A program made the position numbers and the translations under genes. From assembly GCA_049289815.1 (NCBI GenBank), contig JBATMK010000325.1, positions 848-64,847 on the forward strand: a DNA stretch of 64,000 nucleotides. Reading direction: 5' to 3'. Source of the DNA: Flavobacteriales bacterium. GTDB taxonomy: Bacteria; Bacteroidota; Bacteroidia; Flavobacteriales_F; PHOS-HE28. Below are positions 1-64,000 of this stretch, in pieces. How positions within the stretch are numbered: position 1 is the first letter of the stretch; every line of letters starts with the position of its first letter. Under the pieces are notes generated by a model. That model did no database searches and was not told the DNA's origin. It worked only from the letters and a program-made list of their open reading frames with translations.

Positions 1-403
1 CCGGTACTAACGCGCGCTGAATGGTCGATCGTTGCCGACTTGTCTCTGAACCATCGTCGCGCAAGAGCTCGGACAACCTCGCCCGAAGTGAACTCACGAA
101 GGACGGTCCGGCAAAAAGCAGCTCGTCCAACGAGCCGTAGTAGACCGCTCCTCCTTGATGAACGGCTTCCGGTAACAGTCCTTCCTCGAAGAGCAGATTC
201 AGATCGATGCCGAAATCACCTATGCGGCTCCACACGGAAGGGTTTGGATCGTCCTTTCTGTACCCGCACCCGAACGGCAGGTTCTGGATCGGGAAATCTG
301 AACCACTGGGAACATCGACCCAACTGCGTAAGGCGGGATCGTTGGCGGGTATCTTGGTCGAGGACATGGGCCAAAGGTCTTCCTTACAAGAGCATCTCCG
401 TGC

Positions 404-871
404 ATGAAGGCCGAACATGCGAATGCGAGATGGTTGGTGGTGGTGCTGGTTGCAGGCCATATGGCGTTGCTGGCCGCTTACACGCTTCCCGGCATTTGGG
501 TGCCAACACGGCTGCGCTTCTGGTCGCAGGCGTATACCCGTGTGCTGTTCCACCAGGATTGGCGGCTCTTCGCGCCGGAACCGCCTGCGTGCGGCTGCGC
601 CGTGCAGGTGAAGGGCAGCGAGGACACCGAATGGGTGGATCTCAATTCGGTGCATTCCCATTTCCTGTGGGAAAGGATGTGCAGCAATGCCTGCCGTTAT
701 GCCGAGGTGGGGCTGGCTGCTGGTGACAGTGCTGTGGTGGCCCCTGTCCCGCTCACCGTATCGCTGGAACGGATGGCGGAAGCAGTTCCTCGCAAGGGGC
801 TGCTGGAGGCGAGATTGTTGCGCGATGGCGCATCACGCGAGCGTATCGCGATCGAATTGACCACGCACTGA
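404..871 (+). CDS. DUF5819-like small protein, the usual partner of HTTM-domain proteins
   Basis: 155-aa ORF with an N-terminal TM segment and the motifs WVPTRLRFW ... FHQDWRLFAPEPP ... CGC. Its stop overlaps the start of the downstream HTTM gene (TGATG at 869-873), which suggests translational coupling. Confidence 0.45.
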   Translation: MKAEHANARWLVVVLVAGHMALLAAYTLPGIWVPTRLRFWSQAYTRVLFHQDWRLFAPEPPACGCAVQVKGSEDTEWVDLNSVHSHFLWERMCSNACRYAEVGLAAGDSAVVAPVPLTVSLERMAEAVPRKGLLEARLLRDGASRERIAIELTTH

Positions 872-1710
872 TGAAAGAGGTGACGCGCTTGTTCCGTTTT
901 GCCTTGTACGCTTGGCTCTTTTTCTACTCGACCGCCGTTCTCTTCTTGGGCGAGGATGCCTTCGTGAGCGCTCCTGTTCAACTGGCCCGTGGTGGTGGTC
1001 TTCTTTCGGGCATCGGTGAATTGGTCGGAGCGGCCACACCAGAGGTTTGCATGGCGATCGTCATGGCGCTGATGCTCTTGTCCATTGGCATGGTGCGTTG
1101 GCCGCGTTGGTGGCTGGGCCTATTGACCTGGCTCTTGTTCCGCAGCGTCACGCACCGCATGTGGCTGGCCAGTAACGGTGGGATCCAACTGATTGAGAAC
1201 ATGCTGTTCTGGTCGTCGTTCATGTCGTTCCCATCACGGCAAGCGTATGGCCACATGACCACATGGCCACATGAACTCATGTCCTCTTCTGCTTTCTGGA
1301 TCGGGCGTCTTCAGCTCCTACTTCCTTATGCTGTGGCAGCGGCGCACAAATTCACCGGCACCACTTGGCTGGACGGTACCGCGATGTCGCTCGTGGCGGC
1401 CGACCCCACGTTCCACCTCGGCTGGCTCGTGACGTCCCCGGTGGTCTGTATGGTGCTCACCTACGCCACTCTTGGCTTCATGACACTCTTCCCGCTGGCG
1501 GTCTGGTGGAAGCCCACGCGGCGCCTGTGGCTGTGCATCGGTGTAGTGTTCCACTTGAGCACGGCCATCTTCATGGACATCCCGCAGATGGCCTTCGCTT
1601 TCATTGCGTGCTATTCGATTTGGTTGAACGAGGACGAAGCGCAGGTGGTCATGCAACGCCTGCAACTCCTCTTGAGGCCGAACGCTGTGCGCGGTATGCG
1701 CACTGCGTGA
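871..1710 (+). CDS. HTTM-domain (vitamin K-dependent gamma-carboxylase-like) integral membrane protein
   Basis: 279 aa, multi-pass and hydrophobic. The N-terminal LFRFALYAWLFFYS ... RWPRWWLGLL pattern is typical of HTTM proteins. It is paired with a DUF5819-like upstream gene. Confidence 0.5.
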   Translation: MKEVTRLFRFALYAWLFFYSTAVLFLGEDAFVSAPVQLARGGGLLSGIGELVGAATPEVCMAIVMALMLLSIGMVRWPRWWLGLLTWLLFRSVTHRMWLASNGGIQLIENMLFWSSFMSFPSRQAYGHMTTWPHELMSSSAFWIGRLQLLLPYAVAAAHKFTGTTWLDGTAMSLVAADPTFHLGWLVTSPVVCMVLTYATLGFMTLFPLAVWWKPTRRLWLCIGVVFHLSTAIFMDIPQMAFAFIACYSIWLNEDEAQVVMQRLQLLLRPNAVRGMRTA

Positions 1711-1717
1711 TCCATCA

Positions 1718-2720
1718 TCAGCGCTTGGCCTTCACCGGACCTTCGATCCTCGTGTTCACGGTGTTGAAGTCGTGTCGATCACTGGCTTGTATCCCCGTTG
1801 CAGCAGGTGGTGGCTCGTGCATCAGCACTTCAGGGAACAGCTTGGTGGCCGACGCTGTTTCACCGGGCTGCGGAAAGTCGCGCGCCCATTCCTTGTGGTT
1901 GTACACGCACACCGGCAGGCAGATACTGCAGTAGTTGTGCTTCGCGAAGTAGGGAAAGCACTTGCCGGTGTCCACTTGGTAACGGTCATTGCCCAGATGG
2001 TCCTTTCCGGCAGCGGGGTTGCGGTGATCGGGGATGGCCTTCGCCGGGCAATAGATGCGGCACGCTTTGCAGCTATCGCAGAACGCGGCGATGCCGGCGT
2101 CGATCGGATGGTCCACCGCCATGGGGATGGAAGTGATCACGCTTCCCATGCGGAAGAGCGGACCGAGTTCCGGATGGATGATGGAACCATGGCGGCCCAG
2201 TTCACCGAAGCCGGCCTTTAAACCGATCGGGATGTGCAGTAGATCGCTGTCCCCGATGGGATGTTCCACAGTGCATGTGTATCCTATCGAGCGTATCCAC
2301 GCTGCTAGGTTGATCACCGTTTCGCCCAGCGTCCAATAGATGCGTAAGCATTCAACCGCGCTGGCGTGCGACGGCACTACTTGGAATTCGGTCCAACGCA
2401 TCCGTTGGCCAACAGCGATCGCGTGGGTCTCGTTCACCGATCGGCCACGGTAGATGTCGCTGGGCTCGATCAGGCAGATCCCCGCGATGTCCGCACCGAA
2501 CTCCCGGGCTTTCGCTTTCACCGCTGCACTGGCTTCCTCTTCCGTGGCGAAGACGTGGCGTTGCGGTGCCGTGGGTCCATTGAAGCGCTTGTACTGGTCC
2601 TCGTAGATCGCCTTCAGGTACTCGTTCACCTCGGCGATGCTGATGGAACGGCCACCCACTGCGGCGTACCAGTGATCCCATGAGAACGCCGGTGGGGATG
2701 TAGCGGAAGCGTCGATGGTC
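1718..2720 (-). CDS. 4Fe-4S dicluster domain protein (QueG / reductive-dehalogenase-like iron-sulfur oxidoreductase)
   Basis: Two ferredoxin-type Cys motifs, CDSCKACRIYCP and CSICLPVCVYN. Start refined to the ATG at 2718-2720 (MTIDASATSPP...). The 603-aa track ORF 1718..3529 is an upstream over-extension that overlaps a real opposite-strand gene. Confidence 0.5.
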
Positions 2721-2788
2721 ATCGATCCGAATGTAGGGTGGTGCACGTAGCTCACGTGGCGGGAACATCCGCCAGCTATCCTTGTGCC

Positions 2789-3457
2789 ATGCAGCAGCAG
2801 ATGAACGGGAACCTCCGATGTGCGTTCACCATCAGCTTGCTCTTGCTGCTGGCCGGTTGCAGCATCAACAACCCGTTGAAGTATTACGCCGCCGCCCAAG
2901 CCCGCAAACCGTACGATGCCGTGATCGTGCCCGGCGTGCCGTATGACGGTGTGTACTGGGACCCGATCATGAAAGGCCGCGTGCACTGGGCCGTATTGCT
3001 GTACAAGAAGGGGCTCACGAAGAACATCATCTTCAGCGGCGCCGCGGTTTACACGCCGTATGTGGAAGCGGAGGTGATGTCGCTCTACGCTCAGCAGCTC
3101 GGCGTGCCGAAGGAGCATTGCCTGCTCGACCCGAGAGCGGAGCACAGCACGGAGAATTTGTTCTATGGCTGGAAAGTGGCACGGGACAAGGGCTTCACGA
3201 AGGTGGGCCTGGCCACCGATCCGTTCCAGGCGAAGATGACCCGGTCGTTCGCGAAGAAGATGCATCGCAAACTCGGTGCGGATCTGGATCTCATCCCGAT
3301 CGTTTCCGACACCCTGGACATGTTCTCCTTGATCACGCCCACCATCGATCCTACCACCGCGCGGGTCGACTCGTTCATTTCCATTTATGATCGGGAAGGA
3401 TTCTGGAAACGCTTTCGTGGAACGCTCGGGAAGAACGTGGACTGGAAGGCGCCCTGA
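2789..3457 (+). CDS. DUF218 / YdcF-ElyC-SanA family lipoprotein
   Basis: Lipoprotein signal peptide with lipobox (LLLLLAGCS). DUF218 core motifs VIVPGVPYDG ... GRVHWAVLLYKKGLTKNIIFSGAAV. Start refined to M at 2789. Confidence 0.55.
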   Translation: MQQQMNGNLRCAFTISLLLLLAGCSINNPLKYYAAAQARKPYDAVIVPGVPYDGVYWDPIMKGRVHWAVLLYKKGLTKNIIFSGAAVYTPYVEAEVMSLYAQQLGVPKEHCLLDPRAEHSTENLFYGWKVARDKGFTKVGLATDPFQAKMTRSFAKKMHRKLGADLDLIPIVSDTLDMFSLITPTIDPTTARVDSFISIYDREGFWKRFRGTLGKNVDWKAP

Positions 3458-3556
3458 CTCCGGCTTGGTCTCGCGCCCCGCAAGCACGACAGGTCGAAGG
3501 TCACGGCGGGATGGGTGCGCCGGAACCAATGCGCGGATCCGTTCAGCGGAACGGCC

Positions 3557-4384
3557 TCACTTGCACAACCGGAACTGTGCGCCCAACGCCGTGCACCACT
3601 GCACATACCAGAAGTGTTGGCTGGCGCGATCGGCATCATCACCGGTGGTGAGCACATCCAGCAGATCGATGTAGCCGCCACGTACCATGCTACGCAGGAA
3701 GATGGTCTTGAAGACCGTGATGTGCAGACCACCCTGCGCCCCCGCACCCCAGCCTGCCAGATGGAACCGGTTGTTCAGTCCTTCACCGAAGAGGCGCACG
3801 TCGCTGCGCGGCACCACCGCGCCGGCATGTGCGCCGAGGAAGGCATCCACGGCGTGCCGCTTGTTGCGGCTTTGCCACAGCCGGTCGTAGTGATCCATGT
3901 CGACGGCGATGAGGTTGAGCCCATCGGTGTGCTCGTACCGGAGGAAGTCATCGGTGAGGGTAACCTCTTGTGTGCCGTGGTAACCGCCGGTTTCGCCGGT
4001 GCCGGTTGGGCGCGCGTAGCCGTCCATAAGCACTTTCTGGTTCTGGTCCACCACATATTTCATGTGGTCCATTCCCAGCGAAAGGCTCCAATGATCGCGG
4101 AGGAAGTAGCCCACACGATAGTTGTACTGCGGGATCCAGATGCTGCTCGGTGCCAAATAGGTCTTGGCATCGAAGTTCACCGGCCGATCATGGGCACGCA
4201 CTTCGCGCAGCGAGAACTCGTGATCATCGCCTTCGAAGCGGATATCGCTCGGCGTGTACCAGGCCCGGTTGTATCCCCAGTAAAGGAACCACTGCCCCTT
4301 CGCTGATGTGCTCTTGTGTATTGCTTCATCCTGCGCGTGGATGCGAGAGGACAGCAGGAGGAGCAGGAGCAGGAGCGACCTCAT
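3557..4384 (-). CDS. Secreted or outer-membrane hypothetical protein
   Basis: 275 aa. Cleavable signal peptide MRSLLLLLLLLSSRIHAQ. Aromatic-rich, possibly a beta-barrel. I recognised no named domain. Confidence 0.4.
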   Translation of the reverse strand: MRSLLLLLLLLSSRIHAQDEAIHKSTSAKGQWFLYWGYNRAWYTPSDIRFEGDDHEFSLREVRAHDRPVNFDAKTYLAPSSIWIPQYNYRVGYFLRDHWSLSLGMDHMKYVVDQNQKVLMDGYARPTGTGETGGYHGTQEVTLTDDFLRYEHTDGLNLIAVDMDHYDRLWQSRNKRHAVDAFLGAHAGAVVPRSDVRLFGEGLNNRFHLAGWGAGAQGGLHITVFKTIFLRSMVRGGYIDLLDVLTTGDDADRASQHFWYVQWCTALGAQFRLCK

Positions 4385-4388
4385 GTCG

Positions 4389-5705
4389 TCACCATGCGCA
4401 AAGCGGCCGTAAGCGCATCATGCCACCCACTTGGAAACGCACGCGGTCCAGTTCGGCCGTGTTGCCCGCGTTCTTCAATGCGGTGTCGATCATCTGAGCC
4501 ACTTGTGCGCACTCGGTTTCCTTCAGCCCACGCGAGGTAACGGCCGGCGTACCGATGCGGATGCCGCTGGTGACGAAGGGGCTCTGCGTATCGAAGGGTA
4601 CCATGTTCTTGTTCACTGTGATGCCAGCCGTGCCCAACGCGACCTCGGCATCCTTGCCGGTGATGTCCTTGTTGCGCAGATCGATGAGCATGCAATGGTT
4701 GTCGGTGCCCCCGCTCACGATGTTGTAGCCCTTGGCCACGAGTGCCTTGGCGATGGCCTTGGCATTGGCGATCACTTGCTTGCCGTAAGTGGTGAAGGAA
4801 GGATCCAATGCTTCGCCGAAGGCAACGGCCTTGGCGGCGATCACGTGTTCCAGCGGACCACCCTGCGTGCCGGGGAATACGGCCCCGTCCAGCACTGCGC
4901 TCATCTTGCGCACCTCACCTTTCGGTGTCTTCAAGCCCCACGGATTGTCGAAGTCGCGGCCCATCATGATCAAGCCGCCGCGGGGGCCGCGCAGTGTTTT
5001 GTGCGTGGTGGTGGTAACGATGTGGCAATGGGGCAGCGGATCGTTCAGCAGCTTGGCGGCGATGAGGCCAGCGGGGTGGCTCACGTCGGCCATGAGCAAC
5101 GCACCCACTTCATCGGCGATCTCACGGAAGCGCTTGTAATCCCAATCGCGACTGTAGGCGCTGGCCCCGCAGATGATGAGTTTCGGTTGCTCCTTGCGCG
5201 CTGTCTCCGCAACGATGTCCATGTCCACCCGGCCGGTCTCCTTGTTCACGCCGTAGAACGTGGCGTGATAGAGCTTGCCACTGAAGTTCACAGGGCTGCC
5301 GTGGGTCAGGTGCCCGCCATGGCTCAGGTCGAAACCCAGGATCGTATCACCGGGCTTCAAACAACCGAGCATCACGCTCGCATTGGCCTGCGCACCGCTG
5401 TGCGGTTGCACATTGGCCCATGCCGCTCCGAAGAGTTTTTTCACGCGATCGATCGCGAGGTTCTCCACCTGGTCCACGAATTCGCAACCGCCGTAGTAGC
5501 GCTTGCCCGGAAGCCCCTCAGCATACTTGTTGGTGAGCACACTGCCCATTGCGGCCATCACCTGGGCGCTCACGAAATTCTCACTGGCGATCAACTCAAG
5601 GCCATTGGTCTGGCGCAAGCGTTCGCGTTCGATCAGGTCGAAGATGGGGGTGTCGGCGTGCACCACGGGGGGGGCGGGAGCCGTGGTATCGGTGGTTTCT
5701 TCCAT
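4389..5705 (-). CDS. glyA: Serine hydroxymethyltransferase
   Basis: 438 aa. Hallmark SHMT motifs: [29 protein letters not shown], the PLP-lysine region [14 protein letters not shown], and ALKNAG near the C-terminus. Confidence 0.95.
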
Positions 5706-5744
5706 GGTGGGCCTAAGGTAGAAGCGCGGTGGTGAGCAACGAAA

Positions 5745-6203
5745 TCACCGGATGCTTTGTGCGCCCAAGGCTTTGCCCGCCACCAGGACCAACATCACCA
5801 CAGGGTATTGTACCATGTGCAGGAGCTTCACGCCCACATCCGCCAAAGGTGGCAGCCATGCAGAGAATAAGTGCAGCACCAGTGCCAGCCCGCACACCGC
5901 ACCTACGGCCAGAACGATCGGTCGCGAGTAGCTCCATCGCCTGAACAGCAAGAAGGCCAGTACCGTGGCGAGCGAAGTCATGACCAGGACATATCCGATG
6001 GACAGAGCCCACTTCAACCCATTGAGCTGGCCGAGTGACCAGCCATGGGTCCAAGCCTGGAAGATGGAATGCGCATACGAGAAGCCCGTTGCCCGGCGCA
6101 CGTGGTCCAACTGGTAGTTGAGGTTCAGGAACAGGAACTCGCGCAGGGCCCCCAGTGCGATAGCTGCTGCAAGCACTGCTGCGATCGCGAGCCTGCGCTT
6201 CAT
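5745..6203 (-). CDS. Exosortase F system-associated membrane protein (XrtF partner)
   Basis: About 152-aa hydrophobic protein immediately downstream of the XrtF-like gene, with a 4-nt overlap. Start refined to MKRRLAIAAVLAA at 6203. This gene order matches the XrtF operon convention. Confidence 0.45.
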   Translation of the reverse strand: MKRRLAIAAVLAAAIALGALREFLFLNLNYQLDHVRRATGFSYAHSIFQAWTHGWSLGQLNGLKWALSIGYVLVMTSLATVLAFLLFRRWSYSRPIVLAVGAVCGLALVLHLFSAWLPPLADVGVKLLHMVQYPVVMLVLVAGKALGAQSIR

Positions 6204-6748
6204 GTTGCGGCGGACGTCGCGCTGAAGCGCTTCACCCAAAGCCACCACAGCAGGAACACCCAGCCGTACACCACGATGTAGAACACGTAATCGTGGTTGA
6301 AGGTGAGCCACTCATAGTTGTATGTGACCACGATGGAGAGGGCTGCCACGCGCACGGCATTGATCAGGTGGATGCTGAGCAACCCGACGAGGAGGAACCA
6401 GCTGCGGTGCTTCCACGCGCCGGGGTAAGCAATGATGAACACGGCGAACACGGCCATGACCATCACCCCGTTGCACGGATCGCCGATCCACAGCGGGTGT
6501 CCGCCCTGCACGCCGATGGTGCGGTAGTGCTCCGGGTCCGGTTCCGGAAGCAGTTCGTACCCCAGTCCCCTCAAAATGAGCCCCGCCACCAGGATGAGAT
6601 TACCGATCACCACCCGATCTAGCCACGCACTTGGATGCAGGACCAGATAGTAAAGGAGCAACCAACAAGCGAACAAGATGAAGCCGAAGACGAGGAAGCG
6701 GAGGAGAGGATCCTTCTTCACCACCGCCAAGGTGGGAAGCGCCGGCAT
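6200..6748 (-). CDS. xrtF: Exosortase family protein, XrtF-type (small Bacteroidota exosortase)
   Basis: 182 aa with about six TM segments. Contains the conserved motifs IGDPCNG and R..A. The size and architecture match the small XrtF subfamily, and the partner gene sits directly downstream. Confidence 0.6.
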   Translation of the reverse strand: MPALPTLAVVKKDPLLRFLVFGFILFACWLLLYYLVLHPSAWLDRVVIGNLILVAGLILRGLGYELLPEPDPEHYRTIGVQGGHPLWIGDPCNGVMVMAVFAVFIIAYPGAWKHRSWFLLVGLLSIHLINAVRVAALSIVVTYNYEWLTFNHDYVFYIVVYGWVFLLWWLWVKRFSATSAAT

Positions 6749-6972
6749 CAGCGCGCGGCCTTGCGCTGTCGGCGCAGGTTGAGGGCCATCTTACTTCCGA
6801 AGAGGACACCGGCAGCAGCCAGCAGGCTTACGCCTCCGTCGATCGGGATGCAAGGCGGGGGCCAACAAGGAGGCGGCCCACCGATCGGCGGACCACCCTG
6901 TGCTAAGAGGCCACCAACAGCAGGTACCACCAACATTAAGAGAAGGAGGAGGGAGCGCAAAGACAACCGCAT
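6748..6972 (-). CDS. Small secreted Pro/Gly/Cys-rich peptide with a C-terminal exosortase-type sorting signal (putative XrtF cargo)
   Basis: 74 aa. Signal peptide MRLSLRSLLLLLMLVVPAVGGLLAQ. The mature part is GGPPIGGPPPCWPPPCIP. It is followed by PID + GGVSLLAAAGVLFGS (TM) + KMALNLRRQRKAAR (basic tail). Its stop codon overlaps the xrtF start. Confidence 0.4.
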   Translation of the reverse strand: MRLSLRSLLLLLMLVVPAVGGLLAQGGPPIGGPPPCWPPPCIPIDGGVSLLAAAGVLFGSKMALNLRRQRKAAR

Positions 6973-7125
6973 ATTGAGGCGAACAGGGTCAGGATTCAGA
7001 AGTGGCCAAAAGTAGGAGAATTGTGATGCGGGATCAGGGACATCCCCGAAGGATCATCAACAGGATCCGACGGGTTACGCGATACCCGCGACGGGCACCC
7101 TTGCTGGGTGGTCCGGCGCTGACCG

Positions 7126-7152
7126 GCGGGCATATATTCGCGCCCGCTTTTT
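7126..7152 (+). promoter_or_regulatory. GC hairpin followed by TTTTT (terminator/attenuator-like) in the wzc leader
   Basis: GCGGGC-atatattcgc-GCCCGC, then TTTTT at 7148-7152. It lies 40 nt upstream of the wzc ATG and contains a TATATT -10-like hexamer. Confidence 0.3.
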
Positions 7153-7194
7153 CCGGTGCGGCCCAATGGGCCCATCGTGGCGGAGAACCCCCAG

Positions 7195-9651
7195 ATGGCA
7201 GCAGCGAAGGCCCCCGGCAAGGGAGGCGTCATCGACGTTAACGATCTGCGCTTTTTCCTGCGCATCGTACAGAAGAACTGGTATTTGGTGGTATTGGCCG
7301 TGGCCCTCTCGGCTGTGCTGAGCGCCTTGTACAGCTACAAGCTTCCGGAAGTGCACGGGGCCAGCACGCAGATCCTGTTGAAGGACCGCGAGGTGTTCAA
7401 CTACCAGACCCAGATCTACCAGAACATCGGCTACATAGCCGCCTACGGCGACATCGTGAACCAGAAGCGGGTGCTGACCAGCTACGACATGATCGACAAA
7501 ACGCTGGACAAGCTCGATTTCGACGTGAGCTACTACATCCTGGGCCGGTTGAAGACCACAGAGAAGTACCATGAACTGCCCTTCGAGGTGGATGCCGTAC
7601 CACTGGACAAGAGCCTTTACGAGAAGCCGATCGACGTGAAGATCGTGGATGCCGAAACCTTCACCATCACGTACGATGCGGGTAAGAGCGGCCCGGTGAG
7701 CTACACGTTGCCGTTCGATCGCGATACCAGCGCGGGCAACGACATCCGGTTGAAGGTCCGCCGCATGAAGCATATCACACGCGAGGCCTTGGCCTCCCTG
7801 GCCGATGGCGATTACCAGTTCGTGCTGCACAGCCGCCCATGGCTGGTGAACAAGTACAAGAGCAGCATGGATGTGGAGAACCTGGAGTACACCAGCATCC
7901 TGGAGATCAAGGTGGAGGATGAAAAGCCCGAGCGGGCGAAGTTGTTCCTCGATAGTCTCAGCACGGTGTACATACACTATACGCTGCAGAGCGAATTCGA
8001 TATCAACGACAACACCATGGGTTACATCGACAAACAGCTCGATGAGGTGACCGTGATATTGAACAGCTATGAGGACGACCTACAGAACTACAAGGAGAAC
8101 AAGAACATCCTGGACCTGAGCCGGGAGGAAGAGCGCTATTTCGACCAGCTGGTGAACTTCGACAACAACCGGCGTCAGTACGAGCTGATGATCGAGAGCC
8201 TCAACTCCTTGGAGGATTACGTGCTCAACATCGGCGATGAGGAATTGCTTCCACCAAGCTTCTACATCCTCCAAGGAGACATCTTCCTTACCAGCAGCGT
8301 AAGTGAACTGTACACCATGCAGATGGGCCGCAACCGGATGCTTCAGGATGCAACGGAAGAGAACCAGGCCATCTCCAAGCTCGACGAGACCATCGGCCTC
8401 ACCCGTAACAACCTGCTCACCTACATCATCAACGATCGCAAGGCCATCCAAGAGAAGATCGGTGACGTGAAGACGCAGATCGACGACTACGAAGGCTTGA
8501 TCCGCCGCATACCACAAAGTCAACGCGACATACTCAACATCGAACGCAAGGTCCAGGTGAATGAAAAGCTCTACCTCTTCCTGCTGGAGAAACGTGCCAA
8601 TACGGTGATCGCCAAAGCGGGTATCATCCCCCAGACCAAGGTGATCGAGCGCGCGCGCGGGCTTGGCGTTGTGCGCCCCGACAAATTGGGCATCCTGTAT
8701 TCCTTCATCGTGGGTGGCCTCATCCTGTCGCTCATCGTGGTCTTCATCAGGGTGATGTTCTATGACCGGATCGAGAACGCCGATCAGTTGCGGGCCATGA
8801 CACAGACCCCCGTGTTCGGGGAGATCATCGCCAGCGAGAAGGCCGAGGAGAACTACGTGGTGGTGGACAGCGATCCGAAGTCGGCCATCACCGAGAGCTT
8901 CCGTACGGTCCGCACCAACTTGGAATACCTGCCCCAGACGCCCGCGGGCAGATTGATCATGGTAACCAGTTACCGGCCCAACGAAGGCAAGACGTTCTGC
9001 AGCGTGAACCTGAGCGCGATACTGGCCAAAGCCGGCAAGAAGGTGCTGTTGCTGGAACTCGACCTGCACAAACCCAAAGTGGGAGCCGGGCTGGGCATGA
9101 CCAGCCCGATGGGTATCAGCAACCTGATGGTGGGCAAGTGCACCATCGAGGAAGTGATACTGGCCACGCACATCGAGAATTTCCATGTGATCCTCAGCGG
9201 ACCTACGCCGCCCAATGCGAGCGAGTTGGTGCTCAGCAAGCACATGAATGAGCTTTTCGCTTACGGCCGCGAGCACTACGATTACGTGATGATCGACACC
9301 CCGCCGGTTGGCCTGATCAGCGACGCGTTGGTGATGATGAAGCTCGTGGACGCCACCCTGTTCGTGGTGAACACGCGCTTCGCGAACAAGGACCACCTGA
9401 AGAGCGCCATGGAAGTTCACTTGGCGAACCCGGTTTCCAATTTCGGCTTCATCCTGAACGGGGTGAAAATGAAGAAGAGCAAGTACTACTATAACACCAA
9501 CTACGGCTATGGCTACCGCTATGCCTATGGGTATGGTTATGGTAGCGGCTACGGCTACGGTTATGGATACGGCCGCAAACGCCGCAGCAAGAAGGACGAT
9601 GAAGCCAAGCCGGAGGTTGAGCAGAAACGGAAGCCGGATACCCGCGCGTGA
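7195..9651 (+). CDS. wzc: Polysaccharide co-polymerase / BY-kinase (Wzc-like tyrosine autokinase chain-length determinant)
   Basis: Wzz-like N-terminal TM. A long coiled-coil periplasmic domain. A second TM, then a cytoplasmic P-loop kinase domain (VTSYRPNEGKTFCSVNLS Walker A, DTPP Walker B). The C-terminal tyrosine cluster is YYYNTNYGYGYRYAYGYGYGSGYGYGYGYG. ATG start chosen at 7195; the track ORF begins at a GTG at 7156. Confidence 0.85.
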   Translation: MAAAKAPGKGGVIDVNDLRFFLRIVQKNWYLVVLAVALSAVLSALYSYKLPEVHGASTQILLKDREVFNYQTQIYQNIGYIAAYGDIVNQKRVLTSYDMIDKTLDKLDFDVSYYILGRLKTTEKYHELPFEVDAVPLDKSLYEKPIDVKIVDAETFTITYDAGKSGPVSYTLPFDRDTSAGNDIRLKVRRMKHITREALASLADGDYQFVLHSRPWLVNKYKSSMDVENLEYTSILEIKVEDEKPERAKLFLDSLSTVYIHYTLQSEFDINDNTMGYIDKQLDEVTVILNSYEDDLQNYKENKNILDLSREEERYFDQLVNFDNNRRQYELMIESLNSLEDYVLNIGDEELLPPSFYILQGDIFLTSSVSELYTMQMGRNRMLQDATEENQAISKLDETIGLTRNNLLTYIINDRKAIQEKIGDVKTQIDDYEGLIRRIPQSQRDILNIERKVQVNEKLYLFLLEKRANTVIAKAGIIPQTKVIERARGLGVVRPDKLGILYSFIVGGLILSLIVVFIRVMFYDRIENADQLRAMTQTPVFGEIIASEKAEENYVVVDSDPKSAITESFRTVRTNLEYLPQTPAGRLIMVTSYRPNEGKTFCSVNLSAILAKAGKKVLLLELDLHKPKVGAGLGMTSPMGISNLMVGKCTIEEVILATHIENFHVILSGPTPPNASELVLSKHMNELFAYGREHYDYVMIDTPPVGLISDALVMMKLVDATLFVVNTRFANKDHLKSAMEVHLANPVSNFGFILNGVKMKKSKYYYNTNYGYGYRYAYGYGYGSGYGYGYGYGRKRRSKKDDEAKPEVEQKRKPDTRA
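9484..9570 (+). repeat. Degenerate tandem repeat encoding the (Gly-Tyr)n tail of Wzc
   Basis: tacggctat ggctaccgctat gcctatgggtat ggttatggt ... ggctacggctacggttatggatacggc. About 29 codons, roughly half Tyr. Confidence 0.7.
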
Positions 9652-9670
9652 TCACCATTTCCCTGACCGT

Positions 9671-10534
9671 ATGCCCACCACCGCAGCCGCCGACCGTGAG
9701 ACCCTTATCGGGCCCGACGGGCCTTGGTGGAAATTGGATCTGGCCGAGCTCTGGCGCTACCGCGATCTGGTGGCGTTGTTGGTGCGTCGGGACATCACCG
9801 CCGTATACAAGCAGACGGTCCTCGGTCCACTCTGGCATGTGATCCAGCCCTTGCTGACCTCCTTCATGTTCGCGTTGATCTTCGGGCGCGCCGCGGGGTT
9901 CGCACCCAAAGAGATCCCCGGCATGCTCTTCTACCTGAGCGGACTGGTGCCTTGGTTCTTCTTCGCGAACGTGGTGAACAAGACCAGCAAGACCTTCACG
10001 GCCAACGCGGCGTTGATGGGCAAGGTGTACTTCCCACGGCTCGCAGTGCCCCTGAGCGTGGCCATCAGCAACCTGGCCAGTTTCGGCATCCAATTCCTGG
10101 CCTTCCTCGTGCTGCTGATCAGCTATCACGTGTTCGATCCGGGTTTCACCTGGCATCCTTCACCGGCACTGTTGCTCCTGCCCTTGCTGGTCGTGATCAT
10201 GGGCTTGCTCGGCTTGGGATCCGGTATCCTGATCAGCGCGCTCACCACCAAATACCGCGACCTCAGTTTCCTTGTCGGCTTCGGCGTGCAACTGCTCATG
10301 TACGCGAGCCCCGTCATCTTCCCGCTCTCCCGGTTGCAACAGTTCCCCATGTTGCTCAAGGTGTTCAATGTGAACCCGATGACGAGTGTGATAGAGAGCA
10401 CCCGGGCGGTCTTCTTCGGCCAGGCGATCCCGTGGAACGGGTTGGGTTATACGTGCGTGTTCACGTTGTGCATCCTGATGCTCGGCACGGCGGTCTTCAA
10501 TCGGGTGGAGCGCTCCTTCGCCGATATCGTTTGA
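9671..10534 (+). CDS. wzm: ABC-2 type polysaccharide/O-antigen export permease (Wzm/KpsM/TagG family)
   Basis: 287 aa with six TM segments. ABC-2 signature region LWHVIQPLLTSFMFALIFG. Start refined to the ATG at 9671. Confidence 0.8.
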   Translation: MPTTAAADRETLIGPDGPWWKLDLAELWRYRDLVALLVRRDITAVYKQTVLGPLWHVIQPLLTSFMFALIFGRAAGFAPKEIPGMLFYLSGLVPWFFFANVVNKTSKTFTANAALMGKVYFPRLAVPLSVAISNLASFGIQFLAFLVLLISYHVFDPGFTWHPSPALLLLPLLVVIMGLLGLGSGILISALTTKYRDLSFLVGFGVQLLMYASPVIFPLSRLQQFPMLLKVFNVNPMTSVIESTRAVFFGQAIPWNGLGYTCVFTLCILMLGTAVFNRVERSFADIV

Positions 10535-10537
10535 ACG

Positions 10538-11797
10538 ATGGAAGGCATCGCGATCCGCGTTTCCGATGTGCACAAGCAATACCGTTTGGGCGTGTTCGGC
10601 GGTACCACGCTGGCCGAGGATCTCAAAGCGTGGTGGGCCAAGGTGAACGGCAGGCCCGATCCGCGTGTGCCCATCGGTAAGGAACACATGTCGCAGCGCT
10701 CGGGCGAGTTCTTCCTCGCACTGCGCGGCCTCAGCTTCGACATCAGGAAAGGAGAGATCGTGGGCGTGATCGGTCGCAATGGCGCTGGCAAGAGCACGCT
10801 GTTGAAGTTGATGTCGCGCATCACCTCACCAACGTCAGGCACCATCCGGATCACGGGCCGCACGAGCAGTTTGTTGGAGGTGGGAACGGGCTTCAATCCT
10901 GAACTGACCGGTCGCGAGAACATCTTCCTCAACGGCGCCATCCTGGGCATGCGCAAGCACGAGATCGATGCCCGGCTGCAGGCGATCATCAGCTTCAGCG
11001 GCATCGAGCACCATATCGACTCACCGGTGAAACGTTACAGCAGCGGCATGCGCGTACGCCTTGGTTTCGCGGTGGCCGCACATTTGGAGCCGGAAGTGCT
11101 CATCATCGACGAAGTGTTGGCCGTGGGCGACACCGAATTCCAGCGCAAATGCCTAGGCAAGATGAAGGACGTGGCCAACAGCGGCCGCACTATTCTCTTC
11201 GTAAGTCATAACATGACTTCCGTGAGGAGTTTGTGCAATCGCGTGATCTGGTTGCAGGAGGGCAGGGTGACCATGGACGGCCCTGCGGAGGATGTGGTGA
11301 ACGCCTACTTGCGCACCTACACCAACAACAACGATACGGTGGAATGGAGTGAAGCGGAGGCACCGGGCAATGAGCGTGTGCGGTTGCGCCGTGTGGCCAT
11401 CGAACGCGACGACGATGGAGCCTTGCTCACTTGGCGGACACCTTTCCGCGTCCGTGTCGGTTTCGATAACATCGGCATGAATGATGATGGATTGAACGTG
11501 GGCTTGCTCGTTTTCAACAGCGACGACATCCTCGTTTTCTCCACCAGCCTGCGGGAAGGGAGCACTTTCCGTGTGAAGCCCGGAACCAACAGCGTTTGGT
11601 GCGAGGTGCCTGCGGATCTGTTGAACATCGGTGACTACCGCATCACGGTGATGTTTTTCTACAATGCCAAGCGCCTTATGCGGCATGATGATACCGTGGC
11701 ATTCGCAGTCCACGACACCGAGCGCGAAGGTGCTTGGTACGGCAAGCGCAAGGGCGTAGTGATACCGATTCTGAAATGGGGCGCGGAGGGCGGTTGA
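10538..11797 (+). CDS. wzt: ABC transporter ATP-binding protein with a C-terminal glycan-binding domain (Wzt/TagH-like)
   Basis: Walker A GRNGAGKST, signature YSSGMRVRLGFAVA, Walker B LIIDEVLAVGD. An additional C-terminal domain of about 150 aa resembles the Wzt_C O-antigen-terminus-binding beta-sandwich. Confidence 0.85.
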   Translation: MEGIAIRVSDVHKQYRLGVFGGTTLAEDLKAWWAKVNGRPDPRVPIGKEHMSQRSGEFFLALRGLSFDIRKGEIVGVIGRNGAGKSTLLKLMSRITSPTSGTIRITGRTSSLLEVGTGFNPELTGRENIFLNGAILGMRKHEIDARLQAIISFSGIEHHIDSPVKRYSSGMRVRLGFAVAAHLEPEVLIIDEVLAVGDTEFQRKCLGKMKDVANSGRTILFVSHNMTSVRSLCNRVIWLQEGRVTMDGPAEDVVNAYLRTYTNNNDTVEWSEAEAPGNERVRLRRVAIERDDDGALLTWRTPFRVRVGFDNIGMNDDGLNVGLLVFNSDDILVFSTSLREGSTFRVKPGTNSVWCEVPADLLNIGDYRITVMFFYNAKRLMRHDDTVAFAVHDTEREGAWYGKRKGVVIPILKWGAEGG

Positions 11798-11841
11798 ACT
11801 TCCTTGGTCGGTTCACCGGACCGTTCCTTCCGAGCGTGGTG

Positions 11842-11876
11842 CCGTCCTTCCTGAGCGTCGCCGCGTGGAAGGACGG
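11842..11876 (+). terminator. Perfect 10-bp inverted repeat (candidate terminator or regulatory stem-loop) after wzt
   Basis: ccgtccttcc-(15 nt)-ggaaggacgg, 45 nt downstream of the wzt stop. There is no U-tract. Confidence 0.35.
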
Positions 11877-11993
11877 TAGTTCAGCGATCTTCAACATGCT
11901 GGCGCACCAACCCCAAGTTCTCCTACTGATGCCTATGGTGGCCTTGCGTCACGACGGCGTTCTCAGTCTTCGTCCTAACTGGATCACACGACT

Positions 11994-12809
11994 TTGCCCC
12001 ACGCCATGATCGGGTGGCTCGACCGCTTCCGGCGACACATGCGCCCGGCGTTCCTCATTATCGGAGCGCAGAAAGCCGGCACGTCGTCGCTGTTCAAGAT
12101 GTTCGCTGCACACCAACGCGTCGTAGCACCTGTGACGAAGGAACAGCATTTCTTCGACCGCGGGGACCGCTATGCACGGGGTTTCAGCCACTATATCAGA
12201 CAGTTCCCCCTGGCATCCGGCAACACGGGTCGCATCACCTTCGAAGCAACACCGAACTACCTCTTCGAGGAAGCGTGCGCGCGGCGTATCCATCATCACC
12301 TGCCTGAGGTGAAGTTGATAGCGGTGCTGCGCAATCCGGTGAGCCGGGCTTACTCCGCATGGAACATGTACCGCCATTTCGCAGGCCATCCGGTCCACGG
12401 CGAATGGCACGATCCGCGTACATTCGAACAGGCCGTGGAGGACGAACTGGCCGGAAGAACCACCGCGCGTGCCCATCTTTACCTGGAGCGGGGACAGTAC
12501 GCGCGTCTCTTGGGCCGTTACTTCGATCTGTTCGGTCGCGATCGTTTGCTCGTGCTCCGGCATGATCGGCTCGATCTGGAGCCCGCCGCCGTCATGGACG
12601 AATGCTGCCGCTTCCTCGGCTTGGAGCTTTTCGCCGGGAATCCCGCACAACTACTGGTGCGGGACAACGTGCGTCCTTATCCCGCCGCGATGGATCCCGC
12701 GCTCCACGATCGCCTGGTAGCGCATTTCGCGCCGCACATGCAGGAACTTGAACAGTTATTAGGAACAGGCTGGGATCTGCTCCAAGCCCGTACCGCACGG
12801 TCGAAATAG
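11994..12809 (+). CDS. Sulfotransferase family protein (PAPS-dependent carbohydrate sulfotransferase)
   Basis: The 5'-PSB loop LIIGAQKAGTSSL and the 3'-PB region RNPVSRAYSAW, like eukaryotic-type heparan-sulfate sulfotransferase domains. The start may be the internal M at 12039. Confidence 0.7.
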   Translation: MPHAMIGWLDRFRRHMRPAFLIIGAQKAGTSSLFKMFAAHQRVVAPVTKEQHFFDRGDRYARGFSHYIRQFPLASGNTGRITFEATPNYLFEEACARRIHHHLPEVKLIAVLRNPVSRAYSAWNMYRHFAGHPVHGEWHDPRTFEQAVEDELAGRTTARAHLYLERGQYARLLGRYFDLFGRDRLLVLRHDRLDLEPAAVMDECCRFLGLELFAGNPAQLLVRDNVRPYPAAMDPALHDRLVAHFAPHMQELEQLLGTGWDLLQARTARSK

Positions 12810-12867
12810 CTTACTTTGGATCTCCCTGAAGCCCCGTTGACGTGGGTCGCATTGGTGAACATCAGAC

Positions 12868-13551
12868 ATGTCGAATATTGGATCCGAGGGTTACCTCACA
12901 TCGATGGACAAAACCGGAAAAGAGGCGGACCCGGCCAGCACTGCCTATTGGGAGGAGTATTACAAGGCGAACCCTCACCCGTTCAATCCTTCTGCCTTCG
13001 CCCTGGAGGTGGCCCGCTGGCTGGGAACATCCGGGACGATGATCGAGCTGGGTTGTGGCAATGGACGCGATGCGGTCTTCCTCAGCCAACGGATCCAGGG
13101 AACCCTGCTCGCTATCGACCAATGCGTTCACGAGGTGGAGCGGCTCAACTTGGAACAGGCGCATGAACGGTTGCATTTCCTGGCCGCTGATTTCTCGACC
13201 TATCGACCCACGGATCCGATCCAATACGCGTATTCACGCTGGACGATGCATGCCATCGATGAAGAGGCCGAGGATCGTACTTTGGACTGGCTGACACGTT
13301 CCGTTCGCAACACGGGCATATTCTTCGTTGAGGCCAGGAGCGTACGGGACGACCTTTACGGCAAGGGTGAGCACGTCGGCGGGCATGCTTACTTGACCGA
13401 CCATTACCGCCGTTTCATGGATCCTGAGGTGTTCACGCAGAAGCTAAGGACGCGCGGATGGACTATTCTGGATTCCGTTGAATCCCGTGGATTCGCTGTT
13501 CATCAGGATGATGACCCCGTCATCGTGCGTGTGATCGCACAGAAGCCTTGA
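12868..13551 (+). CDS. Class I SAM-dependent methyltransferase
   Basis: Motif I IELGCGNGRDAVFL; Rossmann-fold MTase spacing. Confidence 0.65.
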   Translation: MSNIGSEGYLTSMDKTGKEADPASTAYWEEYYKANPHPFNPSAFALEVARWLGTSGTMIELGCGNGRDAVFLSQRIQGTLLAIDQCVHEVERLNLEQAHERLHFLAADFSTYRPTDPIQYAYSRWTMHAIDEEAEDRTLDWLTRSVRNTGIFFVEARSVRDDLYGKGEHVGGHAYLTDHYRRFMDPEVFTQKLRTRGWTILDSVESRGFAVHQDDDPVIVRVIAQKP

Positions 13552-13561
13552 TGTCTCAGGG

Positions 13562-14740
13562 ATGTTGCGCGCTCTAAGGGAACGTGCCCGTGCTCTTCAG
13601 ACCAGGATCCGGGGGCTGAGGTCACGGGTGATCGATGGTCTTGCCCTCTACCGATGTGCTTGGGAGCAAAGGCGGGCACCTTCGCGCTGCATGGCGGTCT
13701 TCGCGCCGCGGAAAGCGCAGCGAAAATTCATCGAGGGCACGATCGCCCATCTCGAACGACAGGGGGTCAAGGTTCACTGGTTCACCGGACCGGAGTTCAT
13801 CGGTGATTACAAGGCCGCCTTGAGTTCGCGTCGTGTGTATCCCTATCATCTCTGTGCCCATATCCCGTACAGGGCGATCCTCACACCCGCCACGCATATC
13901 CCGACCAACAAGTACAAACATCCGCAAGCACAGGTCATCCATGTCCCGCATTCCATGGTCAGCCTGCATACGATCTTCACCAGTGCCACTTTCATTGGGT
14001 TTGACCATGTGTTTTGCTGCGGCCCGCACCACGTTAAGGAGATCGAGGCCATCTTCAGGCAAAATGGCCGAGCGGGGCGGATCGCGCGCACCGGCTATGA
14101 AGTGATCGACCGTCTGGCCCAACTGGCCCCCAAGGAGAAGAACGCGGGCATTCGACCATGTGTTCTGATAGCCCCAACTTGGGGAGAGAGCAGCCTCCTT
14201 TACCGCTTCGGGCGGGAACTCGTGGATCGGTTGATCAAGCATTACGACGTGATCCTCCGTCCACACCCGTGGCGGATAGAACAGCTATCCGACCTGCTAA
14301 GTGCGCTCAAAAGCGACTATGCCTCGAATCCCCGTTTCCGCTATGACGATGCCGTTGATTCCAAGGGATCGATGGACACGGCCGATCTGATGATCTCCGA
14401 CTATTCGGGGGCCGCCTTCGAGTTTGCCTTGGCTTATCTGCGCCCTGTGATCTTCATTGATGGTCCTAGAAAGAATGCGCACCTGCAATTCAGGGAGATC
14501 CTCGATGAGGAAGGTGTTGAGGTCAGGTGCAGGAATGTGATCGGTGTTGTCGTCCAGGACCTGAACGAGTTGGAGAACGCAATTCCCGTTTCGCTCGATG
14601 CGCGCGGGTTCTGGTCCGACAAGCTGCGCAAGGCAAGGAGCGAGTTGCTATTCAACTTCGGCCATTGCGCAGAACACGCCACAGCCGAGATCATCAAGGT
14701 ATTGGATGTCGGGGCCGTAAGCGAGCAGCGCACAACATGA
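13562..14740 (+). CDS. CDP-glycerol glycerophosphotransferase family protein (TagB/TagF-like)
   Basis: The C-terminal ADLMISDYSGAAFEFA motif is characteristic of TagF-type polyol-phosphate transferases. The N-terminal half is GT-B-like. Confidence 0.5.
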   Translation: MLRALRERARALQTRIRGLRSRVIDGLALYRCAWEQRRAPSRCMAVFAPRKAQRKFIEGTIAHLERQGVKVHWFTGPEFIGDYKAALSSRRVYPYHLCAHIPYRAILTPATHIPTNKYKHPQAQVIHVPHSMVSLHTIFTSATFIGFDHVFCCGPHHVKEIEAIFRQNGRAGRIARTGYEVIDRLAQLAPKEKNAGIRPCVLIAPTWGESSLLYRFGRELVDRLIKHYDVILRPHPWRIEQLSDLLSALKSDYASNPRFRYDDAVDSKGSMDTADLMISDYSGAAFEFALAYLRPVIFIDGPRKNAHLQFREILDEEGVEVRCRNVIGVVVQDLNELENAIPVSLDARGFWSDKLRKARSELLFNFGHCAEHATAEIIKVLDVGAVSEQRTT

Positions 14741-14839
14741 TGCTTGTGGGAAGGGTCGTGAACAAGTGGGGAGGTTCGTCGAGACCGTCCTTGTGCGCTT
14801 GCCCGCTATGGGCGACATTTGGGCTCTACCATTTGAACA

Positions 14840-15982
14840 ATGAACAGTGTGGAACGCGCCCAAGACGCACCGCTAGCGCACCTCGACGATCATCCGATGG
14901 TGGACGAAGAACCCATCCACGTTACGCGCACTGTGCTGCCAGAGAAGGCGGTCTACCAGCGGCTGATGGATCATGCATGGGACGACCGTCGCATGACCAA
15001 CAACGGCCCGCTGGTGGTGGAGCTTGAGAACGTCCTGCGCGACTACCTCGCCGTTCCGCACTTGGCGCTCGTGAGCAATGGTACGCTGGCCTTGCAGATC
15101 GCGATCCGCGCGTTGGGGCTGAAAGGAAAGATCATCACCACGCCGTTCAGCTACGTGGCTACGGCCAGTGCGATCCTCTGGGAAGGCTGCGAGCCCGTGT
15201 TCGCCGACATCGACCCCGAGACCTGCTGCATCGATCCGGCGCGCATCGAGTCGGCCATTGTGCCGGGCGTCAGCGCCATCATGGCCACGCACGTCTATGG
15301 CATACCGTGCGACGTTGCGGCGATCGAAGCGATCGCACGAATGCATGGCCTTAAAGTGATCTACGATGGTGCACATGCATTTGGTGCGATGTACCGCGGG
15401 CGCTGTCTGTCCGCTTACGGCGATGCATGCACGTTGAGCCTGCATGCCACGAAGCTTTACCACACGATCGAGGGCGGTGCGGTGATCACACACGAGGCCC
15501 GCCATGACGCCGATGTGCGCCTGCTCCGCAGCTTTGGCCACATCCGTGACGAGCACTTCGCGCTTGGGATCAATGCGAAGCTGAGTGAGCCGCACGCGGC
15601 GATGGGTCTGGCGCTGTTCCCGGAGGTGGATGGCTTCATAAAGCAGCGCAGCACTATTTCGGCCTGGTACGACGAGCGTATCGCTGATCTCCCGCTACGC
15701 AAGCCGCAGATCCCATCGGAGACCACCTTCAACTTTGGCTATTATCCGGTCTTCTTCGACTCGGAGGCCGAGCGCGAGCGTGCGATCCAGGTGATGCAGG
15801 CCGCCTGTGTGTTCCCGCGCCGGTACTTCTTCCCTTCACTGGACCGGCTTCCTTACGTGCGTTCCGCCGAAATGCCCGTATCCATCAAGGCCGCGGCGAC
15901 TTCACTCTGCCTTCCGCTTTATCCTGGGCTTACGCAAGCGCAAGTGGATCGTGTGGTGAGCGCATTGCGCCACACTTGGTGA
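14840..15982 (+). CDS. DegT/DnrJ/EryC1/StrS family PLP-dependent sugar aminotransferase
   Basis: Typical N-terminal RLMDHAWDD...NGPLVVELE...LVSNGTLAL and a central PLP-lysine region consistent with the family. Confidence 0.8.
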   Translation: MNSVERAQDAPLAHLDDHPMVDEEPIHVTRTVLPEKAVYQRLMDHAWDDRRMTNNGPLVVELENVLRDYLAVPHLALVSNGTLALQIAIRALGLKGKIITTPFSYVATASAILWEGCEPVFADIDPETCCIDPARIESAIVPGVSAIMATHVYGIPCDVAAIEAIARMHGLKVIYDGAHAFGAMYRGRCLSAYGDACTLSLHATKLYHTIEGGAVITHEARHDADVRLLRSFGHIRDEHFALGINAKLSEPHAAMGLALFPEVDGFIKQRSTISAWYDERIADLPLRKPQIPSETTFNFGYYPVFFDSEAERERAIQVMQAACVFPRRYFFPSLDRLPYVRSAEMPVSIKAAATSLCLPLYPGLTQAQVDRVVSALRHTW

Positions 15983-15988
15983 CCAGGG

Positions 15989-16789
15989 CTATGGCGCGAA
16001 CCGCTCGAGCCGCGTTCCCTTCAGATTGGCCAGTACTTCTTCGATGATGCCGGGGTCAAGCATCTCGCGCCAGCGATCGATCACGCTCTTGTTCTTGTAT
16101 ACCGCATAGTAGCTGTCGGTGTGGACCTGTCCGCTTTCCTGAAGGAACCGACGCGTCTGTTCCTCGAAGGTGATGTGGCAGAAGTCGAAAAGCCCGGGGA
16201 TGGACTTCATCGGATCATTCACGAGATCCTCGTACTGTACGATCCGGAAGCGATCGGGGTATTTATCCTGCAGGTCCAGGTAGAGGTGTGTCACCTCCTT
16301 CCATTTGTAATAGCCGAAGTAGTCCTCGTTGCCGATGTTCTTGCAGTTGCCGAAACGCCATTCCTTGCGGATGTCGGATCCCAGCGGGAATTCCTTCGCG
16401 TTCCGGCTCCAGCTATCGAGTACTCCACAGGGGTGACGAACGATACCGATGCCGGTCATCGAAGGTACGCGGCGCATCATGGGTTCCAGCACACTTTGGT
16501 AGCGGTTCTCCTTGAAAACCAGCGTGCGCGGAACGGCGAGCTTCTCGAAACGAGGGTATTCGCCGCTCGCCTGCTTGTCGGCCTGTGTCAGGAACGGTGT
16601 ATCGGCTGTGACCATCTCTTCGAAGAACCGCTCATATTCCTCACGCGTGCTGTTTTCGTTCACCCGCCCCTTGAACTCGTAAGAGAACAGCGGCTGGAAA
16701 CGGAACACCACCTCCGGCGAACTGTTGAACACCTGGCCGAGCCAGCTGGTACCGCTGCGCGCCACACCGAACAAGGCCACGGTCTTCAT
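15989..16789 (-). CDS. Sulfotransferase family protein (second copy)
   Basis: 5'-PSB loop LFGVARSGTSWLGQV. Size and motif spacing match PAPS sulfotransferases. Encoded on the opposite strand from the flanking operon. Confidence 0.65.
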   Translation of the reverse strand: MKTVALFGVARSGTSWLGQVFNSSPEVVFRFQPLFSYEFKGRVNENSTREEYERFFEEMVTADTPFLTQADKQASGEYPRFEKLAVPRTLVFKENRYQSVLEPMMRRVPSMTGIGIVRHPCGVLDSWSRNAKEFPLGSDIRKEWRFGNCKNIGNEDYFGYYKWKEVTHLYLDLQDKYPDRFRIVQYEDLVNDPMKSIPGLFDFCHITFEEQTRRFLQESGQVHTDSYYAVYKNKSVIDRWREMLDPGIIEEVLANLKGTRLERFAP

Positions 16790-17478
16790 CGGGTCACAAG
16801 CAGGTCGAAGCGGAAATGAGCACAGATCAGCTCGGGATCCTGCGCCAGCACTTCCGTGCGGGCAAAGCCGCTAGAGGCGCAGAGCGGCTGCAGCCATTCC
16901 CCGTCGAACCAGGTTCCTATCACATCGCGGCCGGCGATCAGGTTGTCGAAGTACAATGCCTGCCGCTCCGGTGTGTTGTAGAACGCCCAAAGCCGCGACC
17001 GGTCGGGGATGTCGCCGACGAACAACAGCCCACCGGGACGCAGCCAGCGTGCCATGCGCCGGAACAGCGCGATGCACTCCGCATGATCGATGTACTGTAG
17101 CCCGGCGTACAGCAGGATCCGGGAGAACGCGCCTTCGGGAAAATCGGCGGTGCGCATATCGACGCATTGGGTGGTGACATTGGGAAGTCCACGATGCTGC
17201 AGGGTGTGCAACAGGTCAGGAGAAATATCGACGGCCGTCACTGATCGGCATTTGGGCGCAAAATGCGCGGTGAAAAGGCCGTTGCCACAGCAGAGATCCA
17301 GCACGTCATCATCAGCGCCCACAGGATACACCTTGTCCAGCGTCTGAAGCGTGAAGCGCCAGCGTTGTTCGGTGATCGGCTCCTTGTTGAGCGTGCGCAA
17401 CACTTGCGTCTGCTCATCAGCGCCGCGGGTGCCACGTCCGTGGTCACGCCAGAATTCAAGCCAGCGATCGTCGCTCAT
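16786..17478 (-). CDS. Class I SAM-dependent methyltransferase
   Basis: Motif I VLDLCCGNGLFTAHFA. 4-nt overlap with the downstream sulfotransferase gene. Confidence 0.65.
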   Translation of the reverse strand: MSDDRWLEFWRDHGRGTRGADEQTQVLRTLNKEPITEQRWRFTLQTLDKVYPVGADDDVLDLCCGNGLFTAHFAPKCRSVTAVDISPDLLHTLQHRGLPNVTTQCVDMRTADFPEGAFSRILLYAGLQYIDHAECIALFRRMARWLRPGGLLFVGDIPDRSRLWAFYNTPERQALYFDNLIAGRDVIGTWFDGEWLQPLCASSGFARTEVLAQDPELICAHFRFDLLVTR

Positions 17479-18428
17479 CGGGGGTTCTGCAAGTGCTCAA
17501 CGAAGCGGCGAAGATCGTCAACGGTGTAGCGGTGATCCACCGGCAGGGGCAGTAATTCAGTGCTCAGGCGTTTCTCCCAGGCATAGCCTTCGATACCGCG
17601 TTCCAACTCATCGGGCCAAAGTTGCGGGGCGAAGAGTCCCTTCTCATACATCGCTGGCCGGTCGATCGGCACGGCAGGGAGATAGGGATAACAAAAAGGC
17701 ACGTCTGCGGGATCGAACCGGTACCGGAACGTGTTCGACGCACCAAGCTGTTCGTGGAAGTACCGGAAGTTCCTCCGGCGCGCGCTTTTCACAGCTTCGT
17801 GATCGACACCGCGCAGCAATCCCTCGCTGATCGCGCTGATGCGCTGGACGTCGCCAGTGAGCGATCGCTCATATGAGGTGTAGGCACGGTACGCTTCCGC
17901 CTGTCGGCCGAGCAGGCGCAGTAGACCGTGGTCGAGCGAGACGGCCGCAAAGCGTGCAGCATCGATCGCGACCGGTACCGGGGCAAAGAGAAATGCACCA
18001 TCCGGTACGCCGAAGTATTTCCGTGCTGAGGTGAATGACCAGTGACCGGCATGGCCGCCACGATAGAAGGCGTGGGTGTCATCGATGATCAACCGGTCGC
18101 TGTAGTGTGTCTTCAGCCGTTCAGTGATCGCACCACATACCCCGTAGTAGTCGATCCATAAGAAGTACTCGCCGCTTGCAAGATCCGGAAGTGAAACGGG
18201 GTGGAGATCTTCATCCAGCGCATAGAAACGCGTCCCCACGTTCGATCGCCGGAAAGGCTCCAACGAGGCGTCGCAGGTGTGGTAGGGCACATGCACGAGC
18301 TTCGGCTTCAGGTGCTGGAGCAATACTGTCAGGCAGGCACGGCCGGTACACAGTGCGACCGCCCCGGGGTGCGGGCTCCCGCCACCTCGAGGGAGCTCAA
18401 GTTCGAAGAATCCGCCGATCGGTTTCAT
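17475..18428 (-). CDS. DegT/WecE-like PLP-dependent aminotransferase (divergent)
   Basis: Weak similarity in fold and motifs (SFTSARKYFGVPDGA resembles the SF..K PLP-Lys region). Start refined to MKPIGGFFELE at 18428. Confidence 0.45.
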   Translation of the reverse strand: MKPIGGFFELELPRGGGSPHPGAVALCTGRACLTVLLQHLKPKLVHVPYHTCDASLEPFRRSNVGTRFYALDEDLHPVSLPDLASGEYFLWIDYYGVCGAITERLKTHYSDRLIIDDTHAFYRGGHAGHWSFTSARKYFGVPDGAFLFAPVPVAIDAARFAAVSLDHGLLRLLGRQAEAYRAYTSYERSLTGDVQRISAISEGLLRGVDHEAVKSARRRNFRYFHEQLGASNTFRYRFDPADVPFCYPYLPAVPIDRPAMYEKGLFAPQLWPDELERGIEGYAWEKRLSTELLPLPVDHRYTVDDLRRFVEHLQNPR

Positions 18429-18585
18429 GTGTGCGATCCGTTCACCCCCGCCTGCGTTGCCCAAGACCTTGAGCCCGGGTAATGGGGAGTGTTTTCGATG
18501 AGCACAGCCAAGGCAGGAGCACTTCCTGGTCCCATGGAGCAACATCGGCGTGCATAAAGCGCGGGATCTAGGGCCTGGTGCTGTA

Positions 18586-19356
18586 TCATTCGCTCACAAG
18601 CCGATGCTGTTGTAGCATGTCCCGGATCGCGGGAGGAGCGTTGAACATCATCACATCGATGATGGACAGGCCCGGCTCGAAGGTATTGGTTCGCTGCTCG
18701 TACGGTGGTAGTTCCTGCTCCAGATAGAGCAGCTTCACGCCTGCCTGCCGGAAGCGTTCCAAGTCGAAGATCCCGCGGCCTCCCGGCGGGTTCACGTAAG
18801 CGCCGGCACCGAGCGAACGGCTGATGTGCAGCGCCCAGTCGCCGGGCTCACGCGCTTCAGTATGGGCCAAGGCCATGTCGGAATACACTTCATGATCGAA
18901 GGCAAGACCCAGATAAGAACAAGTCCGTTCCAAACAGTTTGTATTGAAGGCCACGAGCGATTGGCTCTCGGGGCGAAGGCATTCTTCCAGCAACGCCAGC
19001 ACCGCATCGTAGTGCGGGGCGTGCACCGCTTTGTAGTGATCCAGGTGCCGGATGATCCGATCGAAACGGTCGGGTTCGGATGGCAGGTGAATGTCCTTGA
19101 TCAGCGTGCTGCGATCATGCGGCTCCACGGTCACTCCGATATATTTCCAGCCACCGCCTTTCTTCAACACGCGGTTGCGGTTCATCCAGCCCTTGCGGAT
19201 GTACTGCACGGGATCGAAAACGATCCAGCGATCGGTGCAGGCGATCAGGCTGAAGTACCCGAGGTAAGGGAAGAAATACGGCTGCATGATGCCCAGCCGT
19301 ACGCCGGTGTAAACGGATCGGTCGAGGCGGGAGGGAGAGGATGCGGAGGCGCTCAT
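18586..19356 (-). CDS. WbqC-like family protein
   Basis: The N-terminal MQPYFFPYLGYFSLI motif is diagnostic of WbqC-family proteins found in O-antigen loci. Start uncertain (19356 or 19287). Confidence 0.6.
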   Translation of the reverse strand: MSASASSPSRLDRSVYTGVRLGIMQPYFFPYLGYFSLIACTDRWIVFDPVQYIRKGWMNRNRVLKKGGGWKYIGVTVEPHDRSTLIKDIHLPSEPDRFDRIIRHLDHYKAVHAPHYDAVLALLEECLRPESQSLVAFNTNCLERTCSYLGLAFDHEVYSDMALAHTEAREPGDWALHISRSLGAGAYVNPPGGRGIFDLERFRQAGVKLLYLEQELPPYEQRTNTFEPGLSIIDVMMFNAPPAIRDMLQQHRLVSE

Positions 19357-19434
19357 TTTCGAGTGGGCCAAAGATGCGCGATCGCCCCGTGGACCCCCGA
19401 CTATCTTCGCCGCCCTTCCATCCGGACGTGCACC

Positions 19435-20433
19435 ATGGCCAGCGCTCCCGACCCCGCAGTACCGGCGGTTCCCGTGGTTTCCATTTCGGTCACCGCCTAC
19501 CAGCACGCAGCATTTTTGGCCGAATGCCTGGACAGCATCCTGGCCCAGCGCACTTCCTTTCCCTATGAGATCCTGTTGGGCGAGGACGGCTCAACCGACG
19601 GGACCCGGGAGATCGCCATTCGTTACGCGGAAGCGCATCCTGACAAGATCCGACTGTTCCTCCGCGACCGGTCGCAAGTAATCATGATCGACGGGCGAGC
19701 CACTGGTCGCGGGAATTTCCTCAACAACTTCCAACACGCACGAGGCCGCTACCTCTGCCACCTCGATGGTGATGATTTTTGGAACGATCCAGAGCGCCTG
19801 CGGATCATGGTAGAGCGCATGGAAGCGGAGTCTGATCTGTCCATGGCGTTCCATAATGCATGGAATCTATTCCCGAATGGCCGCCAGGTGGATTACGTGC
19901 GGCAATGGACCGGTACGGGCCCGCTCAAAGTGCGGTACAGCGGCGATGACCTGATCACCCAGAACTGGATCCCTACCGGAGGCCTCATCTGGCGCATCGG
20001 CGGTGAACGGGATGTGCCGGAGGTGTGGCGCACCACGATCGCAGGTGATTGGGTGGTCAACCTCTTCTTTGCGCAGCGCGGCCCCATCGGCTGCATCGAC
20101 AAGCATATGAGCGTACGGCGCGTTCACGGTGGCGGCCTGATCAGCGGCATGGATCCGGTGCGTAAGATGGAGTTGAACCTGCGCATGCTGGGCATCGTCG
20201 ATCGGTTCACGCACGCGAAGCACAGCCAGCCTATCGCGAAGCGCCGCGTTGAGATCCTCTCAGAGGCATTGCGCGCGTGTGTGCAGAACGGGCGCACCGC
20301 CGATGCGCGTGGCATCTGGAAACAACTGAGCGGCTCACCCAGCTACAGTGCCACACTGCGAGAGCGCATGCGCTGGATGGTGCTGGTGCGCTGGCCACGG
20401 CTGGCTCGCTGGATCCATCGCGCGCGCTCTTGA
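19435..20433 (+). CDS. Glycosyltransferase family 2
   Basis: VSISVTAYQHAAFLAECLDSILAQ...YEILLGEDGSTDGT (GT-A DXD region). Start refined; the track ORF 18826..20433 is a 5' over-extension across the divergent intergenic region and WbqC. Confidence 0.75.
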   Translation: MASAPDPAVPAVPVVSISVTAYQHAAFLAECLDSILAQRTSFPYEILLGEDGSTDGTREIAIRYAEAHPDKIRLFLRDRSQVIMIDGRATGRGNFLNNFQHARGRYLCHLDGDDFWNDPERLRIMVERMEAESDLSMAFHNAWNLFPNGRQVDYVRQWTGTGPLKVRYSGDDLITQNWIPTGGLIWRIGGERDVPEVWRTTIAGDWVVNLFFAQRGPIGCIDKHMSVRRVHGGGLISGMDPVRKMELNLRMLGIVDRFTHAKHSQPIAKRRVEILSEALRACVQNGRTADARGIWKQLSGSPSYSATLRERMRWMVLVRWPRLARWIHRARS

Positions 20434-20635
20434 GCGGCGACCCATCTTTGCCCGGTGCCAGCCGCGCCCAAGGAACTCCTGTCCCTGCTGCTCGCTGTGG
20501 ACATCGTGGATCCGTTCTGGATGCGCAACTCGATCCCCCGCGAGCTGGCCAGGAATTTCGTGATCGCTTACCTGCCGGGTTTGGCTGGATGGGTGGCGCG
20601 TAAACGCATGGGGTAGTGCGCCCATCCGATCACCT

Positions 20636-21340
20636 TTGCCGTTCATGCATCCCTTCACCGATCCACAACTCACGCGCGACACGCAGGACCTTTATCCTGT
20701 GCGGTCTTCCATCCTGAAGGCGCTGAACCTGGTAAAGCCGCGCCTCCAGGGCTCCTTGCTCGACATCGGTTGCGGCGTGATGCCTTATCGGGAATTGTTG
20801 CTGGCCAAGCCCAGCAGCATCACGCGGTACATCGGCATGGACCTCGGCAGCCACGGCATCTACAAGAAGGTGCCGCCCGATATCGAGTGGGATGGCCGCA
20901 CTGCCCCGCTGGAGGATGCCAGTGTGGAGAACGCCATGGCCATCGAAGTGCTGGAACATTGTCCCGAACCGATGGTGGTGCTGCGCGAAGCACACCGTGT
21001 GATGTGCACCGGTGGAACGTTCTTCTTCACCGTTCCCTTCTTATGGCCCTTGCACGATGTGCCGTACGATGAGCACCGCTATACGCCCTTCGCCATGGAG
21101 CGCATGTTGAAGGATGCCGGCTTCAAGGATGTGATCGTGACACCGCATGGCGGATGGAACGCGAGCCTGGCACAGATGATCGGGCTCTGGGTAACACGGA
21201 AGCCGATGACCGCTCGCCGCCGGTCCATCCTGAAACGCTTGACTTTCCCGGTCGTGCGTAGCCTCCTGCGCAACGACAACATCGGGCCTTTGGCGCACGG
21301 GCCGATGATCACCGGGCTTTGGGGCACGGCGGTGAAATGA
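20636..21340 (+). CDS. Class I SAM-dependent methyltransferase (type 11)
   Basis: LLDIGCGVMPY motif I and the AIEVLEHCPEP motif. Confidence 0.65.
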   Translation: MPFMHPFTDPQLTRDTQDLYPVRSSILKALNLVKPRLQGSLLDIGCGVMPYRELLLAKPSSITRYIGMDLGSHGIYKKVPPDIEWDGRTAPLEDASVENAMAIEVLEHCPEPMVVLREAHRVMCTGGTFFFTVPFLWPLHDVPYDEHRYTPFAMERMLKDAGFKDVIVTPHGGWNASLAQMIGLWVTRKPMTARRRSILKRLTFPVVRSLLRNDNIGPLAHGPMITGLWGTAVK

Positions 21341-22452
21341 GCACGCTCCGCACCATCATCGTCTCGCCCAACCGCGATGCATGGAGCGAGACCTTCATCC
21401 GCACGCACATCGAACGCTTGCCGGGCGAGCATCTGGTGCTGACCGATGGCTTCCTGCCGAAGCGCTTCGAGAGCGGTGAAGAGATCATGGCCACCGGCAG
21501 CTTGTCGCATCTCTTGCGCAGCATCCGGTTGCGCACAGGTAGCACTTGGCACAAGGAGCACCTCCGGACGCTCACAACCCTTGTGCGCACCATCGATCCC
21601 CAGGTCGTGTTGGCGGAGTACGGCCCCACCGGGGCAGCGATGTTACCGGTTTGCCGTGCGGTGAGCGTACCGCTGGTGGTCCACTTCCACGGAGTGGATG
21701 CCTTCAGTACGAAGTTGCTCCGGGAACAGGACAACTACACCGACCTCTTGCAGCAAGCTGCCGCGATCGTTGTTGTGAGCCACGAGATGGAACGGCAGAT
21801 GATCTCGCTCGGTGCTTCACCCGAGCGCGTGCATTACAACTGCTATGGGATCGATCTGCAACACTTCATGCTTGGATCGTCCCATGCGTTGGACAAGCGG
21901 TTCGTTGCCATCGGCCGGTTCGTGGAGAAGAAAGCACCACAACTCACCCTTGCAGCCTTCCACAAGGCCTGGCGGCAAGACAGCACATTACGGCTTTCCA
22001 TGATCGGCGATGGACCGTTGCTGGAACGCTGTGGAGCCCTCGCGCGTGAACAAGGCATGGCCGACGCCGTTGAGTTCACCGGTGTCCTGCAACACGAGGA
22101 AGTGGCCGAACGCTTACGCGACGCGCGGGCCTTCGTGCAGCACAGCATCATCAGCGGCGACAACGATCACGAAGGCACTCCGCTCGCTGTGCTGGAAGCG
22201 ATGGCCAGCGGCGTTCCCGTGATCGCCACACGGCATGCGGGCATTCCGGATGTTGTGGAGCATGGCGTGCAAGGACTGCTTTGCGACGAACATGATGTGG
22301 ATGCCATGGCCAGCAACATGCTCGTTCTTGCACGTGATCCGCAATTGGCAATGGAGATGGGCAAAGCCGGTCGCGCCAATGTGGAGGCGCACTATACCGT
22401 GGAACGCTCGATCGCGGGCCTCCACCGGATCCTTCTGTCCGTGGTGCGCTGA
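21337..22452 (+). CDS. Glycosyltransferase family 4 (GT-B, retaining)
   Basis: C-terminal EGTPLAVLEAMASGVPVIATRHAGIPDVV (EX7E region). ATGA overlap with the upstream gene. Confidence 0.8.
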   Translation: MSTLRTIIVSPNRDAWSETFIRTHIERLPGEHLVLTDGFLPKRFESGEEIMATGSLSHLLRSIRLRTGSTWHKEHLRTLTTLVRTIDPQVVLAEYGPTGAAMLPVCRAVSVPLVVHFHGVDAFSTKLLREQDNYTDLLQQAAAIVVVSHEMERQMISLGASPERVHYNCYGIDLQHFMLGSSHALDKRFVAIGRFVEKKAPQLTLAAFHKAWRQDSTLRLSMIGDGPLLERCGALAREQGMADAVEFTGVLQHEEVAERLRDARAFVQHSIISGDNDHEGTPLAVLEAMASGVPVIATRHAGIPDVVEHGVQGLLCDEHDVDAMASNMLVLARDPQLAMEMGKAGRANVEAHYTVERSIAGLHRILLSVVR

Positions 22453-22476
22453 CCACCCGCGGATAGCTTCGCGCCG

Positions 22477-23664
22477 ATGCGCTTGGCCACCTTCACCCAC
22501 TACGCGGAACTCTACGGTGCCAACCGCAGCTTGCTGGAGGTGCTGCTGGAACTGCGCACCACAGGTGCCATCGAGCCGATCGTGATCGTTCCACGCGAAG
22601 GACCGCTCACTGCGCGCCTGACCAAGGAGGGCATCCCGTTCAGGACCGCGCCCTTCGAGCCGTGGATGAGCGAGCGGTACTATGGTGGTCGTTTGCACCA
22701 CCACATTGCGCAATGGATCCGCCACACCCGCGCCGCGCGCAAGCGCCGCGCGGCCAGCTCGGCTGCCTTGGAAGCCCTGCTGCCTGAACTGCGCGAGTGG
22801 AAGCCCGACCTCGTGCATAGCAACAGTCTCGCGGTAAGCATCGGTTGGCGGGCAGCGGGCAGGCTGGGCGTGCCGCATGTATGGCACGCACGCGAATTCC
22901 CGGAGCAGCACTACGGATTGCACTACGACGATGGTCGCATCCGGTACGGCAAGGCCTTACGCACTTCGGCGCGTATGGTTGCCATATCCGAAGCGTTGAA
23001 AGAGGATCTTTTGCGCTTCGGTGTTGCTGGGGACAAGGTCGATGTGGTGGCCAACGGCGTGTTCCGTGCCAAGACGTACGAGAGCCTCGCACATCGGGAG
23101 CGGCGACCGGATCCAGCCGTGTTCACGTTCGTCCAGATGGGCTTGCTGCACCCGAGCAAGGGCCAGTCGGAGACCGTCCGGGCGTTGGCATTGGTACGGG
23201 AGCAGCGGCCGGAGGCACGGCTGATCATCGCAGGCACCGGGCGCGATCGCGACTTGCGTGCAGCGATCATCCGCACAGGGCAGCAGGATGCCGTGGAACT
23301 CCCGGGCTATGTGGAGGACCCCATCAGCTTGATGCTGCACTGCGATGCCTTCGTGTCGGCCTCGCGTTGGGAAGCTTTCGGTCGTTCCATGGTGGAAGCC
23401 ATGGCTTGTCGCCTTCCTGTTGTGGGCCATGCGAGCGGCGGCACAACGGAGATCCTGGAAGAAGGGGTCACCGGGCTCTTGTACAAGAGGGATGAAGGCG
23501 ATCTTTCGACGGCCATGCTCAAGTTGATGGAAGATCGGAACGCAGCCCGTGCGATGGGGGAGAAGGGACACGTGCGGGCACGTGAGCGCTACACGGTGGA
23601 AGCGAGTGCACAGGCGTTCGAACGATCGCTGGAGCAAGCCATGCAAAGCGCGAAGGCCACATGA
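22477..23664 (+). CDS. Glycosyltransferase family 4
   Basis: [31 protein letters not shown]7E motif; GT-B fold. Confidence 0.8.
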
Positions 23665-24671
23665 GCACATTGCCGCGCATCACCATCATCACGCCGAGCT
23701 TCCAGCAGGCCACGTACCTGGAAGACTGCATCCACTCGGTGATGGAGCAGGACTATCCGCATGTGGAGCACATCATCGTTGACGGTGGAAGTACCGATGG
23801 TAGCAAGGCCATCATTGAAAAGCATGCACCGAAGCTCAAATGGTGGTGCAGTGAAAAGGATGAGGGCCAGAGCCAGGCGATCAACAAGGGCCTGGCCCAC
23901 GCCACCGGGGATGTATTCACCTGGCTCAACAGCGATGATGCACTGACACCGGGCGCGCTGCACAAGGTGGGGCAGGCGTTCGCAGCGGAGCCGTCGTTGC
24001 GCGTGTTCGGTGGCCGTGTGATCCACAGCGACAAGCATGGGCACCGGGTGTTCGACCGGCTGAACGACGCCGATGACATTCCCCGTCTATTCACCGATCC
24101 CGTCATCAACCAGCCGGCCACCTACTACAAGCTCGACGTGGTGCGTGCCATCGGCGGCGTTGATCCGCGGTTGCGTTACGTCATGGATGTTGAGCTATGG
24201 TGGCAGTACCTGTTGCGGAACGGCACGCAGCATATGCACTTCGTTCCGGTTGAACTCGCGGTATTCCGCCTTCACGACGCCAGCAAGACCATTACGGCGC
24301 ATGCACATTTCCTGGACGAGATGGCCACTCTCCTGCACGGTCTCTGTACCGCGAGCGGTCTCCACGATATGGCAGCGATCTTCCCATTGGGCCATTCGCT
24401 CAGCTCGGGTTTACGCGGCATTCCGGCAACACCGAAGAACAAGGAGATCGTGCGCAGCATGGCCATCACCTTCCTGCTCAAATGGCACGGCACGATCCAC
24501 CGGCAGGACGACTTCCGGATGATGAAGGCCTTCCTGCGCATGCGCCCATGGCTGCATCCTGGCCTCACCGCCGACCAGGAACGAAGGGTGCAACAGCTGC
24601 GCAAGGAACTTGTGGTGCCCTCGTGGGCGCTCTTCCGCACACGTCGCAAACTGCGCAGCCTCCTGCGATGA
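23661..24671 (+). CDS. Glycosyltransferase family 2
   Basis: [21 protein letters not shown]...[16 protein letters not shown] overlap upstream. Confidence 0.8.
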
Positions 24672-25669
24672 GGGTTTCGGTGCTGATGCCTGTTCACAAC
24701 AAGGCTCCCTTCGTGAAGGAAGCCATCGAGAGCGTATTGAACGGCGGTTTCCAGGACTTCGAGATCGTGTGCGTGGACGACAAGAGCACCGACAACAGTG
24801 TGCAGGTGATCCAGGGGATCAGCGATCCGCGTGTGCGCCTCATCCTCATGGATAAGAACCTCGGACCTGCCGGCGCAGCCAACCGTTGCTTGGATGAAGC
24901 GCGCGGCGAGTACCTGGTGCGGTTGGATGCCGATGACCTTGCGGTACCCGACCGACTGGCCAAGCAGGTGGCTTACATGGATGCACATCCAGAGGTGGTG
25001 GCCAGCGGCGGCCACCTGCAATTGTTCGGCGCGCGCGAACGGCTGTGGAAGTTCCCGCTCGAACACGACGATTGCGTGGCCAACCTGCTCTTCGGTGTGC
25101 CGGTGAGCCAGGGTGCCAGCATCATGCGCCGCAGCGTGGTGGAACAAGATGCCCTCCGCTATGATCCATCCTGGCCGCGCGTCGGTGAGGATTGGTTGTT
25201 CTGGCTGCGCGTTTCGCGCGCCGGCCGCTTCGGGAATCTCGACGAAGCGATGACCCTCTACAGGCGTGGAGAGCAGAACATCAGCCATGGCCGCGACAAG
25301 TCCGAGGATTTCGCCGATCTCACACGACGCGTCTTCGCGTTCTTCGAGCTACCGCTCAGCGCTCAGCAATTGGAACTTCACCTGCTCGCTGGCAAGATCT
25401 TCCGCAAGCCACCCGACGCGGCAATGGTGCGCTCGCTCCGGGCCTGGCTCGATGAGTTGCTGCATATGAACGCAGCGCGCGCACTGTTCCCGACGGCAGC
25501 GTTCGAGCGGCGGATCGCAGCGGCATGGGACGGCCTCTTCCACTTTTTGGCCGATCGCGATGCAGGTGCCGCGCTCGCCCATATGCGCCTGAGCCGTCGT
25601 TGGCCGATGGATCGGTTGATGTACCTCGGTAAGCGAAGGATCAGCGCCATCTTGCGCCGGCACCCATGA
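24668..25669 (+). CDS. Glycosyltransferase family 2
   Basis: [21 protein letters not shown]...[13 protein letters not shown], then LDADD. Start refined to M at 24668 (ATGA overlap). Confidence 0.8.
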
Positions 25670-26892
25670 ACGCCGGCAAGGAACTCTGGCTCTTCACCGT
25701 GAGCTATCCGTACGGAACGAACGAGGCGTTCCTGGAGAACGAGTTGCCGGTATTGGCCAAGCGCTTCCGCAAGGTGGTGTTGATCCCCTTGCTCGGCAAA
25801 GGCGCTGCGAACCCTCTGCCTCCGGGTGTTGAAGTACGTCATACCGTCGCCGACCCATACCGCGCGGCGAGCATCGGTGAGATGCTCTCGTGCCTTCCTG
25901 CACTGCTCACCGTGTTGAGGTGCACCATCGCATCGGCACCGTCGTTCGGTGTGTTGCGCCGGCGATGGCCCGACCTCCGCAGCCGCTTGCGGCAAGCGTT
26001 GCACCGTGCGTTGGAGTTGAAGCGCTTGTTGGGAAAGGAATGCGACCCGGACCAGGTGGTCCTCTATTCGTTCTGGACAGCCGATTGGGCCACCGCCCTC
26101 GGTCTGTGGCGATCGATGGATCCCCGTGTCAGCTTCCGCAGTCGCATGATGGGCTTCGACATGTACGCGCACCGGGCGAAAGAGGGATGGCAGATGTTCC
26201 AGCGCTTCCACGTGCGTCAGGCCAAGGGCTTGCATCCGATCAGTCAGGATGGGGTGAACGCCATGTGCAAGGCTTACCCGGCGCATGCTGAAAAGTTCCG
26301 GTTGAGCTATCTGGCAACCGTGGATCACGGTGCCGGACCTTGGGCAGCAACGGATGTGCTGCGCATTGTGTCGTGCAGCAATCTGGTGGAGTTGAAGCGT
26401 GTACACTTGATCGCCGAGGCGTTATGCCGATGCAACGTGCCGGTGCAGTGGACGCATTTCGGTGACGGGGCCGAGCGCGCGAAGGTTGAAGCAGTGCTGC
26501 GCGATGCTCCGGCGCACGTGAACGCTGCATTGGTCGGTAGCAGGCCGAACGTGGAAGTGATCTCTTGGTACAGGACGAACCCCGCGGATGTTTTCATCCA
26601 TCTGAGCCGCACGGAAGGCGGAGCACCTGTGGCGCTACAGGAGGCCGCCAGCTTCGGTATTCCGCTCCTGGCAGCGGAGGCAGGAGGCGTGAAGGAGATC
26701 GTGACCGATCGCACGGGTGTGCTCCTGCCGAACGCGGTCGACACCGGATCCGTGGCCGCCCTCCTCGATGGTTGGAAAGGAACGAAATGGTACGGAGAAG
26801 CGGGGAGGGCACAGGTGCGCGGGGCATGGAAAGAGCGGTTCGATGCGGAAGTGGTGTACAACGCCTTCGCCGATATCCTGCTTGAGGGTTAG
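25666..26892 (+). CDS. GT4-like glycosyltransferase (tandem paralogue A)
   Basis: C-terminal EGGAPVALQEAASFGIPLLAAEAGGVKEIV. The N-terminus LENELPVLAKRFRKVVLIPL is shared with the next gene. Confidence 0.6.
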   Translation: MNAGKELWLFTVSYPYGTNEAFLENELPVLAKRFRKVVLIPLLGKGAANPLPPGVEVRHTVADPYRAASIGEMLSCLPALLTVLRCTIASAPSFGVLRRRWPDLRSRLRQALHRALELKRLLGKECDPDQVVLYSFWTADWATALGLWRSMDPRVSFRSRMMGFDMYAHRAKEGWQMFQRFHVRQAKGLHPISQDGVNAMCKAYPAHAEKFRLSYLATVDHGAGPWAATDVLRIVSCSNLVELKRVHLIAEALCRCNVPVQWTHFGDGAERAKVEAVLRDAPAHVNAALVGSRPNVEVISWYRTNPADVFIHLSRTEGGAPVALQEAASFGIPLLAAEAGGVKEIVTDRTGVLLPNAVDTGSVAALLDGWKGTKWYGEAGRAQVRGAWKERFDAEVVYNAFADILLEG

Positions 26893-26918
26893 CCGACTAT
26901 CCTTGTTCCGCCACTGAC

Positions 26919-28163
26919 GTGATCGGGATGAACCACATGACCCGCGATCTGCACCTCTTCACGATGCGCTTTCCCAATGGCATGGGGGAGGCTTACCTGG
27001 AGAACGAGTTGCCGGTGCTGGCGCAGCGCTTCCGTACCGTCACCTTGTTGCCGCTGTTCAGCGATGCGAAAGGTCAGCGCCCGTTGCCGGCGAATGTCGC
27101 GGTGAAGTACGTGGTGTCCGACCCGTATGCGTCGGCATCGGTCCTGAGCAAACTGCAGTATCGCGCGCTCATGAGCGAAGTGATGGGCGAGATCCGCAAG
27201 AGCGCACCGTCGTTGTGGGTCTTCGCGCGGCGTTGGCCCTTGGAGATCAGGCCGCGGTTGAGCCAGGCGCTGCAGCGGGCGCTGGCCCTCAAGCATGCGT
27301 TCGCGCATGGTCACCTGAGCAAGGAAGCGGTGCTGTACAGCTATTGGGCCTACGACTGGCCGATCGCGCTGGGCCTGCTGAAGCGGATGGATCCGGCGCT
27401 CCGGTTCTTGACCCGCATGCATGGCTTCGATCTGTACGCCGAACGGAGCCCCGATGGTTGGTCGGCCTTCCGCGACTTCGTGATGCGCAGTGCCGACGCT
27501 GTGTATGTGCCCAGCCAGGCCGGACTGGACCATCTGCAGGAAACCGCTGCCGAGCATGCGCACAAGGTGGTGTTGAGCCGCATGGGCACCACCGATCACG
27601 GACTGGCACCATGGTCGCCCAGCGGTACGCTGCGTATCGTCAGCTGCAGCAACCTGTTCGCCTTGAAACGGGTGGACCTGTTGGTGGCCGCCTTGAAGCT
27701 GCTGCAACTGCCGGTACACTGGACGCACTTCGGTGAAGGACCCGAGCGCCAACGCCTCGACGATGTGCTGGAGGATCTTCCGCCCAACGTTACCACCGAC
27801 TTCCGTGGCGCAACGCCGAACGCGGAGATCATGCAGTGGTACAAGACGAACCCGGTGGACCTGTTCGTGCACTTGAGCAGCAGCGAAGGCGGTGTGCCGG
27901 TGGCCTTGCAGGAAGCGGCCAGTTTCGGTATCCCATTGTTGGGGGCCGATGCCGGTGGTGTGCGCGAGATCATCGATTCCCACACCGGTTTCCTGTTGGA
28001 AGTGGATCCGGTTGCGGAACGTGTTGCCGAGGTGCTCCGGAAGTTCTCCTACGGCGATGCCGATGTGATGGCCTTCCGCGAAGGGGTCCGCGCACGTTGG
28101 GCTGATGGCTTCCGTGCCCAGGACAACTTCGGCAAGCTCTGCGATCGGTTGATGGCCGTGTAG
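26919..28163 (+). CDS. GT4-like glycosyltransferase (tandem paralogue B)
   Basis: Clear paralogue of 25666..26892 (LENELPVLAQRFRTVTLLPL; EGGVPVALQEAASFGIPLLGADAGGVREII). Confidence 0.6.
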   Translation: MIGMNHMTRDLHLFTMRFPNGMGEAYLENELPVLAQRFRTVTLLPLFSDAKGQRPLPANVAVKYVVSDPYASASVLSKLQYRALMSEVMGEIRKSAPSLWVFARRWPLEIRPRLSQALQRALALKHAFAHGHLSKEAVLYSYWAYDWPIALGLLKRMDPALRFLTRMHGFDLYAERSPDGWSAFRDFVMRSADAVYVPSQAGLDHLQETAAEHAHKVVLSRMGTTDHGLAPWSPSGTLRIVSCSNLFALKRVDLLVAALKLLQLPVHWTHFGEGPERQRLDDVLEDLPPNVTTDFRGATPNAEIMQWYKTNPVDLFVHLSSSEGGVPVALQEAASFGIPLLGADAGGVREIIDSHTGFLLEVDPVAERVAEVLRKFSYGDADVMAFREGVRARWADGFRAQDNFGKLCDRLMAV

Positions 28164-28165
28164 CG

Positions 28166-29599
28166 ATGCTCTTCAACAGTTTCGCCTTCCTCATCTTCTT
28201 CCCGGTCGTCACCATCGGGTACTACCTCTTGCCGTACAAGCAGCGTTGGTGGTGGCTGCTGGGGGCGAGTTGCTGGTTTTACATGGCCTTCGTGCCGGTG
28301 TATATCCTCATCCTCGGCTTCACCATCGGCGTGGATTACCTGGCCGGCATCCTCATCGACAGAACGGAAGGCCGCACGCGCAAGTGGTGGTTGGTGGCCA
28401 GCATCGTTGCGAACGTGGGCGTGCTCGCGTTCTTCAAGTATTTCAACTTCCTCAACCAGAGCATCGCGGCGGTGGTACGCGGAATGGGACTTCCGTACGA
28501 AGTCCCCGATCTCGGTATCCTGCTCCCCATTGGCTTGTCGTTCCACACGTTCCAATCGCTCAGCTATACGATCGAAGTGTACCGCGGGAACCAGAAGCCC
28601 GAGCGGAACCTTGGCGTGTTCGCGCTCTACGTGATGTTCTACCCGCAGTTGGTGGCCGGTCCGATCGAGCGTCCCGGCAACCTGTTGAAACAGCTCGGCA
28701 TGCACTTCGATCCCGATGCCGACAGGATCGCGCACGGTCTCCGGCAGATGGCATGGGGCTTCTTCAAGAAGTTGGTGATCGCCGATCGCTGTGCGGCCAT
28801 CGTGAACATCGTTTACGCCGATCCCGGCCAGCACGACGGATGGACCACGCTGGTGGCCACCTACTTCTTCGCCATACAGATCTACTGCGATTTCAGCGGC
28901 TACACCGACATTGCCCTGGGTGCCGCGCGAACGATGGGCTTCGAGCTGATGGTGAATTTCCGGACGCCGTACCTGAGCAGCAGCATCAGCGAGTTCTGGG
29001 GCCGCTGGCACATCAGCCTCAGCAGCTGGTTCCGTGATTACCTCTACATACCGCTCGGTGGCAACCGGGTAGCCGTGCCGCGTTGGTATTTCAACCTGTT
29101 CGTGGTTTTCCTCATCAGTGGTCTGTGGCACGGCGCCAACTGGACGTACGTGTGCTGGGGGGCGCTGCACGGTGTGTACTTGATCGCTGCCATTGTGTTC
29201 AAGCCTTTCTGGGCGCGGGTTCTGGGCTCGGCCCGGCATCGCGGTTTTCACTGGCTCAACGTATTCCTCACATTCCATCTGGTGGTCATCAGCTGGGTGC
29301 TGTTCCGTGCGGAGAACATCGGCCACGCACAGGGCATCTTCAGCAAGTGGATCAGGTTGGACGGCACCGGTCGTTCGCTCGGTGAGCTCATCACGCAAGT
29401 CAAGCCGGGTCTCTTCGCCATCACCGTTGGTCTCGTGTTGTTGTTCCTGTTCATCGACCCGTGGGTGGACAAGTGGATCAAGCGGGAAGTGAAGGGACCG
29501 TCGCGGCGGTTCGATTACGCCTTCCAAGCCGGGCTTGTGGTGGCTTGCCTGGTCTTCGGGTACTACGGCAGAACCATGTTCATCTACTTCCAGTTCTGA
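28166..29599 (+). CDS. MBOAT family membrane-bound O-acyltransferase (AlgI/DltB-like)
   Basis: 477 aa, multi-TM, with conserved [25 protein letters not shown] and the catalytic His region (GLWHGANW). Confidence 0.85.
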   Translation: [477 protein letters not shown]

Positions 29600-29600
29600 G

Positions 29601-30548
29601 ATGGGCGTGCTTCTCCGCATCCTACGCCAAGCCAGCCTCGTCGGCTTGATCGCGGCGGTCGCGTACATCGCCGTCTTCTTCGTGTTGTGCAATGTGAAGG
29701 CCGGTGACAACGCGTTTGTGTACCGCACGAGCGACGTGTACAACCTGAAGGGCGGCAACACCTACCGGAAATTCCAAGAGTACGATCCGGCGAAGCGCCA
29801 CGATGTGATCGTGATCGGCAGCAGCCACGCGTACCGCGGATACGACCCCGGGATCTTCCGCGAGCAGGGCATCAGCATGTTCAACCTGGGTACCAGTGCG
29901 CAGACACCCATCAACACGTACGCGATCCTGAAGGAGTACATCACCAGCGCGAACTGCGGGTTGGTGCTGCTGGATGTATACGAGGGCGCCATGGCCGCCG
30001 ATGGGTTGGAAAGCACTGCTGACCTGAGCCAGAACATCACCAGCGATGCCGCGGTGCTGCGCATGTTCGCCGCGATCCGGGATCCGCGCATCCTCAACAT
30101 GTTCACCATCCGCAAGATCATGGCCGATTCGCCCCCGGCCTACGTGGACAGCTTTTATGTGGAAGCCGGTTTCAGCACGAAGACCGACAGTGTGAAGGGC
30201 ACCATCGACTACGGCCTGGGCCTGGACCTACATCTTGGCGAACACCAGACCGAGTACCTGGCGAAGTGCATCCGGCTCTGCCAGGAACGCGGCATTCCGA
30301 TCGTCCTCGTGTCGTACCCGCTTCCGAAGGCCGGCAACCGTGGGCGACACGAAGCCTTCCATGCCGTGATAGACAGCGTTTGCAAAGTCACTGGAGCGGG
30401 ATACCTCGACTATGCTTTCGATCACGGCCTGCCCTTGGACGACCGCCAACACTATTACGATCACAACCACTTCAATCGTGCCGGGGTACGCATCTTCAAC
30501 CCGAAGCTGATCGGGGACCTGCGCAAGAGGGGATATCCGGGCAGCTAG
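29601..30548 (+). CDS. MBOAT partner protein (AlgJ/AlgX/DltD-like SGNH-type O-acyltransfer accessory)
   Basis: N-terminal TM anchor followed by a periplasmic domain with HDVIVIGSSHAYRG (SGNH-like Ser block). Starts 2 nt after the MBOAT stop. Confidence 0.5.
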   Translation: MGVLLRILRQASLVGLIAAVAYIAVFFVLCNVKAGDNAFVYRTSDVYNLKGGNTYRKFQEYDPAKRHDVIVIGSSHAYRGYDPGIFREQGISMFNLGTSAQTPINTYAILKEYITSANCGLVLLDVYEGAMAADGLESTADLSQNITSDAAVLRMFAAIRDPRILNMFTIRKIMADSPPAYVDSFYVEAGFSTKTDSVKGTIDYGLGLDLHLGEHQTEYLAKCIRLCQERGIPIVLVSYPLPKAGNRGRHEAFHAVIDSVCKVTGAGYLDYAFDHGLPLDDRQHYYDHNHFNRAGVRIFNPKLIGDLRKRGYPGS

Positions 30549-30592
30549 CCCGCCAAGCAGGCCCCGCCTACATTCGCGGCCCCTGTAGGCCA

Positions 30593-31618
30593 ATGCCCCA
30601 CACGGTCGGGCGGCGGCGAACGATCACTGTGAGAATATCCATCATCATTCCTTGCTGGAACGTTGAGGCCTTGTTGCCGGCCACGCTGGACAGCGTGCTT
30701 GCGCAGGAGCACAGCGATTGGGAGATCATTGCCGTGGATGATGGTAGTACGGACGGCACACCCGCCGTGCTGGAACGCTACGTGGGGAATACCGGTGGCA
30801 GGATGCAGGTGCTCAAGCAGTTGAACCAGGGTGCGTGCGCTGCGCGCAATGCAGGCATGGCCCTGGCTACGGGTGAATGGTTGCAGTTCCTGGATGCCGA
30901 CGATGTGCTGGACCCGGGGAAGTTGAGCGGGCAGGTGGAGTTGTTGAAGTCGTCCTTCGACCCCTCGACAAGCTCGTGGCAGGCTCAGCTCCGGATGACA
31001 GCGCATAGCGGGCCAGCATTGATCGTGGGCGACTACGAGAAGATCATGCCCAACGGCCTGCTCTTACCCACCGAGGCGTTGTACGATGATCCATGGATGG
31101 CGCTCATCCGCACGCGCATGGGAACCACCAGCGCCAACCTGTGGCGCAAGGCCGAAGTGGAACGCGCAGGTGGCTGGCGTACCGATCTGGCCAGCAGCCA
31201 GGATTATGAGCTCATGTTCCGCCTGTTGCGTGATGGGGCAGGGGTGCTGTGGGACAAGCGCATCGCCACACATGTGCTCAAGCGCACCAGCGGCAGCATC
31301 AGCCTGATGAGCGTGCAGGACAACTGGAGGCGGTACATTGCTCTGCGCCGCGCCATGAAGGACCATCTGAAAGCCACCGATGCCCAGCGCTACCGTCAGG
31401 AGATAGCGGTGCTCGACCAGTATCTGTTCATGGCGATCCGCATCCTGGCCATGTATGACATGAAAGAAGCCGTGCGTGAGTTCCGTGCTGCCATCAGCAA
31501 GGGCTTCCGTCCGGATGTGAGCAAGGCCATCACGGAGAAGTACGTGTTCCTGTTCAACCTCTTCGGGTTCGCCAATGCCGAGCGGCTGGTGCGCTGGAGA
31601 AAAGGTGCGCACGCATGA
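30593..31618 (+). CDS. Glycosyltransferase family 2
   Basis: RISIIIPCWNVEALLPATLDSVLAQ...EIIAVDDGSTDGT...LDADD. Start is the ATG at 30593 or the GTG at 30629. Confidence 0.75.
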   Translation: MPHTVGRRRTITVRISIIIPCWNVEALLPATLDSVLAQEHSDWEIIAVDDGSTDGTPAVLERYVGNTGGRMQVLKQLNQGACAARNAGMALATGEWLQFLDADDVLDPGKLSGQVELLKSSFDPSTSSWQAQLRMTAHSGPALIVGDYEKIMPNGLLLPTEALYDDPWMALIRTRMGTTSANLWRKAEVERAGGWRTDLASSQDYELMFRLLRDGAGVLWDKRIATHVLKRTSGSISLMSVQDNWRRYIALRRAMKDHLKATDAQRYRQEIAVLDQYLFMAIRILAMYDMKEAVREFRAAISKGFRPDVSKAITEKYVFLFNLFGFANAERLVRWRKGAHA

Positions 31619-32208
31619 TCCGCAGCAGAGCTGACTACAACGCGTACCTCGATGCGGATCGCATCGCGCTGCGCCGTGAGCACAGCATACACCAGTGGTA
31701 CGATGAAGTGTGGAAATTCCAACGGCTGCTGCGGCGGGTGGAGTTCCTGATGAACACGCGCAAACACGCGGGCGTGCTCGGCAGACTGGTGTACAAGTTC
31801 TGGAGCCTGCGCTTCCACAACCAGAGCGTGCGCTGCGGGTTCGACATCCCACCCAATGCCTTCGGCCCCGGCCTGAGCATCGCGCACCGCGGTACCATCG
31901 TGGTGCATCCGGATGCGCGCATCGGGCGCAACTGCCGCATCCACGTGGACGTTGTCATCGGCACACGGCCCGGGCCCAAGGACCTGGTGCCCACGCTGGG
32001 TGACAACTGCTACATCGGCCCCGGCGCGAAGATCTTCGGCGAGATCATCATCGGCCCCAACACGGCCATCGGCGCCAACAGCGTGGTGAACCATTCCTTC
32101 CCGGAGGGCAACATGACCATTGCCGGTGCGCCCGCGCGAAAGGTCAGCGACACGCCGAGCACCGAGTTCATCATCGCCACGCGCAGCAGCAACCAGGTGC
32201 TGGGATGA
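31615..32208 (+). CDS. Hexapeptide-repeat (LbH) sugar O-acetyltransferase (CysE/WbbJ-like)
   Basis: Tandem hexapeptide repeats: RIGRNCRIHVDVVIGTRP...CYIGPGAKIFGEIIIGPNTAIGANSVV. Confidence 0.75.
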   Translation: MIRSRADYNAYLDADRIALRREHSIHQWYDEVWKFQRLLRRVEFLMNTRKHAGVLGRLVYKFWSLRFHNQSVRCGFDIPPNAFGPGLSIAHRGTIVVHPDARIGRNCRIHVDVVIGTRPGPKDLVPTLGDNCYIGPGAKIFGEIIIGPNTAIGANSVVNHSFPEGNMTIAGAPARKVSDTPSTEFIIATRSSNQVLG

Positions 32209-33338
32209 AGAAGCTGTTGATCGTGGTGGGCACGCGGCCCAACTTCATCAAGGTAACGCGGTTCAAGCAGGTGGCCATCGAACGCGGTGGCATCGATGTC
32301 CGGATCGTGCACACCGGCCAACACTTCAGCAGCAACATGGCCGATGTGTTCTTCACACAGTTCGGGCTTTCGCCGGATATCTTCCTGGAGATCGGTGCCG
32401 GAACGCCGCTGGGCCAGATGGCCGGCATCATGGAAAAGTTGGAGCCTGTGGCGCTACGCGAACAGCCCGATTTGATGATGGTGGTGGGCGACGTGAACAG
32501 CACGTTGGCCGCCGCCCTGGTAGCCAACAAGCTGGGCATACCGCTAGCGCACCTGGAAAGCGGCCTGCGCAGTTCCGACAACACGATGCCCGAAGAGCAC
32601 AACCGCGTGCTCACCGACCGGATCACCGATCACTTCTTCATCACAGAGCAGAGCGGGCTGGACAATCTTCGGAAGGAAGCGGTAGCCGTGGATCGGCTGC
32701 ACTTCGTGGGCAACACCATGATCGATACGCTGGTTGCTTTCGAGGAAGGTGTGATGGCCTCGCCGATCCTGGACGAGTTGAAGCTGGGAGCCGGAGGTCA
32801 CATTCTCATGACCATCCATCGGCCGGCCACTGTGGATGTCGAAGACCGATTGGGAGAGCTGCTCGACCTGATCGCGGAAGTCGCGGCAAAAAGGAAGGTC
32901 GTGTTCCCGATCCATCCCCGTACGGTGAAGAACCTGGAGCGCTTCGGACTGAAGCAGAAGGCGGAAGGGATCAAGGGCCTTGTGCTCACCGAGCCCTTGG
33001 ATTACTTCGCCTTCCAGAAGCTCATAGCCAGCTGCGCCTTCATCATCACCGACAGTGGCGGCATCCAGGAAGAAAGCACGTATCGCCGCGTTCCTTGCCT
33101 CACCCTGCGCCCGAACACGGAGCGTCCCATCACGGTGACCATGGGTAGTAACGAACTCGTGCCTTTGGATATGAAAGCCGTGCGCAATGCGATCGCACGC
33201 ATTGAAGCCGGGACGTTCAAGAAAGGTGAAGTGCCGCCGCTTTGGGATGGAAAGGCGACGGAACGGATATTCGATGTTCTGGAGCGCGTACTGACCTCAC
33301 CCCCAGCCCCTCTCCCAAGGAGAGGGGGGCAGGCATGA
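32205..33338 (+). CDS. wecB: UDP-N-acetylglucosamine 2-epimerase (non-hydrolysing)
   Basis: MKKLLIVVGTRPNFIKV...MMVVGDVNSTLAAALVANKLGIPLAHLESGLRS...DSGGIQEES. Full-length, 377 aa. Confidence 0.85.
   Translation: MKKLLIVVGTRPNFIKVTRFKQVAIERGGIDVRIVHTGQHFSSNMADVFFTQFGLSPDIFLEIGAGTPLGQMAGIMEKLEPVALREQPDLMMVVGDVNSTLAAALVANKLGIPLAHLESGLRSSDNTMPEEHNRVLTDRITDHFFITEQSGLDNLRKEAVAVDRLHFVGNTMIDTLVAFEEGVMASPILDELKLGAGGHILMTIHRPATVDVEDRLGELLDLIAEVAAKRKVVFPIHPRTVKNLERFGLKQKAEGIKGLVLTEPLDYFAFQKLIASCAFIITDSGGIQEESTYRRVPCLTLRPNTERPITVTMGSNELVPLDMKAVRNAIARIEAGTFKKGEVPPLWDGKATERIFDVLERVLTSPPAPLPRRGGQA
33296..33320. repeat. Palindromic element CCCCTCTCC-caa-GGAGAGGGG (copy 1)
   Basis: A 9-bp perfect stem embedded in the last codons of wecB and the first codons of the next gene. 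A near-identical palindrome recurs at 55866..55890. Confidence 0.5.
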
Positions 33339-34465
33339 TCCTCTACCTCACTTACAACGATCAGCCCAGTGGCGTTTACTGGAGCCAGGTGACTGACGTT
33401 GTGGAGCACCTGAACGCGCTTGGTGGAAAGGTGAAGCTGGTGGCGTTGGTAAGCGGGCGTGACTTCCTCAGCACGCGTCGCGCCATTAAGGCGCACTCAC
33501 CGAGCGCGTGGGTTTTGCCGATGGTGCCCACGATGAAGCGGTGGAGGATGAACTCGAGGATCATCGCAGGCGTGTGCCGTTTTCTCCGGCCCGTTGGAAT
33601 GATCTGTCGCGGACCGTTCGCCACATGGATGGCCGTTCGCATGCGGGACCGTGGGCTGGTGAAGAAAGTCTGCTTCGATGGCCGCGGCGCCTATGCCGCC
33701 GAGTGGGAAGAATACCGCATCATCGACGATGACGCCTTGATCGCACAGTTCAGGCCGTTGGAGAACGAGGCGGTGAACACGAGCGACTTCCGCATAGCCG
33801 TCAGCAACGCACTGGTGGCGCATTGGCGGGAGCGGTATGGATACATCGGGGATGCGCATGTGGTGGTGCCTTGCACATTGGGGGTCGATACCGAGGTCGG
33901 CGGCGCGAGCAGTGTTGAACCAACGGGCCGACCGACCGATCCGGGAACGGTCCGTTTGGCCTACAGTGGCAGCACTGCCGGCTGGCAGTCGTTCGAATTG
34001 TTGGAGAAGTTGCTGGCCAAGGTGCTGGATACCCAGCCGGAGGCCAGGGTGTTGTTCCTGAGCAAGCATGATGCGCATACGGCCCAATTGGAAAAGAAGT
34101 ATCCCGGTCGTGTTGAAGTGAAGTGGCTGGACCACGCGCAGGTAAAGACAGCGTTGGAAAGTTGCGACCATGGCATCATGGTGCGCGAGAACACCATCAC
34201 CAACCAGGTCGCCAGTCCAACCAAGTTCGCCGAGTACCTCAGCAGCGGGCTCCGGATCATCACCAACGATGGTCTTGGCGATTTCAGCGAACTCGTGAAG
34301 AAGTACGATCTGGGTGTGGTGCTGGATGCCAGCGGTACGGTGCCACAACTCTCGCCGACGACGGTGGAAGAGCGGGCAAGGCTGAGGTCTTTCGCCTCAG
34401 CTCATTTCACCAAGAGGGCTTACGAGAACCAATTCCAGCGGTTGCTGGGCGCGGTGAGTGCCTGA
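33335..34465 (+). CDS. GT4-like glycosyltransferase (divergent)
   Basis: C-terminal SPTKFAEYLSSGLRIITND resembles the GT4 EX7E region. Start refined to MILYLTYND at 33335 (ATGA overlap with wecB). Confidence 0.45.
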   Translation: MILYLTYNDQPSGVYWSQVTDVVEHLNALGGKVKLVALVSGRDFLSTRRAIKAHSPSAWVLPMVPTMKRWRMNSRIIAGVCRFLRPVGMICRGPFATWMAVRMRDRGLVKKVCFDGRGAYAAEWEEYRIIDDDALIAQFRPLENEAVNTSDFRIAVSNALVAHWRERYGYIGDAHVVVPCTLGVDTEVGGASSVEPTGRPTDPGTVRLAYSGSTAGWQSFELLEKLLAKVLDTQPEARVLFLSKHDAHTAQLEKKYPGRVEVKWLDHAQVKTALESCDHGIMVRENTITNQVASPTKFAEYLSSGLRIITNDGLGDFSELVKKYDLGVVLDASGTVPQLSPTTVEERARLRSFASAHFTKRAYENQFQRLLGAVSA

Positions 34466-34490
34466 ACGCAAGGACTACTTTCGCGGGCCT

Positions 34491-35414
34491 ATGTTGAAGA
34501 AAGTCCTCATCACCGGCGGCGCCGGCTTCATCGGCAGCGCGCTCAGCAAGCATTTGCAGGAGGAAGGTCACGAAGTGTTGGTTCTTGACAACCTGAGTTT
34601 CGGTCGTCGTGACCTGGCCGGTGTACCCGATACCCGGTTCTTCAACGTGGACATACGCGATCGCGCGGCCACGCAACAGGTGATGGACGACACGCGACCG
34701 AACATCGTGCTGCACTTGGCGGCCATCCACTTCATCCCATACTGTAACCAGCATCCGGCGGAAGCGGCCGACATCAACATCAACGGCACCATCAACGTGC
34801 TGGAGGCCGCAGGAAGCAAAGGGAGCGTGGAGCAGGTGTTCGTGGCGAGTACGGCCGCCGTGTATCCCATTGCCGATGGCGCGATGGACGAGGAACAAGC
34901 GACCGGCCCGATGGACATCTATGGCACCACGAAACTTGCCACGGAGAAGCTGGCGAGCGAATTCCATCTGCGTACCAAGATGCCGGTGATCGTGGGTCGT
35001 TTCTTCAATGCCTTCGGACCGAACGAGACGAACCCGCACCTCTTCCCCGAGATCCAGAAGCAGGTGCTCGGTGGGGCGCGCACATTGAAGCTCGGGAACC
35101 TGGACCCCAAGCGCGATTACATACATACCGAGGACATGAGCCGGGCGATGAGCGCCTTGCTGGCCATGGGTAACAAGGGGTACGACACCTTCAACATCGG
35201 GCGTGGCATCGAGTACAGTGTGCGGGAGATCGTCGAAGCGTTCGAGCGGCAGCTCGGCGAGAAACTCAGCATCGAGGTGGAGCCGGCCCGCGTGCGGAAA
35301 GTCGAGCGCATGCACCTGCTCGCCGACGTGCGCAAGTTGAAGAGCGCCACGGGTTGGGCCCCGAAATGGGACATCGACGAAGGCGTTGCAACCCTCTTGA
35401 AGGAGGAGCTTTGA
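34491..35414 (+). CDS. NAD-dependent epimerase/dehydratase family protein
   Basis: Rossmann GGAGFIGS, catalytic YGTTKLATEKL (YxxxK). Start refined to MLKKVLITGGAGF. Confidence 0.8.
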   Translation: MLKKVLITGGAGFIGSALSKHLQEEGHEVLVLDNLSFGRRDLAGVPDTRFFNVDIRDRAATQQVMDDTRPNIVLHLAAIHFIPYCNQHPAEAADININGTINVLEAAGSKGSVEQVFVASTAAVYPIADGAMDEEQATGPMDIYGTTKLATEKLASEFHLRTKMPVIVGRFFNAFGPNETNPHLFPEIQKQVLGGARTLKLGNLDPKRDYIHTEDMSRAMSALLAMGNKGYDTFNIGRGIEYSVREIVEAFERQLGEKLSIEVEPARVRKVERMHLLADVRKLKSATGWAPKWDIDEGVATLLKEEL

Positions 35415-35423
35415 AGGTTCAGT

Positions 35424-36530
35424 ATGCACGTTGTCCTTTGCACTGACGGCATCTATCCGCACGCCATGGGCGGCATGCAGCGGCATTCGCGGTTGCTGGC
35501 CGAGCACCTGGCGAAGAGCGGTAAGGTGAAGCTGACCGTCATCCATCCGCACGTGCAACACGTGTTCGATGCTGCGCTCGGCATTGCGGAGGTGCGTATT
35601 GCGGATATCGATCGGAGCAAGTTCTACCTGCGTGAATTGTGGCGTTACAGCGATCGGGTCGGGGAGCAGTTGGAGGAGTTGAAGCCCGATGTGATCCTCT
35701 CCCAGGGCTACTGCGTGTGGAAGGGCATCGGGCGGTTCAGCGATCGGCTGGTCACGCACCCGCATGGGTTGGAGATGTTCCAGATGCTCACGTGGAAGGA
35801 GCGCTTTCTCGGCTGGCCGTTCCGCGCATCGTTGCGGTTCATTCTCCGGCACAGCAAGGTCTGTGTTTCGCTGGGCGGCAAACTCACCGCCATCCTTCGC
35901 GAACAAGTGAAGGGCACGCCGTGCGAAGTCGTGGTGCTGCCGAACGCGGTGGAAGTACCAGCGGTCCCAAGTGGGTTACCGGCGAACAAGGGGGTCGGCC
36001 TCCTCTTCGTGGGCCGTTTCGCCTTCAACAAAGGCTTGGATGTTCTGATGACCGTGGCCGAACGCCTGGTCCAGGAAGGCAAACAGGATCTTGTCCGTTT
36101 CGACCTCGCTGGCGACGGTCCCTTGCTTGCGCAGTACCAACAAGCCGGTCTGCCACCGAATGTGCGGTTGCTGGGCCGGGTGGACGATGCACAACTCGCG
36201 GAACTATACAAGGCCTGCAGCGCGTTCATCCTGCCCACACGCTTCGAAGGCATGCCTACCGTGGTGCTGGAAGCCATGGCATACGGAAAGCCCATCATCG
36301 TAAGCGAGGTGGGCGCAACAGCCGAACTCGTTTCACCGCACAACGGCTATCTGTTGCCACCGGGAGATGCCCACGCGCTGTACGATGCCGTGGTCGCTTT
36401 CGCTGCCCGCGAACCGGCGATACATGCCAAGATGGGCCGCTACAGTTACGATCGCATCCTCGAACGCTTCAGCTGGCACGCTGTCACCAAGGACTTCGTC
36501 GCGTTGTTCACCCGTATCGCGGCGGGCTGA
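35424..36530 (+). CDS. Glycosyltransferase family 4
   Basis: PTRFEGMPTVVLEAMAYGKPIIVSEVGATAELV EX7E motif. Confidence 0.8.
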   Translation: MHVVLCTDGIYPHAMGGMQRHSRLLAEHLAKSGKVKLTVIHPHVQHVFDAALGIAEVRIADIDRSKFYLRELWRYSDRVGEQLEELKPDVILSQGYCVWKGIGRFSDRLVTHPHGLEMFQMLTWKERFLGWPFRASLRFILRHSKVCVSLGGKLTAILREQVKGTPCEVVVLPNAVEVPAVPSGLPANKGVGLLFVGRFAFNKGLDVLMTVAERLVQEGKQDLVRFDLAGDGPLLAQYQQAGLPPNVRLLGRVDDAQLAELYKACSAFILPTRFEGMPTVVLEAMAYGKPIIVSEVGATAELVSPHNGYLLPPGDAHALYDAVVAFAAREPAIHAKMGRYSYDRILERFSWHAVTKDFVALFTRIAAG

Positions 36531-36539
36531 ACCGACAGG

Positions 36540-36863
36540 TCAGCGACGCGCGCCAATGACGTCCCGGAGCAACCGGTCGGTGATCCCGCTCAGCAGGTAG
36601 GGACGGGGATCGAAGCTGTTGCCGACCTGGATCCGGCGTTCGCCGGTAAGCAGGGGCAGCAAGCCTTTTGCAACGGCGTCCACCGGCATCGTGTCGCCCA
36701 AGTGCTGCTGTATGATGTGCCGTGAAAGACCACCTGGCTCACCGATGTGCAGGATCGGTGTGTGCAAGCAGGCGATCTCGTTGAACTTGGTGCTGACGAA
36801 ATCGCGTTTCTCCGGTGGCATGTACGCGAGCACAAGGTCAACGCGATGGATCATCGGGAACAA
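36540..36863 (-). pseudogene. Truncated duplicate of the C-terminal third of the adjacent gene 36882..38156 (gene remnant)
   Basis: The 107-aa ORF aligns residue-for-residue with the C-terminus of the neighbouring 424-aa protein (LAYMPPEKRDFVSTKFNEIACLHTPILHIGEPGG vs LAFMPREKKDLVTTKLNEIAYLGTPILHIGDAGG). It lacks the N-terminal two-thirds. Confidence 0.5.
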
Positions 36864-36881
36864 TGCTATGCCCGGCAGCGG

Positions 36882-38156
36882 TCAAGCCAGGATGTTCCGC
36901 AGCAACTTATCGGTAACAGTGCCGAGCAGGTGCTCCTCCGCCCGATAAACACCAGTGTTCTCCACGCGGCGCTCGCCCATCAGCACAAATGGCAATTGCG
37001 CGGCAACATCCTCCACGCGCAGGGTATCGCCCAATCCGCGTGATACAACGTGGTCGGCCATGCCGCCAGCATCGCCGATGTGAAGGATGGGCGTTCCCAA
37101 GTACGCGATCTCGTTGAGTTTGGTGGTGACCAGGTCCTTCTTCTCGCGGGGCATGAAGGCAAGAACCACGTCGGCGCGGCGGATCAGTGGGGAGAGTTCA
37201 TGGCCCGGCACCGGATGGCGGAAATGGATACGGTCCTCTTGGCCGGCCTCATGCACCATGCGTTGGACGCGGGTGGTGTCATGGCCGGTGATGAAGAGGT
37301 CGAACACGAGGTTGCGCCAGCGCTCCGGTGCGAGATCCCGCACGCTGCCGAACGCCTTGAGCACTTCAACGAAGTAGTCGGCAAAGCCAGCTTCATGGCC
37401 CATGCTTCCTGCGTAGATCATGCGGAACATTCCGTCGTTCACAGGCTGCGGCAGTTGGGAGAGCTCATCGGGATCGATGATGTGTTCAAGCAATGTGCAT
37501 TTCGCCGCGTGCTTGGGGTAGGCCTGGTGGAGGTGGGCCAGGATCGCCGCTGATGGTGTGGTGATGCGATCGTAGCCCATCATCACTTCCAGTTCCAGCC
37601 GGTCCTCCGTTGCGCGTTGCCGCATTCCCATGCTTTCGCGGCCGTACAGGTGGCCCCATGTCCAGGGATCCCGCAGATCGGCAACCAAGTGAACGTCTTT
37701 GGAACTCTTCAGCACGAGCAACCGCTGCAAGTACGCGAAGGGAGGCCCCGTGGCGATAACGTGCAGGATGCCGTGCCTGTCGATCAACGCTTGGCAAGCG
37801 GGAAGCAGCACCGGTGCCCACCGTACCGAACGGTCGAACACATTTCCCCTCACCATCCAGGGCAACACACGCACCCATAGGCGGTAAGCAAGCCGTTCCG
37901 CAAAGGACGTGAGCGGCCGTTTCATCAGTACTTGCGGATAGCGTGCTGGCAGTACATACCGGTGTATCCCTTCCTGTTCGATGTCGGCATTCCAAAGCGA
38001 ACCCTTCAAGGCCTCACCCTGATCCGCGTGCACCACGTGCACCGGGTGCCCGCGCCGCGCCAGTTCCTTCGCCAGCTTGGCCCAGCGCCTTCCTCCGACC
38101 CCGCGGTAGGGCGGAAAGGTGTGGCTGATGATCAGGATGGGTTCGCCCGGTTGCAT
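36882..38156 (-). CDS. Glycosyltransferase-like protein (GT-B-like, family uncertain)
   Basis: 424 aa. The N-terminal ILIISHTFPPYRGVGGRRWAKLAKEL resembles a GT4 N-terminal domain. It is the source of the downstream duplicated fragment. Confidence 0.4.
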   Translation of the reverse strand: MQPGEPILIISHTFPPYRGVGGRRWAKLAKELARRGHPVHVVHADQGEALKGSLWNADIEQEGIHRYVLPARYPQVLMKRPLTSFAERLAYRLWVRVLPWMVRGNVFDRSVRWAPVLLPACQALIDRHGILHVIATGPPFAYLQRLLVLKSSKDVHLVADLRDPWTWGHLYGRESMGMRQRATEDRLELEVMMGYDRITTPSAAILAHLHQAYPKHAAKCTLLEHIIDPDELSQLPQPVNDGMFRMIYAGSMGHEAGFADYFVEVLKAFGSVRDLAPERWRNLVFDLFITGHDTTRVQRMVHEAGQEDRIHFRHPVPGHELSPLIRRADVVLAFMPREKKDLVTTKLNEIAYLGTPILHIGDAGGMADHVVSRGLGDTLRVEDVAAQLPFVLMGERRVENTGVYRAEEHLLGTVTDKLLRNILA

Positions 38157-38189
38157 GGAACGCGAAGGTGATGGGACGGTGGTGGCCGA

Positions 38190-38957
38190 TCACCGCTTCA
38201 CAAAGCGCTTGATGGCCTGCCACGTTGCCGCAGGGAAGAAGCGGATCAGGTCCTTGTAGGAAATGTGCATGGGATGGCGGTAACCCAGCTGCCTGATGAA
38301 GAGGTCCGGGTGCACAGCATCGAGCAAGCGGCTTTCCGGTCGGTAATAGGGGAGCAGTTGCGGCGATCGCTCCATCGCATCGCGCTGAACGTAGAGGAAG
38401 GTGTTCTGTTTGTACCAGACCTTCACCGCTGGGTTGTCCCAGAACACGGGGCGAACGGCATCCACGCAGACATAACCTCTCTTGGCGAAACGCTCCATCC
38501 AGAACGTGGGCCACCTCTCGTTCACATGATCCACCCCGCCTTGTCCCGGGATCGCCGCGCCGAACAGGACCATGGGTGCAGCAAGCGTAAGGCTCTCGAC
38601 CAGGTGATCGCTCTCCGCTTCGGGAAGGTGCTCACCGACTTCCAGCGATAGGGCCAGATCGTAACGATGCTCGGGCCGGTATACCTGTTTCAGGTCCCAA
38701 TGCTTGAAGGAACCGGGATCGATGGCCAGTTGGCGCGTATCGAGCCATTCCCCTTCCAAACCCATGACCTCCGGAACGCCTTTCTCTTGAAAGGCCTTCA
38801 ACCAAGTGCCTACCCCACAACCCATATCGATCACAGAGCGTGGCTCCACCAACTGCATCATGTGCGCTACGATGGCTTCGGCGGAACTGGAAGTCTTTAC
38901 ATGCCGGGTTTCGTAGAACGCCTTCCGGTAAGTGGCTTTGGATGCGGGAGCTGACAT
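38190..38957 (-). CDS. Class I SAM-dependent methyltransferase
   Basis: VIDMGCGVGTWLKAF motif I. Start refined to M at 38957. Confidence 0.6.
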   Translation of the reverse strand: MSAPASKATYRKAFYETRHVKTSSSAEAIVAHMMQLVEPRSVIDMGCGVGTWLKAFQEKGVPEVMGLEGEWLDTRQLAIDPGSFKHWDLKQVYRPEHRYDLALSLEVGEHLPEAESDHLVESLTLAAPMVLFGAAIPGQGGVDHVNERWPTFWMERFAKRGYVCVDAVRPVFWDNPAVKVWYKQNTFLYVQRDAMERSPQLLPYYRPESRLLDAVHPDLFIRQLGYRHPMHISYKDLIRFFPAATWQAIKRFVKR

Positions 38958-39226
38958 GGGTGGAACGAACAAGTCGCGGATAGCTGGCTGCGCCAGGCGA
39001 TCTTCCCGATGCCTGTCCGGTGGACAAGAATACGCACTGCCCCAGAACCCCATGGAGCATGCGTTCCCCGCGGCGCTGTGGCGTCCGTGTGCATCCCGGA
39101 GCAGTGCTCGTCGGGAACGATGGCATTGATCCGTGAGGCCGCGGTCCTGACTTCACAGCGTGAACGAAGGATTAGTTTCGCGCCCGCCCCAACAGGCCGG
39201 GTCCGCTCAACCCAGTAAGGTCCAAC

Positions 39227-40219
39227 ATGCGTCACGCGCTCATCACCGGAGGCTCCGGCTTCATCGGCAGTCATTTGGTGGACCGTTTGTTGGCCGAGGG
39301 CTCCCGGAGTGCTCCGGGATGGCGCATCACGGTGGTGGACAACTACGATCCGTTCTATGCACGGGAGGTGAAGCTTGCGAACCTTGCTCAGCATGTGGAC
39401 AACGAACGGTTACGGGTGCTTGAAGCCGATATTCTCGACAAGGATCTTGAGGAGCGCATCGGTCCGGGACCGATCGATGTGATCGTGCACATCGCGGCTA
39501 AGGCGGGCGTGCGTCCCAGCATCAAGGATCCTCTGGCCTACCACCGCGTGAACGTGACGGGCACGCTGAAACTGTTGGAATTGGCGCGCCACCGGAAGGT
39601 GCCGCACTTCGTTCTGGCCAGCAGCAGCAGCGTATATGGTGTGGACCCGAATGTGCCGTGGAAGGAGCAGGAACTGGGGTTGAAACCGATCAGCCCTTAC
39701 GCAGCCACGAAGCTGGCGGCCGAGCAATTCGGGCAGGTGTACGCGCACCTGCACGGCATGCAGGTAACGGCCTTGCGCTTCTTCACGGTATATGGTCCGC
39801 GTCAGCGCCCCGATCTGGCCATCCACCAGTTCTTCCGGAAGATCAAGGCCGGTGTACCGATCCAGCAATACGGCGATGGCAGCACGCGGCGCGATTACAC
39901 CTACGTGGACGATATTGTAAGCGGCGTTCGCGCCGCGATCGACCGGACCAAGGGCGGGCGCTTCGACATTTTCAACCTGGGCAACAGCGGCACGGTGACA
40001 TTGAAGGAGCTTATCGCGGCCATTGAAGACGAACTCGGGCTGAAGGCCATCATCGATCGGCAACCGGAACAGCCCGGCGATGTTCCGCAGACCTACGCTG
40101 ATACGGCCAAGAGCCTGCGCGATCTGGGGTTCGCACCCAGCACGCCCCTGGCGGTGGGCCTGAGGAAATTCCATGAGTGGATGCGCACGGTGGAAGTCGC
40201 GAACCCGGCCTCGCGATGA
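39227..40219 (+). CDS. NAD-dependent sugar epimerase (UDP-glucuronate 4-epimerase-like)
   Basis: GGSGFIGSHLVDRLL. The VVDNYDPFYAREVKLANL motif resembles the DNLNDYYD motif of UDP-GlcA 4-epimerases. Catalytic YAATKLAAEQF. Confidence 0.7.
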   Translation: MRHALITGGSGFIGSHLVDRLLAEGSRSAPGWRITVVDNYDPFYAREVKLANLAQHVDNERLRVLEADILDKDLEERIGPGPIDVIVHIAAKAGVRPSIKDPLAYHRVNVTGTLKLLELARHRKVPHFVLASSSSVYGVDPNVPWKEQELGLKPISPYAATKLAAEQFGQVYAHLHGMQVTALRFFTVYGPRQRPDLAIHQFFRKIKAGVPIQQYGDGSTRRDYTYVDDIVSGVRAAIDRTKGGRFDIFNLGNSGTVTLKELIAAIEDELGLKAIIDRQPEQPGDVPQTYADTAKSLRDLGFAPSTPLAVGLRKFHEWMRTVEVANPASR

Positions 40220-41277
40220 CCAATGGCAGTGAGCGGACCATGCGTGTGATCGGCATCAGCAACAAGACGCGCTACTGGCAGCACTACGCGTTCAGCAATC
40301 CGCCGGAGGGTTACCGTTACAGCCGCATGGCCGATGTGCCGTGGCATGTGTTGAAGGTGAGCAACCAGTTCCTTGCCCACACCAAATTGTTCCATCCGCT
40401 CAAGAAGGCGGACATCTTCCACACCTACAACAGCATCGTGGTGAACCACCGGCCGTGGGTGATCGAGGTGGAGAGCTACCTGCCACGGTACAAGCCGATG
40501 CCCGAGAGCCACCCGTTCTTCAAATGGGGCCTGCGGCGCTTGCGTAGCAAAGAGTGCAAGGCGTTGGTGTACACCAGCGAGAACACGGCGCGCATGAACC
40601 GTGATCGGCTGATCGAGCAGGGCGTGGATCCTGCCAAAATGCACGTGATCTATCGTGCCATTGAGCAGTACCTGCCCGGCGAGAAGGACAAGGAACGTTT
40701 CACGATCCTCTTCGCCGGCAACGGGTTCTACCGCAAGGGTGGCGTGGAATTGCTCAAGGCGTTCCAGCGGTTGGGGCGGGCCGATGCACGCCTGGTGATC
40801 GTGAGCACCCTGGAAGTGGATTGGGGCATCACGCCCTCGTTGGAGGACATTGCATATGTGGAGAAGACCATTGCCGAGGACAAGCGCATAACGCTGCACC
40901 GTGGCATGAGCCACGCTGCGTTGTTGCAGGAAATGCGCAAGGCGCATGTCTTCGTCAGCACCACGTTCGCCGACCCCTTCAACAACACGGTGCTGGAGGC
41001 CATGGGTGCACAGTTGCCTGTGATCAGCAGCGTCGTGAGTTCGATACCGGAAATGGTGGAACACGAGGGCAACGGCTGGTTGCTGCCGGTCAATGATCGC
41101 AGCAGCGATGCCATCGCCGGCGATATCACCGGCCACCTGCGACAGCTCATGGACGACCCTGCGCTTTTGCAACGCATGTGTGCGCGATCGCTGGCCATCA
41201 CACGGGAGAAGTTCGACCTGCGCGTACGCAATAGGCGTATGGTCGAACTCTACGACAAGGCTCTGGAAGGGAGGTAA
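40216..41277 (+). CDS. Glycosyltransferase family 4
   Basis: TTFADPFNNTVLEAMGAQLPVISSVVSSIPEMV EX7E motif. ATGA-type overlap with the upstream epimerase gene. Confidence 0.75.
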   Translation: MTNGSERTMRVIGISNKTRYWQHYAFSNPPEGYRYSRMADVPWHVLKVSNQFLAHTKLFHPLKKADIFHTYNSIVVNHRPWVIEVESYLPRYKPMPESHPFFKWGLRRLRSKECKALVYTSENTARMNRDRLIEQGVDPAKMHVIYRAIEQYLPGEKDKERFTILFAGNGFYRKGGVELLKAFQRLGRADARLVIVSTLEVDWGITPSLEDIAYVEKTIAEDKRITLHRGMSHAALLQEMRKAHVFVSTTFADPFNNTVLEAMGAQLPVISSVVSSIPEMVEHEGNGWLLPVNDRSSDAIAGDITGHLRQLMDDPALLQRMCARSLAITREKFDLRVRNRRMVELYDKALEGR

Positions 41278-41323
41278 GATCTGCGATCATGCCACTTCAA
41301 CCTTCCACACTGCACTTTCCAGT

Positions 41324-42100
41324 CTACCTATCGTAGCAACAGCGCAGTTTCCGGGGCACCGTATCGAACGCCGGACCAACGCTTGAATGGGTGCAGCTCG
41401 TGGCTCCGACCACACGCACCCCGCCGGGGCCGTTCCCGGTATTGTTGGTCCACTCCCATTGGTTGCCCATGTTCTGCAAGCCGATCATGCCGGCCTGCGT
41501 GCAGGCGAAATACCATTCGCCCCAAGTGCATACACGCGCATCGAGGTTGCCGCACAGAACGGATGCGGCATCCAGGTACAGTGTATCATGGGATACCGGC
41601 TCAATGCAGTACAGTTCGTTCACCTGCACGAAGCCCGTAGGGCAGGCGCGGCGTTCCACCCTGCGCGCGTTCGTGAGGTGGAAGACGGTGCCATCGAACA
41701 CCAAACCGGCCACCATGCCGGGTTGCAGATCGCCGGCCTGCAGATCGAGCGATCCGTTCTTGAGCACCGGATAAGGACCGCTGCCGTCCACACTGATCGT
41801 AACGGCGCCAGTGTTCGCAGCCGTGATCTTCACCAGCACGTTCGTACCCGCGATCGGCACGGTCAGGGCTGGGGTGAGGAATATGGACAGCACATCGCTG
41901 CCGGTGGCTAACGCGTAACTGTAAGCTCCTGCTTGCAATGTGCCCGCGCCCAGGGCATGATCCGACGCGGCGCCATCGGGAAGCCCGGCCACATGCCTAT
42001 CGGCGGCCGCGCCGGTGAGGATGATCGGTGCGTCGATGGAAACCTGCGCCGTTGATCGCAATGTGCCGATTGCCAGCAGGAGCAGGAGCGCGTGCTTCAT
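41324..42100 (-). CDS. Secreted protein with a conserved Cys-rich C-terminal domain ending RCCY (tandem paralogue 1)
   Basis: Signal peptide MKHALLLLLAIGTLRSTAQ. N-terminal beta-rich domain of about 130 aa, then CPTGFVQVNELYC...LCGNLDARVCTWGEWYFAC...NQWEW...RCCYDR. Start refined to 42100. Confidence 0.55.
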   Translation of the reverse strand: MKHALLLLLAIGTLRSTAQVSIDAPIILTGAAADRHVAGLPDGAASDHALGAGTLQAGAYSYALATGSDVLSIFLTPALTVPIAGTNVLVKITAANTGAVTISVDGSGPYPVLKNGSLDLQAGDLQPGMVAGLVFDGTVFHLTNARRVERRACPTGFVQVNELYCIEPVSHDTLYLDAASVLCGNLDARVCTWGEWYFACTQAGMIGLQNMGNQWEWTNNTGNGPGGVRVVGATSCTHSSVGPAFDTVPRKLRCCYDR

Positions 42101-42876
42101 CACCGGAGTTGATAACAGCAGCGCGTGGTGCCCAGGTCGGTGGTGGTGGCCGAGATGTTGAACATGCTCTTGCAGGTCCAACGCCCGATCTGGTCCACCG
42201 AATGCGTATGATCGCTCGTGTCGTCGATCCACTCCCAGTTGTTGAACAGGCCCGCTAGCTGCCCCTGCAAAGCCTGGCAAGTGAAGAGGTATTCATCCCA
42301 AGTACACAGCGCCGCGCCGCGTTCGGCACAATACTGGGCTGCGGCGAACCAGTTGAGCGCCGGCCCTTCCCCCTGCATGATGCACAACCTGGCGTTCGCT
42401 TGCAAGTAGCCATCGGGGCAACCAGTGGGTTCGGATCCCAGCAGGATGAACATGCTATCGGCGTATTGCGCTTCAGCCGGCAGGCCGGAGCGCAGGGCGC
42501 TCACCGGCAAGGATAGGCCAGTGCGATCGCGCAGCGGCACGGGCCCCAGGCCGTCCAGGTCGAGCGTTACCGCAGCCGTGTTGGAAGCCGTGGGTATCCA
42601 CCGCACACGCAATCCGTTGGTGTATGCCAGGGTGGCCGGTTGCAGGGTGAGGAGGACCGCGTTGGCACCTCCACTGGTAAGGGCCCATGCAAGACTTCCG
42701 CCCTGGGCGGCTCCCAGGGTCACCAGGTTATTGAGCGAAGTGGCCGGTGCGAGGCCATCGATCCGGCGATCTGTGGGATCCGCCCCGGTGAGCACCAATG
42801 GTTTGTCCAGGTTGACTTGCCCGAACGCGAGGTGTGCGATCAGCGCTGCTGGACCGATGATCAGCGCGCGCCTCAT
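42100..42876 (-). CDS. Secreted Cys-rich C-terminal domain protein (tandem paralogue 2)
   Basis: MRRALIIGPAALIAHLAFGQ signal peptide. CPDGYLQANARLC...YCAERGAALCTWDEYLFTC...NNWEW...TRCCYQLR. Start refined to 42876. Confidence 0.55.
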   Translation of the reverse strand: MRRALIIGPAALIAHLAFGQVNLDKPLVLTGADPTDRRIDGLAPATSLNNLVTLGAAQGGSLAWALTSGGANAVLLTLQPATLAYTNGLRVRWIPTASNTAAVTLDLDGLGPVPLRDRTGLSLPVSALRSGLPAEAQYADSMFILLGSEPTGCPDGYLQANARLCIMQGEGPALNWFAAAQYCAERGAALCTWDEYLFTCQALQGQLAGLFNNWEWIDDTSDHTHSVDQIGRWTCKSMFNISATTTDLGTTRCCYQLR

Positions 42877-43649
42877 TTGTTGTAGCAGCAACGGAAGTTG
42901 TTCGTGCCCAACGGGACCTGGGTCCCACCGCCATAGCAATCGGGGTTCATCGTTCCGGTTGTCAGGCCTGCGCGCTTTCCATGGTTGATGTCGTTGGCAG
43001 CACTATCGACCCATTCATACTCCACAATGCTGTTGACGAAACCGCCCGGCATGCTGCAACCCCGGAACCAATCGGCCCAACCGCACAAGCGCAAGCCGCG
43101 CAAACCGCATTGGCTCACAGCATTGTACCACGATGTGGGCCCATAGGGCACTGCCTCTGCGCACACCTCCCGGCTTACGTCCAGGAAACCCGGAGGGCAC
43201 GCGATACCGGTTTGCGAGAGCAGTTGGAAAGCGGCGCCATCATACACCAGCAGGACTGGAATGCCGGGTCGCAGATCCGCGCTGTCGAGCTGTTCCGTAG
43301 TGAATTTCAGTACCGGCACAGCACCAAGCCCATCCACGTTCAAGGTGGTCGGTGCCGTATTGGCAACGCTGGGCGTAATGCTCAGCAGCATGCCTGCGGT
43401 GTAACCGGTGATAGCGGGGACCAGGACAGCAGTGAGCGCATCGGTGCCTTGTGCCACGGCATAGGTGGTGCTTTGCGTGCGCACGCTCGCTGCGTTCGCC
43501 CCGTGATCGGCGGCGGTGGGCAAGGCAAGGCCCATCAATTGGCGATCCGCAGGAGTGGCACCATCCAAGACCACAGGCACCGGCAAATCCCATTGTGCGT
43601 TCGCGGCGACGCACGCGAGAACGGCGAGAACGGTGAGTGAATGCTTCAT
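42873..43649 (-). CDS. Secreted Cys-rich C-terminal domain protein (tandem paralogue 3)
   Basis: MKHSLTVLAVLACVAANAQ signal peptide. CPPGFLDVSREVC...QCGLRGLRLCGWADWFRGC...EYEWV...FRCCYNK. Confidence 0.55.
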   Translation of the reverse strand: MKHSLTVLAVLACVAANAQWDLPVPVVLDGATPADRQLMGLALPTAADHGANAASVRTQSTTYAVAQGTDALTAVLVPAITGYTAGMLLSITPSVANTAPTTLNVDGLGAVPVLKFTTEQLDSADLRPGIPVLLVYDGAAFQLLSQTGIACPPGFLDVSREVCAEAVPYGPTSWYNAVSQCGLRGLRLCGWADWFRGCSMPGGFVNSIVEYEWVDSAANDINHGKRAGLTTGTMNPDCYGGGTQVPLGTNNFRCCYNK

Positions 43650-44518
43650 GGTTTCACGAAGCGCAGTTGATGTGTGCCGTTCACCAATACGGCATAGGCC
43701 CCCGGCGACAACATTGAAATGTCAATGACAGCGTTGGTGGTGGATGCGGAGCCCGAGTACACGATCCGGCCGCGCGCATCGAACACCTGGAACGGGCCGA
43801 TCCGTGTTGCGCCATGCACTGTAACAGTTCCGGTGGCCACGGTAGGGAACAGGTGGAAACCATCGCGACCGACCAACACCGCTACATCGGAGATCACCGC
43901 ATCATCGAAGAGGGTGAACCAGCCCAAACTGTCGGGCAGGGTTGCCGTAGCCGTGTGTGCGCCGAGATCGATCGTGCTGCCGAGCTCCGGCCACCAAGTG
44001 CCACCAGTGCCACTGCGCGCCATGCGCAGGGCGGCTTCAGGGATCCCGTTCAGTTCGGTAAGGTCGAAGAACAACACGCCACTTGCACCAAGCGCTTGCA
44101 CCGCTCCGGATCTCACGCGGTACCAACGTGCGATGCTCTCCACAGCGAGGTTGTTGATGCGCGGCAGATGTCCGCGCTCCACAATGAAACTGTCGGGCGC
44201 AAGAGCAGTGGTGAAGCTGAAACCGAGCCCGGCCGGTTCGGTGAAAGTGAGCGGTGCACTGTAGAGGCGGGAAGTGATCTCGGTACCTGCACCGGTAATG
44301 GGCGCACCCGCTTGCTCATCCAGTTCCGCTTGCGGGCCGAAGACGATACGGCCATCGTTCACCATGTATGATCCAGCCTCAACAGTGAAGCTGACCGGCG
44401 CTTCGATGTGAAGGGTCGTGCCATTGCTCACGGCCAATGACGTGCCCTGATGCAAGACCATCTGGCCTTGGCAAGTCATAGAGACCACTGCAATGCAAGA
44501 AAGAAGGGCCCGCTTCAT
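43646..44518 (-). CDS. T9SS type-A C-terminal sorting domain protein (secreted cargo)
   Basis: Signal peptide MKRALLSCIAVVSMTCQGQ. The C-terminal roughly 80 aa (..IVYSGSASTTNAVIDISMLSPGAYAVLVNGTHQLRFVKP) matches the Por-secretion tail. ATGA overlap with paralogue 3. Start refined to 44518. Confidence 0.6.
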   Translation of the reverse strand: MKRALLSCIAVVSMTCQGQMVLHQGTSLAVSNGTTLHIEAPVSFTVEAGSYMVNDGRIVFGPQAELDEQAGAPITGAGTEITSRLYSAPLTFTEPAGLGFSFTTALAPDSFIVERGHLPRINNLAVESIARWYRVRSGAVQALGASGVLFFDLTELNGIPEAALRMARSGTGGTWWPELGSTIDLGAHTATATLPDSLGWFTLFDDAVISDVAVLVGRDGFHLFPTVATGTVTVHGATRIGPFQVFDARGRIVYSGSASTTNAVIDISMLSPGAYAVLVNGTHQLRFVKP

Positions 44519-44602
44519 TAGGAGGCCGAAAATAGCCCTGCCAGCACCTTTCCACCAAACGCCCCCGGCTACTTTTGGCCGCCTTCGAGCAACAAGGCTC
44601 TC

Positions 44603-45001
44603 ATGGACCTGAAAGCACTTCTGTACGATCAGCTCGGCCACTTCACGGTTGCGGACATTGCCATGATCCTCTTCGGCATGTTCGCCGCTGCATTGCTGGC
44701 CTGGCTGGCAGGTTTCATCGGCAGGGCGGTTGAAGGTGAGAGACGGCAGATGGCCTTGTTGGCGTGTGCGATCGCATTCGCTGTTTCCATCGTACGTGCC
44801 TCACTTCCGCTATCCGTGGCGTTGCTGGCCTCAGCGCTTTTCCTCCGGTCACCCATGAGCGAGGGCGGCTGGAAGCCTTTCGCACTGCGCGCGGTAACGC
44901 TGGCCATCGGTATCGGCTGCGGTGCCAGTGCTGCGTTGATCACCGTGGTACCGGCGGTGCTTCTCGCATTCCTACTGCGGTGGGCCAATAGCCGTTCCTG
45001 A
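44603..45001 (+). CDS. Small hydrophobic membrane protein (hypothetical)
   Basis: 132 aa with 3-4 predicted TM helices. Directly upstream of the CotH gene. No recognised motif. Confidence 0.3.
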   Translation: MDLKALLYDQLGHFTVADIAMILFGMFAAALLAWLAGFIGRAVEGERRQMALLACAIAFAVSIVRASLPLSVALLASALFLRSPMSEGGWKPFALRAVTLAIGIGCGASAALITVVPAVLLAFLLRWANSRS

Positions 45002-45006
45002 CGCTG

Positions 45007-46494
45007 ATGATGACGCGCATTTGGAACGTCCCGGCGGCGCTGTTCATCGGTTCGGCCGTGTGCTTCCTGCTTGCTGCGGCGCTACGGCCGGGATCGGTGG
45101 CGGGCTCGGAGCAACTGGCCCGGTATGGCAGGGTGGAGGATCTGCTGTATGCGCCAACCGCACTGCAATGGCGTCGGCCGATGGGCGACTTTCCTTGGGC
45201 GATGTTCACAACGGGACCCGTGCGTACGCAGCCGCCACGGGTCCATAGCCGGCTTGCTGTGGTCTCGTTGGTATTGCCTTACGATCACCTCTTCGATCCG
45301 GAGCATGGTCTTTACACCGTTGGCCATGCGATCCTTCACGATGCAGACCGCGTGGCCCTGAAGTACCTGCGCGAACCACGTTGGTGGAAGTATCCCGGCA
45401 ACTACTTGTTCCGCGGCAAGGAATGGGAGCGGAGCGCCAACATCGAGATCTTCGATGGCAACGGTGAACCGGTGTGCAACGAGCCGGTCGGCATCCGCAT
45501 CAACGGCAACACCACGCGCGGCTTCCCGCAAAAGGCGCTGCGCGTTTCCTTCTTTCCCGGGGCAGGGGGAGGACAAGCCATACGCCTCTTTGGCGATGAT
45601 GCGCGACACTATGACGAGATCGTCCTGCGGGCCAGCGGGAACGACCAGGACCGCACCATGTTCCGGGATGCGGTGCAGCACCGGCTGTGCGAAGCGCTTC
45701 CCTTCGACGTGAGCCGTGCCGTGCAGAGCGTGGTGTACATCAATGGTGCGTACTGGGGCATCCACAACATACGCGAACGGGTGGAGGACGATGAGCTGGC
45801 CATCCGATATGGGTTGAAGAAGAACAACATCGTGGTTTTGGCCGATCGTGCATTGCCATACCGCGGCGATGATGATGGTGTGGAAGCGAAGCGTTTCAAG
45901 ATGTGGTTGAAGCGGATGGAGCGGATGGATCCGCAGGCAGGGATGCTGCAGGATTCGATCGCCGCCGTTGTGGATCCCGAGGGGTTCCTGCACTACATGG
46001 CCGCACAGATCATTTTCGGCAACACCGATTGGCCGGACCAGAACGTGAAATTCTGGAGGTTCACCGGCAAGGCCGATACGGCGAACGCGAAGACCGATGG
46101 TCGTTGGCGCTTCATCATGGGCGATAGCGACCTGAGCTTCGGATATGCCGAACTACCCGCCGACGCGTACCCGGACATGTTCGCGCATTTGGAGCGCAAA
46201 CAAGGCCCGGTGGCCCGGTTGTTCCGTTGTTGTATGCGGTCACCGGAAATGGAAGCGCGGTTCGGCGTTATCCTGCGGCAGCTCTTGGACGGGTCGTTAT
46301 CGGGACAGCGCATGGAAAGCATGGTGCACGAGATGGCCCGCAACATCGACGCGGAGATGCATCGGCAGGTGCGCCGTTGGCGCCGACCACGGGATCACGC
46401 GGTCTGGCAGAGCCATGTGCACCATATGGTCACCTTTGCGCGGGGCCGCTCCACCGTGGTGTGGGGTCAATGGCAGGCCTGGCAGCAGCACTGA
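45007..46494 (+). CDS. CotH-family protein (atypical kinase fold)
   Basis: CotH-like blocks: VGIRINGNTTRGFPQKALRVSF, DRTMFRDAVQHRLCEALPF...VVYINGAYWGIHNIRERVE, IFGNTDWPDQNVKFWRF, IMGDSDLSFG. Confidence 0.55.
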   Translation: MMTRIWNVPAALFIGSAVCFLLAAALRPGSVAGSEQLARYGRVEDLLYAPTALQWRRPMGDFPWAMFTTGPVRTQPPRVHSRLAVVSLVLPYDHLFDPEHGLYTVGHAILHDADRVALKYLREPRWWKYPGNYLFRGKEWERSANIEIFDGNGEPVCNEPVGIRINGNTTRGFPQKALRVSFFPGAGGGQAIRLFGDDARHYDEIVLRASGNDQDRTMFRDAVQHRLCEALPFDVSRAVQSVVYINGAYWGIHNIRERVEDDELAIRYGLKKNNIVVLADRALPYRGDDDGVEAKRFKMWLKRMERMDPQAGMLQDSIAAVVDPEGFLHYMAAQIIFGNTDWPDQNVKFWRFTGKADTANAKTDGRWRFIMGDSDLSFGYAELPADAYPDMFAHLERKQGPVARLFRCCMRSPEMEARFGVILRQLLDGSLSGQRMESMVHEMARNIDAEMHRQVRRWRRPRDHAVWQSHVHHMVTFARGRSTVVWGQWQAWQQH

Positions 46495-46500
46495 ACCGCC

Positions 46501-47871
46501 ATGATCGCCTTCGTCCGCGAATACCTGCAGTTCTTCTTGATCATACTGGTGTGGGTGGTGACAACCATCTACCTGGGTCCGCTGATCTATTTGATCATGC
46601 CGGCCACCTTTTTCATGTTCCGTGCGCAGGGTAAGTACCAAGAGATAGTGATGGGCTTCCTGATCGTGCTGATCATGTCGGACATCGATCCGGATATGAT
46701 CGCAATGGGTCCGGTGAAGGAGGCGAAGAACTTCGTGATGCTCACCCTGGCGATCATCTTCTTCATGGAGCGCCCGAAATTCGAGCCGCTCAGTGGCATC
46801 TTCCCGATCTTCCTTCCGTTCTTCGTCTATTCCATTTTCCCGCTCATCTTCAGTGGCCGGATCGTGGTGGCCTCACAGAAGACGCTGAGCTACGCATTGC
46901 TGTTCCTGTTGGTGCCGAATTGGTTCCTCCTGAACTTCCGGTTGTACAAGTGGGACTTCGTGCGTAACCTCATCTACTTCATCTGCCTGGTTTTGTTGGT
47001 GGCACCGCTGATCGGCCAGATCGAGCGCTGGTACACCATCATCGATGGCCGGTACCGTGGTGTGTTCGGCAACCCCAACGGATTGGGCATTTTCTGCTTC
47101 CTCAGCTTCCTGGTGGTGGCCGTGGCGGAGCACATCAACAAAGAGCTCTTCCCCAGCAGGATCATGCGCTACCTCGTGTACGGCATCATCCTGCTCAACC
47201 TGATCCGGTGCGGGTCGCGCACCGGCCTCACCGCCACCTTGCTGTTCCTGGTCTTCTCCCGGTTCTTCAGCGTTTCCCCCTTCATCGGCTTCATCATCTT
47301 CCTCTTGTTCGTCGCGGGTTTGCACTACCTCACGAGCAACCTGGCCCACATCGTCATCTCGCTCGGGTTGCAGGACTTCATGCGGGTGGATACGCTGGAG
47401 GATGGGAGCGGCCGCTACTTCGCATGGGCCTTCGCCTGGGAGAAGATCCAGGACTATTTCCTGTTGGGCGGTGGTTTCGGTAACGATGAGTATGTGATGC
47501 GGCAGCACTACGTGTATCTGCGTTCGATGGGCCACCACGGCGGGGTGCACAACAGTTACCTCACCATGTGGTTCAATGTGGGCATCATCGGACTGGGTAT
47601 CTATCTGCGCAGCCTGTTCGTCACCTTCGTGAAAGCGAGCAAGCTCACACCCATCGCCTTCGCGGTGCTCTTCGCCATCCTGTTCAGCGCGCTGTATGAA
47701 AGCTGGCTCAACGGCTCGTTGAACCCCTTCACCATCCTGGTGGTGATCGTAATGACCATGATCAGCGAGGAGGAAGTGGCCCACTGGCGTGAATACGAAG
47801 TGGACGCTCTCCAGCAGGATGAAGTTGAAGCCCTTGAGCCAGCACCCGTGTTGATCCTGCCGGCCCGATAG
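46501..47871 (+). CDS. O-antigen ligase / polymerase family membrane protein (Wzy/WaaL-like)
   Basis: 456 aa, about 10-12 TM helices, with a large loop carrying the conserved region RCGSRTGLTATLLFLVFS...LGGGFGNDEY typical of Wzy_C domains. Confidence 0.6.
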   Translation: MIAFVREYLQFFLIILVWVVTTIYLGPLIYLIMPATFFMFRAQGKYQEIVMGFLIVLIMSDIDPDMIAMGPVKEAKNFVMLTLAIIFFMERPKFEPLSGIFPIFLPFFVYSIFPLIFSGRIVVASQKTLSYALLFLLVPNWFLLNFRLYKWDFVRNLIYFICLVLLVAPLIGQIERWYTIIDGRYRGVFGNPNGLGIFCFLSFLVVAVAEHINKELFPSRIMRYLVYGIILLNLIRCGSRTGLTATLLFLVFSRFFSVSPFIGFIIFLLFVAGLHYLTSNLAHIVISLGLQDFMRVDTLEDGSGRYFAWAFAWEKIQDYFLLGGGFGNDEYVMRQHYVYLRSMGHHGGVHNSYLTMWFNVGIIGLGIYLRSLFVTFVKASKLTPIAFAVLFAILFSALYESWLNGSLNPFTILVVIVMTMISEEEVAHWREYEVDALQQDEVEALEPAPVLILPAR

Positions 47872-47958
47872 GCCTCGGGTAACGTAGCGCCCCCGTCGGC
47901 CGGACACTGCACAGGGAGCGGCTGGCTACATTCGCCAGCCTTTCCCCCGGCGGCCGGA

Positions 47959-49383
47959 ATGCTCTTCAACTCGTTCGCGTTCATCGTCTTCCTGCCGCTG
48001 GTCTTTCTCGGTTACTGGTGGTTGTTCGGCCGCTCCTTGCGCGGGCAGAACCTGTTCATCATTGCCGCCAGCTACCTGTTCTACGGGTGGTGGGACTGGC
48101 GCTACCTGATCCTGCTCTTCGTCAGTTCGTTCACCGATTACTGGCTGGGGATCTACATCGACAGCAACGAGGACCAACGCAAACGCAAGCGGGCCCTCAT
48201 CCTGAGCCTGGTGTTCAACCTGGGCATCCTGGGCTTCTTCAAGTACTTCAACTTCTTCATCGACAGTTTCGCCGACCTGCTGCGTTCGGTGGGTTTCCAG
48301 CCCAACATGTGGAGTTTGCGGGTGATCCTTCCGGTGGGCGTGAGCTTCTACACGTTCCAATCGCTCAGCTATACCATCGAGGCGTATAGGCGCAACTTCA
48401 AACCGGCCCGCGACCCGATCGCCTATCTCGCGTTCGTCAGCTTTTTCCCGCACATGGTGGCCGGCCCCATCATGCGGGCGGTCGACCTGTTGCCGCAGTT
48501 CCAGCGCCTGCGCACCTTCGATATGGCGAAGGCCCGCGACGGTGCGCGCCAGATGCTCTGGGGCTTCTTCAAGAAGATCGCCATCGCCGATCCCTGTGCA
48601 TGGATGGTGAACCGCATCTTCGATATGGACCCGGCACAAACGCCCGGCATCACGCTGTTCTTCGGTGCCGTCTTCTTCGCCTTCCAGATCTACGGCGATT
48701 TCAGCGGCTACTCCGATATCGCCATCGGTTGCGCGCGCTTCTTCGGCATCGACCTGATGCGCAACTTCAACTACCCGTATTTCTCGCGCAGCATCGGCGA
48801 GTTCTGGCGCCGCTGGCACATCAGCCTCAGTACGTGGTTCCGCGATTTCCTCTATGTTCCTTTGGGCGGGAGCCGTGTGCCGCGGGGGCGACACATCCTC
48901 AATCTCATGATCACCTTCACCATCAGCGGCCTCTGGCACGGCGCCAACTGGACTTTCGTGACGTGGGGCGCCTTGAACGGCGCGTACTACGTGCCTGAAG
49001 TGCTCTCCGGCACCAAGGAACGCATCGGGCACCCGATGTTGCGCGACCTGCCGCGCATCCTCTTCACGTTCGTACTGGTCACCCTCACTTGGGTGTTCTT
49101 CCGATCGGTTTCGATCCACGATGCCTTCGCTTACCTGCGCTACACGTTCGCGAACATCGGTTCGCATCCTGGCGCTGCTCTGGTGTGGCTGCAAAGCCAA
49201 CAGGCGCTGTTGGTGGGTGTGCTGTTGGTGGTGGAATGGATCCGCCGTCGGCGCCAGCACCCATTGGAGGATATTCACTTCCACGTGGCCGTTCGCTGGA
49301 TGATCTACCTGGTGATCGCCCTCGTGGTGCTCTACAAGCTGAACGTTGATGCCGAGAACGAGTTCATCTATTTCCAGTTCTGA
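47959..49383 (+). CDS. MBOAT family O-acyltransferase (second copy, AlgI/DltB-like)
   Basis: Paralogue of 28166..29599 (MLFNSFAF..., FWRRWHISLSTWFRDFLYVPLGGSR, GLWHGANW). About 50% identical by eye. Confidence 0.85.
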   Translation: MLFNSFAFIVFLPLVFLGYWWLFGRSLRGQNLFIIAASYLFYGWWDWRYLILLFVSSFTDYWLGIYIDSNEDQRKRKRALILSLVFNLGILGFFKYFNFFIDSFADLLRSVGFQPNMWSLRVILPVGVSFYTFQSLSYTIEAYRRNFKPARDPIAYLAFVSFFPHMVAGPIMRAVDLLPQFQRLRTFDMAKARDGARQMLWGFFKKIAIADPCAWMVNRIFDMDPAQTPGITLFFGAVFFAFQIYGDFSGYSDIAIGCARFFGIDLMRNFNYPYFSRSIGEFWRRWHISLSTWFRDFLYVPLGGSRVPRGRHILNLMITFTISGLWHGANWTFVTWGALNGAYYVPEVLSGTKERIGHPMLRDLPRILFTFVLVTLTWVFFRSVSIHDAFAYLRYTFANIGSHPGAALVWLQSQQALLVGVLLVVEWIRRRRQHPLEDIHFHVAVRWMIYLVIALVVLYKLNVDAENEFIYFQF

Positions 49384-49384
49384 A

Positions 49385-50311
49385 ATGCGCAGCGAGGTCA
49401 ATGCCTTCCTGGTCCGCTTGCTGCTCTTCGGATCGGTGCTCGGCTCCGTGCTTGCGGTGGTGGCTGTCACCGGTCCGTTGCTCGGCTATATAGATTACAT
49501 GGGGGCTATACGCAGCAAGCACCAGCGGCTGGCATCCACGCCTTCGCCACGGCTGGTGATCATCGGTGGTTCCAACGCAGCGTTCGGCATCAACAGCACG
49601 GAACTGGAACAGGCCGTGGGCATGCCGGTGGTGAACATGGCCCTGCACGGGAGTCTGGGCTACCGCTTCATGGTGAACGAAGTGATCGACGATCTGCGCG
49701 AAGGGGACGTGCTGCTGGTGGTACCCGAGCATTCTCAGTTCCAAACGCCGGAAAAAACACAGGATGTACTGTACAGCGCCTTGGAGCTGTACCCGCCAGC
49801 TTGGCGCTACGTTCCGGTCGCTTCCTGCGTGCAGGTGGCGTTGACCTATTCCGTCAAGAAGCTCCAGGCCGCCGTTGATGTCGTGGTCGATCCGGACATT
49901 CCCAAACCCGAACCCGTATACCGTGCCGATGGGTTCGATGAGCGCGGCGACCTGCTGTTGCATTTGAACAGGGTGAGCTTCGGGACGAAGTATGCCAAGC
50001 CGATGGAAGTGGATCGCATTGATGTGCCCTGGCTTTTCTGGGCCATAACCGATCGACTGACGAACAGGGCGGATAGGCAGCACTTCAAGGTGCTCTTCGC
50101 CTGGCCCAGCCAGGCACGCTCAACGGCCAAGGCGAGCATTGATGCCGGTCTGGTGGAAGACCTCAAGGCCCACGACATTGCCATTGTAGGGCAGCCCGAA
50201 GAGCATGTCTATGACGATTCGCTCTTCTACGATACCAAGTACCACTTGGGCGGCGTAGGCCGCGAGTTGCGGACACAACGGTTGATCACGGATCTGAAGG
50301 GCGCCCTCTGA
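49385..50311 (+). CDS. MBOAT partner protein (second copy, AlgJ/DltD-like)
   Basis: N-terminal TM, then RLVIIGGSNAAFGINS (SGNH-like block I). Same gene-pair layout as 28166..30548. Confidence 0.5.
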   Translation: MRSEVNAFLVRLLLFGSVLGSVLAVVAVTGPLLGYIDYMGAIRSKHQRLASTPSPRLVIIGGSNAAFGINSTELEQAVGMPVVNMALHGSLGYRFMVNEVIDDLREGDVLLVVPEHSQFQTPEKTQDVLYSALELYPPAWRYVPVASCVQVALTYSVKKLQAAVDVVVDPDIPKPEPVYRADGFDERGDLLLHLNRVSFGTKYAKPMEVDRIDVPWLFWAITDRLTNRADRQHFKVLFAWPSQARSTAKASIDAGLVEDLKAHDIAIVGQPEEHVYDDSLFYDTKYHLGGVGRELRTQRLITDLKGAL

Positions 50312-50354
50312 AATACATGTACTGCCAACGGAGGAAATACTTTCACCGCACCGG

Positions 50355-52859
50355 ATGAAGAAGCGTTGGAAGATCCTGCTGGCCGTGGTGCTGCTCGTGG
50401 GTGCTGGTGCCTGGTACGGGAACCGCAAGCTGAAGGCCGTAGGGCATCCGGGCCTCGGCACCTTCATCGGTCAGTGGTGGAACAATTGGCCGAAGAGTTT
50501 CGCCATGGATCCGCCGGTGATCGAGCTGCAGGTGAACGACGAGGGCATGGCGCAGTTGGAAGCCGTGGTCGATTCAGCGCGTCGGCGCGGTGTGATCATG
50601 CCCGAAGGCAACGGCTACGTGAAGGCGAAGTTCACCGTGGATGGTGTGGAGGCCAAGTGCAAGCTGCGGATCAAGGGTAAGCTCAGCGACCATGTGCAGG
50701 GTGCGAAGTGGAGTTTCAGGGTGATCGCGAAAGGCGGTGGCGGATTCCTCGGCATGAAGCGGTTCAGCCTGCAGCATCCGGGCACGCGCAATTATCTGTG
50801 CGATTGGTTCTATCACCAGCTCAGCAAGGGTGAAGGCATCGTGGCGTTGCGCTACGGCTTTTGCAAAGTCTCACTGAACGGCGATGACCTCGGCGTATAT
50901 GCCTACGAGGAACACTTCGGTCCCGAGCTGTTGGAGAACAACGGCCGGCTCAAGGGACCGCTGGTGCGTTTCGATCCGGGGCTCTATTGGGTGCACAGGC
51001 TCAACGGCATGGAGGGCCGCGACTTCGAGGAAGCCTATGCCGACTACCAGGCTGCCGCGCTCGATGCCTTCGACAGCGAGGAACTGGTGAACGATCCCCA
51101 ACAAATGCGCTACTTCCAGCAGGCGCTTGCCCTCGTGAACGGTTTCCGTCGAGGAGAATTGACCGCTGCGCAGGTCTTCGATCTCCGGAAGATGGCCAAG
51201 CGCCATGCGATCATCGATCTGGTGGGTGGCCACCACAGCATGGATTGGAGCGACGTGAAGTTCTACTTCGATCCTGTGGCGCAACGCTTGGAGCCGGTGA
51301 GCTACGAGAGCTTCAGCGCCTTCCCCACAACGAAACTCGCGGGAGCAGGAAAGTTCTCTGGGAATGACAATGCTGGCGCCGAACTGCACGATGCGCTGTT
51401 CAACGATGCCGGCTTCTTTGCGGCCTATGTGCACGAATTGGAGCATGTGAGCCGCAAGGCCTACCTCGACAGCACGTTCATGGCGATCGCCGGTGCGCTC
51501 GATACCGCGAGCGCCACACTCTATGGTGAGTTCCCTTACAAGGAGCTCGACCGGTCGATCTACTACAGGAACCAGGACATCATACGGCGCTCATTGGATG
51601 TGCCCAAGGCGGCGCACGTGTACTTGCAGGGGCATCTGGGCGATCACACCGTGTTGAAGTTGGTGCCGCTCAACAGCCTGCCTGTGGAAGTGGACGCGCT
51701 GAAGCTTGGCGACGGAAGTCTGGTGGAACCGTTACAGCGCACCATCGTACCCGCTCGTCGTGCAGGTGGTTTGGGAACACCGGTCCTCGCGGAATTCCTG
51801 ATGGCCAAGCCGCTCGATACGCTCTCGGCAAAGATCTCGTTGTTGTGCCGGGTGCTCGGTTCTTCCAAGGTGTTGGAGACGGGGATCTTCCCTGAAGCCT
51901 TGCAGGAACCAGGGGCCATGGATGCCCTGCTTGCGTTCGAAGAACCGAACGTTGCGCACTTCAACTTCCTCGTTGTTGACGATAGTGCACGCACGATCCA
52001 CTTCAGGTCGGGCAAATGGAATCTCGCGGAGACCTTGGTGATCCCCGCGGGTTACATGGTGCATGGGTCGGCCCCGCTCGAAGTCGACCTGTCGAACGGC
52101 GCAGCTATCATCAGCTATTCGCCGCTCGCATTGACCGGAAATGAGGAGTCCCACATCCGTGTGTTCAGCAGCGACAGTTCGTCGCATGGTGTGCATGTTA
52201 TCGAAGCGCCGGCCCGCAGCAGCCTTGCCTTCGTGGACTTCGTTCACCTTGGCCGGTTCGCCGAGGATCAGGTTGTGAGCGGGGATGTGTCCTTCCACAA
52301 GACCACGGTGGAGATAACACAATGTTCCTTCTCCGGCAGGGCGAACACCTTGCTCGATGTCTCGGTGGGAAGCGCTTCCCTTGTCGGATGCTCCTTCACC
52401 GGAGGCAGCGATCAACTGGAATTGCATCATGTGCGTGGGAAGCTCCGTTCGGCGCGCTTCAATGGCGCGGCCGACGATGCCTTGAGTGTCGAAGGCGGAG
52501 TTTTGGAGTTGCGCGATGTGGACGTTGCAGACGCAGTGGGGATCGCAGTGAAGGCCACGGCGGGGGCTGATGTCACAGGAACGGACATCCATGTCGTGGG
52601 CGTGGGCCAAGGTGTCGAAGCAAGGACCGGAAGCACAGTGAAGCTTACTGGCGGCAACATGGAGGCGGAACACGTCGGTGCCGAGACCGGCAAGGCCAGC
52701 ATGCGCGATGGTGCTGCACGCGTGGTCCTGGAGAAGGTGACATTGCGGGTGAAAGAGAAGGCCACCCTATGTGGCGAGGGCAGCAGCTTGGTGATCGATG
52801 GAAAGGAGATGTGTGCGCCTGTTGCGAAAAAGTCAGAACCACAAGCTGGGAACGAATGA
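50355..52859 (+). CDS. CotH-family kinase-fold protein with a C-terminal right-handed beta-helix (pectate-lyase-like) repeat domain
   Basis: N-terminal TM/signal, then CotH blocks (KLRIKGKLSDHVQGAKWSFRV; YLCDWFYHQLSKGEGIVALRYGFCKVSLNGDDLGVYAYEEHF; GGHHSMDWSDVKFYFDPV). The C-terminal roughly 250 aa consists of parallel beta-helix repeats (...VSVGSASLVGCSFTGGSDQLELHHVRG...). Confidence 0.6.
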   Translation: MKKRWKILLAVVLLVGAGAWYGNRKLKAVGHPGLGTFIGQWWNNWPKSFAMDPPVIELQVNDEGMAQLEAVVDSARRRGVIMPEGNGYVKAKFTVDGVEAKCKLRIKGKLSDHVQGAKWSFRVIAKGGGGFLGMKRFSLQHPGTRNYLCDWFYHQLSKGEGIVALRYGFCKVSLNGDDLGVYAYEEHFGPELLENNGRLKGPLVRFDPGLYWVHRLNGMEGRDFEEAYADYQAAALDAFDSEELVNDPQQMRYFQQALALVNGFRRGELTAAQVFDLRKMAKRHAIIDLVGGHHSMDWSDVKFYFDPVAQRLEPVSYESFSAFPTTKLAGAGKFSGNDNAGAELHDALFNDAGFFAAYVHELEHVSRKAYLDSTFMAIAGALDTASATLYGEFPYKELDRSIYYRNQDIIRRSLDVPKAAHVYLQGHLGDHTVLKLVPLNSLPVEVDALKLGDGSLVEPLQRTIVPARRAGGLGTPVLAEFLMAKPLDTLSAKISLLCRVLGSSKVLETGIFPEALQEPGAMDALLAFEEPNVAHFNFLVVDDSARTIHFRSGKWNLAETLVIPAGYMVHGSAPLEVDLSNGAAIISYSPLALTGNEESHIRVFSSDSSSHGVHVIEAPARSSLAFVDFVHLGRFAEDQVVSGDVSFHKTTVEITQCSFSGRANTLLDVSVGSASLVGCSFTGGSDQLELHHVRGKLRSARFNGAADDALSVEGGVLELRDVDVADAVGIAVKATAGADVTGTDIHVVGVGQGVEARTGSTVKLTGGNMEAEHVGAETGKASMRDGAARVVLEKVTLRVKEKATLCGEGSSLVIDGKEMCAPVAKKSEPQAGNE

Positions 52860-53896
52860 CGAAGCGCGGCCCGGTCCTACTGCTGATGTTGATGGCCGTT
52901 GTAATGCATGGTGCTGAACCCGTCAGTCCCATCACGAAGCAACCCGTCGTCATCCCCGACAGCCTGCTCACGTACAAGTTCTTGGTAAGCGGTCATTGGT
53001 ATGGTGCGAGCACCAGCCGCAGTGGCTTTCCCGCCAGCACCGTGCTGGGCAACGTGGAGAAGTTCAACGCCACAGGTGCATCCTTCTTCCTTCTCACAGG
53101 CGACATCTTCCAGAACGCGAAAAGCGATCAGGCGCGGTACACATCTGCGCTTTACGACCGACTGCATATCCCGCTCTTCAACGCCGTAGGCAACCACGAC
53201 CTTGACGGTGGATACTACACGGGCCTGTTCGGCAGCACAAGTATGCAAATGGAGTTCTACGGCGACCGGTACATCATCCTGGATACCGAGCGCGACGACA
53301 GCAGCATCAAAGGAGATCAGCTGGCCATGTTGGAGACGGCTGCTGCGGACGCGGAGGCCGGCAAGTTGCGCTACATCTTCATCACGAGCCACCGGCCGAT
53401 CTGGGCGGAAGCGGGGAACTACGCCGACCTGTTCCCGAACAACACGCGATCGGTCGCGGGTTGCAACTACGATAGCGAGGTGCTGCCACTGATCCGACGG
53501 ATGATGAAGCATGCCGAAGTGTTCTGGGTGGCTGGCAGCATGGGAGGGACAGCGGTTTCCAGCATCCTGTTCGAAACGCCCGAACCGAAGTTGCACTACG
53601 TCATGAGCTCCATCCGCGACGAAGCGCGCGATGCGGTACTGCTGGCGGAAGTCGGCCCCGACAGTGTGCGGTGGGAAGCGATCGGCCTCACAGGCAAATG
53701 GGTGGGGCCGGTGCACGAATACAATGCGGCGTGGTGGCGCGCGAATGCTGGCCGGCCGACTGGTTTTGAATGGAAGTTGTTGCCGTACTACTTCAAGAGC
53801 ACCGTATTGCATCGCGCTTTCTGGATCGGCGCCGGATCGACCCTCTTTCTGGTGATGTTGGTGCGCGCTCTCCTCCGCAGGCGGCGTGCCGGTTAG
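52856..53896 (+). CDS. Calcineurin-like metallophosphoesterase
   Basis: Signal peptide. Metal-binding blocks FFLLTGDIFQN (GD) and FNAVGNHDLDG (GNHD). ATGA overlap with the CotH gene. C-terminal TM. Confidence 0.6.
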   Translation: MTKRGPVLLLMLMAVVMHGAEPVSPITKQPVVIPDSLLTYKFLVSGHWYGASTSRSGFPASTVLGNVEKFNATGASFFLLTGDIFQNAKSDQARYTSALYDRLHIPLFNAVGNHDLDGGYYTGLFGSTSMQMEFYGDRYIILDTERDDSSIKGDQLAMLETAAADAEAGKLRYIFITSHRPIWAEAGNYADLFPNNTRSVAGCNYDSEVLPLIRRMMKHAEVFWVAGSMGGTAVSSILFETPEPKLHYVMSSIRDEARDAVLLAEVGPDSVRWEAIGLTGKWVGPVHEYNAAWWRANAGRPTGFEWKLLPYYFKSTVLHRAFWIGAGSTLFLVMLVRALLRRRRAG

Positions 53897-53920
53897 ATTC
53901 GCAGCCTTCAACAACCACGC

Positions 53921-54856
53921 ATGGCGAGGATACTGGTAACGGGAGGCGCGGGCTTCGTGGCGAGCCACTTGGCCGAGAAATTGGCCATGGACACCGCCAA
54001 CGAGGTGACCATTGTGGACAACCTCCTCACGGGCGATATGGCCAAGCTGCCGGTGCACCTGCCCAATGTGCGGTTCATCAAGTGCGATGCGAACCGCTTC
54101 GAGGACATCAGCGCGGTGTTCTATGCGCACCGTTTCGAGTACGTGTTCCATTACGCCGCCGTGGTAGGGGTGAAGCGCACGACCGACAACCCTGTGATGG
54201 TGCTGCGCGACATCGATGGCATCCGCAACGTGCTCGACCTGTCGAAGAACACCGGTGTGAAGCGCGTGTTCTTCAGCAGCAGCAGTGAGGTGTACGGCGA
54301 GCCGGTGGAAATACCGCAGAACGAGAAGACCACCCCGCTCAACAGCAAGCTGCCGTACGCCATCGTGAAGAACATCGGAGAGGCGTTCCTGCGGAGCTAC
54401 CAAAAGGAATACGGCCTGGAGTACACGGTCTTCCGCTTCTTCAACACCTACGGTCCCAAGCAGAGCCGCGATTTCGTGGTGAGCAAGTTCATGCGAGCGG
54501 CGATCAAGGGCGAGGACATCACCGTTTACGGCGATGGCAGCCAGACGCGGACCTTCTGTTGGGTCGACGACAACATCGACGCATGCGTGAACGCGTTCCA
54601 GCGCAACGCCGTCCTCAACGATGTGGTGAACATCGGGAGCGACAAGGAGATCACGGTGCTCGAACTGGCCAAGCTGGTCATCGAGCTTACGGGTTCCAAG
54701 AGCAGGATCGTTCACCTACCTCCACTGGAAGAAGGCGATATGACACGGCGCATGCCCGACATCTCCCTTATGCGCCAACTGCTGGGCCGCGAGCCCTTGC
54801 CGCTGCGCGATGGGTTGATGCGCATCCTGAAGGACCCGCGGTTCATCTTGAATTGA
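53921..54856 (+). CDS. NAD-dependent epimerase/dehydratase (UDP-glucuronate decarboxylase / UXS-like)
   Basis: GGAGFVASHL, DNLLTG, catalytic YAIVKNIGE (YxxxK), FRFFNTYGPKQ (UXS-type NTYGP signature). Confidence 0.7.
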   Translation: MARILVTGGAGFVASHLAEKLAMDTANEVTIVDNLLTGDMAKLPVHLPNVRFIKCDANRFEDISAVFYAHRFEYVFHYAAVVGVKRTTDNPVMVLRDIDGIRNVLDLSKNTGVKRVFFSSSSEVYGEPVEIPQNEKTTPLNSKLPYAIVKNIGEAFLRSYQKEYGLEYTVFRFFNTYGPKQSRDFVVSKFMRAAIKGEDITVYGDGSQTRTFCWVDDNIDACVNAFQRNAVLNDVVNIGSDKEITVLELAKLVIELTGSKSRIVHLPPLEEGDMTRRMPDISLMRQLLGREPLPLRDGLMRILKDPRFILN

Positions 54857-54879
54857 GCGGCACCTACCGCTTCGGGACT

Positions 54880-55707
54880 TCAGCGAACGACCATCAACCG
54901 CTGCGCGCCGATCGGCTGTCCGGCAACATGGAGCTGATAGAGATACGTTCCTGCCGCCAGCTCCTCGGTGCTTATCCGTGCTTGACCGGAGTGTTCAACA
55001 CCAATCCGAAAGACCTGCTGGCCGCGGTTGTTGAAGAAGAGGATATCACCGGAGTTGGAACCAGCGGGCAGCTCGTACTGGATCACAGTGCTATTGTCCG
55101 AAGGGTTCGGATACGCCTGCATGCTCCATCCTCCGGGTTGGGCGAAATGATCACCTCCGCCCGTGATCAGTGAGCCTGAACAGTCGTCACAGGGTAGATG
55201 GCCGGGAAGCTGGTAGATGGTGCTCTGCGAAGCATTGGTGGTGATCATATATGTTCCCGAATCCGTGGTGAAGATGGGCTCGTTGATACTGCCTATTCCC
55301 AACCCCACTCCAAGGGCGCCACCCAAGACCGTGAGCAAGGCTGAACCGGTCTCATCGATGACCTGCAAAGCGTATTGTGTTGGAGGGCCCGGGTTGGTGT
55401 CCACGAGGTTCGCAATGAATTCGATCGTGCTTGGATCGGTATCGAAGAGAGCTTCGGTGATGTACTGGAAGTAATTGGAAAATTCGAAGCCGGGCAATGG
55501 TGTCAAGGGGATGGACCGGAACAGCGTGAGGTCGGGGTCGTAGATGTTGAGCGCGGTCGGGGTCTGCTCAACGAACTTGACGCCGTTGGTTTCCAATGCG
55601 ACCGCAGCGTAATACGTGTTCGGTGCTTGACCCAGAACCGTGATCTGGGCATTGAGCACGGAGGCACAGGAACAGAACAGGACGAGGCATGCAATGCGAG
55701 GGTTCAT
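54880..55707 (-). CDS. T9SS type-A C-terminal sorting domain secreted protein
   Basis: Signal peptide MNPRIACLVLFCSCASVLNAQ. C-terminal Por-secretion tail (..NSTVIQYELPAGSNSGDILFFNNRGQQVF...GTYLYQLHVAGQPIGAQRLMVVR). Confidence 0.6.
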   Translation of the reverse strand: MNPRIACLVLFCSCASVLNAQITVLGQAPNTYYAAVALETNGVKFVEQTPTALNIYDPDLTLFRSIPLTPLPGFEFSNYFQYITEALFDTDPSTIEFIANLVDTNPGPPTQYALQVIDETGSALLTVLGGALGVGLGIGSINEPIFTTDSGTYMITTNASQSTIYQLPGHLPCDDCSGSLITGGGDHFAQPGGWSMQAYPNPSDNSTVIQYELPAGSNSGDILFFNNRGQQVFRIGVEHSGQARISTEELAAGTYLYQLHVAGQPIGAQRLMVVR

Positions 55708-55827
55708 GGCGGTGTGGTTTATTCAGCGGTTGTTGAAGGTAGCCTGCAACCCGGTGATGACATCGTGCAGTGCCCGAACGCTGTCCGCGGTCTGGAAGAA
55801 TGAACAACCAGCACCAAACTCAATGAA

Positions 55828-55849
55828 GAAGGGGGCCGCAGCCCCCTTC
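55828..55849. terminator. 9-bp GC-rich hairpin GAAGGGGGC-cgca-GCCCCCTTC (terminator-like)
   Basis: Perfect stem, 4-nt loop, flanked by T-rich sequence on both strands. It lies between two minus-strand genes, downstream of the OMP gene stop. Confidence 0.45.
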
Positions 55850-55865
55850 CATTCGTTCTTCTGAA

Positions 55866-55890
55866 AGCCCTTCTCCTTGGGAGAAGGGTT
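55866..55890. repeat. Palindromic element CCCTTCTCC-ttg-GGAGAAGGG + TTT (copy 2 of the 33296 element; terminator-like)
   Basis: The reverse complement ACCCTTCTCCCAAGGAGAAGGGC matches CCCCTCTCCCAAGGAGAGGGG at 33296..33320 at 19 of 21 positions. Confidence 0.5.
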
Positions 55891-55900
55891 TGGGATGAGG

Positions 55901-56866
55901 TCAGAACTTCGCCCGGCTCTTCCGGCCGATGCGCTTCTTGCCACGCACCCAGCTGTAACGCTGGCGGTAGAAGTTCGACTGCCCCTTCAATACGTAGCTG
56001 TATGTCAGCGTCATGGTGAGGTAGCTGTCGTTGTGCGTGGGATCGCCACGTATGTTGTCCAAGCCATCGCTGCGTTCTTCCCAGCCATATTGGTACTGGT
56101 CAGGCAAGCTGTTGTCATTGGCCCATGCCGCTGCGCTCTGGTCATACATATCGAAGGCCAATCCACCTACGCCACCAGGCAACAATTCCGGGTTCACGTA
56201 CACCGTGCTGGCATCGTCCAGGTAATCGGTGAAGGTGGTACGCCAGCCGAAGTCCCAACCGATGCGATGGCGGCGCTTGAAGGTGAAATGGAAGCCGAGG
56301 CCGGCCGGGATCGCGAACCCGATCGGGCTGTAGTTGGCCAATTCGGTATCCAGCGGTCGCAAGGACACCCAATCGCCATTGGAAACGTTGGGTGTATCCT
56401 GGCCAACGAACTTGCCTTTCGGGTTGTGGTAGAACACCGCAGCGCCCACGTAGGCGAACAACCGGAAGTCGGCGCGGTACCGTCCGCGGCCCCCGATGTC
56501 GTTGTCGGCATAAATGGTGAACTCCGGCCGCACGTACAACTCGAACATGTCGTTGCGGAAATTCAGGTTGCGGCCGCGGCGCGGGCGGTAGATCGTAAGG
56601 TCATCGTTGCCTTGGATACGCAGGTACATCAAGCCGGCATTGATGCTGATGAACCGGTTGATCTTGCGGCGGGCGAAGATCCCGAATGCCCAGCGGGTCT
56701 GGCTCAACTTCAGGTCGTAGATGAAATCGCGGCGTGGTTTGTCCTTGCCGCCCATCTCACCCAGGTAGTTGGCGGCACCGGCATGTATGCCGATGTCCCA
56801 AGCGTACTGGGCGTTCGCGGTAGCCGTCAGCAGAACGGCAACGATCAGGACGTACAGCTTTCTCAT
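55901..56866 (-). CDS. Outer-membrane beta-barrel protein (porin-like)
   Basis: Signal peptide MRKLYVLIVAVLLTATANAQ. Alternating amphipathic beta-strands. C-terminal aromatic residue (..RAKF). Confidence 0.5.
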   Translation of the reverse strand: MRKLYVLIVAVLLTATANAQYAWDIGIHAGAANYLGEMGGKDKPRRDFIYDLKLSQTRWAFGIFARRKINRFISINAGLMYLRIQGNDDLTIYRPRRGRNLNFRNDMFELYVRPEFTIYADNDIGGRGRYRADFRLFAYVGAAVFYHNPKGKFVGQDTPNVSNGDWVSLRPLDTELANYSPIGFAIPAGLGFHFTFKRRHRIGWDFGWRTTFTDYLDDASTVYVNPELLPGGVGGLAFDMYDQSAAAWANDNSLPDQYQYGWEERSDGLDNIRGDPTHNDSYLTMTLTYSYVLKGQSNFYRQRYSWVRGKKRIGRKSRAKF

Positions 56867-57017
56867 CAGCGGTTGGCTAGGCAGGGATCACGAACGCGCA
56901 AACTTAGAAAAGTTCCCACCCGGCCGACGGGTCGGCCGGGCAGGGAGATTTCAACGATCGACAAGGGCAGGAGGATGCCCGACCGGCAGTGTGGGCGCGG
57001 TTACATTCGGCACCCCG

Positions 57018-57977
57018 ATGGAGAACCGCGTCAGTGCCCTGTTCCGTACCCGTTACCCTGTGGTGCAGGCGGGAATGATCTGGTGCAGCGGGTGGAGGTT
57101 GGCGAGCGCCGTGGCCAATGCCGGTGGGCTGGGCCTCATCGGTAGTGGCAGCATGTACCCCGATGTTCTGCGGGAGCACATCCGCAAGTGCAAGGCCGCA
57201 ACGCAACAACCCTTCGGGGTCAATGTTCCTCTGCTCTATCCCAACGTGCAGGAGCACATGACCACCATCATCGAGGAAGGGGTGAAGGTTGTCTTCACCA
57301 GCGCTGGAAGTCCCGGGACCTGGACGGCGAAGCTGAAGGAGCATGGGATCACGGTGGTGCATGTGGTCAGCAGCGTGAAGTTCGCCAGGAAGGCCGTGGA
57401 GGCAGGGGCGGATGCCGTGGTGGCCGAAGGCTTCGAGGCCGGTGGCCACAATGGCCGCGAGGAGACCACCACGATGGTGCTCATCCCCATGGTGCGCGAC
57501 GCTGTGGATGTACCGTTGATCGCCGCTGGTGGCATCGGTGATGGGCGCGCCATGGTGGCGGCCATGGCCCTCGGTGCCGATGGTGTTCAGGTGGGCAGCC
57601 GTTTCGCTTGCAGCGAGGAGAGCAGCGGCCATGCCAACTTCAAGCAACGCGTGATCAACAGCTCCGAAGGCGACACGATCCTCACTTTGAAGGAACTGGC
57701 CCCGGTGCGGTTGATCAAGAACGGGTTCTACAAGGACGTTGAAGCCGCATATGCCCGTGGCGCGAACGTGGACGAACTGAAACAGGTGCTCGGCCGTGCC
57801 CGGGCCAAGCGCGGCATGTTCGAGGGGGATCTGGAGCAGGGTGAACTGGAGATCGGGCAGGTGAGCGCGGCATTGAACGACATTCTGCCGGCCGCTGCGA
57901 TCCTCGAACGGTTGATGGAAGAATACCGGACCTCTCTTGTCCGGATCGCAGGAATGTCGAGGTTCGATCGGCCATGA
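57018..57977 (+). CDS. Nitronate monooxygenase / enoyl-ACP reductase II (NMO/FabK family, FMN-dependent)
   Basis: RYPVVQAGMIWCSGWRLASAVANAGGLGLIGSG, GGIGDGRAMVAAMALGADGVQVGSRF. Start refined to the ATG at 57018. Confidence 0.8.
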   Translation: MENRVSALFRTRYPVVQAGMIWCSGWRLASAVANAGGLGLIGSGSMYPDVLREHIRKCKAATQQPFGVNVPLLYPNVQEHMTTIIEEGVKVVFTSAGSPGTWTAKLKEHGITVVHVVSSVKFARKAVEAGADAVVAEGFEAGGHNGREETTTMVLIPMVRDAVDVPLIAAGGIGDGRAMVAAMALGADGVQVGSRFACSEESSGHANFKQRVINSSEGDTILTLKELAPVRLIKNGFYKDVEAAYARGANVDELKQVLGRARAKRGMFEGDLEQGELEIGQVSAALNDILPAAAILERLMEEYRTSLVRIAGMSRFDRP

Positions 57978-58029
57978 TGGCAACAAGCCGACCTTTGCGA
58001 GCGTCTGCCATGTGGCAACGATCCGGCCG

Positions 58030-60105
58030 ATGAAGCGTTGGTATCCCGTGCGGTTTTCCCTGTTCGCGCTTGCGTTCGTTGGCGGCTTGCGGTCACAGGC
58101 CGTTGTCCTCGACCCACCGGTCCTGCATTGCGCCTCGGTGAACCTGGTCGGCGACGTCACCATTACATGGACCCCTCCAGCCGATCCGGGTGGTGATTTC
58201 CAGGAATACCAATTGTTCAGCGGCCCTAGTGGTGGCCCTTATTCTCTGCTGACGGTGATACCCGTGTACGGTACAACCTCGTACTACAACGCGGGTGCGG
58301 GAGCCGACTCCGGTCCGCAGTGCTATTTCCTCACCACCGTCTCCACGTCGCCACCACCGAACACTTCGGTGCCGAGCGATACCCTGTGCACCATTTTTCT
58401 TACGGTGGGGCAAAGCGCGCCGTTGGGCAGCGCTGTCTTGGATTGGACCCCGCAACATGTGCCGCCGATCCCTTCGGCAAGTGCCAACTACAGCATTTGG
58501 ATGGAGTATCCGCAGGGTACATGGAGCCAGGTGGCGGCTGTGCCCAATACGGTGCTGCATTACGAGCACGTGATCGATATCTGCGACGATTCGCTCACCT
58601 TCCGCATCGGGCTGGTGGACGCATTGGGCTGTGTGAGCTTCAGCAATCTGGCCGGGGATATGTTCGCCGACGCGACCCCGCCGAGCGTTCCGGTGATGCA
58701 AACCGTGAGCGTCGATTCAGTGACCTGTCTCACCACCGTGACATGGGCCCCGAGCCCTGAAGCGGATACGGATGGCTACATCCTTGTGTTGGTAACAGCA
58801 GGGGGCAATATCGTCATCGATACCGTTTGGGGCGGCACGAGCAGCACCTTCATCTGGCCGCTGAGCGGACCATGTACCGGACCCGAGGGATGGACGGTAG
58901 CCGCCTTCGACACGTGTTACACCGGGAACCCTGCAAGCCCGAACACCAGCGCCACCGGTTCTCCGCACACCACTGTTTTCGCTTTCAACGATTACGACGC
59001 ATGCGATGCGGAGATCACCATTGGCTGGACGCAGTACGAAGGGTGGGATGTGGCCGCGTATGACCTGTACGCGCAGGTGGATGGTGGTCCGTGGTTCCTG
59101 TTGAGCATCCATGGACCGAACGACTTCAGCGCCGTGCACACCGGAGTGGATCCATTCAAGACATACTGCTACGTGGTGAAGGCGCGCGAGAGCGGTGGCC
59201 TTCGGACGGCATTGAGCAACAAGACCTGCGTGGTAACGAGCTATCCCGGTCTGCCCGCGTTCAATTATCTGAGCAACGCAACGGTGGTGGCCCCGAACGA
59301 AGTGCTGGTGACCGACGAGGTGGATATGACCGCCGAGGTGAAACGGTATCACTTGCAACGCAGTCGCAACGGGCTCCCATTCGAAACAGTGCAGAGCATC
59401 CCCGGCGGTGGCGGACCAACACTCAACTTCACGGATCTTGATGTGCAAACGAACGAGCGCAGTTACCGTTACCGCGTGGTGGTGGAGGACAGCTGCGGTA
59501 CGATCACCCTCACGAGTAACGAAGGGAACACCATCCACCTTACCGTGGAAGCCGGGCTGGACGGCATCAACAGTTTGCGGTGGAACGGCTATGTGGGTTG
59601 GGCCGGCGTGCCGTCGGGTTTCAACATCTACCGCAGCATCGGCGATGCACCCTTCGCCCTCTTGGCGAGCAACCCGCCTGCGCAAGCCGACTTCATGGAT
59701 GACGTGGGCGACTTCTTCGAGAGCAACGGCCGCTTCTGCTATTACGTGGAGAGCCTCGAAGCGGCTGATCCTTCAGGCGTGAACGCTGTGTCGGTGAGCA
59801 ACGTGGCGTGTGCGGTGCAACAGGAACAGTTCTGGGTGCCCAACGCGTTCATTGCCGGCGGTGCGAACGAGTACTTCATCCCGGTTACCGCTTACACAGA
59901 TATCACCGGATACGAGTTCACCATCTTCAACCGATGGGGACAGCCGATCTGGACCACCAACGACAGGTTCCAACCATGGGATGGCCGTGTGGAGGGTGAT
60001 TTCGTGCCGCAGGGCGTGTATGCTTGGTACTGCACGTTCCGCAACGGTGGCGGGCAGCAGTTCACCGAGCGCGGCACGGTGACTTTCCTCTACGCCGTGG
60101 ACTGA
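58030..60105 (+). CDS. Gliding-motility-associated C-terminal domain (T9SS type-B CTD) cell-surface protein with Ig/Fn3-like repeats
   Basis: Signal peptide [24 protein letters not shown]. Repeated beta-sandwich modules. The C-terminal roughly 90 aa, [35 protein letters not shown]...[21 protein letters not shown], is the canonical type-B CTD. Confidence 0.7.
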
Positions 60106-60140
60106 TGATCGGGCATTTCGCCCGATCATTACTTTTGGCC

Positions 60141-61670
60141 ATGGATCAGAACACTGCGATCACGGGCAGAGCCAAGGTTGCCCCGGCTGTTGATGTGAAC
60201 GGCCAATCCGCTTCCAGCAAGTTCATCGAAGGCCTTACGTACGACGACGTACTGCTCGTACCTGCTTACAGCGAGGTGTTGCCACGCGAGGTGGACATCC
60301 GTACCCGTCTCTCGCGCAACATCATCCTCAACGTGCCGATCGTCAGTGCGGCAATGGATACGGTAACCGGAGCGGACCTGGCGGTTTCCATCGCACAGCA
60401 GGGTGGCATCGGCGTGATCCACAAGAACCAAACGATCCTGGAACAGGCGGCCGAAGTGCGCCGCGTGAAGCGCAGCGAGAGCGGCATGATCCAGGATCCC
60501 ATCACCCTGCACGAGGATGCGCTCGTAGGCGATGCATTGAAACTGATGGCCGAGAACAAGATCGGCGGCATACCGGTGGTGAACGCCGCAGGGATCCTCG
60601 TGGGCATCGTAACGAACCGCGATCTGCGGTTCGAGAAGAAGACCGGCCGTCCGGTGGTGGAAGTGATGACCAAGGATCACATCATCACGGCCAAGCCTGA
60701 TACTTCAATGGCGCAGGCCGAGGACATCCTGCAGGAACACAAGATCGAGAAGCTGCCGGTGGTGGATGCGAAAGGCAAGCTCGTGGGCCTCATCACGTAC
60801 AAGGACATCATCAAGCTGAAGCAGCGGCCCAACGCGGCCAAGGACAAGCATGGCCGCCTGCGCGTGGCGGCCGCGATCGGTGTTACTGCGGACAGCTTGG
60901 AGCGCGCCCATGCCCTCGTTGAAGCTGGCGTGGATGCATTGGTGATCGACACCGCGCACGGTCACACGCGCGGGGTGATGGACATGCTGAAGCAGGTGAA
61001 ATCAACGTTCGGCGCGATCGATGTGATCGTGGGGAACATCGCCACGGCTGCGGCAGCACGAGCGTTGGTGGATGCCGGTGCGGATGCCGTGAAAGTGGGC
61101 ATCGGGCCGGGCAGCATCTGCACCACGCGGGTCATTGCAGGAGTCGGGGTTCCACAGCTCACGGCGGTCTTCGATTGTGCAAAGGCTATTGAAGGCAGTG
61201 GTGTGCCCGTGATCGCCGATGGTGGCATCCGTTACACGGGCGATATGGTGAAAGCCCTCGCCGCCGGTGCGGGCACGGTGATGATCGGCAGCATGTTCGC
61301 CGGCGTTGAAGAGAGCCCCGGCGAGACGATCATTTTCGAAGGCCGCCGCTTCAAGACCTACCGCGGCATGGGCAGCATCGAAGCCATGCAGCAGGGTAGC
61401 AAGGACCGTTACTTCCAGGACATGGAGGACGACATCAAGAAGTTGGTACCCGAAGGCATCAGTGGACGTGTGCCATACAAAGGCAAACTGGCCGAAGTGG
61501 TGCACCAGCTCGTTGGTGGTTTGCGTGCCGGCATGGGTTACTGCGGAGCCAAGGACATGACCGCGCTCAAGGGCGCGCAGTTCATCCGGATCACCAGCGC
61601 CGGTGTAACGGAGAGCCATCCTCACGACGTGTTCATCACGCGCGAGGCACCGAATTACAGCCATCTGTAG
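60141..61670 (+). CDS. guaB: Inosine-5'-monophosphate dehydrogenase
   Basis: [11 protein letters not shown]. Tandem CBS domains. Catalytic loop [43 protein letters not shown]. Confidence 0.9.
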
Positions 61671-61728
61671 CCCAACTTGAGCGCTTAAGAACACTTGTGC
61701 TTCCTGCCCCATCGGGCGAGCACGCGCC

Positions 61729-62499
61729 TCACATCTTCACGAACCGCGCAGTATGCCCGCCGCGGTCGGTACTGCACACGATCGCATAAGCCCCGCTGGC
61801 GAGATGCCGCACATCGATCGTAGACACCACATCGGTCGTCTTGATCCGTTGCACGGGCCGCCCATCGCTGGCGATGATCCAGAATTCAGCAGGTTGCCCG
61901 TTGCCGGTGCTCAACGTGATGGTCTCCTCGGCAAGGGCCGGCACCACTGTTACGCCGCCGATCGCATGCTCCTGGACCGCCCCCGGTTCACCACCCGAGA
62001 TCACGATGTTGTCGATCACATAGGCCGTGGTCTGGTCATCGTCGAGAATGATGTACGCGATGTTCGCTGAGCCTGTTGTAACCTCAATGCGTTCGGGGCT
62101 CGCACTTGAGAAGGTCGTGAGGATGTTGCTGTTTACGTCGTACGCCGTGCCGACGATATAGTCGATCTCCGAACCGATCGGATTGTCGAACGACACGTAA
62201 CCCACGGGCACATGCGTGGTTCCGTTAACCGGGTCCACGAAATCCATGCGCAGCTCGCCGTACCAATCGTAGCTGTGCAACACGCTGGTCCAGCTCAAGC
62301 TGCCATAGTCATAGGTCACCGGTGGGGTGGCGATTCCGTTGCTGCTGAAGACCACGCCGCAGGCTTGGTACTGGTTCGTGAAATCAGTGCCGCTGGCAAT
62401 ACCTTCAAAATCGAGCGTATCGCACTGAGCGACCGATCCAAGCTTGCATAGCATAAGGAGGACGGTGGCAAAAGAGAGGAGGGGGAGACGTGTGGTCAT
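61729..62499 (-). CDS. T9SS type-A C-terminal sorting domain secreted protein
   Basis: Signal peptide MTTRLPLLSFATVLLMLCKLGSVAQ. C-terminal Por-secretion tail (..DVRHLASGAYAIVCSTDRGGHTARFVKM). Confidence 0.55.
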   Translation of the reverse strand: MTTRLPLLSFATVLLMLCKLGSVAQCDTLDFEGIASGTDFTNQYQACGVVFSSNGIATPPVTYDYGSLSWTSVLHSYDWYGELRMDFVDPVNGTTHVPVGYVSFDNPIGSEIDYIVGTAYDVNSNILTTFSSASPERIEVTTGSANIAYIILDDDQTTAYVIDNIVISGGEPGAVQEHAIGGVTVVPALAEETITLSTGNGQPAEFWIIASDGRPVQRIKTTDVVSTIDVRHLASGAYAIVCSTDRGGHTARFVKM

Positions 62500-62703
62500 A
62501 AGCCTGTTGTTTTGATATGGAAAGGTAGGTGGCCGGTGTTTGCGCGCGCGACTTACACCGGTCATCGGCCTTCGATCTTTTTAACTGCGGTGCGCCCTGC
62601 GGCCCGCAAGCGATCCCGGTTAGATTTGGCACCCTTTTGCAAGCCCCCGTCCACAGTGAGCGTGGGGGCTGATCCCCGAACAACGACTCAACCCCTACTC
62701 GAG

Positions 62704-64000
62704 ATGATCCTGAAGATGTGGATGCCGGCCATCGCCCTTACGGTGTTGGCACAAAGCGCCGTGGCCCAGAGCAGCAACGGAAAAGGCGAGGGCCTCGCCA
62801 CCGATGATCCCGTGCTGATGACCGTTGATGGCAAGCCGGTCACCCGCAGCGAGTTCGAGGGGATCTACAAGAAGAACAACAAGGACGCCGCCGTTACCAA
62901 GGAGGCGTTGAACGAATACCTGGAGCTCTTCATCAACTACAAGTTGAAAGTGCGCGAGGCCGAGACCCTGGGCATGGATACGGTGAGGAAGTTCCGCGAT
63001 GAACTGGCCGGGTACCGCACGCAACTGGCGCGGCCCTACTTGGTGGACCGCAACCTGAACGACCAGTTGATGCAGGAGGCCTATGGCCGCAGCCAGCAGG
63101 AAGTGCATGCCAGCCACATCCTTGTCTCCTGTACTCCTGAGGCGTCGCCCGAAGACACCATGAAGGCTTTCAAACGGATCATGAGCTTGCGCGATCGTGT
63201 GATGGGTGGCGAGGATTTCGCCGTGGTGGCCAAGGCCGGAAGCAACGACCCCAGCGCTGCGCAGAACGGGGGCGACCTGGGTTACTTCAGTGCCCTGCAA
63301 ATGGTATATCCCTTCGAGACCGTTGCCTACTCCACTCCTGTCGGTGAAGTGAGCAAACCGGTGCGTACGCGCTTCGGTTACCACATCATCAAGGTGCTGG
63401 ACAAGCGTCCCGCGCGCGGCCAGGTGAAGGTGGCCCACATCATGCTGCGTGCGGCTGAGAACGATACAGCGAAGCAAGCGGCGATCGAAAAGAAAGTGCA
63501 TGAGATCCATGCCCTGTGCGTTGCAACCCCGGACCAGTTCGCCGATCTGGCGTTGAAGTACAGCGAGGATGGTGGCACCAGTGCGAAGGGCGGGGAGCTG
63601 CCCATGTTCGGCACGGGCAAAATGATCGAGGAGTTCGAGAACGAAAGCTTCAAGCTCACGGCCGATGGCCAGATCAGCGAGCCGTTCAAGACGCGCTACG
63701 GCTGGCACATCGTGAAACGGTTGGAGTACCAGGCACCGCCCACCTTCGATCAGGCGAAGAGCGAGTTGAAAGGCAAGATCCAAAAGGACAGCCGCGCAGA
63801 CATCACCAAGCGCGCTTTCAGTGCACAACTGCGCAAGGATTACAAGTACACGCCGGTGATGAAGAACATCAAGCCGCTGTACGCGATGATCGACAGCACG
63901 ATCTTCATGAAAGGCAGCAACCTGAGCGACACGCTTCTGCGTAGCCAGGTGGTGGAAGGTCCGCTTACCATGAACGGTATGCGCTACAACCGGGAGATCA
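62704..64000 (+). CDS. Peptidyl-prolyl cis-trans isomerase, SurA/PpiC (parvulin) family; 3'-truncated by the window edge
   Basis: Signal peptide MILKMWMPAIALTVLAQSAVAQS. SurA-like N-terminal chaperone region. Two parvulin motifs (HASHILV...GGDLGYF...GYHIIK and VAHIML...GGELPMF...GWHIVK). No stop before 64000. Confidence 0.75.
   Translation, partial: MILKMWMPAIALTVLAQSAVAQSSNGKGEGLATDDPVLMTVDGKPVTRSEFEGIYKKNNKDAAVTKEALNEYLELFINYKLKVREAETLGMDTVRKFRDELAGYRTQLARPYLVDRNLNDQLMQEAYGRSQQEVHASHILVSCTPEASPEDTMKAFKRIMSLRDRVMGGEDFAVVAKAGSNDPSAAQNGGDLGYFSALQMVYPFETVAYSTPVGEVSKPVRTRFGYHIIKVLDKRPARGQVKVAHIMLRAAENDTAKQAAIEKKVHEIHALCVATPDQFADLALKYSEDGGTSAKGGELPMFGTGKMIEEFENESFKLTADGQISEPFKTRYGWHIVKRLEYQAPPTFDQAKSELKGKIQKDSRADITKRAFSAQLRKDYKYTPVMKNIKPLYAMIDSTIFMKGSNLSDTLLRSQVVEGPLTMNGMRYNREI

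Follow-up and report, generated by a model that had tools for sequence, protein, structure and literature searches.

Phage receptor-binding tips and the MAT fibres of the predator Bdellovibrio bacteriovorus present a tip at the distal end of a fibre, and they serve here as the model for three short proteins from a Flavobacteriales bacterium. The MAT protein Bd2740 carries a trimeric C-type-lectin-like (CLec) domain without a Ca site, which is comparable to Mtd, the only CLec named as sharing its trimerisation face; the predator displays MAT fibres on its surface, and Bd2740 was localised to the vesicle left in prey (PMC10769870). Mtd, which we compare by description, is the trimeric CLec-fold tip at the fibre end of Bordetella phage BPP-1. 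In the tail fibre gp47 of the Pseudomonas phage Pa193, a Pbunavirus, three 4-stranded sheets make up the trimeric bead (PMC11042391).

The three proteins, here called A, B and C, are encoded next to a T9SS cargo gene in a 64,000-nt stretch of DNA (hereafter the window; contig JBATMK010000325.1, positions 848 to 64,847) and are a novel form of phage-derived bacterial fibre adhesin (Table 1). A preliminary description of this DNA had listed three consecutive minus-strand genes of 258 to 259 aa that overlap by 1 to 4 nt and are co-oriented and overlapping with a T9SS-sorted neighbor, and both points hold: the coordinates agree (a GTG at 42103 is an alternative start for C, giving 259 aa), A and B overlap by 4 nt (ATGA), B and C by 1 nt, and the cargo gene, for which orthologue alignment favors the ATG at 44518 as the start, overlaps A by 4 nt. 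These start/stop overlaps along T9-A-B-C are compatible with translational coupling. The same description had placed the genes directly downstream of a glycan island, but they sit within this surface-polysaccharide island, as Wzy_C, CotH, MBOAT, epimerase and GT genes are also present beyond the other side of the triplet. For the 132-aa hydrophobic protein, Pfam and PHROG searches returned no match.

Table 1. Coordinates in the window of the A-B-C genes, their parts and the adjoining core genes
Feature	Position	Strand	Remarks
Paralogue C, 258 aa	41324-42100	minus	Signal peptide aa 1-18; N-segment and bead aa 19-151; C-type-lectin-like domain (CTLD) aa 152-258
C, CTLD	41327-41647	minus	
C, N-segment and bead	41648-42046	minus	
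C, signal peptide	42047-42100	minus	
Paralogue B, 258 aa	42100-42876	minus	Signal peptide aa 1-19; N-segment and bead aa 20-151; CTLD aa 152-258
B, CTLD	42103-42423	minus	
B, N-segment and bead	42424-42819	minus	
B, signal peptide	42820-42876	minus	
Paralogue A, 258 aa	42873-43649	minus	Signal peptide aa 1-18; N-segment and bead aa 19-149; C-type-lectin-like tip aa 150-258
A, stop codon	42873-42875	minus	
A, tip	42876-43202	minus	
A, N-segment and tail-fibre bead	43203-43595	minus	
A, signal peptide	43596-43649	minus	
T9SS cargo gene, 290 aa	43646-44518	minus	First gene of the operon; type A sorting domain
Hydrophobic protein, 132 aa	44603-45001	plus	Probably membrane; divergent from the operon; opens the conserved partner arm
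CotH-family protein, 495 aa	45007-46494	plus	PF08757, E 4.9e-40; N-terminal hydrophobic anchor; core member, conserved synteny
Wzy_C-family protein, 456 aa	46501-47871	plus	PF04932, E 3e-12; O-antigen ligase/polymerase-like; core member, conserved synteny

At the protein level, A, B and C are 30 to 33% identical over their full length (pairwise BLASTP, E 1e-33 to 1e-41, far beyond chance), and comparison at the DNA level found no similarity. We surveyed the family in about 55 species-level Flavobacteriales MAGs, comprising 174 members at 55 loci. Eight Cys columns (residues 151, 163, 181, 189, 198, 238, 254 and 255 in A) are invariant in all 174 members and follow the pattern CPxG...C, W/F..A...C and a terminal RCC, which at the level of sequence is compatible with the CTLD framework of a hairpin pair C0-C0' (long form, N-terminal) and an alpha1 Cys that pairs with one in the last strand; R253-C254-C255 is invariant, the next Tyr is common but not universal, and the sporadic extra Cys across the family have no pairing pattern. 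Six or more conserved Cys and an ...RCCY end had been described before; the RCC and the other motifs quoted then are present, the conserved Cys number eight, the Tyr has to be dropped as a universal feature, and a failure of the Cys pattern in orthologues, which had been named as the objection, does not occur. The eight invariant Cys are consistent with an oxidizing compartment. The shared signal peptides reported earlier are seen in A, B and C as well as in the T9SS cargo protein, each followed in orthologue alignments by a near-invariant Gln; Gln directly after the signal peptide is the "Q-rule" of Bacteroidetes (PMC5837995, PMC10653852). Judging from their sequences, A, B and C are Sec-exported proteins of about 240 aa in mature form that obey this rule. 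They carry no outer-membrane targeting signal (no CTD, no lipobox) and may be retained in the periplasm.

The N-terminal module of A, B and C is a single shaft bead as found in the tail fibres of Pbunavirus-type phages, with bead III of Pa193 gp47 (PDB 9B45) as its counterpart. A profile search matched gp47 (9b45_2, gp47 residues 220-325) with E 3.9e-13, and the AF2 model of A (pLDDT 86.5) matched the same chain in Foldseek with E 7e-7 and 30% identity; structure matches to tail fibres in BFVD reached down to E 1.8e-13. All three paralogues matched phrog_4900 (tail protein; E 8.7e-8 for C), a match limited to profile positions 235-325 of 964, and B also matched phrog_28171. The bead further matches 296 phage records annotated as tail fibre, at up to 48% identity, and long metagenomic fibre proteins carry the module 3 to 14 times. 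The preliminary description was right about a beta-rich module of about 130 aa and its motifs and had overlooked that it is a phage tail-fibre bead. In contrast to gp47, a cytoplasmic protein of 962 aa with a baseplate-binding N-terminus and another distal end, A, B and C have a single bead and a CLec tip fused behind a Sec signal peptide and are encoded in a cellular operon, without a phage structural module; the signal peptide stands where a baseplate-attachment domain would be. The bead fold has been solved only as part of a homotrimer, and by homology to it trimerization becomes the chief expectation for how A, B and C work.

The C-terminal 110 or so residues form a compact CTLD without a Ca site. 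Among solved structures, it is most closely related to the Bd2740 CLec tip (8OKS), which was matched by two profile searches (E 2.3e-4 and 7.7e-5) and by Foldseek with the AF2 model (E 6e-4, TMt 0.70). Foldseek gave a probability of 1.0 to the MGL CRD (6puv), NKR-P1, CD72 and Bd2740 at TMt 0.55 to 0.70, the CTLD part of the model (pLDDT mostly 83 to 95) has the two-helix, two-sheet CTLD fold, and weak profile matches connected the tip to PLA2R and FGE. The fold search by profile and AlphaFold that had been proposed as a check thus returned a CTLD tip, in line with the C-type-lectin-like fold suspected earlier, together with the phage-fibre bead; that the proteins belong to no named family also stands, with no Pfam or NCBIfam family covering them. 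The EPN/QPD and WND motifs for Ca2+ and sugar are absent from the family alignments, and the stretch from the EW(V/I/T)(D/N) strand to the terminal RCC spans just about 37 residues. The tip does not qualify as a Ca2+-dependent lectin and therefore need not bind carbohydrate.

Like A, B and C, Bd2740 is a bacterial protein assembled from phage-like fibre parts, and its tip, likewise a compact CLec, lacks a Ca site; five of the Cys positions in this tip align with theirs (CxxG...C, C...GxxLC...C), and a sixth falls at a Cys position of B and C. However, Bd2740 has 627 aa, including the N-terminal anchor domain that is invariant in MAT proteins and a shaft that is long and trimeric, whereas the proteins described here consist of signal peptide, bead and tip; MAT shafts span about 600 to 1100 aa with or without an S74 chaperone, whereas A, B and C have one bead within 258 aa and no S74 domain by Pfam. 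(The PDB name of 8OKS, "Peptidase S74 domain-containing protein," is the annotation of the full-length protein.) Moreover, MAT genes are dispersed singles of a predator, whereas in a non-predator Flavobacteriales clade A-B-C is a fixed triplet whose linkage extends to a T9SS cargo gene as well as to a glycan locus.

In P. gingivalis and T. forsythia, the tethering of T9SS cargo to glycolipid is established. The cargo protein of our locus has a signal peptide that ends in ...CQG before the Gln, a beta-rich N-terminal domain of about 200 aa and a type A CTD, the Ig-like sorting domain of about 70 aa, at approximately aa 220-290. This assignment is supported by TIGR04183 (25.1 bits against a cutoff of 23), by Pfam Por_Secre_tail (PF18962; E 4.5e-5, slightly below the gathering score) and by a profile match to the CTD of lipase 7pzj (E 5.5e-6). 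In the AF2 model (pLDDT 81), PDB matches are confined to the CTD (mirolase 8qb1, RemA 8gl6_D), and the PDB structure search found no recognizable fold relative of the N-terminal domain that would speak for a role in docking. A type A CTD was found in the cargo protein alone: Pfam and TIGR searches and the model showed no T9SS CTD in A, B or C, whose C-terminus is the CTLD. The cargo gene adjoins the triplet in about 46 of the 51 loci that include upstream sequence (some 90%), the loci in which it is not adjacent being L013, L046/L047 and L050.

Across the family, A, B and C are ancient orthogroups in a fixed A-B-C order and not a recent expansion. UPGMA clusters coincide with gene position, with 41 to 42% identity within groups and 26 to 29% between them, and orthogroups B and C always occupy the second and third positions. 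Loci that are not cut by a contig end and hold no degraded copies always read A-B-C or A-B-C-A-B-C; intact sets of 1, 2, 4 or 5 copies were never seen among the uncut loci, which hold 3 or 6 copies, the middle copies being degraded in one of them, L060. Within hexads, the A pair, the B pair and the C pair are equally diverged (38 to 45%), and the mean distances of the three orthogroups are 1.02, 1.04 and 1.03. Nearly all neighboring family genes overlap by 4 nt. The triplet belongs to a conserved core of seven genes, in which Wzy_C, CotH and the small membrane protein run one way and T9-A-B-C the opposite way, and an orthologue of the 132-aa protein occupies the same place in nearly all loci.

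On balance, we consider it somewhat probable that A, B and C form short trimeric knobs of lectin type, which may be A:B:C heterotrimers, acting with a T9SS-anchored partner in a Wzy_C-CotH envelope-glycan module. The proteins would fold and oxidize in the periplasm and assemble there as short trimeric knobs with the lectin-like face distal, trimerization being expected from the homology of both domains to trimeric solved relatives. It is tempting to speculate that the short N-terminal segment serves to dock the knob on the T9SS cargo protein, that this cargo is exported and tethered to a cell-surface glycolipid, and that the cell might thereby display a glycan- or protein-binding knob. Alternatively, the knob may bind the polymer made by the neighboring Wzy_C/CotH genes.

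The absence of sets of 1, 2, 4 or 5 copies, the duplication of whole triplets only and the equal rates suggest that the three chains act as one unit, which would most simply be an A:B:C heterotrimer. Covariation of rates is modest (partial r of 0.49 for B-C, 0.24 for A-B and 0.29 for A-C). The stricter version, in which an obligate A:B:C heterotrimer reaches the surface by docking in the periplasm on the co-translated T9SS cargo and travels with it, is put forward tentatively and is rather doubtful; a brief literature search found no reported case of a partner co-exported with T9SS cargo. If true, the fibre tip would be unusual in being heteromeric, and the T9SS would provide an example of co-export. 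In complement C1q, chains A, B and C come from adjacent genes and form a 1:1:1 heterotrimer in which a globular head for recognition sits on a fibrous stalk. The likeness to our locus is an analogy only, resting on three paralogous adjacent genes, with the heterotrimer here a proposal; C1q is eukaryotic and its folds (collagen and gC1q/TNF) are unrelated.

It is possible, though unlikely, that A, B and C are instead three separate homotrimeric lectin knobs, each with its own ligand, co-expressed as a fixed repertoire, an arrangement that can be likened to phages with several receptor-binding proteins. All solved relatives (Pa193 gp47, Bd2740) are homotrimeric, the three tips differ as strongly as the between-group identity indicates, and every orthogroup has its own conserved loop residues. 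However, independent binders would be expected to gain and lose members, whereas uncut, undegraded loci keep complete sets throughout, and both the equal evolutionary rates and the nearly universal 4-nt overlaps speak against independence.

Distinctly less probable is that the proteins stay in the periplasm as glycan-handling factors, binding the nascent polysaccharide or a glycolipid anchor from the adjacent Wzy_C/CotH/GT genes; a scaffold, an aid to chain length or export, or the attachment of T9SS cargo to glycan would be conceivable roles. Such a function would fit the lack of an outer-membrane targeting signal, the linkage to Wzy_C-CotH-TM132, which persists where the T9 gene is missing (e.g., L013), and the location of the triplet in a polysaccharide locus in every case, L046 included. 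Yet both domains derive from adhesin modules that lie distally and face outward in phage and MAT fibres, the cargo gene is linked in most loci, and no fibre-bead/CLec protein is known to us to take part in polysaccharide assembly.

The preliminary description had proposed a triplication of a secreted lectin with diversifying selection on the binding surface. The C-terminal loops are indeed where the paralogues diverge most, but a recent tandem event of this kind is very improbable, given that the duplication predates the split of about 55 species and that the orthologues form three position-specific clades. Within orthogroups, the CTLD is overall no more variable than the bead, with mean entropies of 1.84 versus 1.73 in A, 1.65 versus 2.01 in B and 1.64 versus 1.99 in C. 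A, B and C are under purifying selection: 10 of the 12 strain-level polymorphic sites are synonymous and the 2 non-synonymous ones both fall in a signal peptide. Outside that signal peptide, in the mature proteins, every change seen between strains is synonymous.

Slightly less credible still is the reading in which the triplet derives from a prophage, tailocin or contractile injection system, either as its remnant or as its cargo, and supplies tail-fibre genes for a particle encoded elsewhere. The N-terminal domain is a genuine phage tail-fibre module and the phage receptor-binding protein Mtd uses a CLec tip, but a Sec signal peptide is present in every member and takes the proteins out of the cytoplasm, where phage tails are assembled. 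In addition, they have one bead only and no baseplate-attachment domain, the genes with annotation in the window and in the +/-10 kb flanks include no phage genes, the neighbors are glycan genes in all loci, the tip was unmatched in 50,697 phage records, and purifying selection extends across 55 species.

A role as DGR variable proteins or as FGE-type enzymes can practically be dismissed, even though CLec/FGE is the usual target fold of DGRs, 3 of 49 members weakly matched FGE-sulfatase (best E 4.8e-4; SUMF1/2 at E 0.3-1) and C weakly matched the FGE-like part of SenA. FGE-sulfatase (PF03781) belongs to the same CLec-like superfamily and the weak local matches lie near the alpha1-beta2 "W..A...C...G..L," but the tip is less than half as long (about 110 versus 280 aa), scores far below all family cutoffs and stands in a non-enzymatic context, and is not a member. 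Mtd is diversified by a DGR with RT and TR/VR, elements that A, B and C lack: no template repeat involving 41324-43649 was found, the YxDD motif scan returned two ORFs only (an epimerase and a DUF6089 protein, neither an RT), and no RT domain occurs among the neighboring genes with Pfam calls. The earlier view that this is not a DGR is thus borne out by both checks and by the strains, which when near-identical differ at just 1 to 9 nt, without hypervariation.

The proteins encoded by the three paralogous genes A, B, and C have no covering Pfam or NCBIfam family, and a weak FGE-sulfatase match was obtained for only 3 of 49 relatives. A profile made from the alignment of these 49 relatives, compared with PDB sequences, returned two separate matches: residues 39 to 140 correspond to residues 220 to 325 of the tail fibre gp47 of Pseudomonas phage Pa193 (9B45; E = 3.9e-13), and residues 148 to 240 to the C-terminal domain of the Bdellovibrio protein Bd2740 (8OKS; E = 2.3e-4, improving to 7.7e-5 with a profile restricted to the C-type-lectin-like domain [CTLD]). 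We refer to the former, a phage tail-fibre shaft module, as the bead and to the latter as the tip. Weaker profile matches were to FGE/SUMF and to the CTLDs of the mannose receptor and PLA2R; the CTLD of B alone, used as a single-sequence query against the PDB, returned nothing beyond noise and weak langerin matches. In the HMM alignment, five family cysteines align with 8OKS and a sixth lies at the position of the B and C cysteine. An AlphaFold2 model of A (pLDDT, 86.5) agrees with both profile matches: Foldseek ranked 9B45 first in the PDB (E = 7e-7, 30% identity), followed by C-type lectin domains (MGL CRD, NKR-P1, CD72, and Bd2740; TMt up to 0.70). The 8OKS match and the Foldseek result bear out the C-type-lectin-like C-terminal domain proposed in the preliminary description, and the analysis provides about 170 "hypothetical proteins" with a structural identity. 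The bead of Pa193 gp47 is a trimeric unit (PMC11042391). Bd2740 is a mosaic adhesive trimer (MAT) fibre whose trimer interface is helix B, as it is in the phage receptor-binding protein Mtd; several MAT fibres have been shown on the predator surface, and Bd2740 itself localised to the vesicle left behind in the prey (PMC10769870).

The bead matches many tail-fibre proteins among predicted viral structures (E down to 1.8e-13) and, by tblastn, is present in 296 phage records with a tail-fibre annotation, at identities of up to 48% (Rhizobium phage RR1-B); A, B, and C all match phrog_4900, "tail protein." The tip had zero matches among 50,697 phage records. A protein search with the CTLD-only alignment yielded one weak match and missed the family itself, so that it has no bearing on how the tip is distributed. 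An exhaustive profile search yielded 27,548 proteins with an E value of ≤1e-3; the long proteins among the best 150 of these carry 3 to 14 beads and no such tip, and the combination of one bead with this tip is confined to the family of about 258 aa. One metagenomic relative (P0062) is a 486-aa single ORF with the order bead-tip-bead-tip; either two members have fused, or adjacent genes have been merged by a frameshift error. All named relatives belong to uncultured Flavobacteriales/Bacteroidota MAGs, and a scan of GTDB representatives found the family in 55 species-level genomes of an uncultured high-GC Flavobacteriales clade that stems mainly from metagenomes of wastewater treatment and lakes. 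The sole non-Bacteroidota matches of the genome scan, in Aliidongia sp. and Pseudomonas luteola, comprise the bead alone within ORFs of 410 and 730 aa and are probably prophage tail fibres.

Features of the window discussed in the text
Feature	Position	Strand	Length	Basis or remark
MBOAT-family paralogue	28166-29599	+
Inverted-repeat arm	33288-33327		40 nt
C	41324-42100	-	258 aa	ORF table and start-codon analysis
B	42100-42876	-	258 aa	ORF table and start-codon analysis
A	42873-43649	-	258 aa	ORF table and start-codon analysis
Sequon in A	43284-43292			Entry placed at A residues 120-122
T9 (T9SS cargo gene)	43646-44518	-	290 aa	ORF table and start-codon analysis
T9 start region	44461-44518			Differing gene calls
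TM132, CotH-family, and Wzy_C-family genes	44603-47871	+
MBOAT-family paralogue	47959-49383	+
Second CotH-like protein	50355-52859	+	834 aa
Small protein with T9SS type A CTD	54880-55707	-
Inverted-repeat arm	55868-55907		40 nt
Protein with CHU_C type B sorting domain	57937-60105	+	722 aa
Small protein with T9SS type A CTD	61729-62565	-		Match only via CTD part of T9 HMM

The three consecutive overlapping minus-strand genes of the preliminary description are present as such, with overlaps of 4 nt (A/B) and 1 nt (B/C), and T9 overlaps A by 4 nt. The proteins align end to end at 30 to 33% pairwise identity (BLASTP E values of 1e-33 to 1e-41), and no DNA-level repeat is common to the three genes. 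Among the related loci, neighbouring family genes nearly all overlap by 4 nt; the remainder show a 1-nt overlap or an offset of a few bases in either direction. Members were called by HMM in all loci; each one not cut by a contig end held exactly three or, in L027 and L052, six, with L060 as the single exception; in L048, the tail of a preceding set is visible. Among these four are genomes with two complete A-B-C sets in tandem, and in L060 the middle ones of the six copies are degraded into fragments, representing either pseudogenes or assembly errors. UPGMA clustering recovered three groups of 57, 54, and 51 members that coincide with gene position, with identities of 41 to 42% within and 26 to 29% between groups. 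In the A-B-C-A-B-C loci, the A pair, the B pair, and the C pair are equally diverged (38 to 45%), and the unit of duplication is therefore the triplet.

T9 ends in a type A T9SS sorting domain (TIGR04183 above cutoff; PF18962, E = 4.5e-5), which also matches known CTDs by profile and by structure; its N-terminal domain has no confident PDB relative by fold or by sequence. Public gene calls place the T9 start at ATGs inside the gene, which yields proteins of 271 or 277 aa and removes the signal peptide; orthologue alignment supports the ATG at 44518 as the likely start. A scan of positions 41100 to 44800 for promoters and terminators gave no signal above shuffled expectation. T9 adjoins the triplet in about 46 of the 51 loci for which upstream sequence is available. 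L013, L046/L047, and L050 have no T9 beside the triplet, whereas T9 follows the triplet in L053 and lies between the two triplets in L027. The divergent arm, consisting of TM132 (a 132-aa hydrophobic protein with no family match, probably a membrane protein) and the CotH-family and Wzy_C-family genes, occupies the same position in nearly all of about 50 loci and is followed by GT1, epimerase, and often MBOAT genes. Together, Wzy_C, CotH, TM132, T9, A, B, and C form a conserved seven-gene core and define an envelope module that can now be tested. The window as a whole is a large polysaccharide island with a Wzc-like kinase, GT2/GT4 glycosyltransferases, epimerases, two MBOATs, and two CotH-like genes.

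A, B, C, and T9 each carry a signal peptide, and the Gln after it is near-invariant; according to the Bacteroidetes Q-rule, this marks signal peptidase I substrates (PMC5837995, PMC10653852). A, B, and C have neither a lipobox nor a CTD; reading A as a lipoprotein was rejected on the former ground and because Cys13 of its signal peptide is not conserved. All 174 family members examined retain each of the eight tip cysteines.

Because both domains derive from obligate-trimer modules, we infer that A, B, and C trimerise; they would present the lectin-like face distally as a binding surface. The invariant set (L060 apart), its duplication only as a whole, and the identical mean evolutionary rates (1.02, 1.04, and 1.03 for A, B, and C) suggest that the three chains function jointly, the most economical arrangement being an A:B:C heterotrimer. 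Three separate homotrimers are a possible alternative, with which the modest rate covariation among the chains (partial r of 0.49 for B-C, 0.24 for A-B, and 0.29 for A-C) is also consistent; when T9, TM132, CotH, and Wzy were included, the modest B-C signal was the only one. Likewise, a co-occurrence test for inter-chain disulfides among the extra cysteines of B and C found sporadic positions and no pairing pattern, so that neither line separates the heterotrimer from homotrimers. As for export, T9SS cargo is tethered to a surface glycolipid in studied Bacteroidota, and it is tempting to speculate, as the most attractive option, that A/B/C might dock onto the co-translated T9 protein. A brief literature search found no reported precedent for co-export with a T9SS cargo, and the N-terminal domain of T9 has no informative relative bearing on docking. 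The main functional rival is that A/B/C act in the periplasm in a glycan-handling role. We regard the heterotrimer and its co-export via T9, taken jointly, as a tentative and rather doubtful reading. If the heterotrimer is true, it would form an asymmetric tip with three different binding faces, of interest to receptor-binding-protein engineers; we are not aware of a comparable heteromeric fibre tip. Similarly, if the knobs reach the surface through T9, this would constitute a T9SS export route for proteins lacking a CTD, which to our knowledge has not been described.

Phage tail-fibre parts are reused by cells, for example, in tailocins and Bdellovibrio MAT fibres, and we rate the A/B/C family as a phage-derived bacterial fibre adhesin. 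Its nearest known systems are MAT fibres and Pbunavirus tail fibres. It resembles MAT fibres in tip homology and in being a bacterial protein made of phage-fibre parts, but it is much shorter and lacks the S74 domain; it shares the bead with Pbunavirus fibres, but lacks their baseplate-binding N terminus and any phage context. Unlike true C-type lectins, the tip has no Ca/sugar motifs. What sets the family apart from other reused fibres is its minimal build (a single bead and a single lectin-like tip behind a signal peptide), a three-gene set fixed across a whole Flavobacteriales clade, and its wiring into a surface-glycan and T9SS context. No paper on the family or on the seven-gene module turned up in a literature search on related terms.

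A, B, and C are under purifying selection. Comparison of the window with four near-identical environmental contigs showed 12 distinct variable sites over the operon; 10 are synonymous, and the two non-synonymous ones both affect the B signal peptide. The tip is no more variable than the bead within orthogroups. Both observations contradict the earlier suggestion of diversifying selection on a binding surface, and the large differences among the three paralogues are ancient and have been stably preserved. A diversity-generating retroelement, already judged improbable in that description, is excluded because no template repeat was found and the only two YxDD-motif ORFs in the window, an epimerase and a DUF6089 protein, are not reverse transcriptases; the mostly synonymous strain variants argue likewise.

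Several minor features were observed. The Bacteroidetes O-glycosylation sequon D-[ST]-[AILVMT] occurs as D-S-A at residue 122 of A in 52 of 59 orthologues, within an almost invariant LDSADL loop (residues 121 to 126) that could be a glycosylation site, given the adjoining Wzy_C-family gene, or merely a structural loop; the sequons of B (35/59) and C (36/56) lie elsewhere and are only partly conserved. The two MBOAT-family paralogues, 19.8 kb apart, share blocks of 70 to 81% nucleotide identity, and each is followed by an ORF of about 320 to 337 aa without a family match. Finally, a 22.5-kb stretch containing the operon is flanked by an inverted repeat, 85% complementary, whose arms are palindromic (CCCCTCTCC...GGAGAGGGG); instead of marking the boundaries of an element, the arms might be shared terminator or REP-like hairpins.

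Follow-up and report, generated by a model that had tools for sequence, protein, structure and literature searches.

How energy-requiring chemistry is performed on polymers outside the bacterial cytoplasm is an open problem, and the locus described here raises it for one group of genes: what do two CotH-family proteins and a metallophosphoesterase-like protein do at the edge of a polysaccharide island of the ABC-transporter/Wzc type? The locus lies in a stretch of 64,000 nucleotides, called the window below, from the MAG of an uncultured member of the Flavobacteriales; protein P0121 matches CotH1 at 100% identity. An extracytoplasmic kinase/phosphatase pair acting on the glycan or on its carrier proteins during assembly had been proposed in the initial annotation. 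The genes concerned are the following:

44603..45001, (+) strand: truncated DUF4956 homologue of 132 aa with about four TM segments, lacking the C-terminal cytoplasmic domain
45007..46494, (+) strand: CotH1, an atypical kinase of the CotH family that has an N-terminal anchor and the canonical catalytic residues
46501..47871, (+) strand: Wzy_C (O-antigen ligase/polymerase family) polytopic membrane protein, Pfam PF04932
47959..49383, (+) strand: MBOAT O-acyltransferase (Pfam MBOAT, 1.9e-24)
49346..50311, (+) strand: 321-aa single-anchor protein with one hydrophobic segment (residues 21-39)
50355..52859, (+) strand: CotH2, with a signal/anchor, a CotH-like domain with remodelled active site (residues ~51-415), a beta-sandwich (~416-515) and a right-handed beta-helix (~540-815)
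52856..53896, (+) strand: metallophosphoesterase-like protein; signal-like segment at the N-terminus, TM helix and then RRRR at the C-terminus
53921..54856, (+) strand: cytoplasmic extended SDR, a UXS-like nucleotide-sugar enzyme and the last gene of the conserved unit

The reading frame of CotH1 is as first delineated, its GC3 is typical of real genes and its product aligns with the Pfam CotH profile (PF08757) from position 1 to position 320 of 322 (E 4.9e-40; 138.4 bits, cut-off 23.8). Among 25 orthologues, D341, N346 and D373 do not vary, and D375 is invariant as well; these four residues align with the catalytic motifs NFDGFVHN and PWDYD of 5jd9. Thus, CotH1 carries the signature of an active kinase, which consists of a catalytic Asp, an Asn five residues later and a DFG-like Asp (D228 and D251 in Bacillus subtilis). 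B. subtilis CotH loses its activity when the corresponding Asp residues are mutated (PMC7821199). Judged by these residues, CotH1 is probably an active phosphotransferase.

For CotH2, the reading frame exists, its GC3 is gene-like, and both the predicted N-terminal membrane anchor and the C-terminal right-handed beta-helix were found. Its match to PF08757 is narrow and covers the N-lobe only (residues 104-251; 25.9 bits, cut-off 23.8, E 8.9e-6). In the region of the catalytic loop, GGHHSMDWSD, the Asn position is taken by Asp300, and Glu318 stands at the position of the DFG-like Asp. No Asp is found five residues upstream of Asp300, where His294 and Asp288 are the conserved candidates. The catalytic Asp, Asn and DFG-like Asp are therefore retained in CotH1, whereas CotH2 lacks the canonical signature. 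Within the CotH2 family, the pair of putative metal ligands co-varies (67 sequences N/D versus 52 D/E, with 7 exceptions), which argues for a working metal site and not for decay. Conservation within the protein is highest in the CotH-like domain (118 invariant columns of 365), and the beta-helix is variable (11 of 305). In fold comparison, the beta-helix resembles glycan-processing enzymes. Direct reading of CotH2 did not reveal the DPHD motif of AlgG, and an AlgG-like C5-epimerase function of the beta-helix was dropped for this reason.

Fold comparison showed the CotH kinase fold of B. cereus CotH in both CotH1 and CotH2. The link to CotH 5JD9 was made in this way, since searches of PDB chain sequences with CotH1 and with the CotH1-family and CotH2-family profiles did not reach it; the 5jd9 chain sequence was retrieved with a CotH sequence as query (match E 8e-233). 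When the profiles of the two families were compared with each other, the N-lobe alone was aligned (E 0.064), hence the two proteins are not recent paralogues. The Fam20 secretory kinases did not emerge as the closest structural or sequence family.

The stop codon of CotH2 and the next start codon at 52856 share the ATGA noted before, and the 4-nt overlap of the two genes recurs in 40 of 69 related loci. The phosphoesterase-like gene itself is present in 68 of 69 loci. Its product exceeds the cut-off of Pfam Metallophos (PF00149) by a small margin (23.3 versus 21.5 bits) and only motifs II-III are covered. Canonical metallophosphoesterases possess five metal-binding motifs (DxH, GD, GNH[DE], H, GHxH). 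In 71 sequences of the family, motifs II-IV (GD, GNHD, SHRP) are invariant, motif I reads [GS]-G-H without the Asp, and motif V reads SGS[ML]G without a His. Two of the five motifs and three canonical metal ligands are thus missing. The family profile matches the purple acid phosphatase 1war (E 0.0016). The designation as a calcineurin-like phosphoesterase holds as far as the Pfam match goes and fails at the Asp of motif I and the His-x-His of motif V. The proposed kinase/phosphatase pair is likewise retained only in part: the active site of CotH1 is canonical, that of CotH2 is not, and the "phosphatase" is a degenerate metallophosphoesterase.

The small gene directly upstream of CotH1 had not been connected to DUF4956 before. 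Pfam PF16316 did not match the 132-aa protein of the window, a search with eight orthologues gave a single hit of 11.9 bits (E 0.19; cut-off 30.6), and NCBIfam returned nothing significant for the 132-aa protein. The homology became visible only once distant loci had supplied real DUF4956 sequences. A profile of 63 orthologues was aligned by hhalign to four Pfam-confirmed DUF4956 proteins over 113 columns with a probability of 97.4% (E 1.5e-11), and tblastn with the DUF4956 protein of the distant locus L086 matched the small gene in 26 loci, down to 1e-7. Compared to bona fide DUF4956 proteins (222-231 aa), the 132-aa protein lacks some 90 aa that make up the C-terminal cytoplasmic domain. A small DUF4956-like gene occupies the same position in 63 of 64 loci. 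This homology ties the window to the published cotH/DUF4956/VTC system.

All three flanking gene types named in the initial annotation were confirmed, the Wzy_C and MBOAT genes by Pfam and the UXS-like SDR by Pfam and a search for solved relatives in the PDB. The Wzy_C protein (3e-12; 47 bits, cut-off 31.7) has about ten or more hydrophobic segments and no match among PDB sequences; its gene is the only one of this kind found in the window and is present in 69 of 70 loci. In L086, Wzy_C likewise lies between two CotH genes. The SDR (Pfam Epimerase, 4.9e-53) is found in 65 of 65 loci, with identities of 75-97%. Its best solved relative is the human UDP-glucuronate decarboxylase UXS1 (7e-50), closely followed by UDP-glucose 4-epimerase (4e-46), and no NCBIfam equivalog scored above its cut-off. 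The MBOAT gene is present in the neighbourhood as described, but its position between Wzy_C and CotH2 is restricted to the window and one close relative (L001); elsewhere it is found upstream on the opposite strand or is absent. It is a lineage-specific insertion outside the conserved core. The 321-aa protein, without a match in Pfam, NCBIfam or PHROGs, is lineage-specific as well, its only homologue among the related loci being in L001. It is presumed to be the partner of the MBOAT protein, and its real start is probably internal to the ORF.

For the analysis of synteny, 82 loci were drawn from 138 matching species representatives, all of which are uncultured Flavobacteriales. The conserved unit comprises, in this order, the DUF4956-like gene, CotH1, Wzy_C, CotH2, the phosphoesterase-like gene and the SDR gene, and the order is retained in at least 98% of the related loci with enough flanking sequence. 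In 64 of 65 loci, no more than 20 nt separate CotH1 from Wzy_C. The six genes form a tight, conserved operon. Its linkage to a polysaccharide locus, situated at the island edge, is conserved far beyond chance; together with the recurrence of the gene order in L086, this bears out the association of CotH with glycan loci. Genes for secreted T9SS-tailed and tail-fibre-like proteins are conserved, divergently transcribed neighbours in 60 of 61 loci, and the housekeeping genes downstream (DUF6089, NMO, IMPDH) are syntenic, too. Every protein of the module except the SDR has an N-terminal hydrophobic segment or several such segments, which fits the periplasmic localization suggested before. Judged by hydrophobicity and positive-inside ends, these proteins are predicted to be extracytoplasmic.

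Beyond this clade, the family of CotH proteins fused to a beta-helix comprises at least 3,651 sequence clusters at 50% identity. In seven of eight distant loci, CotH-beta-helix genes adjoin DUF4956 and/or VTC genes, and VTC is present in L083, L085, L086, L087 and L089. The module of L086 shows 32-41% identity (SDR, 60%) to that of the window, has other flanks and additionally contains a full-length DUF4956 gene and a VTC polyphosphate-polymerase gene. Phosphoesterase homologues follow the CotH-beta-helix genes in L086 (E 3e-80) and in L084 (E 1e-42), where the pair is located inside a NeuB-type locus. Transferases acting on glycans at the periplasmic face, i.e., Wzy_C, PMT_2 and MptA/B, recur beside CotH-beta-helix genes. 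No VTC gene (PF09359) was found anywhere in the window (64 kb), nor in the 82 related loci up to 10 kb from the CotH2 gene on either side. A pairing of the D/E active site with the phosphoesterase and of the N/D site with VTC was ruled out by L084, which combines the Asn/Asp type with a phosphoesterase, and by L083 and L086, which combine the Asp/Glu type with VTC. The assumed novelty of the layer holds only in part, since cotH, DUF4956 and VTC are already published as accessory genes of Gram-positive pel loci (PMC7112168, PMC12345266). In Streptococcus intermedius, deletion of the cotH-like gene or of DUF4956 alters Pel levels and aggregation; these effects are modest, and a mutant in VTC shows no phenotype (PMC12345266). 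Apart from these two papers on pel, literature searches on CotH together with polyphosphate, DUF4956, Bacteroides or extracellular kinase yielded no functional study.

We favour the reading that the operon is a cut-down form, without VTC, of the DUF4956-VTC-CotH gene set, which is widespread and uncharacterised, and that it serves as a phosphotransfer accessory of polysaccharide assembly, anchored in the inner membrane and facing the periplasm. Taken together, these two statements are given slightly less than an even chance. It is plausible that phosphate on the glycan is edited in a layer of modification outside the cytoplasm. CotH1 would act as the active phosphotransferase and Wzy_C, working at the outer face of the cytoplasmic membrane, would ligate or polymerise the glycan linked to undecaprenyl diphosphate. 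The beta-helix of CotH2 may grip or trim the species-specific polymer, on which the CotH-like domain would perform or support a conserved phosphate chemistry, and the translationally coupled phosphoesterase-like protein may remove or edit phosphate or recycle the donor. As a net result, phosphate would be placed on the nascent glycan or on its lipid-linked intermediate, either transiently or permanently; in the VTC-containing relatives, the donor would probably be exported polyphosphate. The CotH fold, the invariant residues of CotH1, the synteny, the recurrence in L086, the co-variation in CotH2 and the changes seen in S. intermedius after deletion of the cotH-like gene or of DUF4956 count in favour of phosphotransfer. 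The modest mutant effects in S. intermedius, with none for VTC, speak against it (PMC12345266), as do the lack of an Asp at the canonical catalytic-loop position of CotH2, the three metal ligands missing from the phosphoesterase-like protein, the absence of VTC from the window clade and the loss of the cytoplasmic domain from the DUF4956 homologue.

The source of the phosphate deserves separate consideration. The characterised CotH kinases act in a compartment containing ATP; no supply of ATP in the periplasm is known, and we know of no demonstration of a phosphorylated glycan, a substrate or a donor for this system. The CotH-beta-helix proteins might be ATP-independent extracytoplasmic glycan phosphotransferases. 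Ancestrally, the cytoplasmic VTC and a DUF4956 channel would have made and exported polyphosphate as phosphoryl donor, and the conserved H294 would replace the catalytic Asp, possibly via a phospho-His intermediate. In the window clade, VTC would have been lost and the metal site would have been rewired (Asn to Asp and Asp to Glu), perhaps to accommodate a different donor in the periplasm, for example the undecaprenyl diphosphate that the neighbouring Wzy_C enzyme releases. Editing of the product would fall to the phosphoesterase-like partner. As a complete chain of steps this is speculative and rather unlikely. If true, it would be a new way to power phosphorylation outside the bacterial cytoplasm.

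Other explanations were weighed against phosphotransfer to glycan. The CotH proteins may be protein kinases which regulate or pattern the assembly machinery by modifying Ser/Thr residues of periplasmic or membrane proteins instead of sugars, the candidate targets being Wzy_C, the export components and the neighbouring secreted T9SS proteins. The CotH enzymes characterised biochemically so far are indeed all protein Ser/Thr kinases, CotH phosphorylating CotB and CotG in spores (PMC7821199), and the same idea was put forward for pel loci (PMC7112168). The canonical site of CotH1 and the conserved divergent neighbours (60 of 61 loci) agree with it. These neighbours are, however, missing from distant loci which retain the module, and no Ser-rich repeat substrate resembling CotB or CotG is encoded nearby. 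In addition, CotH2 is fused to a beta-helix resembling glycan enzymes, and Wzy_C and GT-C enzymes recur as neighbours; both observations point to a carbohydrate substrate, so that we consider protein targets unlikely. A mainly structural or glycan-processing module is also given a low probability. In that case, the beta-helix would act in the periplasm as an epimerase, lyase or glycanase that controls chain length or structure like AlgG or WceF, the CotH-like and phosphoesterase-like parts would be pseudoenzymes serving as scaffold or ligand-binding subunits, and CotH1 might be the sole catalyst, or none of the proteins would be catalytic. This is difficult to reconcile with a CotH-like domain far richer in invariant columns than the beta-helix (118/365 versus 11/305), with metal ligands that co-vary instead of decaying, with motifs II-IV invariant in all 71 phosphoesterase-like sequences and with a CotH2 sequence devoid of the AlgG motif DPHD.

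Handling of polyphosphate itself, i.e., its export, anchoring or trimming at the cell surface in place of glycan modification, would explain the VTC and DUF4956 neighbours in most distant loci and the DUF4956 homologue retained in the window clade. CotH would then bind or transfer polyphosphate and the phosphoesterase would be a polyphosphatase, analogous to yeast VTC and Ppn2, the latter being of the same superfamily. VTC is missing in the whole window clade, however, while the rest of the module is strictly kept, and the module, situated at the margin of a polysaccharide island, always contains Wzy_C together with a nucleotide-sugar SDR; we regard this explanation as improbable. Finally, the adjacency could be inherited synteny of one clade without functional meaning, given that all 138 species representatives are uncultured Flavobacteriales and the downstream housekeeping genes are equally syntenic. 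Recurrence of the gene order in L086 at 32-41% identity (SDR, 60%) with different flanks, recurrence of the CotH-beta-helix/phosphoesterase pair in the NeuB-type locus L084 and the conserved overlapping or near-abutting reading frames effectively refute this, and hardly any weight is left to it.

The fusion of a kinase fold to a glycan-enzyme fold, found in at least 3,651 clusters, is a testable candidate for extracytoplasmic glycan phosphorylation. With one canonical and one rewired CotH domain, the window provides a natural "minimal", VTC-less version suited to dissecting catalysis. DUF4956 gains a context linked to function, and the connection of cotH to exopolysaccharides, known from the pel loci of Gram-positive bacteria, now includes Bacteroidota. 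The organisms studied here abound in activated sludge, and the charge and phosphate content of exopolymers matter there for floc formation and phosphorus removal.

Among the closest known systems is the Bacillus spore-coat protein kinase CotH (PDB 5JD9/5JDA; PF08757). The glycan kinases of the eukaryotic secretory pathway, i.e., the xylose kinase Fam20B with the 2-phosphoxylose phosphatase, and POMK, were included for comparison. Yeast possesses the polyphosphate polymerase/translocase VTC and the metallophosphoesterase-type polyphosphatase Ppn2. Similarly, a VTC catalytic domain and a membrane partner adjoin the CotH-beta-helix genes in relatives of the window, and a membrane-anchored metallophosphoesterase is placed on the non-cytosolic side. 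In contrast to yeast, bacterial VTC proteins are devoid of the TM domain and VTC is absent in the window lineage; as far as we know, DUF4956 is unrelated to the yeast VTC TM domain. Beta-helix enzymes modifying polysaccharides in the periplasm or outside the cell (the C5-epimerase AlgG, WceF, RbmB and phage tailspike depolymerases) differ from CotH2, whose beta-helix is fused to a CotH-like domain and is without the AlgG motif DPHD. In the pel accessory genes SIR_1592-1594 of S. intermedius, a secreted CotH-family protein and a DUF4956 membrane protein are likewise contiguous with an exopolysaccharide locus, and VTC is also carried by relatives of the window module. Unlike these genes, the window has two CotH paralogues flanking Wzy_C, one of them fused to a beta-helix, a metallophosphoesterase-like partner and a DUF4956 protein reduced to its membrane part, has no VTC, and combines a Gram-negative periplasm with an ABC-transporter/Wzc-type island instead of a Pel synthase.

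At a G+C of ~60% in the window, long spurious ORFs shadow each real gene. Real genes were separated from these shadows by third-position GC, resulting in a single series on the + strand:

44603-45001, +, small TM gene (third-position GC)
45007-46494, +, CotH1 (Pfam CotH, E 4.9e-40, full profile)
46501-47871, +, Wzy_C gene (Pfam Wzy_C)
47959-49383, +, MBOAT gene (Pfam MBOAT)
49346-50311, +, gene of a 321-aa protein (third-position GC; no family match)
50355-52859, +, CotH2 (weak Pfam CotH match, E 8.9e-6, 25.9 bits versus a cut-off of 23.8, N-lobe only)
52856-53896, +, phosphoesterase-like gene (marginal Pfam Metallophos match, 23.3 bits versus a cut-off of 21.5)
53921-54856, +, SDR (Pfam Epimerase/dehydratase)

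Three very long antisense ORFs overlapping real genes (47926-49470, 52877-54715 and 46873-47907, all -; 344-612 aa) had the wrong codon-position GC pattern and were rejected as genes; they are shadows due to the high G+C. The two CotH-family ORFs of the initial annotation were correctly called, as judged by the Pfam matches and the 100% identity of CotH1 to a 'CotH kinase family protein' of an uncultured Flavobacteriales MAG. The proposed ATGA coupling was seen at 52856-52859, where the CotH2 stop overlaps the ATG of the phosphoesterase-like gene, and the Wzy-like, MBOAT and SDR neighbours were assigned by Pfam. For the UXS-like SDR, the best relatives were UXS1 (7e-50) versus GalE-type enzymes (4e-46).

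The search for CotH2 relatives matched 138 species representatives of GTDB; without exception these are MAGs of uncultured Flavobacteriales or Bacteroidota, and activated sludge or lakes are the source of many. Synteny was counted in 82 fetched loci (lowest CotH2 identity 40%), and each gene was scored where the flank was long enough. The small TM gene was in place in 63/64 loci, CotH1 in 64/64, Wzy_C in 69/70, the phosphoesterase-like gene in 68/69 and the SDR in 65/65. Linkage of the CotH genes to the glycan locus, on which the initial annotation had relied, is conserved as gene order in at least 98% of loci with sufficient flank. The intergenic gaps of the module are operon-like: CotH1 and Wzy_C are separated by ≤ 20 nt in 64 of 65 loci, and the 4-nt CotH2/phosphoesterase overlap occurs in 40 of 69. 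MBOAT and its 321-aa neighbour, a single-anchor protein, fall outside the core module: they separate Wzy_C from CotH2 in the window and in its closest complete-genome relative (L001) alone. MBOAT of other relatives is upstream on the opposite strand or absent. The SDR is 75-97% identical across loci where its operon neighbours reach only 40-55%, and is under much stronger constraint than the remainder of the module.

AlphaFold2 models built on the family alignments were confident for CotH1 (pLDDT 84, pTM 0.84) and CotH2 (pLDDT 81). No sequence search from either family reached the solved Bacillus CotH chain (5jd9), and both are very divergent CotH family members. The 5jd9 sequence was retrieved and both families were aligned to it. 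NTDWPDQN and IMGDSDLSFG of CotH1 align with NFDGFVHN and IPWDYDATWG, respectively, so that D341, N346, D373 and D375 fill the catalytic-Asp, Asn and DFG-like positions; all four are invariant in 25 orthologues. The Asp numbering (228 and 251) agrees with that of the residues at which mutations abolish the activity of B. subtilis CotH (PMC7821199). From these residues, CotH1 looks catalytically competent. Most CotH1 orthologues (about 550 aa) carry N-terminal Fn3_assoc and CHB_HEX_C_1 domains; CotH1 of the window subclade (about 490 aa) has no Pfam match to either, and the N-terminal region of its model is of low confidence.

Of the two kinases proposed initially, CotH1 has the canonical residues and CotH2 does not. 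In CotH2, Glu318 takes the place of the DFG-like Asp and Asp300 that of the Asn, and the catalytic loop (GGHHSMDWSD) has no Asp five residues upstream of position 300. An exhaustive HMMER search supplied 126 CotH-beta-helix proteins for alignment: 67 are of the Asn300 + Asp318 type and 52 of the Asp300 + Glu318 type, all 52 with Asp297, and only 7 are mixed. His294 is present in 110 and Asp288 in 114 of the 126. Conservation within CotH2 is highest in the CotH-like domain (66% mean identity, 118/365 columns invariant); the beta-helix reaches 38% (11/305 columns). Covariation and strong constraint argue for a putative working metal-binding site with non-canonical chemistry, not a decayed pseudokinase.

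The proposed calcineurin-like phosphoesterase was retained as a superfamily member, though an atypical one, so that the name 'phosphatase' is an inference. Three motifs (GD, GNHD and SHRPxW) do not vary among 71 orthologues; motif I is [GS]-G-H without Asp and motif V is SGS[ML]G without His. With the family profile, the match to purple acid phosphatase was no better than E 0.0016 and spanned motifs II-IV.

Topology was predicted from hydrophobicity. CotH1 has a single N-terminal hydrophobic segment of 19 residues, and CotH2 a short signal-peptide-like segment following KKRWK. In the phosphoesterase-like protein, the N-terminus is signal-like and a helix at the C-terminus precedes RRRR. About four TM helices are predicted for the first gene product, and Wzy_C is polytopic. 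Within the module, only the SDR looks cytoplasmic.

With the CotH-like domain of CotH2, the number of cluster representatives was 3,651 at an E cut-off of 1e-3 and 1,693 at one of 1e-30. Proteins of 800-900 aa with the CotH2 architecture predominate; where a source name was given, in a few cases, it reads 'hypothetical protein'. The gene order in eight distant loci was as follows:

L083: DUF4956, CotH-beta-helix, VTC (polyphosphate polymerase)
L084: DUF4956, CotH-beta-helix, phosphoesterase homologue (E 1e-42); inside a NeuB-type locus
L085: DUF4956, CotH-beta-helix, VTC
L086: DUF4956, VTC, CotH1-like, Wzy_C, CotH2-like, phosphoesterase-like, GT1, SDR
L087 (340-4970): CotH-beta-helix, VTC
L088: unassigned 258-aa gene, CotH-beta-helix
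L089 (7001-13159): DUF4956, CotH-beta-helix, VTC, then a PMT_2 GT-C enzyme
L090 (22-9226): PMT_2, DUF4956, two tandem CotH-beta-helix genes, Wzy_C

GT-C type glycosyltransferases (PMT_2, MptA_B_family) and LPG_synthase_TM adjoin the DUF4956/CotH-beta-helix/VTC genes in L087, L089 and L090. L086 equals the window module plus VTC, at 32-41% identity (SDR 60%). The 132-aa product of the small TM gene is a homologue of DUF4956 by hhalign (probability 97.4%, E 1.5e-11) and lacks the C-terminal cytoplasmic domain; in 26 loci DUF4956 matches this gene directly by tblastn. VTC is absent from the window and, in the 82 loci, from the 10 kb that flank the CotH2 gene on each side. By descent, the window module is either derived from a VTC-containing system or a sister of one.

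The upstream island encodes a Wzc-like tyrosine kinase/co-polymerase, an ABC-2 permease and its ATPase (9509-11797), many GT1, GT2 and GT4 glycosyltransferases, several methyltransferases and nucleotide-sugar enzymes. No Wzx flippase was seen in the window island, which appears (7156-18545) to export through the Wzc-like protein and the permease/ATPase pair. Two sulfotransferases (11994-12809, +; 15989-16789, -) and a TagF-like Glyphos_transf protein (13562-14740) suggest that the polymer is sulfated and may contain glycerol phosphate. Another MBOAT, the second of the window, is encoded at 28166-29599. The sole Wzy_C gene of the window is that of the module; established pathway knowledge favours a WaaL-type ligase over a polymerase for a Wzy_C protein in an ABC-transporter pathway.

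Divergent from the module, 41324-44641 (-) encodes four secreted proteins. Three are paralogous (41324-42280, 42100-42939, 42873-43649, -), each combining a phage-tail-protein-like segment (phrog_4900, E about 1e-7) with a C-terminus that is rich in Cys and ends in CCY; the fourth (43646-44641, -) has a T9SS Por_Secre_tail. Homologues occupy this position in 60/61 related loci, not in the distant L086. Downstream T9SS cargo comprises a Por_Secre_tail protein (54880-55707, -) and a 722-aa CHU_C protein (57937-60105, +), and an outer-membrane protein of the DUF6089 family (55901-56866) keeps its syntenic position in almost every relative. A 279-aa protein (871-1710, +) weakly matches HTTM (vitamin-K-dependent gamma-carboxylase-like; E 6e-6, just below the gathering score).

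The module is a tightly coupled and conserved operon whose products are membrane-associated: CotH1 is a canonical CotH kinase, CotH2 joins a rewired CotH-like domain to a beta-helix of glycan type, and with them come a Wzy_C enzyme, a metallophosphoesterase of atypical kind and what is left of DUF4956. Mere synteny as an explanation is excluded by L084 and L086. Very probably, the operon serves polysaccharide assembly as a dedicated accessory module that is based on CotH, acts outside the cytoplasm and is homologous to the DUF4956-VTC-CotH system. Glycan-directed phosphotransfer is a more tentative reading, at somewhat less than even chances. CotH1 would transfer phosphate to the glycan or an Und-PP-linked intermediate at the periplasmic face, beside the Wzy_C reaction. 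The variable beta-helix of CotH2 may hold the species-specific polymer while its CotH-like domain adds conserved phosphate or metal chemistry, and the phosphoesterase-like protein might remove or edit phosphate or recycle the donor. In VTC-containing relatives, cytoplasmic polyphosphate passed through DUF4956 would be the obvious donor candidate. Protein-kinase regulation by the CotH proteins would suit the canonical CotH1 site; we consider it unlikely. A mainly structural or glycan-processing complex of pseudoenzymes is as unlikely; the CotH2 covariation speaks for a working site. Polyphosphate handling at the surface, to which the VTC and DUF4956 neighbours in most distant loci would point, is less likely still for a module found without VTC.

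The initial proposal of an extracytoplasmic kinase/phosphatase pair was reasonable and overstated on two points: the second 'kinase' and the 'phosphatase' are non-canonical, and a link of CotH to exopolysaccharide loci had already been published. Accessory genes contiguous with Gram-positive pel operons include cotH, 'polyphosphate polymerase' (VTC) and DUF4956 (PMC7112168). In S. intermedius, deletion of the CotH-FN3 gene lowered Pel and deletion of the DUF4956 gene raised it; aggregation fell by >50% in one medium (PMC12345266). Our literature search found nothing on a Bacteroidota version, a CotH-beta-helix fusion or any DUF4956 function. New are the dual-CotH/Wzy_C/beta-helix/phosphoesterase architecture in Bacteroidota, the homology of the module to the DUF4956-VTC-CotH set, the VTC loss together with DUF4956 truncation, the co-varying active-site switch in CotH-beta-helix proteins and the size of that family. 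Whereas Gram-positive pel loci combine cotH with DUF4956 and VTC, the window module combines CotH with a truncated DUF4956 and has no VTC gene in the window.
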